Source: Pseudovirgaria hyperparasitica (Eukaryota). Taken from it: a stretch of 64,000 bases of DNA. Location: NCBI GenBank assembly GCA_010093815.1, contig ML996565.1; one strand, written 5' to 3'. This document shows positions 1 through 64,000 of this stretch, one piece after another (position 1 is the first letter of the stretch; each line of letters begins with the position of its first letter). The translations under genes were made by a program, and so were the position numbers. The notes below the pieces were generated by a model. That model was not told the DNA's origin and did no database searches. It saw nothing but the letters and a program-made list of their open reading frames with translations.

Positions 1-1
1 A

Positions 2-721
2 GCAGACAGTTGGTCCGATGCTACCAACGAGCCTTTAGGTCGCCACCGCTCAGCTCTGATTACTTCTCAGGTGGCCGCGACAGAGGTTCCATTCGAAATG
101 CCCGTCGAAGCGGATGTGTCACGTGCGACTGTTCTGTACCTCACTCATCCCATCAACAAAGCCTTGGAAAACATCTTTGGTGGCAAAGTTCGCTTCGCCG
201 CGGAATTGAGCAATACAGTAGGGAGTGCAACACTTCGAATGGACTTGACCTGGTTTTACTACCCCATACCTGGTGTAAAGAAGGTCATTGCAATTCTGGA
301 GCTTAAAAAACGAGGCATGTTGGTGTACGAGCACTGGTCCGATGCATATGCTACTTCAAAGACCATGGACAAGAAACTTAACGAGGATAAAGATACCTTC
401 TTCGTCGATAATGCCGAAAAGATGATGAAACAGATATCTGCATATGTGCTAAGACATAAAACGAAATATGCGGCACTATTCGACTGGGAAACCCTGTTTC
501 TCGGCTACTTTGCGGAAGCTGACTTCAATCGTGAAAACATAGGCGATTGGGTTGCTGGGACATATATTGGGGGAGATTCTTCGGCACGGCCCTTCAGGAA
601 AGTCGTCCTTGGATGGCTTTTGTGCGCTTGCGCGGCCGCTGGACTCGGTGGATCCGACAACACTTTGTCAAACGCACGCAACAGTCCGCAAGTGATCATC
701 TCAGGGACATCAAAGAGGTAA
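2..721 (+). CDS. PD-(D/E)xK nuclease-like protein, copy A (5'-truncated by the window edge)
   Basis: Frame is open from base 2. Clear paralog of 3909-5264 (EADVxRATxLYLTxPINKALExIF, RxDLxW, LELKKRG, KQxxAY, TKYxAL, RKxxLGWL). The motif order E...D...ExK...QxxxY fits the restriction-endonuclease-like fold. The true C-terminus may extend to 798. Confidence 0.7.
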   Translation, partial: ADSWSDATNEPLGRHRSALITSQVAATEVPFEMPVEADVSRATVLYLTHPINKALENIFGGKVRFAAELSNTVGSATLRMDLTWFYYPIPGVKKVIAILELKKRGMLVYEHWSDAYATSKTMDKKLNEDKDTFFVDNAEKMMKQISAYVLRHKTKYAALFDWETLFLGYFAEADFNRENIGDWVAGTYIGGDSSARPFRKVVLGWLLCACAAAGLGGSDNTLSNARNSPQVIISGTSKR

Positions 722-1079
722 TGGAAAATAATCTCGAAACATGTCCAGATGAGGCCGAACTTCTGCTCCTATCAACCAAGAAGAAGTGGTGGCAATGATA
801 TCAGAGGTAGTGTGAACCTGGAAAGAGAGACATATTGGCAATTTGTAGCGCATTACAATAGCAACCATGGAATTCATCAGAAGTATCTGGCTAGTATGTG
901 TCGTTGTTTAAATTCGTGCCAGATGATTAGGCAATAATGTCACCATGTTATGCCTTTTAAGTTCATCCAAAGGCGTGTCTTCTGTGAGCGTGAAGCATGC
1001 CGGCTGTTCTTTAAAGGTCTCAACTTCTCTTCGAGGCCATGCGCAGAGTTTGACTATTACGTCTCTCATAGATCAGTAC

Positions 1080-2024
1080 CTAGGACGCTTCTTGGAATAG
1101 ATGCGATCCTTTAAAGTGGTCTAATAGCCAGGCCCGGCGATCGTTCCTTGCCCTCGGAAGCCAGTCATAGGCAAAGTCACCAGCGTTAGCTGTCCACCTG
1201 TAGATAGGTGATACCGGGAGTGCTAGTCTCCTGACAACTGAGACATTAAAGTCAATGAGTACAATTCGAAGGTTCGGATCAACATAGTCGTGGCCTGTGC
1301 AAATGAAATTTCTTGGAGCTATGTCTTTTTGAGATACACCGCCACGATGTTCTATCATAGCTTCTAACTCAATGACCTTGACCATTATATTTGAGCGCTG
1401 TTCATTGGAGAGTTCCGTAGGGAGTAGCTCGTGGAGGCTAACGCCTTGGATGTATTCCATCAAGATGAGTCTAACAGGACGTTGCACCGTTTTGCCTGTA
1501 GGTGACTCCGTAGATATATAGCAGGACCAAGAGCCGTAATAGTGAGGTACATAGTTTCCGTGGAACTCTTTGAGTTCTTGATAGGCCAGTGCTTCACGAG
1601 TGTAGTCTGAATCTGCCATAGCAACGGCGTCAAATTTGATAGCGAAATCGTCTGGGATGTAGTAAAGAGGATCATAGATCTTTGCGACCATGGTTTGATT
1701 GACAACAACGATTTGAGCCCCACTCTGAATATCTTCGCTCTCGGTAAGTCTTATAGCCTTGGTGATCTCTAAGCACATTGACTTGTCCGACAGTGATCCC
1801 GCACGAGGCGGATGTGATAAGCAATACTCCAGTTGAGTCGACTCGTGCATATCAGCAGGGGGTAAAATCGTATCATTCGTGTATGGTGACCCCAGAGGGC
1901 TCGGCGCGATATGTGAGTGTACCTCGAATTTGTATCCTAAGACATAAGGATTCGAGGGCTTGTTGGGATCTGGCTTATACGGTGGCGGATTGTCGCCAAC
2001 GAAACGTCCATTCGAATGACCCAT
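1080..2024 (-). CDS. Atypical fungal protein kinase-like protein, copy A
   Basis: 314-aa intronless ORF with VAKIYDPLYY (beta3 Lys), REALAY (alphaC Glu), LILMEYI (hinge), QKDIAPRN (catalytic loop) and LIDFN; paralog of 5309-6370. Confidence 0.85.
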   Translation of the reverse strand: MGHSNGRFVGDNPPPYKPDPNKPSNPYVLGYKFEVHSHIAPSPLGSPYTNDTILPPADMHESTQLEYCLSHPPRAGSLSDKSMCLEITKAIRLTESEDIQSGAQIVVVNQTMVAKIYDPLYYIPDDFAIKFDAVAMADSDYTREALAYQELKEFHGNYVPHYYGSWSCYISTESPTGKTVQRPVRLILMEYIQGVSLHELLPTELSNEQRSNIMVKVIELEAMIEHRGGVSQKDIAPRNFICTGHDYVDPNLRIVLIDFNVSVVRRLALPVSPIYRWTANAGDFAYDWLPRARNDRRAWLLDHFKGSHLFQEAS

Positions 2025-3908
2025 GGTTAAAGGCTGTCTGCTGCTGAGGCGAGGGACAAATGATTGCTTTTATCTGAGGATAGGATATGGTTGTCACTAA
2101 GTAGAGGATTGCAAGTTTCAGTGGGCGCGGAATGTACACGTGACGTGCGGGCATGGACAAGACTTCAGTCTAACCACATTAGGTGTGGAATGGAATCCTT
2201 ATCCCACTAGGCTGCCACTGTGCCGCCGACTCCGTCTTGCACATCATTGAAGTAGAACGTGCATACATAAGACCATACAAGCGGATTAAAGTCCTACATT
2301 GTGCTCTACTATACACATTCTAGATGAACATACTTGATGCTGCATATTGCCTTCTCCATTCTTCTGGAAGTCGACCAGGGCGGCCATTTGGTATAAAGTA
2401 CCAGGTCACGTATCAGACACCAGTGTCAGATGAACCTCGAAAGACTAACCTAAACAAAACATGATTTCTTGACTATCTCCATGTCTGTAGAGTACGACTA
2501 TTCTATGTGTCTTCTCCATGCTAGCCGCAATATACCTGCTTATCTTAAGCAGATATGGGTCCTTGCAAGGCGGACAATCAAGGAGGCCCTAAGCGCCCGA
2601 GGGCCTAGAATGATTCATGCAATGGATTGCGCTTACAGTAATTACATGGGCCTTTTGAAAACTCGCTTGCGCTTGCCTTGAATTCCCTTGCACAAACCCA
2701 CCTCTGGTCTGTCTCAAGAATCAGGCTCCGAGCGCGTCCCAAAGGATCTAGGCGAAACAATCCTTTGAGTTGCGGCCTATCATCGCGTGCAGGTTCAGCG
2801 CTTGTGGTGAATCACAGGTTTGCTTATGCTGGACCTTTCTGAGTCTAGACGCTCGAGTCGCGAAAGATAAAGGGATGTCAAATATCAAAACGACCGCAGC
2901 GGAGGCGGAAGGATCGCGTTTACAAGAAAGCCAAAGTCTGGGCTATCAGTCTCATCCCACCAAGAACTTGATCTGGCGCAACCTCACATTCGTTGTTGTG
3001 GCACAGAATTTTCAGTGGGGATCAGTGGCAGCCTTGAGTTAGGTAGTAGCCTGGGACTAATGGATTCACATTCACGCTAATGCATGTTGAAATATATTCA
3101 GCGCTTAAACAAATCGTCTATAATTAGTTAATGCAGCAACTCTATCTTGCCGCCTTATTGTAGCGCTAAATACACCATTCACAAGACCTCTACGATGAGC
3201 TACACTGCGGACGGTCGCTGTATGGAACACCTCATGTGCGTCCTGCTGGCGGCTTGGCGGCGTTTCTGTATGCGAATAGTTTCAGATGACGCCTACCATG
3301 TTACTCTAATACTTGTATGATGTTCGTGGAAAGTATTTAGACTGCCTTGCAAAGACACAAATCCCCATACGCTATCCTACATTTATTTTCTCTTCTACCG
3401 AGCCCCCCCGACTGGATCATCGATAATACATTTCCAGAAACTTGTTACCGTCTCCCTTTTGCCAGCCCTGGTGGTCTATGCGAACACAAAGAGTGACTGG
3501 CGGGTAGAAATTGCATCCACCTTGTTACTCAAGCGACATTCTCATCATACTGGCATTTTCATCCTTGAGCCACTTCACTCTCGATATCCTTCAGGGACAC
3601 GAGTATCAAACATATCACAAACACTATCGCTATCCTTCTCATACGGTACCAGGCTTTACCCAGAGGCACTCGCACCAATTCTTCAGCCTAACGAACCACA
3701 TTTTCGAGCTTGCTATTTGCTGGAATCGAGATTCTGAGTAAGTCTGGTTTGTTTTTCCATTGGTTTGACTTTACCACGGGTTGATGCTGGCCTCGAGTAC
3801 ATGCAGTTCCTGTTGTAGCGAACACAGATATTCCGTGGCGGTGTGAGCTAACATGCAGTAGCCCTATAGAGGTAGTACGAAACTCGTTGTAGGCTCAATT
3901 ACCTCAAA

Positions 3909-5264
3909 ATGCCAACCACCAGCCAGTCTACGATTTTTAGTTCTTTCAATGAAGCAATGACGGACTTGAAATTGCCTGCTTCAAGGCAGAGGGCACCTTC
4001 TGCACTTACTCGCAATGGCACATCTGATCGAACAGACCCTCCAAAATTCTGGATCGAGGTAGACGCCGGAATCTGGGTTCAATTCGCACGGGACGTTCTG
4101 AATCTTCCAGAAATCAAAGAAGCATTGCGTGCATACTACCTCCCTGCGATTGAGCGCCCATTTGAAATCCATAACGAAGCGGATGTAGTCCGGGCGACGA
4201 CGTTATACCTGACCAATCCCATTAACAAAGCTCTCGAAAAGATCTTTAACCAGACCATTTCTTTCCATGCGGAACATGTAGAGAATTCAGATGGTGAAAG
4301 CGTTCGTGCTGATCTCGTATGGAAATATTCGGATCCTCAAACAAAAAAATCAACGATCGTAGCTGTTCTGGAGCTGAAAAAAAGAGGAGTCATGCAGTAT
4401 TCGCAATGGCAACAGTCCCAGACCTCGAACGATGCTCGTAGTATTGGAAGGCGGATGGAACAAATTCGAGCACAGGATCGCTCGCAAAATCCTTCTGGCA
4501 CGCTTCTTTTCTCCCATTCGCGTACACTGTCCAAACAGGCTGCTGCCTATGGCGTTAGGTTCGGAACCAAATACGTCGCGCTATACGATTATAACGACCT
4601 TTTTCTATATTACTTCAACGCCCTCAGTGCAGGAGGTGTTGGCGACATTGCTTCTGGCACATACATCGGAACGGAGCAAGCACCTGACGTCACCCAACGC
4701 AAAGCACTGCTAGGCTGGCTCGTCCGCGCATGTGCTGAGAAAGGCCTGGGAAAAGGCGGAGAAACGATCGCACCCCAGACGTTCTCCGGACCAGTTCCCG
4801 TCCCCGCCCCGGAACAAACACAAGCCACTGCAGGTGCTCAGCAACATGACACCTCGTGCGTCGCCGACTTGAGGCGCTCGGGTCGTCATCATACCCGTGG
4901 CGGACCGTCACAGGGGGGACAGTATACACAGTCGAACCAGCAGTTTACGTCTACTAGACGAGCAGCTCCAATGCCTGACATGTACCAGCAAATGACCACG
5001 GATGCAGGGTATGGTGTCCAGAAACAAGTCGACAATGCACATCTTAGAAGAGTGTACCCAAGCGCGCTTCAAGAGAGTGGGAGATATAATGAACGATCTT
5101 CACAACAAAAGAGGTCTGAAACTATGCCCAGGAAATTGGAAGTAGACAGCAAGGATCATCGCGCCAGAAAGGGCGACTACATCGGCTATGGCCCGAAGCA
5201 CTATAGTGGTAGCGAAAGAAAGGTCCCACAAGGTGAAACGAATAGGAACAAGTGGTGGGCTTGA
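3909..5264 (+). CDS. PD-(D/E)xK nuclease-like protein, copy B, with long low-complexity C-terminal tail
   Basis: 451-aa ORF, ATG in CAAAATG context. NEADV...RADLVW...VLELKKRG...KQAAAY motifs are shared with copy A. The Q/R/S/G-rich tail ends NKWWA. Confidence 0.75.
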   Translation: MPTTSQSTIFSSFNEAMTDLKLPASRQRAPSALTRNGTSDRTDPPKFWIEVDAGIWVQFARDVLNLPEIKEALRAYYLPAIERPFEIHNEADVVRATTLYLTNPINKALEKIFNQTISFHAEHVENSDGESVRADLVWKYSDPQTKKSTIVAVLELKKRGVMQYSQWQQSQTSNDARSIGRRMEQIRAQDRSQNPSGTLLFSHSRTLSKQAAAYGVRFGTKYVALYDYNDLFLYYFNALSAGGVGDIASGTYIGTEQAPDVTQRKALLGWLVRACAEKGLGKGGETIAPQTFSGPVPVPAPEQTQATAGAQQHDTSCVADLRRSGRHHTRGGPSQGGQYTQSNQQFTSTRRAAPMPDMYQQMTTDAGYGVQKQVDNAHLRRVYPSALQESGRYNERSSQQKRSETMPRKLEVDSKDHRARKGDYIGYGPKHYSGSERKVPQGETNRNKWWA

Positions 5265-5308
5265 CGGTATCAACTTGATTGGCAGGACAGAAAAGTGTGT
5301 ATCGGTAT

Positions 5309-6370
5309 CTATAATTGCATTTCAGGATTTTGCTCATCCAGGTCCTGTGCTATAAGCCCTGCCGGAGGTGGTTGATATGATTGACAAGTCGCAAATTGAT
5401 GCCATAGCCATTTTTGTAGTTCATCAAATTCGTCTGGAAGCCAACCGCCTAGGAACTCGTTTCCAATGTAGGGCCATCTTGTGACTGGAGAGATTGGTAA
5501 TTCGAGGCGGTGTACTACGGAATTATTGAAATCAAGCACTACAATACGTAAATCTGGGCCTTCAAGGTCGTCTCCAACGCAAATGAAATTTCGAGGCGCT
5601 ATATCGCGATGGCTAACACCAGAATTGAAGTTGAAGACGGACTCAACTTTGATGACCTTGCGCATAACATTGGTGCGCGCCTTTTCTGTGAGGTCGTGGG
5701 GATTCATATCCAGAAGCCGTCTGCCTTGGATATGCTCAATGAGTATGAGACGTACAGACCGCTGTAAGATCCCGGTGGGAGTCTGTGTCGGTATTTCGAA
5801 AGTCCAAGATCCATAGTAAGTGGGTACCAGGGCGCCCCAGAATGGCTCCAGCTCTTGATATGCAGCCACTTCACGAGTATAGTCCCGATCTGCAATAGCC
5901 GTGACGTCCTTCCTATCGCCTCTATCACCTGCATCGTAGTAAAGTGGATCGTAGATTTTGGCGACCATAGCATTATTGACGAGCAATATTTGGGCACCTC
6001 GACGGATAGTTCCATAGTCGGAGGGTCCGGTACCTTCATGCACCTCGCTCTCCTCAAGGCTTGCTGTCCCAGATACTGCTAAAGCTCCCGTTATTGTTAA
6101 AGACATGGTCTCTTGACCCAAATAGCCTTCAAGTGGTGGGCTAGCAAGACAAAATTCCAACTGCGTCATCTCATGAGACCCGGACGGTGGATCAGGACGT
6201 CGACCAGCATACGGAGCTTCGAGTGGCTCCGGGGCCACATGCGATTGAACTTCGAGGCATTTCCCAATGGCGTACGGAAATTCCAGTATCTTTGAATCAG
6301 GACGATGACGCGGTAAGCACAGCCATTTGGAATCCCCGGGTACAGGCTCTCGTTGATCTTCGTTGGACAT
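5309..6370 (-). CDS. Atypical fungal protein kinase-like protein, copy B
   Basis: 353-aa intronless ORF with VAKIYDPLYY, REVAAY, YYGSW, LILIEHI, HRDIAPRN and VLDFN. Confidence 0.88.
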   Translation of the reverse strand: MSNEDQREPVPGDSKWLCLPRHRPDSKILEFPYAIGKCLEVQSHVAPEPLEAPYAGRRPDPPSGSHEMTQLEFCLASPPLEGYLGQETMSLTITGALAVSGTASLEESEVHEGTGPSDYGTIRRGAQILLVNNAMVAKIYDPLYYDAGDRGDRKDVTAIADRDYTREVAAYQELEPFWGALVPTYYGSWTFEIPTQTPTGILQRSVRLILIEHIQGRRLLDMNPHDLTEKARTNVMRKVIKVESVFNFNSGVSHRDIAPRNFICVGDDLEGPDLRIVVLDFNNSVVHRLELPISPVTRWPYIGNEFLGGWLPDEFDELQKWLWHQFATCQSYQPPPAGLIAQDLDEQNPEMQL

Positions 6371-6822
6371 GCTGTAGTGTCGGAAGAATGACCGGAAACG
6401 TCAGTAAGGATGCCTGTCGTTCAGTATTGTTTTCAAGTCCGAGAGCACCGGAGAACTATGTTCTTGCAAGTAATAATGACCTAGAACGTTGAGAACAGAG
6501 TTGTTTCAAAGCAAGGCTAAGAAAGAAACACTAGCATTTATATCTTAGCGAAGGTGTTGAGGAGTTGGCAAAATGGTGTCGTGTAACTGTTTTCCAGAGC
6601 TGATTACTAATATTGCCATACGCGCACTACTAAGTAGGTTAGAGGCAGCGTCCGACTGGAGTTCACCAACATCACCTCACCAGCGGACGTGGGTTGGAGT
6701 TAATGAAATAACCACAACGCCTGGTCCTGTTCGACTTCATCTCTGACTACGACGCCCATTAGCCCGTCATCTCTTGAAGTTCTCTCGTCACACTATCTTC
6801 GCTCTTGAATTGCAAACCCAAT

Positions 6823-7726
6823 ATGCCTTCATCCGGTAAGTCGTTCGGACACTACCCACTGTGATTAGGAGCGCCAGACTCAAAGTACGAGCCATTTCTA
6901 ACCATTCCAAGGCGCGCTCCCACCCTCGGTCGAGAAAGCCTACTACCGCAAATGTATCGAGCTCCGCAGACGTATCAACGAGATTGAAGAGCATAACGAT
7001 GCCACGCGCCTCCGCATCAAGCGGCTGAACCGCTCCGTCCTGAAGATGCGCCTCGAGCGCGCGTTCCTCCTCGAGCAGCTCCAGCAACGAATGGACTACA
7101 ATGTCGATCACTCAGACAACAGCACCAGCCCGCCTCCCACTGTGAGTAGCCTCGCGCCTCCACAACCACCAGACCTACCGCTACCACGAGACAACCGACT
7201 AACCGCCTCCAAGCCGCAAGACAAGCCTCTCCGTTCAAAGCGCTCGCACCGCAAGACGACTCCCACCGGTGCTCCGCCGTCAAGCCAACAGGGCGCTGCG
7301 TCGCCTCCGCCATCGTCCTCACATCACTCGCATGCCCATGCCCTTGCGCCTCATGTGCCACTGTCCTCTGCGCACTCAACTCCTGATCCGTCGGGTCGCA
7401 TGCGCTCGGAGGTATTCTACCCACCGACCAGCGAATTTGCAGCGGCGGTGAATGGTTCAAGACCCATCCCGCCAACAAATCAATACGAGCCATCACCAGC
7501 CGCACCAGGAACCTTATACGACGAGCGTCGCAGTGTGTCGACAGCAATGGAAAACGGAGGTGACAGGGGCCACAGTGGTCGAGGGTATGCAGCTGGAACG
7601 ACCGGCTCAGATGTCAGGACTGATGCGAATGGAGAAAGACGCGTCGCCCGAGATGAGGAGATGGCGGACGCGGAAGCGCCTCGAGAGGCAGGAGCACTTG
7701 GAGGCTTCACAGCCGTCAATCGATGA
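6823..7726 (+). CDS. INO80 complex subunit F-like (Nhp10 N-terminal-like) coiled-coil protein
   Basis: Spliced model: ATG 6823, intron 6836-6911 (GTAAGT..CTAAC..AG), probable in-frame intron 7142-7213. Gives PPSVEKAYYRKCIELRRRINEIEEHND...KMRLERAFLLEQL, a conserved fungal coiled-coil. Family name recalled from memory. Confidence 0.65.
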
Positions 7727-8758
7727 TTATACTTCAATTTCCGGAAACTTTCATCATGAGTCTACTAGGGAAAGGGAACATGGTTATTTGGGTCGGCGTT
7801 ACAGCATACTGGGAGCTAGCAGCGATGGCGCATGACTGACCCTCGAAAGCAAAACGGAAGTGCAAAGGGGCGTTTGTAAAAATATACATTCTATTATACT
7901 GGCATTGATGGGGCAATCTATAACAGGTTCATCAATATATCGGCACATCACTCCAATACCGACAGTACCACTATCAAATCAAGAATTGCCATAGTCAATC
8001 GTGGAAGCTCTCCAGTACGGTGAGCACTTAGAACACTCAGTGGCACGATGGTTTCCTCATTCGCCCGATTCTCATACAGAATCCTCGCCATAGGTCGGAA
8101 TCCTACATGCCATACTTGCTGAAAATAGGTCCCTTGATTAAGTCATATCAAACACTCATTGGCGCATCGTCCAATGCAGGGCCCTTGACAGCGAACCAAC
8201 AGCTCGGCTTATACTACAGTCTCGCGAGAAGACTTTTAGGGCCTCGACTACGTTGTCTTGTCATCTTCACAAATTGCACTTGGCATCTCCGTGCCATAGT
8301 GACTAGCTACTTTCTAGCTCAAGGTGAAACAACAATACTTGGCGCTCAATTCAAGTCTTCTAGTGGAGCAATGGAGCGTTTCATTTCGGGATGTACAACA
8401 TAGATATGTACATTAATTGCAGTATGGCCCTTTGCCTGAACGATGGGTGCATTCTTCTGTGGAGTGTCCCGGTAGCATTGGTAGCGTGAGATAAGGACCA
8501 TTTCACCCTATGCGTGAAGACGAATTAAGGTAGTGTTGGGAGCCTGCAACCTACGTATGTACGCATAGCATTAAGTATGTTGTCGGAAGGTATTTCAATT
8601 CATAGAGGAGGTAAGCTTCAATTCGCTAGGGAGCTTTGACCCTTCACTACCCGAATCCATCTATAGATCTCCGCCCCGCGCTTCGAGCTTCCCCGGCGAA
8701 TCTCGAATTTTTTGTACCGTGCAAGTACAACGCCGGAAACTGTTGACCATATTCCACA

Positions 8759-9733
8759 ATGCCCCGTGAGACCGAAGTTTCGCTCAACGAGCGCGACTTT
8801 ATACTAAAAGCATTGAGCGAGCAAGTCCGACTTGACGGACGTAAATTCGACGCGTTCAGATCTTTGGAACTCTCTTTCGGACAAGAGTATGGCGTCGCAG
8901 ATGTTAAGCTCGGCAAGACAAGGTACGACCAGACACAGGTCCAAGATGTGGCCATAGTTTGACGTGTATAGAGTCATCGCCCGTATTTCGGCTGAAGTGA
9001 CAGCTCCATATGTTGACCGAAGGTTTGATGGCATCTTCACCATCAGCACTGAATTCTCACCTATGGCATCGCCTGCGGTCGAAGTCGGACGGTAAGCTAC
9101 CTGCTCATGATGCTTGGGGTATGCTAACTTCGATCTAGACAGAACGACGCCGAAGTGCTCCTCTCGCGCATCCTCGAAAAATCCATACGTCGAAGCTCTG
9201 CTCTTGATACCGAATCGCTCTGTATAATCGCTGGCGCAAAATGTTTCTCTATTCGAGCAGATATACATGTGGTCGACCATGATGGAAGTTTGATAGATGC
9301 ATCATGTATTGCGCTCGTGGCCGCACTTCAACACTTCCGTCGACCGGACGTTTCAGTTGAAGGCGAGAATGTGACAGTCTACAGCATCAGGGAGAGAGAG
9401 CCTGTACCGCTGGCGATGCTACACCACCCTCTGTGTATAACGATATCACATTATCACTCCGGCGATGTACTACTTGTTGATGCTTCATTGGCAGAAGAGC
9501 AGGTTCGCGAGGGCCAGGTGATCATATCGATGAATAGACATGGAGAGTTATGTCACATTGCACAGTATGGTGGAGTCCCTATCGACCCACTGCTGTTGAT
9601 GAATTGTACGAGCATGGCGTTTGGAAAGGTGAAAGAACTCACAAACACGATTCATGAACAGCTAGAAAAAGATGCAAAAGAGAGAGACGCGGGAGGTCTC
9701 ATTGCGGAACTGAGCGCAGAGAATGAACGGTGA
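8759..9733 (+). CDS. rrp45: Exosome complex component Rrp45 (RNase PH-like)
   Basis: RLDGR motif, RRSSALDTESLCIIAG, DHDGSLIDA, HFRRPDV and C-terminal AELSAENER; two introns (~8923-8972, ~9092-9138). Confidence 0.93.
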
Positions 9734-10474
9734 GCTGCCAACTGGGAATATTTCCGGCGCGCAGTTGAACGACTCGATACTCCGTGCCACCTATTATGAA
9801 CATGAAAACAACCAAATTTGTAGGGCAGAGAGATAAGACGGCGGATGCCAATACCCTACTTCGGGTGAGACGAGACTACAGTACGGCTTGGTTTGCACGA
9901 TTGCCATACCCAAGGACATGCCGGAGCACAGGACGAAGTCCCAATGTCCGACCCGAATATAGATGGGTATAGGCAACTTGCAAGGGGCACAGACTTGGTC
10001 AAGGCCTGACTTCGGTGAGAATCTAGAGTCGCCCTGACGTCCGTCGTAGTAATCAAAACCCTAGTCAATCGAAACGCAAGGACCGGGATCCGAGCTCCAG
10101 GCTGGGCTTGATGACGGAAACGCAGGTCAGCGTATTTTGTCCACATTCCCATGACAAATGCATTGACGCGCATGGTTCGATTGGTGACCTTGCCTACTTG
10201 AATTCACTGCTGCGCGATTGCGACCTGCCAGGAATAGTATTTGCAACAGTAACTTTAACCTGGCGAAGACTTCGTCATTGGCAGCCGGTGCCCGGGCGCA
10301 TTCAAATTAAAAAATCTCGGCGCCACTAAGTAGTGCCCGCTACCTAGTGACGTCTATACTACCTAGGTAGTAAACATCTAAATATAATGAGACATCCGCA
10401 TCCTTTTTTTGAGCTCTTTATCATTTGATCACTACCCACAGTCACATCCCCATCTTAGTACTGCAACATCTAAA

Positions 10475-11440
10475 ATGACTGATAAGCTAATCCCTTCCGA
10501 TCCATCCCGAGTGATGGTCATTCGCGATGTCATCCCAAACGTGATCACCACTTTGTCTACTCCGTTTCTACGTTTCGGAAAGATAAAGATTGGCGGTAGA
10601 GGCACACTCGGTAAGCGCATGTGTCAGTTTAATGAACTCAGGCGCTGATGTAGGATAGTTCGCCTACAGAGTGGCTCTTTGGCAGTATTCTCTCCCACTG
10701 CTTTAACTCCCGAGGTCAAGGAAAAGGTGTCAAGCCTCGGAGGCAGGGTCAAGTACATCGTCGCCCCCGACTTGGAGGTAGAGATCTGTGAATCGTCATG
10801 AACGTATATCCATCTGACGGAATCGCAGCATCACATCTTCCTTGGACCATGGGCACAATTTTATCCCGGGGCCAAGGTCATTGGAATGGAGGGTTTACGA
10901 GAGAAGCGCGCAAAGCAAGAGAATGAAGATATTCCATTCGCTGTAACTTTCACATCAAAAGACAAGGACTCTGTCAAGATTGATACCGAGGTAAGATTGG
11001 GATCTCACGGCTAGAAGCAGAATCTCACGTGCATATAGTTCGATGCTGAATTTGACTATGAATACGTCCCAGCACATGCGAACAAGGAACTGGTATTCAA
11101 CCACAAGCCGTCCAAGACACTGATTGAGGCCGACCTGATCTTCAATATGCCAGCCACGGAGCAGATGAGTAGAACCAGCGAGTCAGCGACTACGGGTATC
11201 CTCACCAAGATCTGGACATATCTAACTAATACGAATGGAACTGCTCTCGCGCAGAAGCGCCTAATATGGTATGGCATCAGCGCAGGTGATAGAACAGGTT
11301 ATGCGAAGAGCATGGCCAAGATCAATGGTTGGGACTTTGACCGGATCATTCCGTGCCACGGAGACGTCATCGAGACTGGAGGAAAAGGTATCTTCCAGAA
11401 AGTGATGCAGTGGCATCTCAAGCTTGCAGAGAAACATTGA
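10475..11440 (+). CDS. DUF4336 family (metallo-beta-lactamase-like fold) protein
   Basis: Spliced exons give PFLRFGKIKIGGRGT, VFSPTALT, YIVAPDLEHHIFL, NKELVF, ADLIFNMPA and WDFDRIIPCHGD; three canonical introns. Confidence 0.8.
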
Positions 11441-11819
11441 ACTAGCGAGGCGTGTACAGTTGAGGTAGTGAGCATGCGTGCCTTTGGTCGAGGAGTTCCG
11501 GGGAGCGTTGCATGAAGAGGTGCCAGGTGGGCTTGCATCAAGATACCATGTTGGGGTTGCAGTTCTGCGCAGTATGAGAATTGTATGTGAACAATACATT
11601 AGATCTTTGTTACAGTCCATGTACTTTAAATGTAAAAGTCAACACACGAATGGGTAGCGCTCGTTTCGTCATTCATGCTGGCTCTCCTTGGCGGTCGCGA
11701 CGCGCTCCGGGACGCTATTATCGGTGCGGACTCCCGAGACATCGTCAAGGACAACTGCATAACCGGTACGCATAGTGTCCAAAAGATCACAGCAGGTCCA
11801 GCATGTCTCAGGCCCAATA

Positions 11820-14800
11820 ATGGATTTTGTGAGTTTACTACGAACATCTGCATTGATTCCTAACAGTTGAACAACAGTTCACGCGCCTCATCGGCGGCGT
11901 GTCGACTCCGAAGAAACAGGCGGCATCTAACAACCCCCAACAGCGTCTCGCACGCTTCAAAAAGGTGTACAATCAAGTTCTGGTCAGTCGTGGAGCATGA
12001 AAACGTCGTGATAAATTCAAGACTAATCGATCTGTTGAACAGCAAACCTGGCATAAGTCATCCGCCCTGCACTCCGCTCCCATCGCCGCAGAAAACATCC
12101 GTATCTCCTTCCAACGCTTAACGCATATACTCAACGACGAAAGCCGATCGCCGTCTCCTCACCTATGTCTGTCTTTCGCTGCATCCTCGCAGATCTACAC
12201 TGCTGTCGCACGTATTGCAGCGACCGCGCAAAACGAAGGCATAGTCAGAGAAGCTGTCGCTCTGTTCGCTGCCCTCATTGACAGCGAAGAGGAGGACTTC
12301 CTAGAGAATGAGAACTTCTCACGCTCTCTCATGAACTTTATCGGCAGAACTTCTACATCTGGAACAGTCATTATTGGTGAGGATGTTGAATCAGAGATTG
12401 TGGAACTGCTGTTTGGTATCGCAGCCAAGATTCGTCTCCAACCGGAAATTCTCCCAGTGTGGTTCACGTCCAAGGAGAAGGGAGATGAAGTGGCCAAGCT
12501 GGATCAAAAAGAGATTGACTTCGCCGGTGTGACACAGAAGGATGACTTTCCACTCTGTTACCAATTGATTGATCATGTCCACCACGAAGGCCGAATAGGA
12601 GATTTTGCAAGGACCGGCTTACTTTACATCTTTGAGTCTGCTTCAAAGTCTCGCGAGCTCGAAAAATGGATTGTCGAGAGTGATCTGTCGACTCTAATGG
12701 CTAGTAGCCTTGGAGCTTTATACAGTCAGCTTAGCAGGTATGTCTCTAGTCCTTACACCATAGTCCGATCTGACAGGTACAGAAAATTGTCAATACTACA
12801 TCCAAAAACAAATCTACCCATCATTCTCTCTTTGTCAGACTACATTGATCTTCAGTCGTCATCTGAAGCTGAGAGTGTATGGTCGTCAGACTTCAAGCTC
12901 CACATGGACACATTTCTGTCGTTCTTGGCCTTCTGGCAAGACGTACTGGAACACTGTAGATCGATCGACGTTCGACAGACTCTGATCGATCACTTCCAAA
13001 TTCTATTTCTACAACAACTCCTGTTCGTTTTCCGGGCTTGAATACTCCTTTGACTCTCGCTGATCCTTGTCAGGTACCCCTCTCTACTGGAATCTTCTGA
13101 CGTAGACGGGGGTTCTTCAGTCGCAGTGTTGACCTATCTTGGACGTATATTACACGCTCTCGACCATCCAGAGCTCATTCATATGATTCTCCACTACCTC
13201 CTTGCTCTCTCAGATCCTTTCGACACGAAAATAAGGTCTCCAAGATCACCTTTGGCAGCAAAACGACGGATGTCACTTATGGCCATGAGCCAGCCAGCCC
13301 ACGAGGATGATCAAATGAACCCATCTTTATTTAACCTTGTAGACTTGATACTGACCAGTACGCAATCTTCAAATCCACAGACTGTAGTCGCAGCCTTGAG
13401 ACTCGTGACGGTCATACTAAGCAAGAATCACCACTACGCGGTTGGCACGCTAGTAAAAACCATCGATATACAGTTGAAAGAGCCGCAGAGAACTATAGGG
13501 GCTTTAAACGCTGAAATGGAAATGTATCTATCGGTAGCCATTGCGTGTGGCGGTGAAAGTGGTGTTGATGAAGCGTATGCGACACATTTGAAAGACATGC
13601 AAACTATGCTAGAGTCGCATCCTTGCTCGCTGCGACAGATTTCTCTCGACAACGCGACCCCGATCACGGAGCATTTCTCCGTCACAGTGCCCCCGCAGGT
13701 CGGACTACACTACCTCATCCCCGACGACCCACTGCTCGTCTCTTTGCTCCGAGTTGTTGACAAGTTCCTGCTGAACGACGTTGAAACAAATCTGGCCCTG
13801 GTAGAGGCCATTACGAGTCTCGGCTCATGTGCTCAATTGAGACTCGAGAACTGGCTTGCAGTTGACCCTTCAAAGTATGAGTTTGACGAAGAAGAGGAAG
13901 AGCATGACAGGCCAGAAGACGTCATAGACGAAGCTCTTCGAAACATATATATCGCTCGACAAACTCCCCAGTACAAGGCGAAATTTACGCCACCCCTTCT
14001 TAAATCACTCCAAGGTCTACAGGCTCAAATTGACCAGCTTCGACTGCATATACCCGATCTTGATTACCACATCGAGAACCGTAAGCAGACATTTCACGTC
14101 GACGAGGAGATCATGGACGCCATGGCCGGACAACCAACGCCGTCCATGTCTCACGCCTCGTCCAGTCGTCCCTCTGCCGAGCTCCAACCTGGGCCATGGA
14201 ATGCTCAGATTCCAAAGCACGTCCGCGATGCACCCGCCACGCCATCCCGGTCACATTCGCCGCGCGGCAGAAAGGAAAATCTTGCGACGCCACAGCGCTT
14301 ACCATCTGCAACTGCATCACCTGCGCCTTCACGTCTCGGTGGTCGCACACTTGTGAGCAGTCCTACACCTGGCAGCGGAGATCGCTCACGCGCGATAAGC
14401 CCTGCTCCTACTGCCAAGGCACGGCAGCCGGGCGAATCCACCATGATGAGTGGGCTGATGACTGACGTCAGTGAGAATGTGGCTGGGGTATTGGATGGGA
14501 GACGAGAAGTGCGGTTCAAAATCACTAGAAAGAGGATTTCCGTTGAAGTGGTGCGGAGTCCCAATGACCAGACACGAGTGAAGGTCGGACCTACTGGCTC
14601 CCCTACTACATTACAGTACACTTCGATTCAAGGGCCCCAATCTAGTACCGACGGCCAAGACAAAAGGTCTACAAGCCCGGAGGATGCCGGGACTCCAAGC
14701 GAGACTATCGAGAATCTCGAGACTCAGGAAAAAGGGGCAAAACATACACTAGAGTCGCCATCAGAGGCCGGTAATGACGACGATGACGATGACGATGACG

Positions 14801-14940
14801 ATGAAGAGCAGGAGATCATAAAAGAAGCCAGCCTGAACCATATACTCACAAACATTGTCATCCTGCAAGAGTTCATCCTCGAGCTCGTTGCCCTCCTGCA
14901 AATTCGAGCCAGCCTCTTCCAAGAAGTCCGGTTCGCCTGA
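11820..14940 (+). CDS. RAI16-like / FAM160 (FHIP) family protein
   Basis: Spliced start MDF|FTRLIGG; HHEGRIGDFARTGLLYI, MASSLGALYSQL, FLAFWQDVLEHC, YPSLLESSD and C-terminal LTNIVILQEFILELVALLQIRASLF; several introns. Confidence 0.85.
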
Positions 14941-16479
14941 AATCAATCTTCTCTGTCTGGTTTTTTAGCTCGACGTTTTTTGTCTTTGTTTTGCATTTTT
15001 CTGTAAGGAAAAAGTCCCGCAGCATCAATATACCCTTTTTCTTTCTTTCGATTGATCGATATCAAGGGCGTATTTTCAGAGTAGTTTCCTCACTTCTTGG
15101 GAGAGTGTGCTGTAGTAGTGTCCGCAAGGGAATGCCAAAATACCTGCGTTAGATGATTATGCTTGGAATGACGTGCTTGCGCATGAACTCTCGGGTCTTC
15201 GAAAGGCATAATGTATCCGTTGATATGAGTATCCGCAATCTTATCTATGTCACAGTACCTCTACGTCAACACCGGCCTCCACCTTCAACCACGCCAGACA
15301 TGTAGTGTACTAAAGCCAGGATTGCCTCCCACAGTAGTATTCACGCCATGACGAGCCTCGCGCTCTACAGGGTAAAATTATGATCATCAGAATAGACGAT
15401 GAAATAAGATCCAGGCAGAGATGATAAGGACCGTCCCCTACCTACACAAAGTATGGAATTGCCAAGGTCATGAAGTGTTCTCATAAAGTGCGTCTACATA
15501 CATACGTACATACCCTTCAGACACGCAACCACCAAAGCACTCAAAACCTACCAGCGCAGAAGGCCTCTGCCACACTCGTACTGGCACTGCTCATGATACC
15601 ATCACAGCGACTTCAAAGTATTCGGATCGCACCGCATGTTTCGAAAGGAGCATATGCTGGAGAACCCAACCGGCGGTGAGTCACTGCAAGAGGTCAAAAG
15701 GTATCCCCTGAACAGTCTAGGAATCCTATGAGCTGAGTGTCCAACACTTATCGTGAAGTGTCTACCATTCAATCATCAGCAGACCTCCATCAGGAAGCAT
15801 GTCTTCTCTCGAGTCGAATCAATTGCTATTCGATTATCGCAGGCCCTTTTCCCATGGCACAGGGACCGCTCTCGTGACTGACTAATGGTGACATGAGATG
15901 TACGATTAAGCAATCTCAGATGGATTAAATCAAGCAGCCATCTCTCCCATTTCCTTCCCTCCAGTCGACGACAAAGCCTGAACATCTACCTAGCACTTTT
16001 CCTCTCAGCATCAAACACATGCCCTCCTCCTCTGTACACAACCCAGCTAACGCTTATATATACAAAAGCCATGAATGACCTAATATAGTCAGTTACACTA
16101 GTTAGGTTTAAGGAAATGATACGTCTACTCTCTATCTGATACACACAGTGTCACGGCTTCATGATGATACGCTATTAGGAGGACTGTAGAAGCTATGATG
16201 ATGGCGCACAAGTAGGTAGGCAGTAATTAGCAGAGGTGATGGGGGCGTGCATGTATGATCATGGCACACATCGTATAATATATGACTACAGTGCTGACAA
16301 CACAATACGCACTAGGACATGGATGGATGCACTTTACTCTTGACAGTAGTGTATTTGTCCCGATGAACTTATAAGAAGAAAAGGATATTATACCCCGAGT
16401 CTTACGACGCCAATTATATATATCCCCGTGGCTTGAGTTTTCTCCCTCGACTTCCCCCCCTTCACTCTTCCCCCATGCA

Positions 16480-16520
<41 letters not shown>

Positions 16521-16532
16521 GCCTGTCTGTCT
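16480..16532. repeat. (TGTC)n tetranucleotide microsatellite, ~13 units with one mismatch
   Basis: Read directly from the sequence. Confidence 0.95.
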
Positions 16533-16563
16533 ATATACACGCCAATGCACCTTTTCACCCATA

Positions 16564-16594
<31 letters not shown>

Positions 16595-16595
16595 C
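16564..16595. repeat. (CATC)n tetranucleotide microsatellite, ~8 units with one mismatch
   Basis: Read directly from the sequence. Confidence 0.9.
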
Positions 16596-17033
16596 TACCC
16601 GTTCAACCAATCATACCACAAAGCACTCAATAAATGCACGACACAAAGCGTACATAGCGTAACCTTCGGCACCAGAATTACTTTGAAAATGCCAACAATG
16701 CTAATGCTAATAATACTTAAAATGCGAATGAATATCTATATATGCATGCATGCCCTTCCTTCAAGATTCCATTCATGGCATAAATTCCTATTCCCTTTAG
16801 GTCATCATACCATTACCTTCCGGACTTGTGTGACCAGACAGGTTGATAAAACACATCCGACGCCAGAACGCCTCGCTTCCTGTTTGTTTTGTCATCGATA
16901 AGATGCCCAGACCAATGCTCTTCTCTTGCAGTTCGCTTCTAAGACCGTTAACATGACCGTTTTTTGCACCAAGCTAATTCCGCTACAACTTTTGTTAAAA
17001 CATAAAAGTCCGATGTCGACTATTTAGTCCCTC

Positions 17034-18422
17034 TCATTCCGCCTTGCCCCAATACGTGCCACAGTGCACACTGTACGTGTCCTGCCTGACATAACCGCCC
17101 TTCTTGCCCGCGGTGATGACCAGCGCCGTCAACTTGCCGCCCTTGACACAGTCCGTGTCCAGGCCCTTGGTATACTTCTTCAAGCCCAGGCCCCGTTGCG
17201 AGTCGTGGCCGTAGATGACCGTCTGGCGCTCCTCCAGCTTCCGTTGCTTCTGGGCGTAGTTCCATATCTTCGCCCAGCATACGCCGTCGTGCGCAGGCGT
17301 GGGAAGACGAGTTTTGAGGTTCACTGTGCGCATGTTCATGCACAAGTACGGGTCCTGTGATTCCAGGGAGATGTGCTCGAGATGTGTGGAAACGGCGAGA
17401 CCGGCGTGGACGACGCTGACATCGCCCATGCCGGGAATTGGGCCGATGTTGAGGATGACCGGGCACTCCTGGAGCCATGCGATCTCAGATTTGCTGAATG
17501 TTTTGGCGAGGGCGAGCGCCTTGGAGTTGTGGGACGGGTCGTCGGGGTCTTCGGGGATGTCGTAATTTGGGTGGCTACTGGTAGACGATGTGATTGAGTC
17601 CTCGTGAGCCTTGAGTGCAAGCAGGACTTTGTCTTCGTGGTTGCCACGGACAGAAGAGGCACCGAGGTCGCGTGCGAGTTGTACGACGCCGACAGAGTCT
17701 GGTCCCTTGGAGATGAGGTCGCCGGTGAAGATTAGGTGGTCGGTGGTGCGGTCGAAGGAGACTTTGGCGAGCAGTTTGACGACTACAGATGGTCAGCATT
17801 CGCTACAGCATGTCCAGACACCCTGTGTGGGATTCGACGGAGACTCACGCTCTTCCTTACACCCATGAACATCCCCTACAACAACCAATCTCTTCCTCGC
17901 CCCTGTCCCTTCATGCTCTCCCGGCACCAAATGACTATCCAGCTTCTTCACCTTGATCAGCCCGTCAAAGTCAACGGCCTTATTACTGCCAACCACGTCT
18001 GCGTTGTTCGGGTCGAAGCCCCACCGTAACTCCTTCCATTCATGCCAACTCGCCCGAAACGTCGTCTCCCAACTCGCCCACGCCACCAGGACCAGTATAC
18101 AGTAGATGCACATATATCTCTGAATTCTCCTCGGTACACGCTTCGGACTGAGCTTGCGCAACACACGCGTACGTTCCGACCAGGCCGACTTTTCCCAGAT
18201 CCACTGCTTTTCTTCCGCGTCGAGGGAGGAGGAGTCGTAGGCGTGCGGGTCTTTGCGCCACTCGTTTGTGATGCTGTCGATGAGGGGTCTGTGTGTGGAT
18301 TGTGGATAGGAGGGAGTAGGAGGAGGAGCTGGAGCTGGAGCTGGAGCGAATGTGTTCTGGTACGGTCCGCGGGACCGGTCGCTCTGGGAGCTGCCATCGG
18401 GAGTTTTATATGTGGGAAGCAT
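17034..18422 (-). CDS. Calcineurin-like metallophosphoesterase with N-terminal membrane anchor (Ppn2/ApaH-like)
   Basis: GDVHG, FTGDLISKGP, RGNHED, VVHAG, YGHD and LDTDCVKGG motifs after removing one intron (~17783-17848); hydrophobic segment YMCIYCILVLVAWASW. Confidence 0.85.
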
Positions 18423-20015
18423 GCTGGTGAAGGGGAAGGCACGAATGAGGAGGTGAAGGAGCAGCTGTGAACGGTTGAACAACAGTCGAGAGAGGTTACA
18501 GATGGCGGTCAAGGTTCGGGACACTGTGATGCCTTGCACTGATGGATGTGCTCGGGGGGTGCGTCGATCGAGAGATTATGCGTGATGCGATGTAAAGAGG
18601 GGTGCAGCTATCGTGCTGACAGTGATGGCGGCGGCGGCGGCGGATCAATATGCTCGAGAAGGAGAAGAGCTCCGAGAGAGAAGTGAGGATGCAGGTACTG
18701 TAAGTTGTAGATAGGAAAACTCAAGAAAGAAGATGCCGTCGATTCGTCTCATCACGCCACGCCGCCCCGAAAACTAATACATGAAGGACAAGGTTGAAGG
18801 ATGCAAGATGCGGCCATCTCATTGGGAGACGGCGCGTATCGCCTTGGCAATATCTCTCACTTCACGACTCTTTGTCTTGCACAAAGATGGGATGTATAAA
18901 AGCAAAAGGCAACGAAAGAAGCGTTCATAGTGTACCAAGTTATTAGCAGACGCCAGACTGAAGTGGTCGCGTGATGAATTACTCGATGCAGCAATGGAAT
19001 AGAAGCTATTAATCAATTACTCGCCCTAATTCAAACTTATACATACTAAATGTTCCCAAGCTTCATCCTTGGCTGCACGTGACCTTCCTCGACCCACAAT
19101 ACACAGCACATTTCTCTACGCCTCACACTACACTGTAATGAACGTCTCACTCTGTTTCCAATATCGCAGACGGAGCAAGATAGATCCCAGTCCAGCATCC
19201 ACACCAATTATACATAACACACATACTCATCGCATCCTCAACAACCTCAACATGCATAAAACACGAGTATCACACATCCATCCGAGTGAACACAGCATCA
19301 ACCATCCCAGTAGATATCCGTATAGACAGCTCGCGTGACACCTCACGCGTTACACTATCGCACTCACTCACTATATATACATATACACCCTACCTATACA
19401 AACGCGCTACGCCAATGCGCCGCATCCTAACTGCCCGGCTACGCCAACAAGCCCACTCCCAAACTCCACTCCACATAGTCGTACCCACCCGCCAGCCAGC
19501 CAGCCCGCCCGTCAAGGTTCAGCCGCTGGCTCTGGCTCTGGGCTGTGGCTCTGGCTCTGGCTCACAAGAGGGCTGCGGCTGCTAGGAGGGCCAACCTTGA
19601 TCCCTTGACCAATCGTATTGCGCGGCGCTGCAACGTGTGTTTGTGCACACGCGAGTTCCGAACTGCTGGCTTCCGGCGCGGCAATGATCCATTATCGTTG
19701 TTCTTTAGCTTTTTGAATTTGACAGGTTGGAAGATGGGGTGTGATAGTAGATGTAGTTGTTAGGTGTGGTGCGCGTGGTGTAGACCTCGAGTGCGGTGAT
19801 TAAACCTTGACGAATTACTGCTGTAGGGGAGGAACAGCTCACAAGGGGAGCAAGAATAGACGCATGCAGGATGTGGACAGAGGAGTGATGGTATTCAATG
19901 CTGCTAGCATACGCTACTACAATGACAAGAGAGTCGTGACATCTTCTGCTCTCGTAAAAAAACATATCGCTGCATCTGCTATGCGCGTTGGGTATATCTC
20001 CAAGGTACCAAGTAA

Positions 20016-21179
20016 TCAGTGCAGGCCGTCCACATCGTCGTCATCGTCATTCAGCAGCCATCGCAGGCCTTCAACAGAATCCTTCAAGACCTGCTTGCTC
20101 ATCTCCAGCTGTGGGAAGTTGGTCCAGAACATATGTCCGTAGCCCTTGTACAAGTCCAGCTTCGTCTTGACATCCGCCTCCTCCCTCAGCACACGCTCGT
20201 AGAGCAGGCCCTCGTCTCGCAACGGATCCAGGCCGCAGACCTGCAGGTACGTCTTCGGCAAACCCCGGTGCCCACCACGCGGGTCATTAAAGGGTGTGTA
20301 CAGCGGACTCTCGACATCCGGCTTATATGCTCCGCCAAGCGTGCGCTGAGTCGCCTCGTCAAACTGTAACACCGGGTCCTGGGTACACAGCTCGCGACTC
20401 AGAAACTCTGGCTTGTACTGCGCAGGCAGCGTACGCGGATCGGCTAGCACGGGGACACACAGGAATTGCCCTGTGAGCCGTGGTGTGAGGTGTTCGTCGC
20501 GCGCCAAGTGTGCCAAGACAGCCGCGATGTTTCCGCCGGCTGAAGCGCCGCCGATGATGAAGCCTGCATGCGGATCTGCGCCTAGGGACTCGTAGTTTTC
20601 CGCGACCTATAGGGTATTTAAGTCAGTGACTAGGAATAGTGTTAGGTGGAGGTGTCTGTACGTACCCATTTTAGTGCGTCCCAGCAGTCGAGTACCGGTC
20701 GCGGAAAGGGGTGTTCAGGGGCGAGGCGGTAGTCGACGTTTATGCAGACAGCGTTGAACTCTTTGGTGAAGGCGCGGCAGTTTGTTTCTTCGTCGCTGAG
20801 ATCGCCCATGGACCAGCCACCTTCGTGAAATGCGACGTAGAGAGGGCCATACGCACGAGGGCGTTGGGTGTGTGTGTAGATTCGGATAGTGATGTATTCT
20901 CCGTCGCTCATTTCAATCTGACGGTCGACTTCCCTGACCTCTGGGATGGGACCGGGGATGGGCCTCAGGTGCTGGCGATCGCGTAGTATTTGCGCACGAT
21001 GTTCACGTTGAATCTTCATGTCTGTTGTATTAGGCTTTGGGGGGAGCGGATTCTTGGTGAGTTCCTGGCATCCTGTTAGACGGTGCGGTGCCTCGAATAA
21101 GACTCGAACAGCTTACAGCTTCCAAAGCCGGGTCCATGACACCTGCAGCCAGAAGCTCTTCTCTTGTTCGTGGACCCAT
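20016..21179 (-). CDS. Alpha/beta hydrolase fold-3 (HSL-like) esterase/lipase
   Basis: FHEGGW, VDYRLAPEHPFP, GASAGG nucleophile elbow, DPLRDEG and GYGHMFW; two introns. Confidence 0.9.
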
Positions 21180-22501
21180 ATGTGATGTGGTAGGCGATGT
21201 CAAGGTGTGATCGTAGGATGTGGTCCTGTTTTGGGAGGCAAATACGTTTTGTGGAATGTGGTAGCGGGGCTTGCGGTAGTGAGGAACTTTGACAGAGGCC
21301 ATCGCAGCTGGATGGGACAGCAGCCCGTTTAAATAGATGCGCCGCAGTCGGTGAGACTCGATATCCCGTGGCTTCTGGAGTTTATGACCCTGGTGTACAG
21401 CGTATCCCCACTAAAATGGTGTCGCTCGGTGTCGGTGATACAGCCTACTTGTCTGATTGATAGTGAGGGAGACGATGTTTGGAGATATGGTGAGACGAAG
21501 CAGGGTAGCGGGCGGGGAGTTGTATTTGAAAGGTGTGGAGGACTGGATGACGAATGTCGCACTATGGCAAGTGAAAAGGCTCCGCGACGCGGTTTGCCCA
21601 GGCCTATTCTTTGGCACCAAGACGTGCGCTACTGCATCCAGCCTGCAGTCCCACAGATCCGACTCCGTTATTCTCGGCAACACTATCCATGTCAAGTATA
21701 GTGAGTGACATTCCCGATTTAAACTGTCTCGGCGGTCGGGCATGGCGGAGTTGGCAGATTGCTGTTTATTAATTCTGATATTACATATACAGTAGGTTCA
21801 GCCTCAGGCCGCAGTCAGGCAGCAACATCATTCAATTGGTGTATACAACAAATCGCATCGAACCAACAGCCTTCTTAAATCTCATTTTCAGCCACACTTA
21901 CAACACTGCCGGCACACTCATGTCAACCTCATTTCCAGCCAAAATTGCTGAGCCTCGTGGAGGTCATGCCTTCATTTACATTATTTGGTGCTCTACCATC
22001 GCTTAGTATGACGGTGCCCTTTCTTTCTCCGCAGCATTGGATGAAGCGTATGTCCTTCACACCGTGACTCTTATCGTCCAATCTATAAGTTCGTTGAGCA
22101 GTGTTGCGCCAAAACCGTAATGACATCTGGTAGCACTGGCATAGCCTCCTGTCGAATCAGCCTCGCACGGCAATGCAGCGAGAACCAATCAAGGCTCGAG
22201 GACCATATGCAACTCGAGGTGCTTCCCAACACTCCTCGTCGATAGATAAAATTCTGCTTCTATGATGTCTACACACCTATCGGACTTTGACGAATACATC
22301 AGCGAAGCATTTCTCAGTTGACAGCATCAACTGTCGACTGTCTATCTACTTTAAGCACCGTGAAGGCGCGACTTAAGCTCAGCTCAGCCTTGTGACAGAA
22401 CATTGCAAGCTTTTCAAAAGGTCTCTTCTTTACCTCCCAGCGAAGACGGAAATGACTCAATGAAGGTTTCGAAACTGACTGTGAGCAGATAACAGCCTGT
22501 C

Positions 22502-24316
22502 ATGCCTACCAACCTCGTCCAGTTGGGGGAGGTGTCTCTCGGATTGGATGAGCCGACACGCAGACAGTCTGAGCTTACGGAAATACAAGGAGTGCACTCA
22601 TCGATCCCCGGAAACACCAAAACACCACCCCAAAGCTTGATTCCAGTTGCATCAAATGCTTCGGAGCCGCGATCGTCGTCCCTTGGAAGTTCGATAACCT
22701 TAGAACCACACCTGGCAAACATCGATAGATCGACGAGTTCGGATCCGCGCTCGCTTACAGCATCATCATCCGAGCCAACTAGTGAATGTATTCCCATCGA
22801 ATTCGATCAAACGAACCTGCCATCATCCCAAGTAGAACCAATAGTCCACGAGGCACCATCATCGTCCACGATAAGTTCTGTTTGGGAAGACTGGTCTGGA
22901 CGAGGCAGTCACGTGGATTTTCGGCGAGACGAATCACTACCATTGGTTGCCGGGCGCGAGTTGGGTGTTGGACGGAATGGACATGTGTACGAAACCAAGT
23001 GCAAAGGCGTCGCGCTGGCTTGGAAACGACGCATACGCCGAGGAAAATGGGGTCCAGAGCAGCGAAAAGAGATTGATATATTGAAGCGATTGTCCCATGA
23101 CCACATCATCAAGCTAATTGGCACATATACTCAAGGCAATACGCTTGGCGTATTACTTTGGCCGGTAGCCACTTGCGACCTCGACACGCTCTTCTTGGAC
23201 ATAGAGCTCCTCCATCACCCGGACCGGCTTGCAGCTTGGGAGGGGCGGAGGGAAACGATACACGAACGACTGGAGGCCCTGGGTTTAGAAATGCCCGAAG
23301 CTACGTGCACGGATCAGAGGCAGCGCGGTCACCACAAAAAGCTTCTCACGCTTGTTGGCTGCATAGCATGTGCAGTGGAATTCTTACATTCGCAGAACAT
23401 CCGCCACAAGGATATAAAGCCGGCCAATGTGCTGATCACGAAAAATGGGCTCTGGCTGACTGATTTCGATATGTCGACGGACTTCTCTTTGCTCTCGTCT
23501 AGTGACACAGAGAACGGCGAACGCGGCACACCCAAGTACTTTGCCCCTGAAGTGGCCGCGTACGAACCATCTGGCCGGGCTGCAGATATCTTCTCCCTTG
23601 GATGTTTGTTCCTCGAGTTGCACTGTTTGTCCTCTGGCGCATGCTTGGAAGATCTGAAAGCTTTGCGACCAGCTCAAAATCAATCGTATCACGCAAATCT
23701 CCATAACCGTAACTCCTGGATCAATCTCATAGGGGGTAATGTTGAGGAAAGAATTGAACTTCTGTATTTTCGGATTTTGATTTCTCGTATGCTTGAACTG
23801 GATCCAAGTCGACGACTAAGCGCTAAGAAAGTTGTGCGATATATAAGTATGCTTGAGCGCTATCCTTCTTTCGGTACACCCGCAATGTGGCATAGACCCT
23901 GTTGTGATCCAAGAGAGCAGCTCGTGAAGAAAAAAAAGTATCAGGACAAGATCACGGGCGGGGAATCGCAATTGGGCGCAACCATCGGTTCATGGGAATT
24001 GTTGTTCGAGTCCGTCGAGATGGCATTTGGCTGGGCTCTAGAAAAAAAATTGTATAGAACCAAACTTGATTTACATGATACAGCTCTTTCGCCGAAAATC
24101 GACAGAAAATGGGAGCTACAAGAGAAACTGATGAAAGACAAACTGGCAGAGAAGGAAAAAACGGTCGAGACATTCGCCCGCCAGAATGAGAGCTTGAAGC
24201 ATGAGTTGTCTGAAAGTCATGCTCGCCAACAGGAACAAGCACGCGAAATTGAAGCTATGAGGCGCCAGCTGTCGGAACTTGGGGTAGAGCCCACGGCCGA
24301 AGACAGAAATTTGTAG
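22502..24316 (+). CDS. Ser/Thr protein kinase with C-terminal coiled coil (lineage-expanded fungal type)
   Basis: LGVGRNGHVY, LAWK, HKDIKPANVL, TDFD, GTPKYFAPE and ADIFSLG; heptad-rich C-terminus. Confidence 0.88.
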   Translation: MPTNLVQLGEVSLGLDEPTRRQSELTEIQGVHSSIPGNTKTPPQSLIPVASNASEPRSSSLGSSITLEPHLANIDRSTSSDPRSLTASSSEPTSECIPIEFDQTNLPSSQVEPIVHEAPSSSTISSVWEDWSGRGSHVDFRRDESLPLVAGRELGVGRNGHVYETKCKGVALAWKRRIRRGKWGPEQRKEIDILKRLSHDHIIKLIGTYTQGNTLGVLLWPVATCDLDTLFLDIELLHHPDRLAAWEGRRETIHERLEALGLEMPEATCTDQRQRGHHKKLLTLVGCIACAVEFLHSQNIRHKDIKPANVLITKNGLWLTDFDMSTDFSLLSSSDTENGERGTPKYFAPEVAAYEPSGRAADIFSLGCLFLELHCLSSGACLEDLKALRPAQNQSYHANLHNRNSWINLIGGNVEERIELLYFRILISRMLELDPSRRLSAKKVVRYISMLERYPSFGTPAMWHRPCCDPREQLVKKKKYQDKITGGESQLGATIGSWELLFESVEMAFGWALEKKLYRTKLDLHDTALSPKIDRKWELQEKLMKDKLAEKEKTVETFARQNESLKHELSESHARQQEQAREIEAMRRQLSELGVEPTAEDRNL

Positions 24317-24835
24317 AAGACACACTTGTCAAAACGCATGAAAGAATGAAGAGATGATCATCACATACCCACGTCCAGTCCAAGAGTTAGAGCATGCGCT
24401 AGATACTAAATCACGAATGGAGTTGCTCGTGACAGACATTCAAGCTGAGAATCGCCGGAAGCATGACTAGATTGATCAGCTGAGATCGACATTGCAATCG
24501 CAGATGGACAAAACCCAGCGGGACCGAAGAAACCGTAAGGCTTATATGCTCACTTACCGACGTTTGAAATCGCACGCTGAAGGGATCTATTTGGACTTTC
24601 CTGACCTTGTGACCGACAAAGTTGGGAAAGGGCTCCCTATTCACGTCCGCACCACGCATTTCTACGACGGAGTGCCTCGACTGAAAATAAACGCTAGCAT
24701 ATAGTGGCATTACAGGTACAATGAATGCGCAGTCAAATTACGGTATCGTGTATAGTCTAAAGCATTATCTATACATCGTCTTCACATATCATAAATTACC
24801 GAGTCTTCTGTATTATGGTCGCTGCCATAGGGCGC

Positions 24836-25444
24836 CTAGAGCATAGCAGCAGCAGCAGCAGCAGCACCAACCAGAACTCCAACGACATTCTTGCCAACCA
24901 CTGCAGCCCCACCCGTCGACGCAGGAGGAGTCGCCACAGACGACGGCGTCTGCGAGACAACAGTCGGGCTCGGCGCCGCCGTAATCAGCGTACTAGGCCT
25001 CTCCGAAACAACCGACGGCTCCGGGTTCCCAGTAGCCGACGGCAAGCTCTCCACACTGCTCCCCTCCGTCGGCCTGACATCCGCCGTCTCCCCGGCGCCA
25101 GTCGGCAGCACCTCCGAGTTGCGAGCCCCGCCGCCAGTGCTCTGCGCCGCCTCTGCCGTCGTGGACGGCGCAATCTGGCCGTTCGGGCCCCAGCCCGGGA
25201 GATACTCTGGCGTGTACGAGTCCGTGCCCGTGTAGGCGGCGCAGCCGGGGACGGAGTGCTTGGGCGGAGCGCGGCCGCCGCCGCAGTCGAGGAAGTCGCA
25301 GATCTCGCCCGTGTCGGGGACGTACCAGATCAAGGACGCGCCGCCGTACTTGACTGTTGCGGAGGAGGTGCAGCCGTCGAGGTCGGTCTTTGCGAGGGCG
25401 GTGGAGAGGAGGGCGCCGAGGGCGAGGGCGAAGGTGGAGCGCAT
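24836..25444 (-). CDS. Secreted, probably GPI-anchored Cys-domain + Ser/Thr/Pro-rich cell-wall protein
   Basis: Signal peptide MRSTFALALGALLSTALA, 4-Cys domain (TDLDGCT...WYVPDTGEICDFLDCGGGRAPPK..PGC), S/T/P-rich stalk and hydrophobic C-terminus. Confidence 0.85.
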   Translation of the reverse strand: MRSTFALALGALLSTALAKTDLDGCTSSATVKYGGASLIWYVPDTGEICDFLDCGGGRAPPKHSVPGCAAYTGTDSYTPEYLPGWGPNGQIAPSTTAEAAQSTGGGARNSEVLPTGAGETADVRPTEGSSVESLPSATGNPEPSVVSERPSTLITAAPSPTVVSQTPSSVATPPASTGGAAVVGKNVVGVLVGAAAAAAAML

Positions 25445-26299
25445 TGTCGGTGTTTGACTTTTATTGCGTTTGTTGGAGGGGTGATTATGAGGGTACTGTG
25501 GAGTGTGTAATAGTGAATGAACGAATGACTTGGTTGAAGTGAGATGTTTATTAACGAAAGTGCGTGGAAGCGAGTGACTGGACGTTCGATCGACTTGGTA
25601 TGGACGATGAAGAGGAAAGCAGCAACATTGGAGAAGACGGCATGGAAAAGGTACTTATTGCTCGTGTGTAGTCTGACTAGCATAAGCAATATTGGATCCT
25701 TCGTGTTTCGCAACCTAGTTGTTGGAGAGCGTGGCGTTCCTAGTTCTTACAGGTCTAACCACCGGAGTGAGCCACTATGCCATCTCGATCCAGGGGTAAT
25801 GAGGCGCCACGGGATCATGCCGCGGAGAGCGTCAATTTATAGAGCAACGTTCCAAAGCTTAGATTGTACTGGCTGTGTTGTGATGCTGAAGATGTGCTGA
25901 TGTACTAATTATAAGTAAGAACACATGAGGTGGAGATATACAGTAGTTTGCATTGACGATCGATGATCTTCACTTAGATCTCTCAGTGGGGCAGGGGCAG
26001 ATGACAAGTGACAGCCTGAAACTTGAGGCTGCAACCTCGGCTGGAGATTCCTCCCGGGATCAGACGTCGATTACGCGTGTGCAGAGCTGTTGGACAGAGA
26101 GCACCAGACCGCATTACAACTTCTTTTCAGCCTCGTGTCTTTGTCTCTTTGTCTCCTTGTCTCCTTGTCTCCTTGTCCTCTTCGCCGTCACGCGAGCTGA
26201 TTGTTCCCTTTATAAGGCTGAAGATGCAGAGCCTCCTCTCTGTCTCTCTTCCTCTCTTGTCCGCCAATGCCCTTTGTTGATGTTCCTCTTGACCCGTCC

Positions 26300-27661
26300 A
26301 TGACCCCTAACGCTTCCTCGGCCTCGGACGCAAAGAGCGCTCCCGTAAGCGATATGGTTAAGGTTGTCAATTCATTGGCTTCCTAGCGTGTCCGTCGGAA
26401 ACTACGCAAGTGAACTGACCACCAACAGATTGCCAACGATGACACTCCACTTACGCCTCCTTTCTCCAAGCATGTCGAATTGATCCCGACCTCCGATACC
26501 CTCTGCATCACCCACAGACCTGGTCCGCCCGAGATTGTCCAGGTCACTGCTGGCGCGGAAGAGAATGAATACTATGGTGTGAGCAATCATGGAAGAGAGA
26601 ACAGCCCTAATGGCCTCGGTATACTTGGCCGTCAAGGCGCGTCTCCGAGACCTCCGTCTACCACCCGCATAGACACGACTGTGAGGTCTCCTACGTCGCC
26701 GAAGCAGCCTGTAGATATACTCGACTCTCTCCCGACCATAGCCTATGACGCCAACAAGCAAGTGTTCGAAGTGCGGAGCCAGATCAATGACTTCTTGGTT
26801 CAGGATCTAGACACGAGTCGGCTGAATGCCATCCACGGTATACTATGGATGGCAGGTCGACCGCTGAATGCCAGGCAGCTGCATCGATACGTCATGCTTG
26901 ACATACGTATCTTGCGCACCGAGCAGACGGATATGCACGTCCTGAGAGTCTCAAATCGCATGTTTGTCAAGCCTCTGCCGGCCTACCTCCTGAGCTACGA
27001 TTTCTGGAAGAAGTACCTCTGTGGTCCGCCCACTGGGCAAAGCGAAGACGACCGCGCCTTGCATAAACGAGCCTGTGGTCTTCTCATGTCATATGTGTGG
27101 CTCATCCGCTCTGAACTCGACATGAAGATCGCCAAAGACGAGCACCTTGTCCCGAAAGATGTCAATTGGCACTGGTGGAAGGCTTTTGTTGCTGACTTGC
27201 TTGCGGACGGCCACCTCGATGCCAACTCCCTCAAGCAATGCGACATGAGATACCACTACGGTGAACTGCGTCTCTCCCGCATCAACACCATATACCGCAT
27301 CCGTTTCTTCCACACCCATTTCATTCGTGGATACCTCTACGGCTATAATCGCTACGTCGTCTTCTTCCAACGCAATTTTGGCTGGATGCTCGTTATATTT
27401 GTATATTTTTCACTCGTGCTGTCGGCCATGCAAGTCGGAGTTTCGGTACCACCGCTGCAGGATAACGTCGCTTTTCAGCGGGCATCTTACGGGTTTGTGG
27501 TGTTTTCCATCGTTCTTGTTGCAGCCATTGTGGGCATCATCGGTCTCCTTTTCGTTGCCATCTTCGCCATAAATACTATTCTATCTATAAGACATAGCCT
27601 GCTGCAGTCGAGGGAGAGGAGGAAACTGGCCAAGGCGAAAAAGGGAGAGAAGCATGCTTAA
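26300..27661 (+). CDS. DUF6601-like fungal membrane protein
   Basis: ATG 26300 with phase-0 intron 26345-26428; LDTSRLNAIHGILWMAGRP, KPLPAYLLSYDFW, YGELRLSRIN and LSAMQVG; two C-terminal TM helices. Confidence 0.75.
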
Positions 27662-27943
27662 TGCCAAGGATGGTATACGGTTGATGCTATGATGCCATGG
27701 AAAAACCTGATTTCGCTCGAAATTGTGCTTGCATGCTACACACGTGAGTATGTGTCTACTTGGCGCGTTTTCCGAACGGGCGCCTTAAGCTGACACCTCG
27801 CTTTGTTCTATGACAACAAAGTACGTTACACAATGTCTGGAATGTTCGCACATGCAGAAGTAAACTAGGTATATAACTCCCACTCTCTCGATACTCTGCA
27901 GTAAGCGACTTGTTCTACTGTCTCACACCCGCTATCATACACG

Positions 27944-29776
27944 ATGCAGTCTCGAATCGAGACCCTCCCTGGAGAGCTCTATAATATGATCATCGGCTAT
28001 CTTGATGCCACCACTCTCTCAAGACTACTACAGTGTAACAAAGTACAAAGGGAACGTATCGAGCCGAAACTATACGCTACGGACGCCGCCCGTCGGTGTG
28101 CAATGCGCTGGGCGTGCGAGCAAGACAACCCAATCGTCATACAGAGAGCCGTTAAATACGGCGCAGACGTCAGCTACCTGTACCCTGAAAAACGTAACGA
28201 GAGCTACGGAAGAGCACAGCCCACGATATCGATTGCCATCACCCACTGCAGTCTTGAAGCAGTAAAATGCTTGATCAGCCTCGGAGTACAGATCGAATGT
28301 CTCGGGTATGAGCACGCCCATGATTTACTGTGGAAGCTACGATCTCCGAAACGGTGGGATATATGCCAGCGCTTTGTGGACGCTGGACTTGGTTCGACAT
28401 TCCTCATGCTCCGCGAGCATTGTCTGACGCCGACACTGGTCGAGAAGATTGTTAGCAATGGGCCGAATGCAGTGCAAGATGCTACTTGGCTCATTGATCA
28501 CGGAGCTTGTGTTAATGCTATTGCTTCAGTGTACTTTCTCGGCTCCGAGCGTCGCCGATATGCGTCGCCGCTGTCTGCTGCAATACTGGCTGACTCGAGA
28601 CCTCTCTTCGACCTGCTCCTCGCACGGGGAGCTGATATCCACAGTTCGCTACATAACATAGTCGAATCCGCCGAGGCTCTGCATATCCCTATATTTGCAG
28701 CCTGCTATGCGGCATCAAGTCATGCGAGCCTGAAATGGGTGGAAACCTGTCTTGATGCTGGCGCTGACATCAATACGGGCGCTCACTTGCGAATGAGACT
28801 TCCCACCGACATGCCCGGTCAATGCAACTATCTGCAGCTTGTGGCAGCGTACCTCGTCATGGACCATTCATGGGATGAGAATGCGGTGTGCTCTGTAAAG
28901 GACGTAGCGACCTACCTCTTTGACCGCGGAGCGACAATCAGGCCTGCTGAGCCGCCACCGCGACGCCCCAGCAGCGCAATGTACGCAGAAATGTACTCGC
29001 CATGTCTTGCGCAGATGATGATCGGGAAATGGACGCCTGCGATACTGCGTAACCGTATGTTCTTCGACGTGATAACCAGGCTAGTCGAGCTTGGAGATGC
29101 ACGAAACCATGTAGAAGACCTTTTTTCCCTCAGAAACGAAGCATTAGGACGATCATTTCACTGCTGGCGTCTTCCCGATAACCCTACACTGCGACTCCGC
29201 ATCGTAAACGCCTGGAAGGCCTTCCTCGACCTCATCCTCGACGACTATTTCGAGAATGCCTCGGCGGTGCAGAGGCCGATGTCCTGCACCGAACTCCTGT
29301 TCAGCACCGTGTACCAAATGGGCACACAGCCCCAACAGAGAGACCACATCATATACGTCACAGCGGAACACCTCGTGTCCCGCGGCGGGAATCTGAACGA
29401 CGACGGCAGCGAAGCGCCCATCCTCCACCAGCTATGCCTGCTCGTCAACCGGCGCTACACCCACCAATTGCCCTCTCAGCGGGTAAACCAGCACGCCGCG
29501 GACGAGAAATCCTACTGCGCCGCAATCGAAGACTTGGTCGACTTCCTGCTGTCCCTGGGTGCCGATCCGATGATCGATGCCCGCGGTAAGGGGTTTGACC
29601 GGGTTCGACGTGGGACCGTCACGGCGGTTGATTCCGTCGGTGAAGGGTTCAGTCGGCCTGAGGTGACGGCCGTGAACCTGTTGCTTGAAGATATAGAGAT
29701 TGGGGATCCTGATACGATGCTGTTGGTGCGGCTTGCGGGTCTTTGTGATGTTGCTGCACGTAGGCAGGCAGAGTAG
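27944..29776 (+). CDS. F-box + ankyrin-repeat protein
   Basis: 610-aa intronless ORF; N-terminal LPGELYNMIIGYL (F-box-like); repeated ankyrin ends KYGADVS, DHGACVN, ARGADIH, DAGADIN and SLGADP. Confidence 0.8.
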   Translation: MQSRIETLPGELYNMIIGYLDATTLSRLLQCNKVQRERIEPKLYATDAARRCAMRWACEQDNPIVIQRAVKYGADVSYLYPEKRNESYGRAQPTISIAITHCSLEAVKCLISLGVQIECLGYEHAHDLLWKLRSPKRWDICQRFVDAGLGSTFLMLREHCLTPTLVEKIVSNGPNAVQDATWLIDHGACVNAIASVYFLGSERRRYASPLSAAILADSRPLFDLLLARGADIHSSLHNIVESAEALHIPIFAACYAASSHASLKWVETCLDAGADINTGAHLRMRLPTDMPGQCNYLQLVAAYLVMDHSWDENAVCSVKDVATYLFDRGATIRPAEPPPRRPSSAMYAEMYSPCLAQMMIGKWTPAILRNRMFFDVITRLVELGDARNHVEDLFSLRNEALGRSFHCWRLPDNPTLRLRIVNAWKAFLDLILDDYFENASAVQRPMSCTELLFSTVYQMGTQPQQRDHIIYVTAEHLVSRGGNLNDDGSEAPILHQLCLLVNRRYTHQLPSQRVNQHAADEKSYCAAIEDLVDFLLSLGADPMIDARGKGFDRVRRGTVTAVDSVGEGFSRPEVTAVNLLLEDIEIGDPDTMLLVRLAGLCDVAARRQAE

Positions 29777-30548
29777 GTAGGATTGGTTGGAGAATAATTA
29801 AGAAGGATATCCTACTGGGCCGTCAGAGCGATGCTAGACTGCTAGGTCACTGGTTCGTCATTGTATATACAGGAAGGAGAGTGAGCTTCTAGAAAGCGAT
29901 ATAGAGGAATGAAAAGATAGACTTCGAACGTACACTTGAATCTTGGAGAAAATCAAGTTGGTACAATTCGCTCTTTTTTCCTTTCTAGAATAAAATGCCT
30001 CGTATCTATAAGGTTCAAGTTCAGTTGGAGAGCGACTTGTCAGACTTCACACAGTGCGTAATGCCCAGGAAACATTAGTCCGCGCTCTAGCTTGCGTCGA
30101 AGGAGTGAAGCACTAGGCGTGCTTTGAAAAAGATGGATGACGGGCGCTACACAGCCATAGGTGTTGACACCAATATAATCAGATCGAGCGCTATGGAATA
30201 GAAGGCCAGGACATTTATCTTCATAGAACATGCAGCAATATAGAGCTTCGTTGTGGAATGTCACGACATGACATGGAAGAAGATACATCCTCGCCATACC
30301 ACGCCATGCTGAGAGTCCAGCTGCTTAACCTGCTCCGACGACGCCAGGGGTATATCATATCATACATACAAGCAGACGAAACGACACAATGATAGTCCTG
30401 AGGAAATAGTTTGAGGGCAGGTGCACATAATACATTGTCACAATCATTCATCATCATCCATCAACATCCATCGATCGCAAGCATTGCCCCCTTCCCCCCC
30501 CCCCCCTCCCAGCATTATAAACGCTTGCACGAAAAGCATCACAACGCC

Positions 30549-31144
30549 CTAACCAACAACATCATGCCCTACACACCAATCAGCAACAGCACCCGCACAG
30601 AAAACACTCAAAACTCACGACCAAGCGGCCTCGCCCGCCTCGATATATTCGCCGCTTGCTGCTGCTTAATCCGCGCAAGTCTCGCCCTGCCACACCACAT
30701 ACTGTCAGCAATCCCATCACATCCTCAACGAACCTCCATCGCTCCACACATCCCGCCCCAAGGAGAAAAAAAAAGAACCAAAGAAGAAAAGACTCACTCC
30801 TCAGCAGCCTCCCCCTCCAACCTCCGCACCTCCTCGCGCGCACTCCGCACCGCCGCCCGCGCAGCCAACAGTGCCCGATCAGCCTCCTTCTCCGCGCGCT
30901 CGGCCTCGAAGACGCGGTGGCGGGCGGCGGCGATGCTTTTGTCTTCGTGGCGGTCGCGGTGCAGGAGGTTGCTTACGCGGCTGGTTGTGCTTGGGGAGGA
31001 GGGCGAGGCGGTGGTTGTTGTGCTGTGGGTGGTAGTGGTAGTGTTGGAGTCGTTTGAGCGGTGGCGGGAGGCGAAGAGGGATTTGCGCTGGGGAGAAGGG
31101 GGTGGTGGGGGAGAACGGGGGGCTTTGCGGGTGAAGAGGGGCAT
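30549..31144 (-). CDS. Small conserved fungal protein with C-terminal coiled coil
   Basis: Exon 1 ends DKSIAAARHRVFEAERAEKEADRALLAARAAVRSAREEVRRLE. Two canonical GTGAGT..GCTGA..AG introns give EARLARIKQQQAANISRRARPLGRHDVVG*. Confidence 0.75.
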
Positions 31145-31754
31145 TGTGGTTGAGTTTTGTTTGGGGTGTAGGGGGTTTTGGGTGGTGGGTGGGGTTGAGG
31201 GGGGATATTTGGAGTTGGGGAGTTTGTAGCTGGAATGGTGCTGGAGAAGTGGGAGGTGGATGTAGTGATTAGTGGAACCGTTGGGTATTTATCTTGAGAG
31301 GACTGTTAGTGGGCGATGAGGGCGGTGCATTCATGGAAGTGTTGACAAGGTCTGTTTCCCTGCTTCGACCCCAGACGCGCTACGTCATTGTCCGTAGTTC
31401 TTGTACAGGTCACGACCACGACTACAAGCCACCCACGAGTCATGAGGAGTACACTGGAATGTTAAATGTCAGGTGAATAGGTTACGCGTAGGCAACAGCA
31501 TGCTTTATACATCCTGCTCAATAGACCGACGCATTGTGATTGCTGTAAGAACAGTGAGATTAGCGAGACCCACCTCGAACAAAGTAAGCTCATTGTTCTA
31601 TACTCATATAATTACATCAACTCTTATGACGTTATCCCCAGATATTAAATGCATCCAGATAAATCTATCATCACATTCCAAGGTCCTCAACTCCCAGACC
31701 AATTATTGCATGCATCGCGACATATATACGGCTAGTATACAATGATACGTCATA

Positions 31755-33639
31755 TTACGTTGGACTGTACGAAGACGTTTGTCGAATCCTCGCTCCGTAC
31801 ACGTAGAATAAGATAGGTACCGGGAATAGCGCAACAGCCAAGAAGCCGAGAAGACTGGTAGCCCAGTCTACGCCGAGGGTATGGTACATTGCCGTTGCAA
31901 ACAATGGAAAGCCGGCACCGAAAAACGAGCGCAGGAAGGTGTTTGCAGCGATGGCTGAGTTGGCGTTTACGACGTAGCAATCGATGATGTAGTTCAAACC
32001 TTGCATGAAGATCCTGTCTTTCGTTAGCACCTTGAATCATATTACTGTCGGGGGAAGCTCTCACATCAATATACCAGCCCCTATTAATGCACCCGACATG
32101 ACTTGAGGCACCCAGAGAATGTTTGGATTAGATGTCCAGGCGAACCAGAAAAGGCCGGCTGGAAAGAACGCTCCGCCAATCATCATTGGGATGAGACGCT
32201 CCTCGGGTACAACCTGTCCGTTGTTCTCTTCGAGCTTACGCGCAAATCGAGTCTTGGTGATGTACGTGATGATAAGACTACCAATGATAACCCCGACGGT
32301 AATACTGAGAAACGGTAGCGCGCCAACGCCAAGATTCCAGCCGCGTTGTTCCTGGAATGCAATCGGATAGGCGCTGAACAGCAGGTATAGGATACCGTAC
32401 ACAAAGGCCATGTAAAGTGTCACAAGGAACAAGATGGGCTCCATGATTAACATTGCGAATGGTCTGAGAAGGTATTTCTGAACGATTTCCTTGGGATTGA
32501 CAGGCGATTCATCGAGTTTCGCATGCAAGGCCCAGTTTCTCGTCTCGAATCGCCTCTTCTTTGCTCTCTGCTGCAGAATCACGGCAGCATATGTTTCTGG
32601 CACAAGAACGAAGCCTAGGGCTCCGAAGAAGAAACCCATGATTGCCGTAATATACTCTGTCCATCGCCAGCCAAGGTGGCTCATGGTTACAAAGCCGCCA
32701 ACGATAGGTCCTATTGAACATTTAGTTTGATTGCCGTGTGTGACGAGCAAACTAATGTCGGATCAAACTTACCCGCTACTGGTCCGATAAAGGTTGCACC
32801 TGCGAATATACAGATTGCTATGCCCCGTTCTACCGGTGGAAACATGTCTGCGAGTGTACCACCGATGATGGCGAGCGGTGCGGAACCAAACAAGCCCCCG
32901 AAGAATCTACAGATGAAGATAGTCTGCAGATTCTGGGCCACTGCGACAGGAATCTGAAAGATTGCGAATACGAAGATGCCGAAGTAGAGAGGGTATTTCC
33001 GTCCGTAAAGTTCTGAGAGTGGCCCCCATATTATAGGTCCTGATCATCCATAAATTAGATGTAATGATCTTGGTAGTAGGGTTGATAAGACCTACCAAAC
33101 GCAAAGCCCAATACAAACAAGCTGGTGCCCAATGTCATCACCTCCATGGACACCCCGAATTGCATTGCAGTAGCTTCAGTGGCACTGCTAAAGACGCTAC
33201 TCGCGAAGGTGATGACAAAGGTTGTCAAGCCAAGCATACACGTTATAGCCCATCTCTTCGCGGCTGGCCAGTTTTGCGGATTGCCAGGGTCATCAGGGCC
33301 GTCCCAGTCGACGAGATTTGGGTCCTTGGGCTTGCTCTCGTCCTCTGGATCAGGAAACTGCTCACCCCTTGTCCTCTTCCGCCGAATGCTTGAGGCTGCT
33401 GTGTTCTGTTTCTCCAAGTCTCGGTTCGGGTTGGAAATTGGCGGTGCGGCTCTGGGCTCGTTGTTTGAACTTGTGTTGCGCTGCGAGAGCGTCTCAGTTG
33501 GTCTTCGGGAAAGCGTGTCATCCGCTGCAGTGTGATCCTTCTCTTTCTCAACCGGCGCAGTGCTGCTGACGTCGGAAGACGCTGCTAGCGACGGCAGGGC
33601 CTCAGCGGACTCTGCGGGGTGATGGACCATTGCGCTCAT
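31755..33639 (-). CDS. MFS drug:H+ antiporter-1 (DHA1) transporter
   Basis: [42 protein letters not shown] and PEERLIPM; three introns; multiple TM segments. Confidence 0.93.
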
Positions 33640-35181
33640 ATTGGCGATGCGATGTTCGTGTGAGCGAGCAAATATGGCCGGTAGCTGAGAGACATGTCGT
33701 ACATGATACTAAGTGTTCTACTCCCGACAAAGGAAATAAACATGACCTCATAGTGATGGATGACGGCCATAGCCCAAGACTAACAAATGAAGCCAAAGTT
33801 AGCGCCCAGATTGCCTCATGAAGCGTCGCACACGATTCGCGGCGGATGAGAATGGAATCGCCATTTCAAACGGCATGTTTGCTGTGGTTGGACGGTAAAC
33901 GCGGTGACCAGGCGTAGTGGTTGGATAGTGATCGTAGTTATTGGAAGCAACAAAGCACTGATGGAGGTCGTTCTGACGGGGAACAATTTGGATTATGTAA
34001 TCCATGCAACGACTCAAGTGCTCCGCAGATGAATGACGTCGTTGTGGCCTTGTTTGTAAGGCCACAAGGCTCAAAATTGCCCGGACTAGACCTATATAAC
34101 ACTATGTAAAGTAACAAGTGGTAATTACAGGCCGCCTGCGCGCCCGAGACTTGCATCCCGGGCCATCTGCACTGCTCTACAGTATGTCCAGAATGGCCGG
34201 TCAGATGGATAGGTACATGTAAATATCTACTCGCAATGGCATCCTCAGCTACAATGATGAGCATCAGAATCAGACGGGTAATTATTCAAGGGGCTTAGGG
34301 ACAGTCTTCTGATTGTGGCGTTTTTGGCTGACAGTTCCGCCTGATCCACCCGCTCCACCCACTCCACCTCACTATAGCCAGCTGGGTCTAAGTACATGTC
34401 TATAAAGAACCTAAGATCCACTTACATAGAGTAGTAGTAGTAGTAGTACTACATCTCTAGGTAGACCATACTCAGACTTCACTGCTATCACCCATTACAC
34501 ATAGATTATGACATATCTCATTCACAAACTCAAACTCGCGCAAAACAATGTCCGGTCAATCATTGTTTCATTTCCGCACCTCGTCCATACTATACTAACT
34601 AACATGTATGTTCTCTCACCACTGCAATTGTCCGGTGTAGCATAATTAACGTGTCCGACAGGCTGTCCGTCAAGCTGTCCGTGAGTCGTGTGCATGCATC
34701 CTTGTGTTTGATGGACATCAATTCCAGACACAAAGAATATGCCCCTCGCCTCACTGCACGCTTGCTGCCAACTTTCACATCCATAGCCTGACTGACCCCT
34801 ACCTGGCTACAAGCTTACGATCCCACCACACCACACCACACCCACTCTTCCCACTCTTCACTTCTTCTTCTTCTCCTCCTCCTCTTCATCTCAAGTCCCA
34901 CTTCTTCGACGTCACTCCTTGACACCATAAAGAACCTGGAAAAGAGCATGAGCAACTTCCTCTCACGCACGCAGCTTGGGGCAGCTTCGCATTCCTCAAC
35001 TTCCTCGTCCTGATACATCGCCGCTGCCCACAACGCACCTGTCAGAGAGCCCTGGACCGACACTTCTCGACAGTCGCTAGAGCAAACAGTCTGATCTCTG
35101 AAGTAAGTCATACACTTACACCTACACCCCTTACAACTCCCTCATCATACACCATCTACACCTCCTCTGATCCTCATTCCT

Positions 35182-37705
35182 ATGCCTTTCGGTTTCTCTC
35201 TCTACCGGCGCAGGTCGTCCAAGCCTGCCCGCAAGCTGTCCACCGCAAAGAGCTTTGATGAGCGTGACACTGCTTCCAGTGCTGATGACATTCCTCTAGC
35301 TGAGAGCGGTGCTCGCATACCTACTCCTGCTCCTTGGCGTCGCAACAGCGACCCTCATAATCTTAGATTGCTCGCTGCCAATGCCAACGACATCCAGCTC
35401 GTCAGCATGTCTCGTCCTGTCACTTTGACTTTCACCTCTCCGGGTGCCAAACCGCCAATCTATGTTGCTGGTTCCTTCACTCGTCCACCATGGACTGCTA
35501 TCGAAATGGACCAGGCCGAAGACGCACCGAACGGTGATCCTGTCTTTATCAAGACCTTCGATGACGTGGAGACAGGTGAATACCAGTACAAATACCGACT
35601 TGGTAACGGTGACTGGTGGATGTTAAACGAGAAGGTGGAGACAGGTGAGTGCCATTTCAGCTCATTAGTCATGGCATGAACTGAGTGTGGCACAGCCACG
35701 GACACCTGTGGCAACAGGAATAACATTCTACGAGTGTTTCGAACAGGACCAAAGCCGCCAGTTGTCGACGAATCGTCATCCCGGAAATCCGTTACCAGCC
35801 CGAGTACAGAGTTCTTCTCACAGGATGAGGAGGACAAGGCGTCTGTAGAGTCAAGCGATCTGACGGATGAAGGTACCTCTCCATCTACTACGGACCCATC
35901 TAAACAAACCCCAGTAGCTGAAAGAGCTCCAATCCCATTTACTGTAGTCGAGATGGCCCCTGACATAGCTCGACCCGAGTATGGGGATATTGCGAGTGCG
36001 AAACTTAACGAGGATTCAGGAAAACGCGAAAGTGATGCCGATCCCGATACAGAAATACATGCACCCAAAGAATCCCTGCCAGACTCGCACGCAGATCCGC
36101 CAAGAAGATTCTCGGTGCCCACCCTCGTTGTTGAGCGGACAGATGATTCGCCTCGGTATGGCGACGATTTCGGTAGAAGAGCTAGTCTCAGCCAACGAGT
36201 TGCGCATGAACTAAGAGCTGCGGACGCCCAACCTGACCAAACAATAATATTGCCACTCAAGGGAGAAGAGTCTGACACGTCGCGAAATTCCTCCGAAGAC
36301 GATTCACAGAGATCTATAGATGGAGACAGCAACAACGAGGAAGACGAGCCTGCACCTCTGTTTCGACACGAGACGATAGCGACCAAAAGCGAAGTGGAAG
36401 ACGAGGTTGAGCCTGCACCTCTCTTCCGACATGAAACCATTGCGACTGGCGACGTATCACAGGCTGATGTGGCGGATTACGATGAGGAAGAGCCAATTCC
36501 ATTATTTCGGCATGAAACGATTCCAGACCATCAAGATCCGACCGCATTTCGCCGTCACAGCACCCATATCGAAGTACCCGAATCGCCATTTACCCCGGGC
36601 AGCTCCGTCGAAGATGTGAATGAGAATATCAGAGACACAGCACGCAACCCTGATCCGGTAAGGGTTGATGATGGCATGCCGCTATTTTCGCATGAATGTG
36701 TCCCCGATGAACAGGGCAGTCGGTCCATGAGCCAGATGTCCGGTCGCAGCAAGTCTGGGACCTCATTGCAAAGGATCGCTGAAGACCCAGATGACACGCC
36801 CGTCGAGGAGTTCCCAACTGACAAGGCCGAAATTGTTGGAAAACTGCAGGAGACAAAGCGACGGCTAAGTAGAGATGACTCCCCTGTCGATGAGAATACT
36901 TCTCCATCGCCAATACGGCCAGGAGCTTCACCTAGAGTCTCAAATTACTCCGCAGAAGCACCATCTCCACTAGAGCCGATATCTGAAGACGTGGCAGTCG
37001 AAGACGAAGAACCGCTTGATTCGGTACCTCTATCACTCTCAGACCCTGATCTCAAGCTCAAGACATCAGAGGTTCGAGAAATTGGTAACTAAGCTTCTGT
37101 CCTCTGTGCTAATTGTTCTGCGCTGACTTGAAGGTAGCTCTGGCAACTCCACCTGAGACCCCAGTGGACGTTGTTATCGTCTCGGAAGATGAGTTGTCTG
37201 CACCAGACAAAGTCACTTTGGAAAAAGAAGTATCAAAGTCGCCGGTGTCGACGACAGAGCTCGCCACCACTACAGGTGCTCATGAAGGGTGCACTGACGA
37301 AAGTCACTCCATGCACCGAAGGGTGAGACGTACAACTCGCTCAACGTCTCCCCAATCGCACGATCGAGCAGCTACGCCATCGTCCGTTCGGTCGGCGCAG
37401 ATACCTCAGCAGAACAGCCAAGAAGGATTTCTTGCTGCATTTTGGCGCGTCGTATTGGGCGGTTGCATAGGACCTATTGGCAGATGGCTGTCGCAGATAT
37501 TTGGCAGCAGACGCAACGCTACGTAAGGGACCTCTCTCATGATCACAGTGTCAAGACTCTCGCAATTGTAATTTGAAACTTTGAAGCATTTTTCTGTCCT
37601 TCGCAGCGTATAATTAGACTGACTTTCCCATCCACCAGGATCTCCCTCAGTACCATAGCTGGTATTACCGTAGCACTGGTTGCCGTCGCTTACCTCCCAA
37701 CATAG
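35182..37705 (+). CDS. AMPK-beta-type glycogen-binding (CBM48-like) domain protein with acidic disordered body and C-terminal TM anchor (start may be 35407)
   Basis: IYVAGSFTRPPW, YQYKYRLGNGDWW and spliced DTCGNRNNIL; the final exon ISLSTIAGITVALVAVAYLPT* follows the intron starting at ~37522. Confidence 0.78.
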
Positions 37706-38453
37706 ATTGCTTAAGCTGTTTGTCCTGCTAAATTAGCGGTACATGGGACAAGATGTCTCATGAATGACTTACGACCATTTGATAGTGAAATTTGCGGGTT
37801 TGGGATTTTACACAGTCCGAGGCGATGACCTAAATTGCCTGCACCAAATTGAAGAGAGTTTGTCTAAACTTCATCGACTGTGCATGAAAAGAATCGGAAT
37901 CAAGAGTGAAGGTCTATTTAATATAAACTACAAAAGTGGCGCTAGGTTGGTTACACAAAGACCAAGACCCTGAGCTGTGCCACTGTTTGCATTCTGCAAC
38001 TTGCCCATCCATTGCACCAGAACTTTAACGTCAAAGTTCCACACTCTTCTACACTTTTCCTTTCTCTCATTCTCTCACTCACTCACAAACTGTTTGTTTA
38101 GCCACACACTTGGCTCACTCATATGACCTTTTTGCTGTCTTTGACGTCTTGAGTGTCGTCGGCATTATTTTCACTTCACACCAACTTTGCCACTCGTACA
38201 AAGCCTAGCTTTCGTTGTACCCGACAACGACATCAGGAAATCCTTCGAAGTTGACTCTACATGCTCAACGTTCACGTTTGTTATACATTCTGTCCACCCT
38301 ATTGACAGCCCTATTCTCAAAGTCCCTCTCCACGAAACCTTTTATCTTTCCTGGTTCACGTGGGAATTACCGGTGAAACTGTTGCTACCTGCATTTGTAT
38401 CGCTACTGTCCTGCCGTCAAATCTTTGGTATTGAACGTTGAGAACAAATCAAT

Positions 38454-40513
38454 ATGGCTACAGACTCTCAAAGAAGACAGAACAGTGTCGCCAGCGCTGA
38501 CGACTCGTGTGCGTCCAGCGCATGCACTGCATCAACCTCTTTGACGCCTTCTTCACCAGCACATATTATACCGGCCAGCAATGGTGCAACGAAGAAGAAA
38601 CGCAATAACAAGAGCAGAAACAAAAAGAAAAAGGCCATAGACTCGTCGCAAACGGCAGTCCTTAGCACACCTATATCAACTCCTCGTCTATTCGAGATCA
38701 AGAAAACCCCAAACCGTGGACTTGGCGTCTTTGCAACTCAGGACCTTCCAAGAGGAACTCGAATCATGACTGATACCCCGATAATACGCATCGAAGGTTC
38801 AGAGTGTGGCGAAGACGAGGTCATGGATGCTTATGATAAGCTTGATGCTTTCGACCAAGCTCAGCTCTTGACTCTTGAGAAGCATTTTCGCGCCGAGCAT
38901 CATGATATCATGCACCTGATTCGTAAAGTGACCATATCGAATTTTGAAGAAGCCAAGGCCAGGCTCGAATCTCTTTTATACGATGACAGTGTTCAAATCC
39001 GTGAGATCACTGATCCCGAGACCGAGACCGAGACCGAGACCAACAGCCGTCGATTGGCAGACATGGGTATTGACGAGATCGCTGATGCCGAAGCCGATAC
39101 CTTCGTTGCGCCTGGAATAGACCCTACTGTTACTACTACAACCTCGCACACCGACTTCCAGATTCCTCAAGGTGTTCAAGTCATCAATCTAGAGGACTCT
39201 GACGCCGAAACTATCAAGGACGACACAACTGTCTCTGACATCGATTCCGACTCTTCGGCTGAGATTGCACGGGAAATACGTCACAAATATCGAAGTCCTT
39301 ACCCACGCGATATTCCAATATTGACGTTTCCTGCCGCCAACGCAAGATGCCCCAGGGAGGCCGACATCCTCCGCATGACATCCGCCCAGCGCTCTACCGC
39401 CCTCGCCAATGTAAAGAAGGAACTTGCCATTCTTGAAGCCCAAGACGAGCGTCGTGATATTTGTGCAATTGTTCTAATGAACCACTTCGTCTTACGCGAC
39501 CAAAGCGTAAGCGTTGACGACCCCAAGCCGTTCATCGCAGTATGTCTCAGCGCAGCCCGGCTGAACAACGACTGTACGCCCAACGCCAACAACCTGTACA
39601 ATAGTAGCCTCGGCGCGATGACAGTGCATGCAGTCCGCAACATCAAGGCAGGCGAGGAGATCACCATCGCGTACACCAACAGTCTTTACGGGGCCAAGGA
39701 ACGCAACATACGCTGCTTCCAGCGAACGGACATGCATTGCGATTGCAAGGCTTGCGAGAAGACTGACGACGGCCTTAGGTTGGATGAGCGCCGCAAGATC
39801 ATGAACAACAATACTATCTACCTGCAGTACTACCTGCGTGACGACCACCTTGACGGTCGCAACCTCGACGGCCATGACATTATGAAGCGCGGCAACGAGC
39901 TCATTCGTCTCATGACCGAGGACGGCCTCTGGGGCTCTCATCTAGCACAAGCGTGAGTGTCCTCCCATTCGTGCTCTAGTTCCCTTTCTGTCCTTTCATT
40001 CGTGCTTCAGTTCCTTTTCCCCTCCCCCTAAACCTTGACCTTAACCTCAACATCGCTGCTGACCTGCCCAGCCGCAACTACCAAGCCCGCATCTGCGCCA
40101 AGATGGGCCTGCGCAAGCTCGCCATCATGCACGCCGGCAAAGCCATCGAAGAAGCGCGCGTCGCCCTAGGTGACGATAACCCAGAATTCCAATACACAAA
40201 GGCCGCCATGGAGATGATCATCGCCGGCGGCGGACGCGAGCCGATTGCAGCTTCGAAGGCAGTAGGTGGTGATGACGTTCGTAGTGGTGCTAGCGATGAA
40301 GGAGATGGCGTGAAGGGCAAGGAGAACGAGATGGGCGGCGGCAAGATGACGGCAGCGAAGAAGACGAAGTCAAAGGCCAAGAATCTGAGCTGGGTCAAGC
40401 ATGTGCTTGAGCAGAGGAAGAAGGCGGAAGAGGAAGAACAGGCACTAGCACGAGGCGAGAGTGCGGGACAGGGCGAGCGGGTTCTGTTCGTGATGACGGA
40501 AATGGGAGAGTAA
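38454..40513 (+). CDS. SET-domain protein (split SET, SMYD/Set5-like)
   Basis: RGLGVFATQDLPRGTRI, RLNNDCTPNA, AVRNIKAGEEITIAY and post-SET CDCKAC; intron from 39953 (GTGAGT) to ~40071. Confidence 0.85.
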
Positions 40514-40899
40514 AGGGAAAAAAAGGCCATCCATTTAGGGGGCTTGGGTTGACGGTATGCAACAAAGGCGTAATGAGGATAGACTTACATAAAAGTCCGG
40601 AGGGCTTTCGAGCCGCACTGGGGGGGACTCTATATCAGCGTTGGTAGATACCACGTCATCTTGAGCGGAACGTCCGCTCGGATATTACGTAACGTAGATA
40701 AGCATATAAAGGGGTAGAAAATGGGTTTCTTGGAGATAAAACAATGTGTGCGATGTGTATTGTATGCATGAAGCTTGTTCTCCCAAAGCCACACTTAGTC
40801 CACATCAGACGCTCTTCAGATACATCCACAAATACCGGGCTCTGCTAAGACCATCCCAGGCCAGTCCCATAGCCCCTCCTCTCCCAATAAAACCCCAAT

Positions 40900-42054
40900 T
40901 CACCACCCATACTTCGACCCGGCCTCCTTGCGATTCCTCCTCCCTTCCGCAAACTGCTCCTCCAGCGCCTCCGCCTGCCCATTCGCATTCGCCACCAGCT
41001 GTTTCAAACTATGCTTCCCGCCAGCAACCGCGCGCACAGGCGCCTTGCCCACGGTCTCGCCCGCGGCAATCGCGGCCTCGTTCTCGGCGTACTGCGCGTC
41101 CATGCTGAAGGTTTTGATGGCGTTGGCCGGGATTGCGGCGCTGGGATCTTTGGCGTGGCGGCCGAGGAGTTGGCGGCGTGCTGAGGCGGGGAGGTTGAGA
41201 TCGGAGGCGAGGAGGGCGAGGGTGTTTGTGGAGTCGGTGTTGGCTGGGGGGTCTGTGGAGGGGGAGGGGGTGGGGTCTATTTGGGGCGCTGGAGCGGGGG
41301 CGTGGTGGAGGATGGGTGCGTAGGTTGTGGGTTGGGGGATTTGGATTTGGTCCTCGGAGGCGGAGAAGGAGAAGAGGGAGGGTTTTGGTTTCGGAGGTGC
41401 GGTTGTGGGTTGTGTTTGGTTGGAAGCGGCGGATTCGGGGGGAGGTCTGGAGAGTGCTGGTGCGGGGGATTTGTTTGCGAGGGGTTTTTTCTTTTGCTTG
41501 TTCATGACGGAGAGGGGTTTGAAGAGCATTGGTCTTGGCTTTGGTGCTTCGCTGGCGGCTGTTTGTGCTTGGACGGGTGTCTCTGCTTGTGTTTCGTGGA
41601 AGGCGGCAGGGCGGACTTCGTCCTCGGATGCGGTGGTCTTGAATAGATCTGGCTCTGGCTCTGCTCGTACACGGCTGAATGCTGGCTCTGCGCCGGTCTT
41701 CAGGCTGACTCCGGCACCGAGACCTCTTCCTAGCCCTCTTTTTCCACTTGATGCACTTCCTGCTGTATTGCCTTTGATGACGCCTGTCCGTTTTGGTGCA
41801 GGGAGCATGGCGTTGAAGCCAGAACCCTCTGTCCTGGCTCGCTTGATCGGTCGATTTGTACTCGCGTCATTGTCGTCCTTCTGTTTTGGCGCTGCGCTTG
41901 GCAGACTGACCTTGATCTTTGTAGGATTCGAGCGGTCGACGAGCTTGGTGAAACCGGATTTCGCGGACGGCGCAGGCTTTGGTGCCTGCTTTGGAGGTGG
42001 CGATGGACCTTCGCTGTCTGAGCCTTCAGAGTCTGAGTATGCAACGAGCGCCAT
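40900..42054 (-). CDS. PRCC C-terminal domain protein (MAD2B-interacting family)
   Basis: MALVAYSDSE start; C-terminal GKHSLKQLV...LEEQFAEGRRNRKEAGSKYGW. Confidence 0.88.
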   Translation of the reverse strand: MALVAYSDSEGSDSEGPSPPPKQAPKPAPSAKSGFTKLVDRSNPTKIKVSLPSAAPKQKDDNDASTNRPIKRARTEGSGFNAMLPAPKRTGVIKGNTAGSASSGKRGLGRGLGAGVSLKTGAEPAFSRVRAEPEPDLFKTTASEDEVRPAAFHETQAETPVQAQTAASEAPKPRPMLFKPLSVMNKQKKKPLANKSPAPALSRPPPESAASNQTQPTTAPPKPKPSLFSFSASEDQIQIPQPTTYAPILHHAPAPAPQIDPTPSPSTDPPANTDSTNTLALLASDLNLPASARRQLLGRHAKDPSAAIPANAIKTFSMDAQYAENEAAIAAGETVGKAPVRAVAGGKHSLKQLVANANGQAEALEEQFAEGRRNRKEAGSKYGW

Positions 42055-42330
42055 GTTGAGGAAGGTCAATGTATGAAGATGATCAACTTGGAGTGTTTTG
42101 GCATGACGTTGAAATGTTATGGCGCTAAGAATCGTCCGGCAGTAGCGTGGGGAGAAAGGCACTGACTGGCGGGCTCCACTTTTCGCGCGCCGATCAGTGT
42201 GTCTCCGCAAGGATACGGATCCATCCATGGATCCATGACGCCTCAGGCTTCCAGTTCCGCAGCGTCGTCGAATTGAAAGTCGTCGAGGTCCTTCGGTCTA
42301 CACTTCACGCCCTGTGACGATGAGCTGACC

Positions 42331-44894
42331 ATGTCCTTGCTACAGAACGAAGAGTAATGCTACCTCTCACCATGAACGACTGATTGCTAACGCGTGCCAG
42401 CTTCGTCCTCTACCAACTCCGCACGTCCTACCTCTCACACATCAAAGATGGCGTTGGCGAGCGTCTAATCACCGTCAACTCGTCTGTCTTGAACAATCCA
42501 GCCTTCCGCGTCGCTGGATGGAACGCGCATGCCTCCGACATCAAACGCACCTACTCCCCACCCATACCTACCGCTGTCACTTCCGATTACTTCCAAGCTC
42601 CCCGCTCCGCTGGTCTGTCCGCGCCAACAGGGTTTGGTGACGATGATGAAGAGGGGGGTTTAGTAACAGGTGGACATGGAAGCAATGAGACTGTGGGGCC
42701 GTCGATCAATGCGAGGCGGCGACGACGAAGAGAACAGCTCGAGGAGGATGACAGCAGTGACTTGAGCGACGAAAGCGACGATGAGGATGGCGCACAACGA
42801 CCAGTAACACAGATCAAGTTTCAAAAGATGCCCGTACGAAATAGAGCAGGCTCATCTCCGTTGCGGAGTAAGGACGGACCATCTCTGATGATTACGTCGC
42901 CGTCAAGACCACCGGAGAGTGCGCTTAGGCGTGGCTCGCTAGGGGCGTTGGAGGCTGTCAAAGAAAGGGCCCGGAGAGACACCGTTACGAGCAGCGAGAT
43001 GTCGTCGGAAAACGAATTCGATGCGTCAGCATTCCAGCGTCGGACTGTGCGACCACATCGCCCAAGCAAAGCAGCGGCGGCCAACATGCTTTCGCAACGA
43101 ATCGCCGAGGATGAGAGGGAGAGCGAGGTACACCTAGAAGAGATTCAAGCTGAGATTGAGGCAGGCGGTGAATCAGACGCTAGTTCGTTGTCATCGTTCG
43201 CTGGCTCTGTCGACAGTAACCTATCGTTGGGAGACGGTCATGGAGTCACCTCACAGCCGTCACTACGACTAGGGTTAAGTAGTATACCTACTGGCCCATC
43301 GAATCCATCTCCGAAGAAAAGTCGATCGGGGCCTGCGTTACTGCAAGCTCTACCACCGCCACGACCCATCAGTATGATTCAGCCTGTCAGTGCACTCACA
43401 CAGGCTTTCAAAGCAAAAGATAAGAAACCAGAGAGCCCTTTCCAGAGATTCGCGACGCTGTCAGGCGAAGGTAACCCGAATCCACTTTGGATCAAGATCC
43501 ATGTTCCGTTTTCAAAATCTTCAAAACCGATTGAGATGCCGTTGCGCAAAGCTGCCGAAGACGGTCGACCTATCTCAGCAGGTGATGCCATAGGACTGGC
43601 TCTATATAAATATACCGAGGCAGGAATTGAGCCTACAATACCATCAGAGAAAATGAATGTCAATCACTGGGTATTTCGAATGTATGAAGATGGAGAGGTA
43701 GAAGAAGACTTCCCTCCAATCACAAGAACGAAGCCGATTGCGGACTTCACATCCAACAACAATCGCCCACCGAACCGGCGAGCAAGGGACAAGCCCTGGG
43801 ACGAATTTGCTCTCGTTCAAGCCTCTGAAAGCGAGTTCCAGGACAATGAGAAAGCAACTCCGATGTACACCAAGGAGGCTCATGAAGCTATGGAAGGATC
43901 CTCCGCATCATCTATGGCATCTACTGCTCCCTCAGCTGCCATTTCGCAGGTATCTACAGCGCCGACCACGCCAGGGATGGAGCACGGGCCTGCCACTGGG
44001 ATCGCTCGCCCATTCCGCAACCCAGTTCTAGGTCTCGGCTTCAACCCGACTACCACGTACAAGAACGCCATGAATCCCCTAGACGCTCCCGCTACTCCTG
44101 TGTCACATGCCACGCCGCGCATGGGCGCCCAAAAATCCATAACTATCAGCTTCCATGACGACCAATTCAATGTCCGTAGGGTCAATATTGAAGCTACAAC
44201 CGATACGTATATCGCAGAAGTATTCGAAAAGGTCTGCCACAGGCTGGCTATCGATAAAGCCTTATTCGTACTCAAAGTCAGTGGCACCCAAACTGTTGCC
44301 CCGACCGATAGGACCGTTGAGGCCCTTGGCGATCGCAACGAACTCGATCTCGTGCGCCGCAGATTTGTTACAGACGGCGCTTTCGGGCTGTCTGGCTCTC
44401 CTGGTTCATCGTCACCTAATGCGCCGTTGCTGATCAGCACCGGCGGAACACCGAAGAAAGGCAAGAAGGGTGCGCGTATGGGCGGCGACATGATCCACCC
44501 CTTGGCACAGAAGCAAGACGCATTGACTGGTGGTGGCATCAGCACGTACAAGCGCTATGCTGTAACTCGCAAGCAACCGATGTCATTCTCGTCCTCCTCA
44601 TCGCGCATCCTGGCACTCGACGGCGAATACATGCACATCATGCCATCCGAGACTGGCGGTGGCGGTGGAAACAAGGCACTCTTTGAACCGCAGGGCAAGA
44701 CAACCGTCGTGCCATTCTCCAGCGTTGTCGGTAGCAAAGTGAGCCGGCGTCATCCGAGGATGTTCCGCGTGGTCGTGTACAAGGAGCGCGAAACGAAGAG
44801 ATACGATTTCGAGGCCAGCAGTGCGGGAGAGGCTCAGGAGATTGTGAAGGAAATCAAACGTGCTGTGGAGAGATTTCAGGAGGGCGCTTACTGA
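42331..44894 (+). CDS. sin1: TORC2 subunit Sin1/Avo1
   Basis: Spliced start MSLLQNED|FVLYQLRTSYL; CRIM-like domain (GDAIGLALYKY, WVFRMYEDGEVEEDFP) and C-terminal PH domain (LALDGEYMHIMP, KRYDFEA). Confidence 0.9.
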
Positions 44895-45299
44895 ATGGGC
44901 GGTTTTGGGTAGTTTGCTGTGCTTGCATTCTTGGGTTCAGGGATAGGGTGGCTGGTTTCGGAGTATATGTAATCTACTCAAGCTATACTACTACTACTGG
45001 GTAGCATCATCAACGACTTAGGACGTACATTGTAGTATAGTGGAACACGTTTTGTTGTGCCTGAATGGATGCCTTGTTGCCTGACTATTCTGCCTGATGA
45101 TGGATCGGCCTGTGGCTGTGGCAGGGCTGTGCACTCAATTAGGCATTGTACACTTTCTCGACATCTCGAATTCTCCGATGCATAGCCAATTCGATAGTCT
45201 CTAATAAAATCTTGGCCTCGATACTTCTGGTGCTCGGGTTGAAGCATGACATGATAGGATCAACATCGACTCGAAATCTACAGACATCTCGCGGACGCA

Positions 45300-46777
45300 A
45301 TGGCGGCCCATAACCAGACATCAGCACTAAAGGTGATGGATAACCATGCGGATCGGAAGCACATCAGCCTGAGTTGTCTCTCAAATGAACTTCTGTTTCG
45401 TATATTTCGGCATTTCGAAGCCTCAGACGACGAGAGTCCAGATCTCGCAAATACGAAGACTCTGTGTGCCCTCTGCAAAGTATCTACTAGGGTGCATCTA
45501 ATAGCACAGGACTTACTGTATCGGCATTGTTGGTTATACTTCGATGTCCCAGATAGCGATAAACGAGTGCGAGACGCTGCTCGATTTTCGGACGTCAATA
45601 GCTTCATTCGCACGCTTGCATGGCGGCCTCAACTATATCGACTGGTCCGCAGTGTACATTGTCGGCTTGCCGATGTATTTGCAGAGGGCTGGACTGCTGT
45701 CAACGACCTACTCGCTCAACTGCCCAATATCAGATTTGTCACACTGGAAAGTACGTACATGTGGTCCACGCCCCGACCGGGCGTTCAAAAAGCCTACATG
45801 CCGGACTTCCTTGCGGTTAATCCAGCACCGATGTTAGATACGTTTCAGATCACAGGCGGGATCACGGATATGAGTGGGTTTCTGAGACTCATGACCACCG
45901 GGACGATCCAATCTTTGATAATGCATGACTTCTCGGCCACTCATGTGCCACAAGCTTGCCGTAACATGCAGGACAGCACCCACCTTCCGAGCCTTACCAT
46001 CAGACGTACTCGGCTGGCTGTAAACGTCTTGCATGCGCTCATTTCACGCACGCCCTACTTGAAGCATTTGATTGTCGATAACGCGTTCTGGCACGAGCCT
46101 GTGGCTTATGAGACAGCTCGACCAAGGCGATCACGGGAGTGGAGACCTTCACTGATATACGTGGCAATAGCTCAGGTTCGAGATACTCTTGAGACGTTGA
46201 CGATTAGCGAGACTGTGGGGAACTGGAATCATCGAGAGTCGTACTCGATGAATTTTCAGGATTTCAGTCGATTGAGACGCCTTAGTGTCACGTCCATTTG
46301 TTTCTTCGGCTTCGAAACCGTGTACTTTGCAGTGCCATCCGCATCATCACACTGTTCACTACGCGTGCCCCGTGGAAGGGAGAAAAGGGGATTCTGGGCT
46401 CTGTTGCCACCTCATCTCGAATCTCTCACAGTATGTATATGAGAAAGAGCGGACCACGAACACCTAGCTTACTTTTCTCTCAGCTTCAATTCCCGCATAG
46501 CACTGGAATGTTTTACGACGACTTTTCTGGGGCTGAAGATTTCTATGGTCGAGATTCCCAACCAGTGGAAGAGTATGAATGGGTCGAAGAGATCGCCGCC
46601 CATAAGACTTCTCACGTTCCGTGCCTCAAAGAAATTCGCCTACTTGAGCTACCACTTGGATATGAGACGGGGCTTTCACATAGCTGGGTCCAGCCGTATT
46701 CGGTACAAAGGGCGTATGCGGAGCACCACATTGAGCTTGAGGTCAAGCTACGGACTTATCCGAAGCCTTTGGGGTGA
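45300..46777 (+). CDS. F-box / leucine-rich-repeat-like protein
   Basis: LSCLSNELLFRIFRHF...LCALCKVS (F-box-like); LxxLxL repeats and LLPPHLESLT; intron 46431-46483. Confidence 0.72.
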
Positions 46778-46857
46778 CCGACGCTATGCGATCCTCAGCC
46801 ATGAACGGATTCCGTGACCCAGCTTGATCCATTAAAGCCATCTTTAGGGATGGTCTT

Positions 46858-48137
46858 CTAGTGGAGCTGTAAGCTGTGTCTGAGGCGGTGCTTCAGCGAA
46901 TAGTTCTGCAGTTCTCTCTCGAAGATTAGCCGTGCTAAATCTTTAACAGTTGGCCCTAAGAAGCCATAAAGTTCATCATACCGCGATTCATATTCCAAAC
47001 TTCTGGCCGGTGGATTCACCCTTTCGAGACATTGATACATTTTCGGACGCTAAGTCACTGCCACAACTCTCCTTCGTTAACAATCTGTGCGGACTGCTCA
47101 ATACGCGGCCGTAGTAGGTTGCAAGGGCTCTTTGCTTGTGAGTAGAAGCACAAAGAGGATCAAGTAAGAGAGTTCCTGTAACACGCCACAAGAGTTGATC
47201 AGCCACCAAAAATGTACGTCACCTTGAGACGTATCATCGTACGTCGACGCCGGCTACGCATTTTCGTTCCACCCTGGGCTTGTCAGCCTTCTCGCTCAAA
47301 TCAATCTCTCTTGACTCTAAGCCCGCTTCAACAACTCTGCGCGTCTCATATGGAGTCATGTGAAGGTCATGTACAAAATTAGAACAAGCTATCACCATCA
47401 TGACTAGCTGGACGTACGACCGCGCCTTCCACCACGCCTGATGATGATGTCCAACCAACTCGATTTTTAGTTTGTACGATCGACCAGGCGGGTCTCTAAT
47501 AGTCCACCAGAAATAGGACACAGATGGTCAACGGACAGACACACTACGGCAACACGAACACACTATGGCAACATGAACGGTGCTTCTATGTGAGGGATCC
47601 TCGCGTCACCAGATACCTCAAGCGTCCTCTCCACAATGCTCTTCAGAATGACCTACTTCGGCACACGCCCTTACGCCTAATTAAGTCTTTTATTAACTCC
47701 TCGTTCGATATTCAGATTCTCAAATCGTCTAAATGCCGCAACCCCTGTCCACACGCGCAGCATTAACAACGCTGTGGACCATACTCGTTCGTTAGGCGCT
47801 CGCAGTCCCACTGCGGAAGGCATAATCTACGCACTTAGCCGAAAGCCTCCGCCTAAGGAAGCTGTGTACTTGTATCTTGCGTTATGAGAAGATAAAATAG
47901 AAACTGAAGGTGAGAATCACATTCTCTTCCGGCTGACGGGCTGCGCAAGCGCTTGAAGCGAGCGGCTATGCTAGTCCGTGCCTCTGTATGAGTCCGTGAT
48001 GGTGAGAAGATGGAAGCCGATCTGCGGCGAGAGACGTGGTGGTTGCTATAAACACAGAACGGAGGGCGTTCTATGGAAGAGTGAGTGGGGCGGATTGGTG
48101 CGATAGGTCTCGGCAGAGTTGAGGAGGGGCGTTGCAC
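46858..48137 (-). pseudogene. Possible degraded gene remnant
   Basis: Chain of short, protein-like minus-strand frames broken by TAG/TAA stops, plus one intron-like GT..GCTGAT..CAG segment; no family recognised. Confidence 0.25.
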
Positions 48138-49274
48138 AGATGGTAGAGGTTGAGGCGAGACTAGTATATAGGGCGTTTAGTGCGGTTTATGTGAGTAAGA
48201 CGCGTGAGTGAGTTGTAGCTGTATCTGGACAAGTAGAGGAATATTCATGACGTATGTCGGACACGGTCTGTATTCTGTGTTTCAGGTGTGTCTGCTCCCC
48301 TTTTATTATGGCACCGAAGTCCTCTATTGTTTCAGTATGGGAGTTCGAAGATCTTCTTGGGCACTGTAAAGATCTTTCTTAGACTCCAGATCGACTACAT
48401 ACTCCTAACAACAGTATACATATGTTAAGGAACAGTTGAGGGCAAAGAGATCGATAGAAGGGTTGTCTGGGTCAAACGATACTATCGACAGTTTCTTGTC
48501 ATCTAGAAAGTGTCACAAGACATACATCTCGTTCGCGAGGTGAGTAGATGAGACTGAGTCCTCATACCAACGCCCCTTAGCGTATTAACATCTAGTCGGC
48601 GTAGCACATGATTCTTCTTGGAACCCTTCTTCAAATATAGGTAGGCTCTCATTATTTCTAGCATCAAGAAAACGTAAAGAGACAAAACCTTCTGCGATAC
48701 GACTAATCCGGGCATTGGCTTCTAAAAGGAGGCAGACGACTGTGCCGCCCGCACTTTTACTACGGCAAGCAGCGCGGCACGACCATCCATCACAAACTTT
48801 AAGTTACAGGTCTAGCTACGGGTTAGCGTCATGAAAGACGCTCGTTCCAATTACGTGCATGTATGCCTCATGCTGATGCGGCGCCATAGCACAGTGGGAC
48901 ATCCATTGCGTTGAACACGCGATTGCTGGCGAACGTGGCTGTGCACGATCTTCCCCACGATTACTGAGTAGATCCGCTTCTCCATGTCTATTCTGGGATG
49001 TCGTCCGTTTTTGCGACACCACCTGCGCCAGCACAGTATGGTCCGCATGGCACAGGCTTTGTGGTCAGTGGATCAATGTTTACTGCTCTGTCAGGGCGTT
49101 TGAGTCGATTGGAAAGAAGCGAATGCCATGAGATGCGCTCTAGAGTGGTCATGATGGTGATATATAAGAAGCTCTGGAGGAAGAGCTTTCTGATAGTATT
49201 CAATATCACATTTACACTCTTGCATCATACGATCTTTTGTCCATCACTTTGACCTGACCTCAGTAAAATACAAC

Positions 49275-50268
49275 ATGTTCTTCTTCAGCTTCCTACTCTT
49301 CTTCCTCCAATGCGTATACGCAGCTCCTGGACGTCGGCGGTCGGATCTTTCCGAAGGTTGCAGCACGGAAGTTCCAGAGTCCTTTGCGAATATCCTCAAA
49401 CGGTCGAAGACAGTTGACTCCGTTCGGAGGGACAATCATGCATTGTTTCCGCGGGGTAACGGGACCAATGAGACCATAACCATCGACGTCTATTTCCACG
49501 TCCTAGCCGACGGTGCTGCCGAGGAGAAGGGGAATTATCGCGTAAGTCCAGTATACCACGACGAGGAGAAGACCCAAGTACTGACCCAGTTCTCAGGATG
49601 ACGTCTACAAGAAGCAGCTCGCCCAGCTCAACAACGACTTCAACCCATACGGCTTCCGATTCAATTTGAAAGAAATTGATCGTTGGCTCCTGCCATACCC
49701 CTACCTTACCCCTAACGCAGACTATAGTATCAAAAGACAGCTGCGAAAGGGAGGCTGGAGCACACTGAACATCTACACTGTCCACATTGGCAATGGAACC
49801 ATCGGCGTACGCTTTGCCCCTGTACCAAATCCTCTAAAAGTCTCCTAGCTAAACCCTGCACAGACATCTACCATGCCCCATGATACCGACAAGCACCCCG
49901 TCGGCTCCGTTGAATGCTACCTAGACGGCGTCGTCATCTCCAATGAAGCATTGCCCGGCATTGACCCCAATGGGGACCGTAGCCAAGGCAAGACGGCGAC
50001 GCACGGAGTGGGCCACTGGCTCGGGCTGGAGCATACGTACTCCCACGGTTGTGATGGAGAAGGCGATGGCATTGACGATACGCCTTCGATGAGACTTCTC
50101 TCCAATGGTGGGTGTGCCGTAGGGGCTGATACGTGCCCTGGAGAGCATGGTCTCGATCCGGTGAGGAACTTCATGAGTTTCTCCGAGGATGAGTGCTTGA
50201 ACGAGTTTACGAAGGGGCAGGTGGAGAGGATGAAGTGGACTTGGGAGACGTTTCGGAAGGGCCGTTAG
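49275..50268 (+). CDS. Secreted M43 (pappalysin/Mep1-like) metalloprotease homolog with HExxH changed to HGxxH
   Basis: Signal peptide; IDVYFHVL, LRKGGWSTLNIY, DGVVI, GKTATHGVGHWLGLEHT, GDGIDDTP, DPVRNFMSFS (Met-turn) and FTKGQVERM; phase-0 introns 49542-49596 and 49807-49863. Confidence 0.9.
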
Positions 50269-50654
50269 TATGGACGAGTACTGATCTGCATGATTCGATA
50301 TGGAGTTCTAGATTACGTGGGAGATCTTGAGATCCTGGTGATGTTCGTTAAGCTGTTTTTGTTGTTTCTTTTGTTTCGTGGGATTTTGATCTTTGTTTGG
50401 TATTCCAGCTTTTTGCATATGAAACGTATATAATTCGAAATACATCAGCTATGTAGCTCACATGTGTGTCATCAGTATGTGTGTCTATTGCTGAACAGGT
50501 TTTCACTACCCAGAAGGGGATTGTGACCCGATATTGAACACTTCCTCTCTGCCTCAAGCTCCTCTTCAAGTGGTACCTTGGTGGTACCATCGAAGTACCA
50601 TCGACTACCAGGTGCCCACTCAGTCTCCTCTTGCGTTTTCCTACAATATCGGTC

Positions 50655-52631
50655 TCAGATAATGGTAAGCTCTGTCTCATTGACTCCGTCAAACGCTGCC
50701 GCCATCTCTTCAGCTCCGTCTGGATTCTGGCATGCGATCGCAACCCTCTGATACGTCAACTCCTCACCAATACAACTCTGGAGTAACAAGCCTCGTGTCT
50801 CGGGTCGATCTGTGCGCTGTGCGACTAATAGGAAATATAAGCGGTCTTTGTCTACCTCATGCGGGTCAACATCCCAATACACAACCATTGATGTGTCATT
50901 ATGTCCAAGTCGTGCAAATGTCACACGATCACCGTGATCAAGGGAGCGAATCGGGAGTGTTTTACCTCGAAGTCGAAGCATGCCGGAGCTGATCCTGCCG
51001 AAAGGGTCAGGACGAGACGGGGTACAGTGCACATCGATGTCATGAATGAAGTATTTGAGCTCAAAAGGATAGATGTCGTGGCCACCGCTCCATCCGAAAC
51101 TAATCGTCGTTTGTTTCTGTGTGTTTTTACTCAGATCTGCACAAAACGGGGACCACGTTGGGGATCCATTGACACGACGAGGATCACGTCGGACTGTCGG
51201 TATAGCTGTCCATAATAGTGACCGAGCCAGGTCTTTCTTCCAGAGTCCGCCAATGTACTCGCTAGCCCCGTGTGATTTCAAGTACGATGCGAGCCCAGCT
51301 ATAGCCGGTAATCGATCCGATTCGTAAGTGGTATGTCGCGAGAAGTACTTTGAAAGTAACTCTAACCACAAAAGACTGGAACTTTCTGGAATACTATGAC
51401 TGAAAGGACCTTCCAGATATTCTTCCTTGGTACTGTGTGGCCTGAAAATTCTTTCTCGGCGGATGCACTCACTCTCAGCTTGGGAATGATCCATGATCAT
51501 GCATTCACAAGCGACGGTAGAACTGCATTCCCAGTATATTTCTGTGCGTGTAAAGTGTACAATCTTGCTTGCTAGAATATGTTCTTGCAGTGCCCATGCC
51601 CTGCATGCCAATGGCGAGTTTAAGAGTGCCATACTGTGCCAATGCAACATAATATTGTTGCCAATGGGGGTTACATTGACGTGGATCTTACTCTCGGCTC
51701 CAGAAGAGTCGTGTACCGTGCCAACGTGCATAGATTGATGCACGGATTCTCCTAATTTGTTGAACAGTCCACCAGAGGAGTCCTTCGCTTGTGAGGCTGC
51801 CAACACTAGATGTGCGTCATAGTACACTTTTCCCATCCGAGAGACTTCGGCTTCCCAATCGTCAGGGTCGTCTTGTATGATGCACAGACTATCGATCCAT
51901 AAGAACCGGATATTTAGCATCCTGCAGAGTTCTACAGAGTCTCTAAAGGTCTGGGGGAGCCTGGTCATTGCTATAGAGGAACAATGTTCCTCCAGGTTCT
52001 TTCTAGTCGTCTGCAAAGGCATATGTGTGCCCCAACAGTGACTCAAGGCTGCATACTGGCCCATGCATCCAGACGATATGTGAAGAGACACTTTATCTTC
52101 AGACGTTTTGCCGACATCGATGACTCGTGTCGGTAACGAGGAAACGGGTCTATGGCAGGTCGTATGTTCGTTAACACACTTGGACATCCAACCACCCACA
52201 AGGTCCTGAGCGATATCTTGTCGGGCGTCGGCGATTTCTCGACCAGGCTTCACAAAGTCCCAAGGACAAGGTTGTGAGGTTGGTGGATAAAAGAACTGAA
52301 TAGCAAAGGTGTTGGTGGGAATATCGCTCGATGATCCCACACCTTCCCTCAGGAATATACAACCTGAGTCTCCATTGTAGTCGGAAACAGCATAGTCGGC
52401 CATGTTGACGCCTCTCGGCGTCGCACTCAAGCGAACTAGTACAGCCAAGCATGCTTTGTAGATAATCTCACATCTTGGGCAGCCGTTTTGAATACCTTTC
52501 TTGAGATCTGCCCATGTGCGAGCAAGTCTACTGGAGTCACAATCACATTGAACGGTCTTCGTAGGCCAAGTGGTTTCGAACACGGCGTGACCTGTCAGGT
52601 CAATAGGTTGTGGAGTCAATTCTAATGCCAT
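50655..52631 (-). CDS. HET-domain (heterokaryon incompatibility) protein
   Basis: LPTRVIDV, YAALSHCWG, LPQTFRD, LWIDSLCIIQDD, WEAEVSRMGKVY, RAWALQE and DRLPAIAGLA; intronless. Confidence 0.93.
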   Translation of the reverse strand: MALELTPQPIDLTGHAVFETTWPTKTVQCDCDSSRLARTWADLKKGIQNGCPRCEIIYKACLAVLVRLSATPRGVNMADYAVSDYNGDSGCIFLREGVGSSSDIPTNTFAIQFFYPPTSQPCPWDFVKPGREIADARQDIAQDLVGGWMSKCVNEHTTCHRPVSSLPTRVIDVGKTSEDKVSLHISSGCMGQYAALSHCWGTHMPLQTTRKNLEEHCSSIAMTRLPQTFRDSVELCRMLNIRFLWIDSLCIIQDDPDDWEAEVSRMGKVYYDAHLVLAASQAKDSSGGLFNKLGESVHQSMHVGTVHDSSGAESKIHVNVTPIGNNIMLHWHSMALLNSPLACRAWALQEHILASKIVHFTRTEIYWECSSTVACECMIMDHSQAESECIRRERIFRPHSTKEEYLEGPFSHSIPESSSLLWLELLSKYFSRHTTYESDRLPAIAGLASYLKSHGASEYIGGLWKKDLARSLLWTAIPTVRRDPRRVNGSPTWSPFCADLSKNTQKQTTISFGWSGGHDIYPFELKYFIHDIDVHCTPSRPDPFGRISSGMLRLRGKTLPIRSLDHGDRVTFARLGHNDTSMVVYWDVDPHEVDKDRLYFLLVAQRTDRPETRGLLLQSCIGEELTYQRVAIACQNPDGAEEMAAAFDGVNETELTII

Positions 52632-52799
52632 CACGCAAGCTAAAGAGTTGTTGTTTGGTGCTATAGGCAAACGCAGAAAACCTCTTCATGCCCCGCGTTA
52701 ACCCGTGGTACACATGTTGAGCCAATCACGCGCCGCAGAGACACATCGTCAGAGTCTTGTAGATCTATCCAATGCCATTATCCAAGTAATAATTACTCT

Positions 52800-54362
52800 C
52801 TAAGATAGTCGCCTCGGATCTCTCTCAAGTTCCCATTTGACCAAGACTTCTGGCTCCCTCTGAACCTGCTCTTTCCAAGCCTTTGTCCACTTCCAATACT
52901 CTACTGCTTGATCCCAATGCTCACACCACAGCTCAAAATGACCGTAGCCGTCCTTACAGAAATCAACAACCTTTGGCATATCATTGATGAGGCGTATACA
53001 TTCTAGCCTCCTTATATTCATGGCTGCTATATGATCCTCAATAACGTCAGCATCCACATCAATGGGCGTCCAATGCGCGTCCGGTTGAAGTCTCGCCCAC
53101 TTAGAATCAAGGGCCTCCAGACTCTTGACAAGCTGTTTTAACGGTCCGCGATCTTCATGACGTATGAGGTTTCCAGTCGCTTCTATGGCAATCTTGAGCT
53201 GGACCCAGCCACCCGAGAAGATCTCCTGGACGGCCTGTTGCTGTATCACTATTAGTGAATTGAATTGTGTCTGCAGCTCTTCTGCGAGTCTTGCTTCGCC
53301 ATGCTCTCTCAAAATGCAGCGATTGCATCTCATCTGTTTGACATGTTCGAAATGTTCTTCCACGCCTTCCTCGCTCGTGTATATACCGATACCGATATAT
53401 TCGCCGTAGCCCCAACCCTGAGGCTTCCAGCGAAAAGCACGCAACTCTTGCCATTGCGTGCAACCAGGACAACGAACCATATGCATGGTATTTGGCTGAT
53501 ACGCAGCATTCTCTCGATATATGCGCTGGAGTGGGAGATTGAATGCCGGACGTGCTGTTTCCAGATAATTTGCAACTCCCGGAAAATAACGATCTAGTGG
53601 TGTCGTGAAGTTAAGACGTCGGCTCTTTACAATCGGCACTTCCGCCGTGCCTTTGTTCCAGCTGTACGCCCAGCACAAGGAGTCAGGATCATTGCCTCGC
53701 GGCCAGCGCTGCTTGATGAATGCAGTCCGTTTAAGATAGCCGTGCTGAAAACGACATTCGTTGCACTTACGTAGATGGCGATGAGATCCAGCTTCGACTT
53801 GTTCATGCGCGATGGCTACTCCGTCATCATGATTTGACGTTATAGAATCGTGATATTCTCGCCGCCTTCTCGAATCCCACTTCTTCAACGTCGCGATGAT
53901 GATTTCTCTCTGACGTTGTTGTCTGTGAGTTAAAGCTCTGCGTTCCACAGGCTCCCAGCTCGTGATACCAGAGAACTTTGCCGCAGCTTCTGTGCCAGGC
54001 ATAGGTTTCCGATTCCGTAGGCGCAGTATCGAGTGATTGTCGAATGATGCGTGGCTTAACAGTCTCAAACAATGAGTACAAGTCCAACGCATGTCGTTCC
54101 AGGAATCATCATTCCAGTCTGGGTCAAGGAAATTGTCGCGCGCCCGAAATGAGAACACAACACCACCATGCTGCTGTTCCAGTTCAAGGGCTAGTAGTCG
54201 CTCTGCAAAATGCTTACGCGAGGGCTTGATGATTTCTCGAAACCGTTGACATGTCTGGCTCACTGCAATTAAAGCAGAGGGGTCCAGCTGGCGGAAGACG
54301 GCAGATAAAATCTCGACCGGGAGCAGAGCGAGGACCACTTGATATGTGTCACCCATGATCAT
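52800..54362 (-). CDS. F-box protein with Cys-rich downstream region
   Basis: LLPVEILSAVFRQLDPSALIAVSQTCQRFREII (F-box); CTHC, CNEC, CPGC and CNRC pairs; intronless. Start at 54362 or 54356 is more likely than the ORF start at 54659. Confidence 0.8.
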   Translation of the reverse strand: MIMGDTYQVVLALLPVEILSAVFRQLDPSALIAVSQTCQRFREIIKPSRKHFAERLLALELEQQHGGVVFSFRARDNFLDPDWNDDSWNDMRWTCTHCLRLLSHASFDNHSILRLRNRKPMPGTEAAAKFSGITSWEPVERRALTHRQQRQREIIIATLKKWDSRRRREYHDSITSNHDDGVAIAHEQVEAGSHRHLRKCNECRFQHGYLKRTAFIKQRWPRGNDPDSLCWAYSWNKGTAEVPIVKSRRLNFTTPLDRYFPGVANYLETARPAFNLPLQRIYRENAAYQPNTMHMVRCPGCTQWQELRAFRWKPQGWGYGEYIGIGIYTSEEGVEEHFEHVKQMRCNRCILREHGEARLAEELQTQFNSLIVIQQQAVQEIFSGGWVQLKIAIEATGNLIRHEDRGPLKQLVKSLEALDSKWARLQPDAHWTPIDVDADVIEDHIAAMNIRRLECIRLINDMPKVVDFCKDGYGHFELWCEHWDQAVEYWKWTKAWKEQVQREPEVLVKWELERDPRRLS

Positions 54363-54793
54363 GATAACAATGGAAGGGAGGAATACAGAGGAGCAGCCAC
54401 TGATATAGCAAGATGGGGTGCAGTTAAGGGATCTGAAACAACACGAAAGTAGATGACGGTCGGTCATCATCCGGTGTCCCGTAATGGAACAGCTTCCAGG
54501 CGTGGACTGGGCCGATCGCGCAAATGGGTAATCCCATGATGACGAGGTAGTGCAAGCAACGGAACTATGCAATGATTGCCACAAACCATCTGCTACAGAA
54601 ATGAAGTAATGCCATTTGAAGATGATTTGTCGAGACCGATGGGTCACGTTATGAAGCAAAAGTATTGCAGCCTAAGGCAGCAACATGTGTCGACGACTGA
54701 GACAGCCATGGATTCCAGGTATCCTTCATGCGATATATCGACGCAAGTATCATTACACCAAGATAATACAGTTTTCAGGGGTATCCTCTGTCC

Positions 54794-57700
54794 TCATCCC
54801 CACCTTGCAGCCTCCCTTTCCCTCTCAACTCTACCCGCCCGATCCTCTTCATCGTCGTCGTATTTCCATTCCCCTCTTCGGCTACTTTTCTGTTTCTTAG
54901 CTCGCTGCGCACTTGGTCCGGTAGGAGGGGCGAAGACCTTCTCCTCGGTCTCTTCTCTACTTCGCTTCTTATCGGCAGTACCTCTAATGCTAGGATGTAA
55001 GCTTTCCCTGCGCTGCTTTTCCTTCAATAAACGCTCCCGGTTCCTACGCTCTCGCTCTTCTTGGTGCTGATCAATGGCTGGAGTGTTTGGAGCCGACTTA
55101 TCGGAGGGTGTGACAGGTGTGGCAGAACTGCGTGGAGCAGAGTTCGAATTACGACGTTTGGTGCGTTCAGCTGCTGGTCCGGTGGGCGGGGCAAAGGTCG
55201 ACGGCGTCCGTGATTTGGGACCTGTTGGGGGTGGCATATCGGTGGTGTCTATCGGAGCGAGCTTCATGCGGCTGCGACCTTGAATCTTCAACTCAGGCTC
55301 TTCGAGAACAGTAGAACTGGTCGGAGGTTTGATAGCAATCGACTGAACGTCGATGCGAGATTCCCGGCGAGAGTTGTTGCGCTCCCTTTCGCGTTCATAG
55401 CCATCTTCACGATCACGGTCACGATCATGATCACGATCTCTTTCACGATCCTTGCGACTCCGACGGGAAGATCTATGGTGACGATCGTCATCCTCGTGAT
55501 CTTGTGAACGATCACGACGTCTTCTTCGTTCGCGATCGCGGGATCGTGTACGATCACGCCTGTGTCTTTCAGAGCGTTCTTTCCTCCTATCTGATGATTC
55601 TGTGGCGTCATCACTATTGGTACGACGACGCGCATCATAGTCGTCCAGGGGGGATCTTGAACGGCTTCTGTACCGGTGACGACGAGACCGATGCTTATCC
55701 TTGTCACGACGACTCTTATACTTTGAATCTACGGAGGAGGGCCGAGATTTTTGGCCACGATGAGAGTCTCCACTTCTATCATGGTCTTGATCTTCGATCT
55801 CGTCATATCTTCTTGACGAACGATGTTTACGTCTTTTGCGAGAGTCAGATTCCGTGGACGTCGAGTGAGACCGGTTGCGTCGGCGATGGTGTTGCGATCG
55901 AGCGGGAGATCTAGACTGAGTACGCTGTCGCTCGCGTGATGGGGATCTGGATCTTCCACGATCCTCGTCGTTCGTAGTACGTTTTGGGGTATAGCTGCGC
56001 CATGTCAATGGTTGGTTCCGTACCAGGAATTTAAGAGCTGCTCTTACCTTCGATCACGTTCTCGAGGTGGCTCAATAGAACCGCTCATGGATGCAGATCT
56101 ATTGTTTGATGAAGCCGCTATACGACCACTTATGCCAGTGTTTGGTAACCCTACTCTCATGGCCTTGGGCCCGGTGGGAGCGCCAACAACGCCAACTCCT
56201 GGAGGTTCAGTACCTCCAGCCAATACTGTCACATCACCATTTGAGACCGCCAATGATGCATTATGCTGTCCGTATGAGCCATTGGCCATATAACGACCTC
56301 CTCGATTTGCGAATCCGCCGCGGTAGTACCCACGTGCGCCACCTCGACCGCCGGTGGAAAATTCAGGCATGTGACCGCCTTGATGTCCTTGAATGTAAGA
56401 GTATGCGCCATTGGCATCAAGATGACCAGCCATAGGCATAACACTGACATCCATTCCATATGAGTCTGCACCACCCTCATACGTAGCTATAGGTTGATCT
56501 TGTTGCACTTGCATCTGACCAGCAGGGTCCTCAGACACTGGCACGTTTTGAGCGACGTCTACAGCTGCGGATTGTTCGTCTTGCTGCACAGGAGCTGGAT
56601 CATCATTAGTAGTAGGCTCACCATTCCCTACTTCCACTGTAGAATCATCAACTCTGTTAGTGTCGCCCGCGGGTTGGGTCTCATCCTGGTCTTGACGCTC
56701 ATCATGCTGTTTTTCACTGTCTCCTAGAACAGTGGCAGATTGAGACGGTTCAACAGACCGAGATGTCTGGTGATCCATATTCCCATCATGCTTTGAGTTT
56801 GCGTCAGTCGTGGTCTGGCCTTGAGGGATGTCGGCTATCTGGGCCTGGGCATCGGAATTGCTCTGGTTACCATAGTTTCCTGTTTGACCTCTTCCAAACC
56901 CACGAGTCTGGGGGCCTCCCTGTCCATTGAAACGATTTTGGTAATTATTTTTGGGAAACTGCTGGTGATGCATCTGATGAGCATAATTGCTCTGCTGGTG
57001 TGACTGTTGATTATATCCACTTCCGGGATAGTAGCCAGCATTTGCGCCAAAGTCACCACTGCTCATCTGTCCATTCCACCCACTGTTGAATCCGCCACCA
57101 AAACCCATACCCATGTTCATGCCGTTCATTCCGTTCATGCCCATGTTTTGTCCGCCAAAGCCACCGAACATCCCTTGGGACATGGCCATTGCGTCCATGC
57201 CCATTCCGGGCATACCTAAAGTTTATTAGCTGAGAATTATATGCGAAGTCAGGAAGCTGCGTACCCATCATATTGAAGTTGTTCCATCCAGCACTTGGCA
57301 TACTGGCACCCATTTGCATCATGGGGTTAAAACCATTAGTGCCATTCCACCCCATATTCGAGAAACCTCCTTGGGCTGTGCTCATCCCAAAAGCAGTATT
57401 ATTGCCTTGAATCTGCTGGGTGGTCCCCGCGTTCATACTCCAGCTATTCTTCTGCTCTTCAGCTGTGGTATCTTCGTTGGCTTCTTCGGTCCTTTTGCTT
57501 TCGCCACCACCCGCACTGCTATCTTCAATGCTTTGCTCTTCCTCGTTCGTCGACACTTGTTTCGTGGAAGCCGCTGCCTCAGGTTCCTGGATGAATTAAT
57601 ACTGTACATGAGAGAGAAATTAGGTACTGATACCTACCTCCCTACGACCTTTTGACAAGGCGCTCCCACCATCTTCTCTCACGTCCGCTACATTCTTGAT

Positions 57701-58253
57701 GTTCGCGCTGATATCTTCCCCATTAGTCAACGCTTCCTCTTCGATCGACTTCCCAGGTACGTCTTCGCCCGGTGCTGGATTATGTTGCGAGGGATGTGTT
57801 GATGTCGCATCAGCCGTATTCGGAACAGATGTATCAGTGTGTTTTGCCTGAGGAGTTCCCCGATCCTTGTCCCGCTTCTTTTCCTCTGCCTTCAAAAAAG
57901 CTTTCACGGTAAGTCTGAGACTTTTGTTCGGCTTGCAATCCTCAGCTGATAGTGGGCTGTGGTCGCAGACGGGACATGATTCTGGTAACGAAGTTTGGCC
58001 TGTAATCGCGTCAATGACGGTGCTGGGCGGGGCATGTAGCACAAAGTCCTCACATGTTTCGCAGATAGACTGGTCGCAGCAAGGAAGACGGAACGCGCTG
58101 ATAACAAGCTTATTGCAAGTTGCGCAACGAAGCTTAACGGGAATGTCATCTTGAGCTAGAGAGCTGTTGAACTTAGCAGAGGTTCTGGCCAGATCTTAAG
58201 GTGACTCACCTGGCGAGCTCTCGCATCCCTTCCAGAGTCTGTACCGCAGACAT
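54794..58253 (-). CDS. RING-finger (Mpe1/RBBP6-like RING) protein with G/M/N/Q-rich middle and RS/RD-rich C-terminus
   Basis: Spliced N-terminus MSAVQTLEGMRELAS..DIPVKLRCATCNKL..LPCCDQSICETC..CPVC..KPNKSLRLTVKAFL. Canonical introns join ORFs 57620-58042, 57053-57556, 56044-57213 and 54794-56008; the last junction (AG|C TAT ACC) is in frame. Confidence 0.75.
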
Positions 58254-58871
58254 TGCGGTAAAGGACTTCTATGATCTGCGCTTCAAGAACAGGCCTTCAC
58301 CATGTTGTATGGTCGAGACGCGAGGGCGGCGCAGATTCTTTGGAGATATCGTTGTTTGCTGGTTTTCAGGCTTCCAAGTAAAACGACGCGAGCGTCAAAT
58401 CCAGTAGTGTGATATTAAGTCGTATTGCCCATTCTCTCCTACATGCAAGCACGGGTTTACAACCAAACGTATGAGAGAGCGCAGATAGTTCCAGTTGTGC
58501 GAGCAGTGTTAATAGAGCTGCGACTTCGTGAAAAGATGGCGGCCGAATTCGAGGCACCCGCGCGGCGCTAATTAGTGACGGAACACGCTTATCCCAATCG
58601 GGAATGTGAGCACTAGATCCATAACATTTCATCAAGCTCTTCTACTACGATATATAATTAGTGTAAAGGCGCTTCGTACATAGAATATTCGGTATATCCT
58701 CTGTTGCAGTCCACTGGACCTTGCACTGTCAAAACTAAAATATCCGTCGAATAACTCAAAACGGACTAGTGCCTTCAAGGCGCGTCATTGAACGCTGACG
58801 AGCGAAAGTCTCTTAACCTCTAATATCTCACTGTGTGTTTCTGTTAGGCCCAGGAGAGTGGTACTGGTAAT

Positions 58872-60242
58872 ATGATACTCAATCAGATATCCTATCTGGA
58901 TTGTCTCGCATTCCTCGTCTTTTTAGCGCCCCAATTGATCATCCAAGTCGGGCTGCTCACCACGATAGGATGGGGTCTGAACGCTCTACCTTTCTTGCGT
59001 CTGTATTGACTTTGTTTCTCGGTACTCGTGCTTCAACTAACCTAGTCCTCTAGTTCTCAAGATGCCTTGTCAACTCGTGGTAGAGAGGTTCTTCACACGC
59101 CGTGAACAGCAGAGTCCCTTCGTTCAACGAGCATCGCTATTTCAGGACATAGTCATCCGGTGCGTGCGCTATGCATTTGCGTATATGCCAGCGTACATTG
59201 GCCGCGTGTTCTTCTCGAAGCCAGTCGCTCTGCCTTTTGTTCGGTTTCGAATGTTCAGGCACGGACTGAGAAAATGTCCAATTCCTTGGGTGGAAGTGAA
59301 ACGCGTGCGTCGCTCGCTAACTTGCATGCCAATCTGCTAACTTGAGTAGCCCGGTCTGAGTGGAATATGGCTCGCTCATGATCAGACCAAGAAGCCAGAC
59401 GTCGTGATATATTATTGTCATGGTGAGGCCGGGATGACTGATTCACCTTTCAATCACTAAGTCTAGCATAGGTGGTGGCTTCTCCATGGGATCTTGCTAT
59501 TTCTACGTGAGCTTCGAATGACAATTTGTAAACATGAGACTCACTCATGCTGTTATAGATCGAATTCCTGGTCGCGTGGGTGACTCTTCTGAAAAATGCG
59601 GGCTACGAGAATCCAGCCTTGTTTGCACTCGACTACACCTTAGTTCCTGATGCTTGCTATCCAACACAAGTGCAACAAGCATTCTCTGGCTACGAATATG
59701 TCTTGAGCATTGTAGGTGAATCTTCTAGGATCTGTGTTGGGGGCGACTCCGCCGGCGGTACACTTATACTAAGTATGTTGCTGTACATGGGGGAACATTC
59801 CGACTACAAAAGCCGTCTCCCTGCTCTTGCAACCTTAATATCGCCGTGGGTTACGCTCGTGAGCCCAAAGAATCGCAACACGAGAAGTGACTATCTCAAC
59901 TCTGACAGCCTTGAGTTGTACGGTAGGCAGTATGCAGGTACCCAGGTTTCCATCAGCGATCCCATGGTCTCGCCTGGTAATTGCAAAGATTTGGACTGGT
60001 GGATGCGAGCAAGTCCCAAGAAGGGATGGTATTTTCAATATGGATCTGAAGAAGTCCTGGGTCCAGAATTGAGGGATCTGATCACCTTATTGTACAACGG
60101 TGATGTGGAGCTAGATGTAAGCGAGGAGCATGGTCACGTCCATGCCTGGCCAGTAGCTTCACTCTACCTTGGCGAAACAAGAAATGAGCGCCTGCATGGA
60201 TTGCAAAATCTGGTCGGAGCTATAAAACGGCGCATGGGATAA
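58872..60242 (+). CDS. Alpha/beta hydrolase (Say1/Mug180-like) with N-terminal hydrophobic segment
   Basis: Spliced YCHGGGFSMGS, LDYTLVP, GGDSAGG, ISPW and HVHAWP; about four introns. Confidence 0.82.
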
Positions 60243-62629
60243 ACCAAGAATGTGATGAAGAGCATGCTGAATTGCGATATAACTGTCTCAATTGACGTAA
60301 AAACCACTGGCGTATTGAACAGCCAGTCTTGTGCGTTCCCGATGAAGAGAAGAATAATCTGACTTCGTTCATGTAAAACCACCAGCATACATTGAATCAC
60401 CTAGCCAGGAGACACGTGTCCGGAATCAAACCCATGGATGTTACTCTGATCTTAACTATTCTGCACACTGTCTTGATCACTATAGACCAAGACTCTGGTT
60501 CTACCAGCGGAATCTTCTTTCCAGTAATGCTGTTCCCGAAACACGCTATTGCTACTTGTGGGCGGCGGTACTCAGTTGGCGTTCGTCGTAGAGTTTGTTG
60601 TGTGCGGCCAAATTAGCTGCAGTCAACGGCGTTCCCTCAGACTGGTGACAGACAGGAGCAGAAACAGTATAGTCTTCATAATCCTTGCGATGGTGGCATT
60701 GAGTAGTTGCTAAAGAGCTGGGACAATTGCTTCGAGTGCTACTCCTGTATACTGAGCTCAGCCCCATACATGGTGGAAAAAGTAGGTGTCGCCAATTTGT
60801 ATGAAGCATTGTTTAGAAGTAACATAGTGAGTGAATGCTAGCCTTGTTAAAAAGTAGAGGTTGAAAGGTGTACCCAAAGATGAGAAGTAGGATCTCAGCC
60901 GAAAGAACATCAGTCTTATATGCGCGAGCCATATCGATTTTGAAGCGAAGAGCAGGTGAGTGTGATCATCAAGTACAATGTTATTGTTGCCTGCAATGGT
61001 CCAACGTTAGCACAGCAGAACGACAACACAGATTGGCTATTCATCCAATAGGATCTTTACCCTATCTCCGCATGAGCGGTTGCAGGCAAGATAGGAGTGC
61101 ATTCATGAAAGATACACTAGATACAGGAGAAGGTTCGAAGTGAAGGGTGCAGATATGGAGTGCAATCATACGCTTCTACAGATGCCATCGTGGTTGATAG
61201 GACCAATCGGGTATACGTTAGCCACCGTGGCATGAAGTCATCCCGTTGGAACATTCCACGGACATGGGTGGCAGGATGAGTGCAGCGGAAGCGGGTCAAG
61301 CAGAAGCCGTCCAGGCCACGTGGTTGAAGCATTTCACCTGCATCGGGGGAACGCGGACCCAGTGCCGATATAGAACAGATTGCCAGCTCAATGCTAGCAC
61401 CATACAATATACATGGTCGACCCACGGTTCTGGTAGGCTATACCGAATGAAGCATTCGTCAGTTGCAGAAAGGTCCACTGTAGAAGATCGTCGGGGGGAA
61501 AGATAAATATTACATCCGTAGGACCGGTCACAGATTTCGTGCCATGACAAGAGCCAATTGAATCTTGCCAAGGCTTCATCAGCCTCTTTCTGTCTCAGCT
61601 ACTCTGTACCACGCTTACATTGGTCATGACCTGACCTACATATCACGGCTCTTGCCTTGCGTGGGCTCAGCCTCGAAAAACAAGAACCAAGAAATTCGAG
61701 AACGTTATGCTAGACACCCAGCACTTGTATGTACGTGTTCTGATCCTCAATTTACCCAACCACAGTGGGATGGTGACAAAATCTGCTGACGTATATCATG
61801 CACGCTCCGAACTATACTGGCTCGAGCTATCATTGTCAGTAGTGATTTCGATTTGATATACTTCTACTCTTATAGCAGTCGAACATGTCCTCCTACGAAG
61901 GTGCTACCCAGTGACTAAAGTTATTGTATACCATCGACTTGAGAAGTGTAGCCCCGGTACTAATGTTTGCTCACAGTCCGTCTAACATCTATTACAATGG
62001 AGGCCCCTGAACAATTAGCATCAGGTCTTAATGAGGCCCCCGATACCTGAGCGAGACTGTTCGTTTCCAGCCTCAGTCTACCATACTACATGACACGAGA
62101 TTTTAATTTGAAGAGACTCTATGTACGAGGAGTCGCTTTAAGAAAAGTTCAGATCGTACAGTACACACCGCTGTTCAAACACTTTTTATGGCGGATCAAT
62201 CTGTCCCATACTCTAGACGATTGTTCTGTCATGTGAGTAGCGTTTAATAGGGAACAGCTTGGTATCTATTGCTAGATGACCGTCAATCATGAGCTTAGTA
62301 TTATTATTGATCCCAATATCTGTTCTTATGTCTCTCTAGGCCTTTCCCAGGCAAATGACATGATACCTTAATTTCATGCATACGTCGACTTCAGGATATG
62401 ATGTTGTGTATACCAAACGGCTAATCATTCGATCCGTCCAATCGCCAGTACGACTTTACGTTTGTTACCTTTGATCTCAGTAATGAACAACAAAGCACAT
62501 GATATGCAAGCCTCCCTACAACGTGTCAAAATAGCCGAGCATCTTTGTCTTTAGAACCATTTTTACATGATATTTTACAATATAGAGCACGAGTTAATCT
62601 ACGATGCAGCCATGAAGCTATAAGACCAC

Positions 62630-63525
62630 CTAAAACCCCTGGTGAATCGGGACCTGATGGTGGAACGCAGAGTCAAACGCGCCGGCATGTGATCCTGTAC
62701 CAAGATGCAGATTCGCCAACTCCGCGGCTGCTGCATCATACGTCTTCTCCGGTGTCGCAAGCGCCATCTGTAGCATGTTCAACGAGAACACAAACGCATT
62801 CAGCGACTTCTTCGGCGGCCTCCAGCCCTCATTATATGGTAATCGTTCCTCTTCTACACAACAGTCAGCATCAACTTCCCACAAGTATCGAAACTAAGGG
62901 GCATCATAAACTCACCAAAAAGAATCCTGGTATAATCCTTTCGACACACCCCCTTCTCATCCACCATCCCATTCAGAATCAGAATACTCTCCGCATACCC
63001 CGAGAACTGCTGAATGGCACCATACACAAACGCCGGATTGCGATACCGCTCCGTTACCACGCGACTATACCGCGCCATAGCCAGCGCCGGGAGTGTTAGG
63101 GCGTCCATGCCATCGAAGAATCGGAACCAGCTGTCAAAGACCTGCTGGTTGAAGCTATGGCTATCGCCACTTAAGGCGTCGTCCGCACGCGACAGCGAGG
63201 CGTCGTGTTCGATCATGTTATGCTTCTGCAGGTCCTTGAGCGAGAATGTGCCAGTACCAGGTGTGGAAGAGGTATCGATCGCGCGGATGGATACCAGCGT
63301 GCCGACTTCGGTGGAGAGGTTAAAGACCTCACTCATGGCACTGACGAGCATAGGTACGGAAAGGTTGCGGCCGTCTCTGGGGAGGATGCCGTGGTTGGCG
63401 AGACTATTGAGGGCTGGGCATGGTGCGCGGTAGTCGTTTGTGCCTGGCTTTCGCCAATCTGAGAAGTCAGGGGTGGCGAGTGCGAGTGGAAGGAGAGCGC
63501 CCGGGAGGAGGAATAGAGAGCGCAT
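62630..63525 (-). CDS. Secreted heme-thiolate peroxidase (chloroperoxidase / short unspecific peroxygenase family)
   Basis: Signal peptide; RAPCPALNSLANHG (PCP heme ligand), IEHDASLSRAD and, after one intron, EERLPYNEGWR. Confidence 0.92.
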
Positions 63526-64000
63526 GGTGGGGACGGGAAGTGAATGAATCTGTTGTTGCCCGTTAGGGTTGCCGTGTGCTTCAAGGTGGGTTCCCTATGG
63601 GTCTATCCGTCGGTCGGGATGTCTAGCGTAGGGTATCCGTGAGTTTAAATCGATGTGTGGTGATGCGGTGAATAGAGCGGAACGGCCATAGGGAATACTG
63701 CGCAAGTGGACGAGGCCAGATAGATATACCTACATGAGGTCGCAGCCTGATGAGAAGCGGCCTCCATCTGACAAAGTCCTCAATACGACTCACCGGCGCC
63801 GCCGAATGAGATGCGGTGAATTGAGAGTTGCCTGCGCAGCCTCAGCTCAATGTTACGGGACATCGCCTAAACTCCTGGTCCTCCACCACTTGCGAACGAC
63901 AAATCACTTTCTGTTATTGGAGGACAATGCTGTGGAACGTACAGGGGTTGCATCCTGCAACCGCGACTCCGGATCCTCGAACGCGAACCATGACACAGTC

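Follow-up and report, generated by a model that had tools for sequence, protein, structure and literature searches.

A tandemly duplicated pair of nuclease-like and kinase genes in Pseudovirgaria hyperparasitica, compared with the fungal Spok proteins

Background

The Spok proteins of Podospora carry a nuclease and a kinase domain in one polypeptide. In the part of its description available here, the nuclease domain of Spok3 is HsdR-like with a QxxxY motif, the best HHpred match of Spok3 is a fragment of HsdR from V. vulnificus, and the kinase domain is of the ELK/Kdo-like type (Vogan et al. 2019, PMC6660238). The same account reports that the K240A substitution in Spok3 abolishes killing, while resistance needs the kinase domain (PMC6660238). 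According to the accessible portions of two reports, it has yet to be explained how the kinase domain cancels the killing caused by the nuclease domain to which it is joined (PMC9972908, PMC12693581).

Other systems couple similar activities. For the REase-kinase Crinklers, PiCRN8 being one (Zhang et al. 2016), toxicity is attributed to the nuclease and a regulatory role is supposed for the kinase, as outlined in the available part of a review (PMC5289972). Bacterial type II toxin-antitoxin and restriction-modification modules consist of two neighbouring genes, one for a potentially harmful nuclease and one for a countering enzyme or protein. A two-gene nuclease/kinase module of fungi was not found described in the literature; Zhang et al. 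2016 (NAR 44:3513) may describe related architectures, and any claim of novelty is limited by this. Here a locus of Pseudovirgaria hyperparasitica is characterised in which genes for a nuclease-like protein (N) and for a small kinase (K) lie side by side in two copies, and which was proposed in an original prediction to be a split Spok-like toxin-antidote system.

Results

The window analysed here is a stretch of 64,000 nt from P. hyperparasitica contig ML996565.1. It contains four intact ORFs in the gene order N1> <K1 N2> <K2 (Table 1), and the arrangement of a nuclease-like gene facing a kinase gene, predicted to occur twice in a row, is thus present. The full N1 protein (P0006), whose source is the same 3.44-Mb contig, is 286 aa long, therefore about 47 codons of N1 and its 5'UTR are situated to the left of the window start. 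The motifs of P0006 are at residues 83, 126, 146, and 190. Within the convergent pairs the stop-to-stop gaps are 358 bp for N1/K1 and 44 bp for N2/K2. K1 and N2 form an additional divergent pair, 1.9 kb apart. As this is the orientation seen in the foreign loci L001 and L004 described below, the boundary of the cassette is ambiguous. When all six frames of the window were scanned with HMMs (E ≤ 10), no N or K copies or remnants beyond these four were found. The neighbours within the window are ordinary core genes, including INO80F, an RNase PH subunit, and SIN1, and there is no obvious mobile island around the locus in this stretch.

Table 1. Features of the N/K locus in the window and of the two N/K pairs in metagenome loci with flanking sequence
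Sequence	Feature	Position	Strand	Description and evidence
Window	N1	2..721	+	3' 239 codons and stop of a 286-aa PD-(D/E)xK/QxxxY nuclease-like gene; ORF
Window	K1	1080..2024	-	Predicted small ELK-type kinase, 314 aa; ORF, kinase motifs
Window	K1-N2 spacer	2025..3550	.	K1 5'UTR (to about 2107), intergenic stretch with poor RNA coverage, 55-nt element
Window	55-nt element	2653-2707	.	Also present elsewhere in the genome; match in X1 record 2, 5 differences
Window	N2 5'UTR exon	3551..3737	+	RNA contigs (records 4, 9); X4 contigs reach back to 3508
Window	N2 5'UTR intron	3738..3861	+	124 nt, GT..AG; joint 3737->3862 in X3 and X4
Window	N2	3909..5264	+	Nuclease-like gene, 451 aa; ORF, AF2 model, fold matches, RNA contig
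Window	K2	5309..6370	-	Predicted small ELK-type kinase, 353 aa; ORF, AF2 model, RNA coverage to 6487
L004	K	5860-7425	-	Metagenome locus
L004	N	7802-8797	+	Metagenome locus
L001	K	7834-8991	-	Metagenome locus
L001	N	9812-10756	+	Metagenome locus

The RNA evidence comes from two runs of unknown recorded kind, which were recognised as spliced contigs when aligned to the window. These contigs show that all four genes are transcribed and that their coding parts are without introns. Spliced contigs of a second sample cover N1 with K1 and N2 with K2. K1 is covered, intron-free, by contigs at 1-2107 (X3) and 1-2061 (X4); record 3, covering 1-2107, extends a further 367 nt to the left. The N2 coding sequence is spanned by a contig at 3862-6487, again intron-free. 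The spliced contigs are identical to the window and are therefore uninformative as to the presence or absence of the locus across isolates.

The N family is large and fungal, with 808 representative clusters at 50% identity. Neither N1 nor N2 has a Pfam match at E ≤ 1, and PADLOC and NCBIfam scans of N returned nothing meaningful. The two proteins share the motifs EADV, R.DL.W, LELKKRG, and KQ..AY, and the signature of the family is E..D..ExK..QxxxY. Residues E90, D92, R133, D135, E155, K157, Q210, and Y214 are invariant in all 15 of 15 N sequences; when 64 are aligned, full conservation is limited to Q210 and Y214, the other signature residues being kept in at least 90%. The predicted active-site set, made up of E90 on helix 1 with D135, E155, and K157, is present in both N1 and N2. 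Weak Pfam matches in the family are to HSDR_N (4 out of 64, best 9.6e-4), HSDR_N_2 (3 out of 64), and MmeI_N (2 out of 64), with PDDEXK_4 and PDDEXK_9 each matched weakly by a single member of the 64.

The folded domain of N2 comprises approximately residues 1-285, with the last 160 or so residues forming a tail that is absent from the aligned relatives. The AF2 model of residues 1-300 has a pLDDT of 82.4 and a pTM of 0.86, and contains only short helices before residue 53, a long N-terminal helix being absent. When the model was compared with 48,161 PDB chains using VIA-align, 7 of the 10 top matches were restriction endonucleases or REase-like domains. BpuSI (3s1s_A) was the best of these (Z 9.0, 148 aligned residues, rmsd 3.5), and the matches included HsdR of V. 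vulnificus (3h1t_A; Z 6.7, 18% identity), DrdV (Z 6.5), HsdR of EcoR124I (2w00_A; Z 5.9), and EcoRI (Z 5.5). Foldseek found nothing for the N model at E ≤ 0.001, the best HsdR row being at E 0.11, and the fold assignment therefore rests on VIA-align. A sequence-profile search of the PDB with N gave chance-level matches alone (E ≥ 0.55).

The nuclease domains of HsdR (type I) and of BpuSI, DrdV, and MmeI (type IIG) have D..ExK and QxxxY in common with N. Unlike these type I and type IIG enzymes, N is a stand-alone eukaryotic protein and is without a helicase/translocase or methyltransferase module. From the ExK strand to the QxxxY helix the spacing is short in HsdR, whereas N has about 40 extra residues at this position. 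Its motifs and its modelled fold place N among the nuclease-like proteins of the PD-(D/E)xK type, with QxxxY and a restriction-endonuclease fold, and the original description of the gene as nuclease-like is borne out by these features.

K1 and K2 have the motifs VAKIYDP, [KR]DIAPRN, and [IL]DFN. Five residues, K138 (in VAKIYDP), E167, D256, N261, and D280, are invariant in 34 out of 34 K sequences and all are present in K1 and K2; these are the beta3 Lys, the alphaC Glu, the catalytic-loop Asp and Asn, and the metal-binding Asp of DFG. In K2 the catalytic loop reads HRD..N, and DFN is present. K1 has QKD in place of HRD in this loop but retains both loop residues, Asp and Asn, as well as the Asp of DFN. 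The AF2 model of K2 has a pLDDT of 83.8, and its best Foldseek match is WaaP (6dfl_A, 6.9e-7), followed by many ePKs, with a probability of 1.00 throughout. The K profile matched kinases in the PDB down to 1.1e-8. Scores are below the Pfam gathering thresholds both for K1 (ABC1 22.5 against 22.9 bits, Pkinase 18 against 31.7) and for K2 (ABC1 14.6, Pkinase 13.4), and the PADLOC and NCBIfam scans of K gave weak generic kinase matches alone. The substrate-binding part of the C-lobe is absent from K. Small kinases resembling K are a very broad group in fungi, with 349 matches and with ESM-Atlas clusters as well. Residues and model together indicate that K is a small kinase of the ELK kind, like Kdo/WaaP/Bud32, with a complete ATP-binding and catalytic set. 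The fold match to WaaP and the full set of catalytic residues agree with the gene having been called a kinase, and the motif check was positive in all four genes, whose core frames had been predicted to be open with catalytic motifs.

Five metagenome loci with N were available. Only L001 and L004 have flanks, L002, L003, and L005 being too short at 1.3-1.8 kb. A K gene adjoins N in both of the informative loci, head-to-head (divergent). These two loci are in a different clade from the pairs in the window. The L004 pair lies beside a HET-domain gene and the L001 pair beside a NACHT-ankyrin NLR. Eight further N/K pairs are found on contigs of equal size (31814, 28004, 28425, 12200, 8090, 35182, 9011, and 123179), and these coincidences span three clades. 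There are also possible exceptions to this linkage. For the N homologues P0005, P0007, and P0011, on contigs of 5.5-6.3 kb, there is no K on a contig of equal size among the 120 K matches listed. In Diaporthe batatas, N (KVR01_005751) and the only K among the matches listed (KVR01_006456) are on one 3.05-Mb contig with locus tags 705 apart. The N and K families are thus linked elsewhere in fungi, as would be expected from the original prediction, and on present data this linkage is not universal. The cassette had been described as convergent, which is so for both pairs in the window; this orientation is not conserved, however, the pairs in L001 and L004 being divergent. N/K is a real, conserved two-gene module of Ascomycota.

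N1 and N2 are identical at 89 out of 222 residues (40%, E 1e-46), and K1 and K2 at 148 out of 315 (47%, E 5e-97). The copies are strongly diverged paralogues, with a similarity well above the level of chance. The earlier estimate of roughly half identity is slightly high for N. Leftover DNA similarity between the copies is found at a spacing of 4069-4277 bp, with 77-178 matching 4146-4247 at 71% and 1573-1631 matching 5850-5908 at 73%. In the N tree, N1 and N2 are sisters (97/96) with end branches of 1.69 and 1.28 against a median of 0.76; in the K tree, K1 and K2 are sisters (99/97) with end branches of 0.76 and 0.98 against a median of 0.35. That each pair of copies is a pair of sisters on long branches indicates that N and K were duplicated as a unit and diverged fast afterwards, in line with the proposal that they were copied together. 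Congruence of the two trees had been suggested as a check, and N and K partners do fall in matching clades. The pair was copied once, in tandem, in this genome, the unit being about 4.1-4.3 kb long. N and K in either copy have evolved faster than their relatives, with every catalytic residue kept. At 40-47% protein identity, the synonymous sites of the copies are saturated. Relaxed constraint, instead of new specificities, could be reflected in fast divergence of this kind.

The N and K proteins can be compared with the Spok proteins feature by feature. Common to the Spok and FuSpok proteins (PMC6660238; Urquhart & Gardiner 2022, PMC9972908; PMC12693581) and to N/K are a PD-(D/E)xK nuclease unit with QxxxY and a similarity to HsdR, and an ELK-like kinase unit with a catalytic Asp. 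The motif spacing is also close, being 21 (D219 to K240) and 54 (K240 to Q294) in Spok3, as given in the part of PMC6660238 available, and 22 (D135 to K157) and 53 (K157 to Q210) in N2. The HsdR structure that is the best match of Spok3 (3h1t_A) is also among the top fold matches of N2. Spok, the FuSpoks of Fusarium, and N/K are alike in being fungal, patchy in distribution, prone to duplication, and fast to diverge. The sole hint of Spok homology is an ESM-Atlas neighbour cluster at rank 16 (score 0.93), 11% of whose members carry SPOK2_N (PF27653), which with IPR052396 is one of the named Spok profiles.

There are also differences. Spok is one polypeptide, whereas N and K are encoded by two genes, one on each strand. 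A fused N-K protein was not found among 295 family proteins, none of which match both HMMs; eight of the longest among the best 150 N-profile matches have low-complexity tails and no fusion, and a dedicated search for fused forms of 600-2000 aa, which by its nature carries little weight, gave no match at E ≤ 0.01. The Spok Cys/His cluster, C-x3-C-x13-C-x5-H-x7-H, lies upstream of the kinase in Spok; it is present in 0 of 294 family proteins, and a loose form of the pattern is absent from the four window proteins. Spok has an N-terminal coiled coil and a domain 1; in the N2 model no long N-terminal helix is seen. Within the window the N/K locus is situated among core genes, unlike a Spok block or Starship-like region. 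Of the description of the locus as split Spok-like, what holds is that the nuclease and kinase features match those of Spok3; the single-polypeptide architecture and the Cys/His cluster do not carry over. A Spok-like poison/antidote reading, drawn from this analogy, is plausible but unproven.

The REase-kinase C-termini of the Crinklers and N/K are alike in coupling a REase-fold domain to a protein-kinase-like domain, as described in the available part of the review (PMC5289972). A Crinkler, however, is one secreted protein that carries a header/Ubl trafficking domain at its N-terminus, and N and K are separate proteins on which no header/Ubl domain was seen, a Pfam scan of their N-termini being without domains. 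The bacterial two-gene modules use a binding antitoxin or a methyltransferase, whereas the antidote proposed for N/K is a kinase. In addition, N/K is eukaryotic and monocistronic, with a transcript for each gene, unlike the bacterial modules.

Discussion

The best explanation of the locus, tentatively given a probability of roughly 0.4, is that of a conserved nuclease-kinase module in which a putative genotoxic N is held in check by K. N would be an intracellular nuclease of about 270 aa resembling the nuclease heads of HsdR and the type IIG enzymes; N and K are inherited as neighbours and expressed together. As a potentially genotoxic effector, N may be restrained by K through phosphorylation either of N itself or of the substrate of N. 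This logic would be that of the fused Spok domains, for which it has been demonstrated, and of the REase-kinase Crinkler toxins, for which it has been proposed, here split over two polypeptides. A complex prediction of K2 with N2 scored 0.00 in both runs, which had no controls, and is neutral on binding. Points that count against restraint of N by K are the Pfam scores of K, which stay below threshold, the variable orientation, the possible exceptions to linkage, and the position of the locus beside core genes with no obvious mobile island.

A cooperative pair of enzymes, rather than a poison and its antidote, is possible and somewhat less probable than restraint of N by K. Here K would activate or target N, or the two would act in turn on nucleic acid, in defence against mycoviruses, transposons, or foreign DNA, in nonself recognition, or in DNA/RNA processing, with neither addiction nor the killing of non-carriers. 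This reading accommodates the linkage, the joint expression, and the intactness of the active sites, the core genes flanking the window locus are consistent with it, and the Crinkler kinase, in the part of the review available, is thought to regulate its nuclease (PMC5289972). The HET-domain and NACHT-ankyrin NLR genes that adjoin the foreign pairs also point this way, although such genes are so common in ascomycetes that adjoining one may be chance. Against cooperation, duplication in a single lineage accompanied by acceleration of both partners is a pattern expected more of conflict or specificity systems than of housekeeping genes, and K has a protein-kinase-like fold without the features of P-loop nucleic-acid kinases. 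Even as a cooperative module for defence or repair, the pair would be a new conserved nuclease-kinase system.

If restraint of a genotoxic N by K is correct, it would give a function to a large fungal family, of 808 representative clusters, that is without a Pfam match. Two-gene modules of the toxin/antidote type, which are widespread among bacteria, would then be known from filamentous fungi as well. With nuclease and kinase naturally split, and the pair present as two diverged copies within a single genome, the question of how the Spok kinase acts would become directly testable. A stronger form of this reading is improbable. It would have a split Spok principle widespread in Ascomycota, each nuclease being a genotoxic poison that only the cognate kinase beside it can neutralise, with tandem duplication and joint fast divergence generating mutually non-protective specificities that serve as meiotic drivers, post-segregational killers, or allorecognition determinants.

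It is likewise doubtful that the adjacency of N and K is unrelated to their function, through a shared bidirectional promoter region kept by chance or through hitch-hiking within one variable region, with the window showing a mere segmental duplication. In its favour, the orientation varies between genomes, the two genes are 705 locus tags apart in D. batatas, and small K-like kinases, with 349 matches, form a very broad group in fungi. Yet N and K adjoin in both readable foreign loci, which belong to another clade than the window pair, equal contig sizes recur eight times across three clades, and the clade structure of the partners matches in the two trees. Functionless decay of one or both copies is very improbable, for although it would explain end branches about twice the family medians in N1, N2, K1, and K2, and fits the QKD of K1 where HRD is expected, all four frames are open over 286-451 codons, retain the invariant residues of their families, and are transcribed.

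Organisation and duplication of the array

Four long ORFs lie within the first 6.4 kb of the window in the order N1(+) K1(-) N2(+) K2(-), N1 and N2 being PD-(D/E)xK nuclease-like genes (family N) and K1 and K2 small kinase genes (family K) of the eukaryotic-like kinase (ELK) type. The database proteins for N2, K1 and K2 are identical to the ORF reading, and full-length N1 is the stored protein P0006, of 286 aa and encoded on the same 3.44-Mb contig. N1 and N2 are identical at 89 of 222 residues (40%, E 1e-46), K1 and K2 at 148 of 315 (47%, E 5e-97). The ORFs and alignments thus bear out the four-gene array of the original prediction. Its division into convergent cassettes is one of two possible ways of cutting the array; N and K do converge, but K1 and N2, with 1.9 kb between them, can equally be read as a divergent pair. 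A six-frame scan of the 64 kb with both family HMMs (E<=10) found no remnants or further N or K genes beyond these four.

Positions of the array genes, neighbouring ORFs and metagenome loci
Feature	Location	Position	Strand	Remark
N1	window	2-721	+	ORF, continues past left end
K1	window	1080-2024	-	ORF
N2	window	3909-5264	+	ORF
K2	window	5309-6370	-	ORF
DUF6601	window	26414-27658		ORF
Ankyrin repeat	window	27905-29773		ORF
HET domain	window	50658-52685	-	ORF, ~44 kb from array
F-box	window	52803-54671	-	ORF, ~44 kb from array
K	L004	5860-7425	-	metagenome locus
N	L004	7802-8797	+	metagenome locus
HET domain	L004	10172-11908		after N
NACHT/NPHP3_N protein and ankyrin-repeat ORF	L001	483-5184		before K
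K	L001	7834-8991	-	metagenome locus
N	L001	9812-10756	+	metagenome locus

DNA identity of 71-73% is left in two short stretches, spaced 4069-4277 bp, which fits a single tandem duplication of a unit of ~4.2 kb. In maximum-likelihood trees of 30 N and 32 K proteins, N1 is sister to N2 (97/96) and K1 to K2 (99/97), with P0019/P0020/P0021 as the sister clade to the K1-K2 pair. Long-branch attraction could have inflated the grouping of N1 with N2 (end branches 1.69 and 1.28 vs a median of 0.76; 0.76 and 0.98 vs 0.35 for K1 and K2); the K tree and the DNA remnants are nevertheless consistent with that grouping. Joint duplication of the pair in this lineage, as originally proposed, is therefore indicated by these comparisons. 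Since then all four genes have evolved at about double the rate of their relatives, with every catalytic residue retained in each. Presumed N and K partners occupy corresponding clades of the two trees, which form three deep groups. This congruence, which the prediction had made a check, fits long co-inheritance, although the species tree alone would give the same pattern.

The K1-N2 spacer contains a 55-nt element (2653-2707) that occurs a second time in the genome with 5 differences and has loose ends on either side in three sequencing runs.

Transcription and surroundings

Transcript data came from two runs on a second sample of the organism, as assembled contigs; GT..AG joints at the array and at neighbouring genes indicate that both are RNA assemblies. 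The contigs do not differ from the window sequence and so are uninformative on polymorphism, and expression levels cannot be ranked from them. One spans 1-2107 (N1 and K1) and extends 367 nt past the left end of the window; a second, over N2 and K2, joins 3551-3737 to 3862-6487 with 3738-3861 left out. Transcription is thus evident for all four genes, whose coding parts are free of introns. The skipped segment is a 124-nt GT..AG intron in the N2 5'UTR, 47 nt upstream of the ATG, seen in both runs. The N2 and K2 stop codons (5264-5309) are 44 bp apart with a single contig covering both genes, so at their 3' ends the two convergent genes must form an overlapping natural antisense pair. N1 and K1, separated by 358 bp, likewise share one contig.

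The genes to the right of the array are of ordinary kinds: INO80F, an RNase PH subunit, RAI16-like, protein kinase, DUF6601, ankyrin, SET, PRCC and SIN1. No mark of a mobile island was found on this side in the window; the left side lies outside it.

The kinase and nuclease-like families

K1 and K2 have ABC1 and Pkinase matches below the Pfam threshold. A word search gave 349 K matches, the named ones from Eurotiomycetes, Dothideomycetes, Sordariomycetes and lichen fungi. The beta3 Lys (VAKIYDP), alphaC Glu, catalytic-loop Asp and Asn, and DFN Asp are invariant among 34 K sequences. The K profile matches solved kinases (down to 1.1e-8), and Foldseek with the K model (pLDDT 83.8) placed WaaP first (6.9e-7), then many protein kinases. 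In the ESM-Atlas, neighbouring clusters are fungal and bear partial Kdo, ABC1 and APH labels. Only ~70 residues follow the DFN motif, so K is without the substrate-binding part of the C-lobe, like small ELKs. The K1 catalytic loop (window 1323-1334) reads Q-K-D, vs H-R/x-D in K2 and most relatives, yet retains the catalytic Asp and Asn.

At E<=1 neither N1 nor N2 has a Pfam match, and 64 N members gave only weak ones, most often HSDR_N (4), HSDR_N_2 (3) and MmeI_N (2). A word-based search found 13 N relatives outside the window; with a full HMM search against 1.84 billion representatives the number rose to 808 at E<=0.001, 245 of them at E<=1e-30, the best 150 being mostly 250-300 aa long (median of stored members, 283 aa). 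E90, D92, R133, D135, E155, K157, Q210 and Y214 are invariant among 15 N sequences; among 64, Q210 and Y214 remain invariant and the other six are each conserved in at least 90%. These residues make up the E...D...ExK...QxxxY signature of PD-(D/E)xK nucleases.

N2 residues 1-300 gave a confident AlphaFold2 model (pLDDT 82.4, pTM 0.86). Foldseek returned no strong match for it; restriction-enzyme nuclease domains led an exhaustive structural alignment against 48,161 PDB chains: BpuSI (Z 9.0), the Vibrio vulnificus HsdR fragment 3h1t (Z 6.7, 18% identity), DrdV (6.5), a putative restriction-endonuclease-domain protein (6.3), EcoR124I HsdR (5.9) and EcoRI (5.5). A mitoribosomal protein (Z 7.1) is interleaved among them. 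Since Z values of 7-8 are common with this aligner, by the tool's own warning, it is the structural match and invariant motif jointly that point to a restriction-enzyme-like nuclease fold.

The N2 tail of ~160 residues (~290-451; window 4780-5261) is without counterpart in N1 or any aligned relative; its first ~10 residues are in the model, at low pLDDT. Some distant N members (P0149, P0190, P0236) have unrelated low-complexity tails.

Association of N and K in other fungi

Five loci emerged when metagenome contigs were scanned with the N alignment; three of them (1.3-1.8 kb) are too short to judge. In both longer loci, L001 and L004, a K-family gene adjoins N head-to-head, so the convergent orientation did not hold in these two. 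Eight further N/K pairs are on contigs of exactly equal size (31814, 28004, 28425, 12200, 8090, 35182, 9011 and 123179 bp), which is hard to explain unless N and K share a contig. The predicted linkage is seen in these cases but not throughout: for three N homologues, on contigs of 5.5-6.3 kb, the 120 K matches listed include none on an equal-sized contig, and in Diaporthe batatas N and the one listed K are 705 locus tags apart on the same 3.05-Mb contig, where an unlisted K paralogue may be nearer. The nuclease-kinase gene pair is real, conserved and more general than the original prediction could know, and is duplicated and diverging in this genome. No published description of it was found in the literature searched.

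In both L001 and L004 the pair is beside nonself-recognition-type genes, a NACHT-ankyrin NLR and a HET-domain gene respectively. HET and NLR-type genes are common in ascomycetes, so this proximity may be chance.

Possible function of the gene pair

By analogy, the best-supported mechanism, with a confidence of about 0.4, is control of a potentially toxic nuclease by the kinase; K would keep the candidate toxin N in check. The main rival, a cooperative defence or processing pair, is somewhat unlikely.

A driver of the Spok type, with cognate specificities, is possible at long odds and would, if true, be of great interest. Spok3 has three domains, of which domain 2 is a PD-(D/E)XK unit (motif 219-240, QxxxY 294-298) with V. 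vulnificus HsdR as best HHpred match, and domain 3 a kinase nearer to ELKs, for example Kdo kinase; killing is lost in the K240A mutant, and resistance requires the kinase domain (Vogan et al. 2019, PMC6660238). Nuclease-dependent DNA damage by Spok has been shown in E. coli and yeast (Urquhart & Gardiner 2022, PMC9972908). N likewise carries PD-(D/E)xK and QxxxY and K is ELK-type, the motif spacings are 22 and 53 residues in N2 vs 21 and 54 in Spok3, and that HsdR structure also appears among the top fold matches of N. However, N and K are separate genes and Spok is one protein. None of 295 stored family proteins matches both HMMs, no N relative was found among 600-2000-aa proteins (weak evidence), and the Spok Cys/His cluster is in none of 294 stored proteins. 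The sole hint of Spok homology is a neighbouring Atlas cluster with PF27653 SPOK2_N in 11% of its members. Fused REase-kinase proteins are reported among Crinkler effectors as well (review PMC5289972), in contrast to the separate N and K genes.
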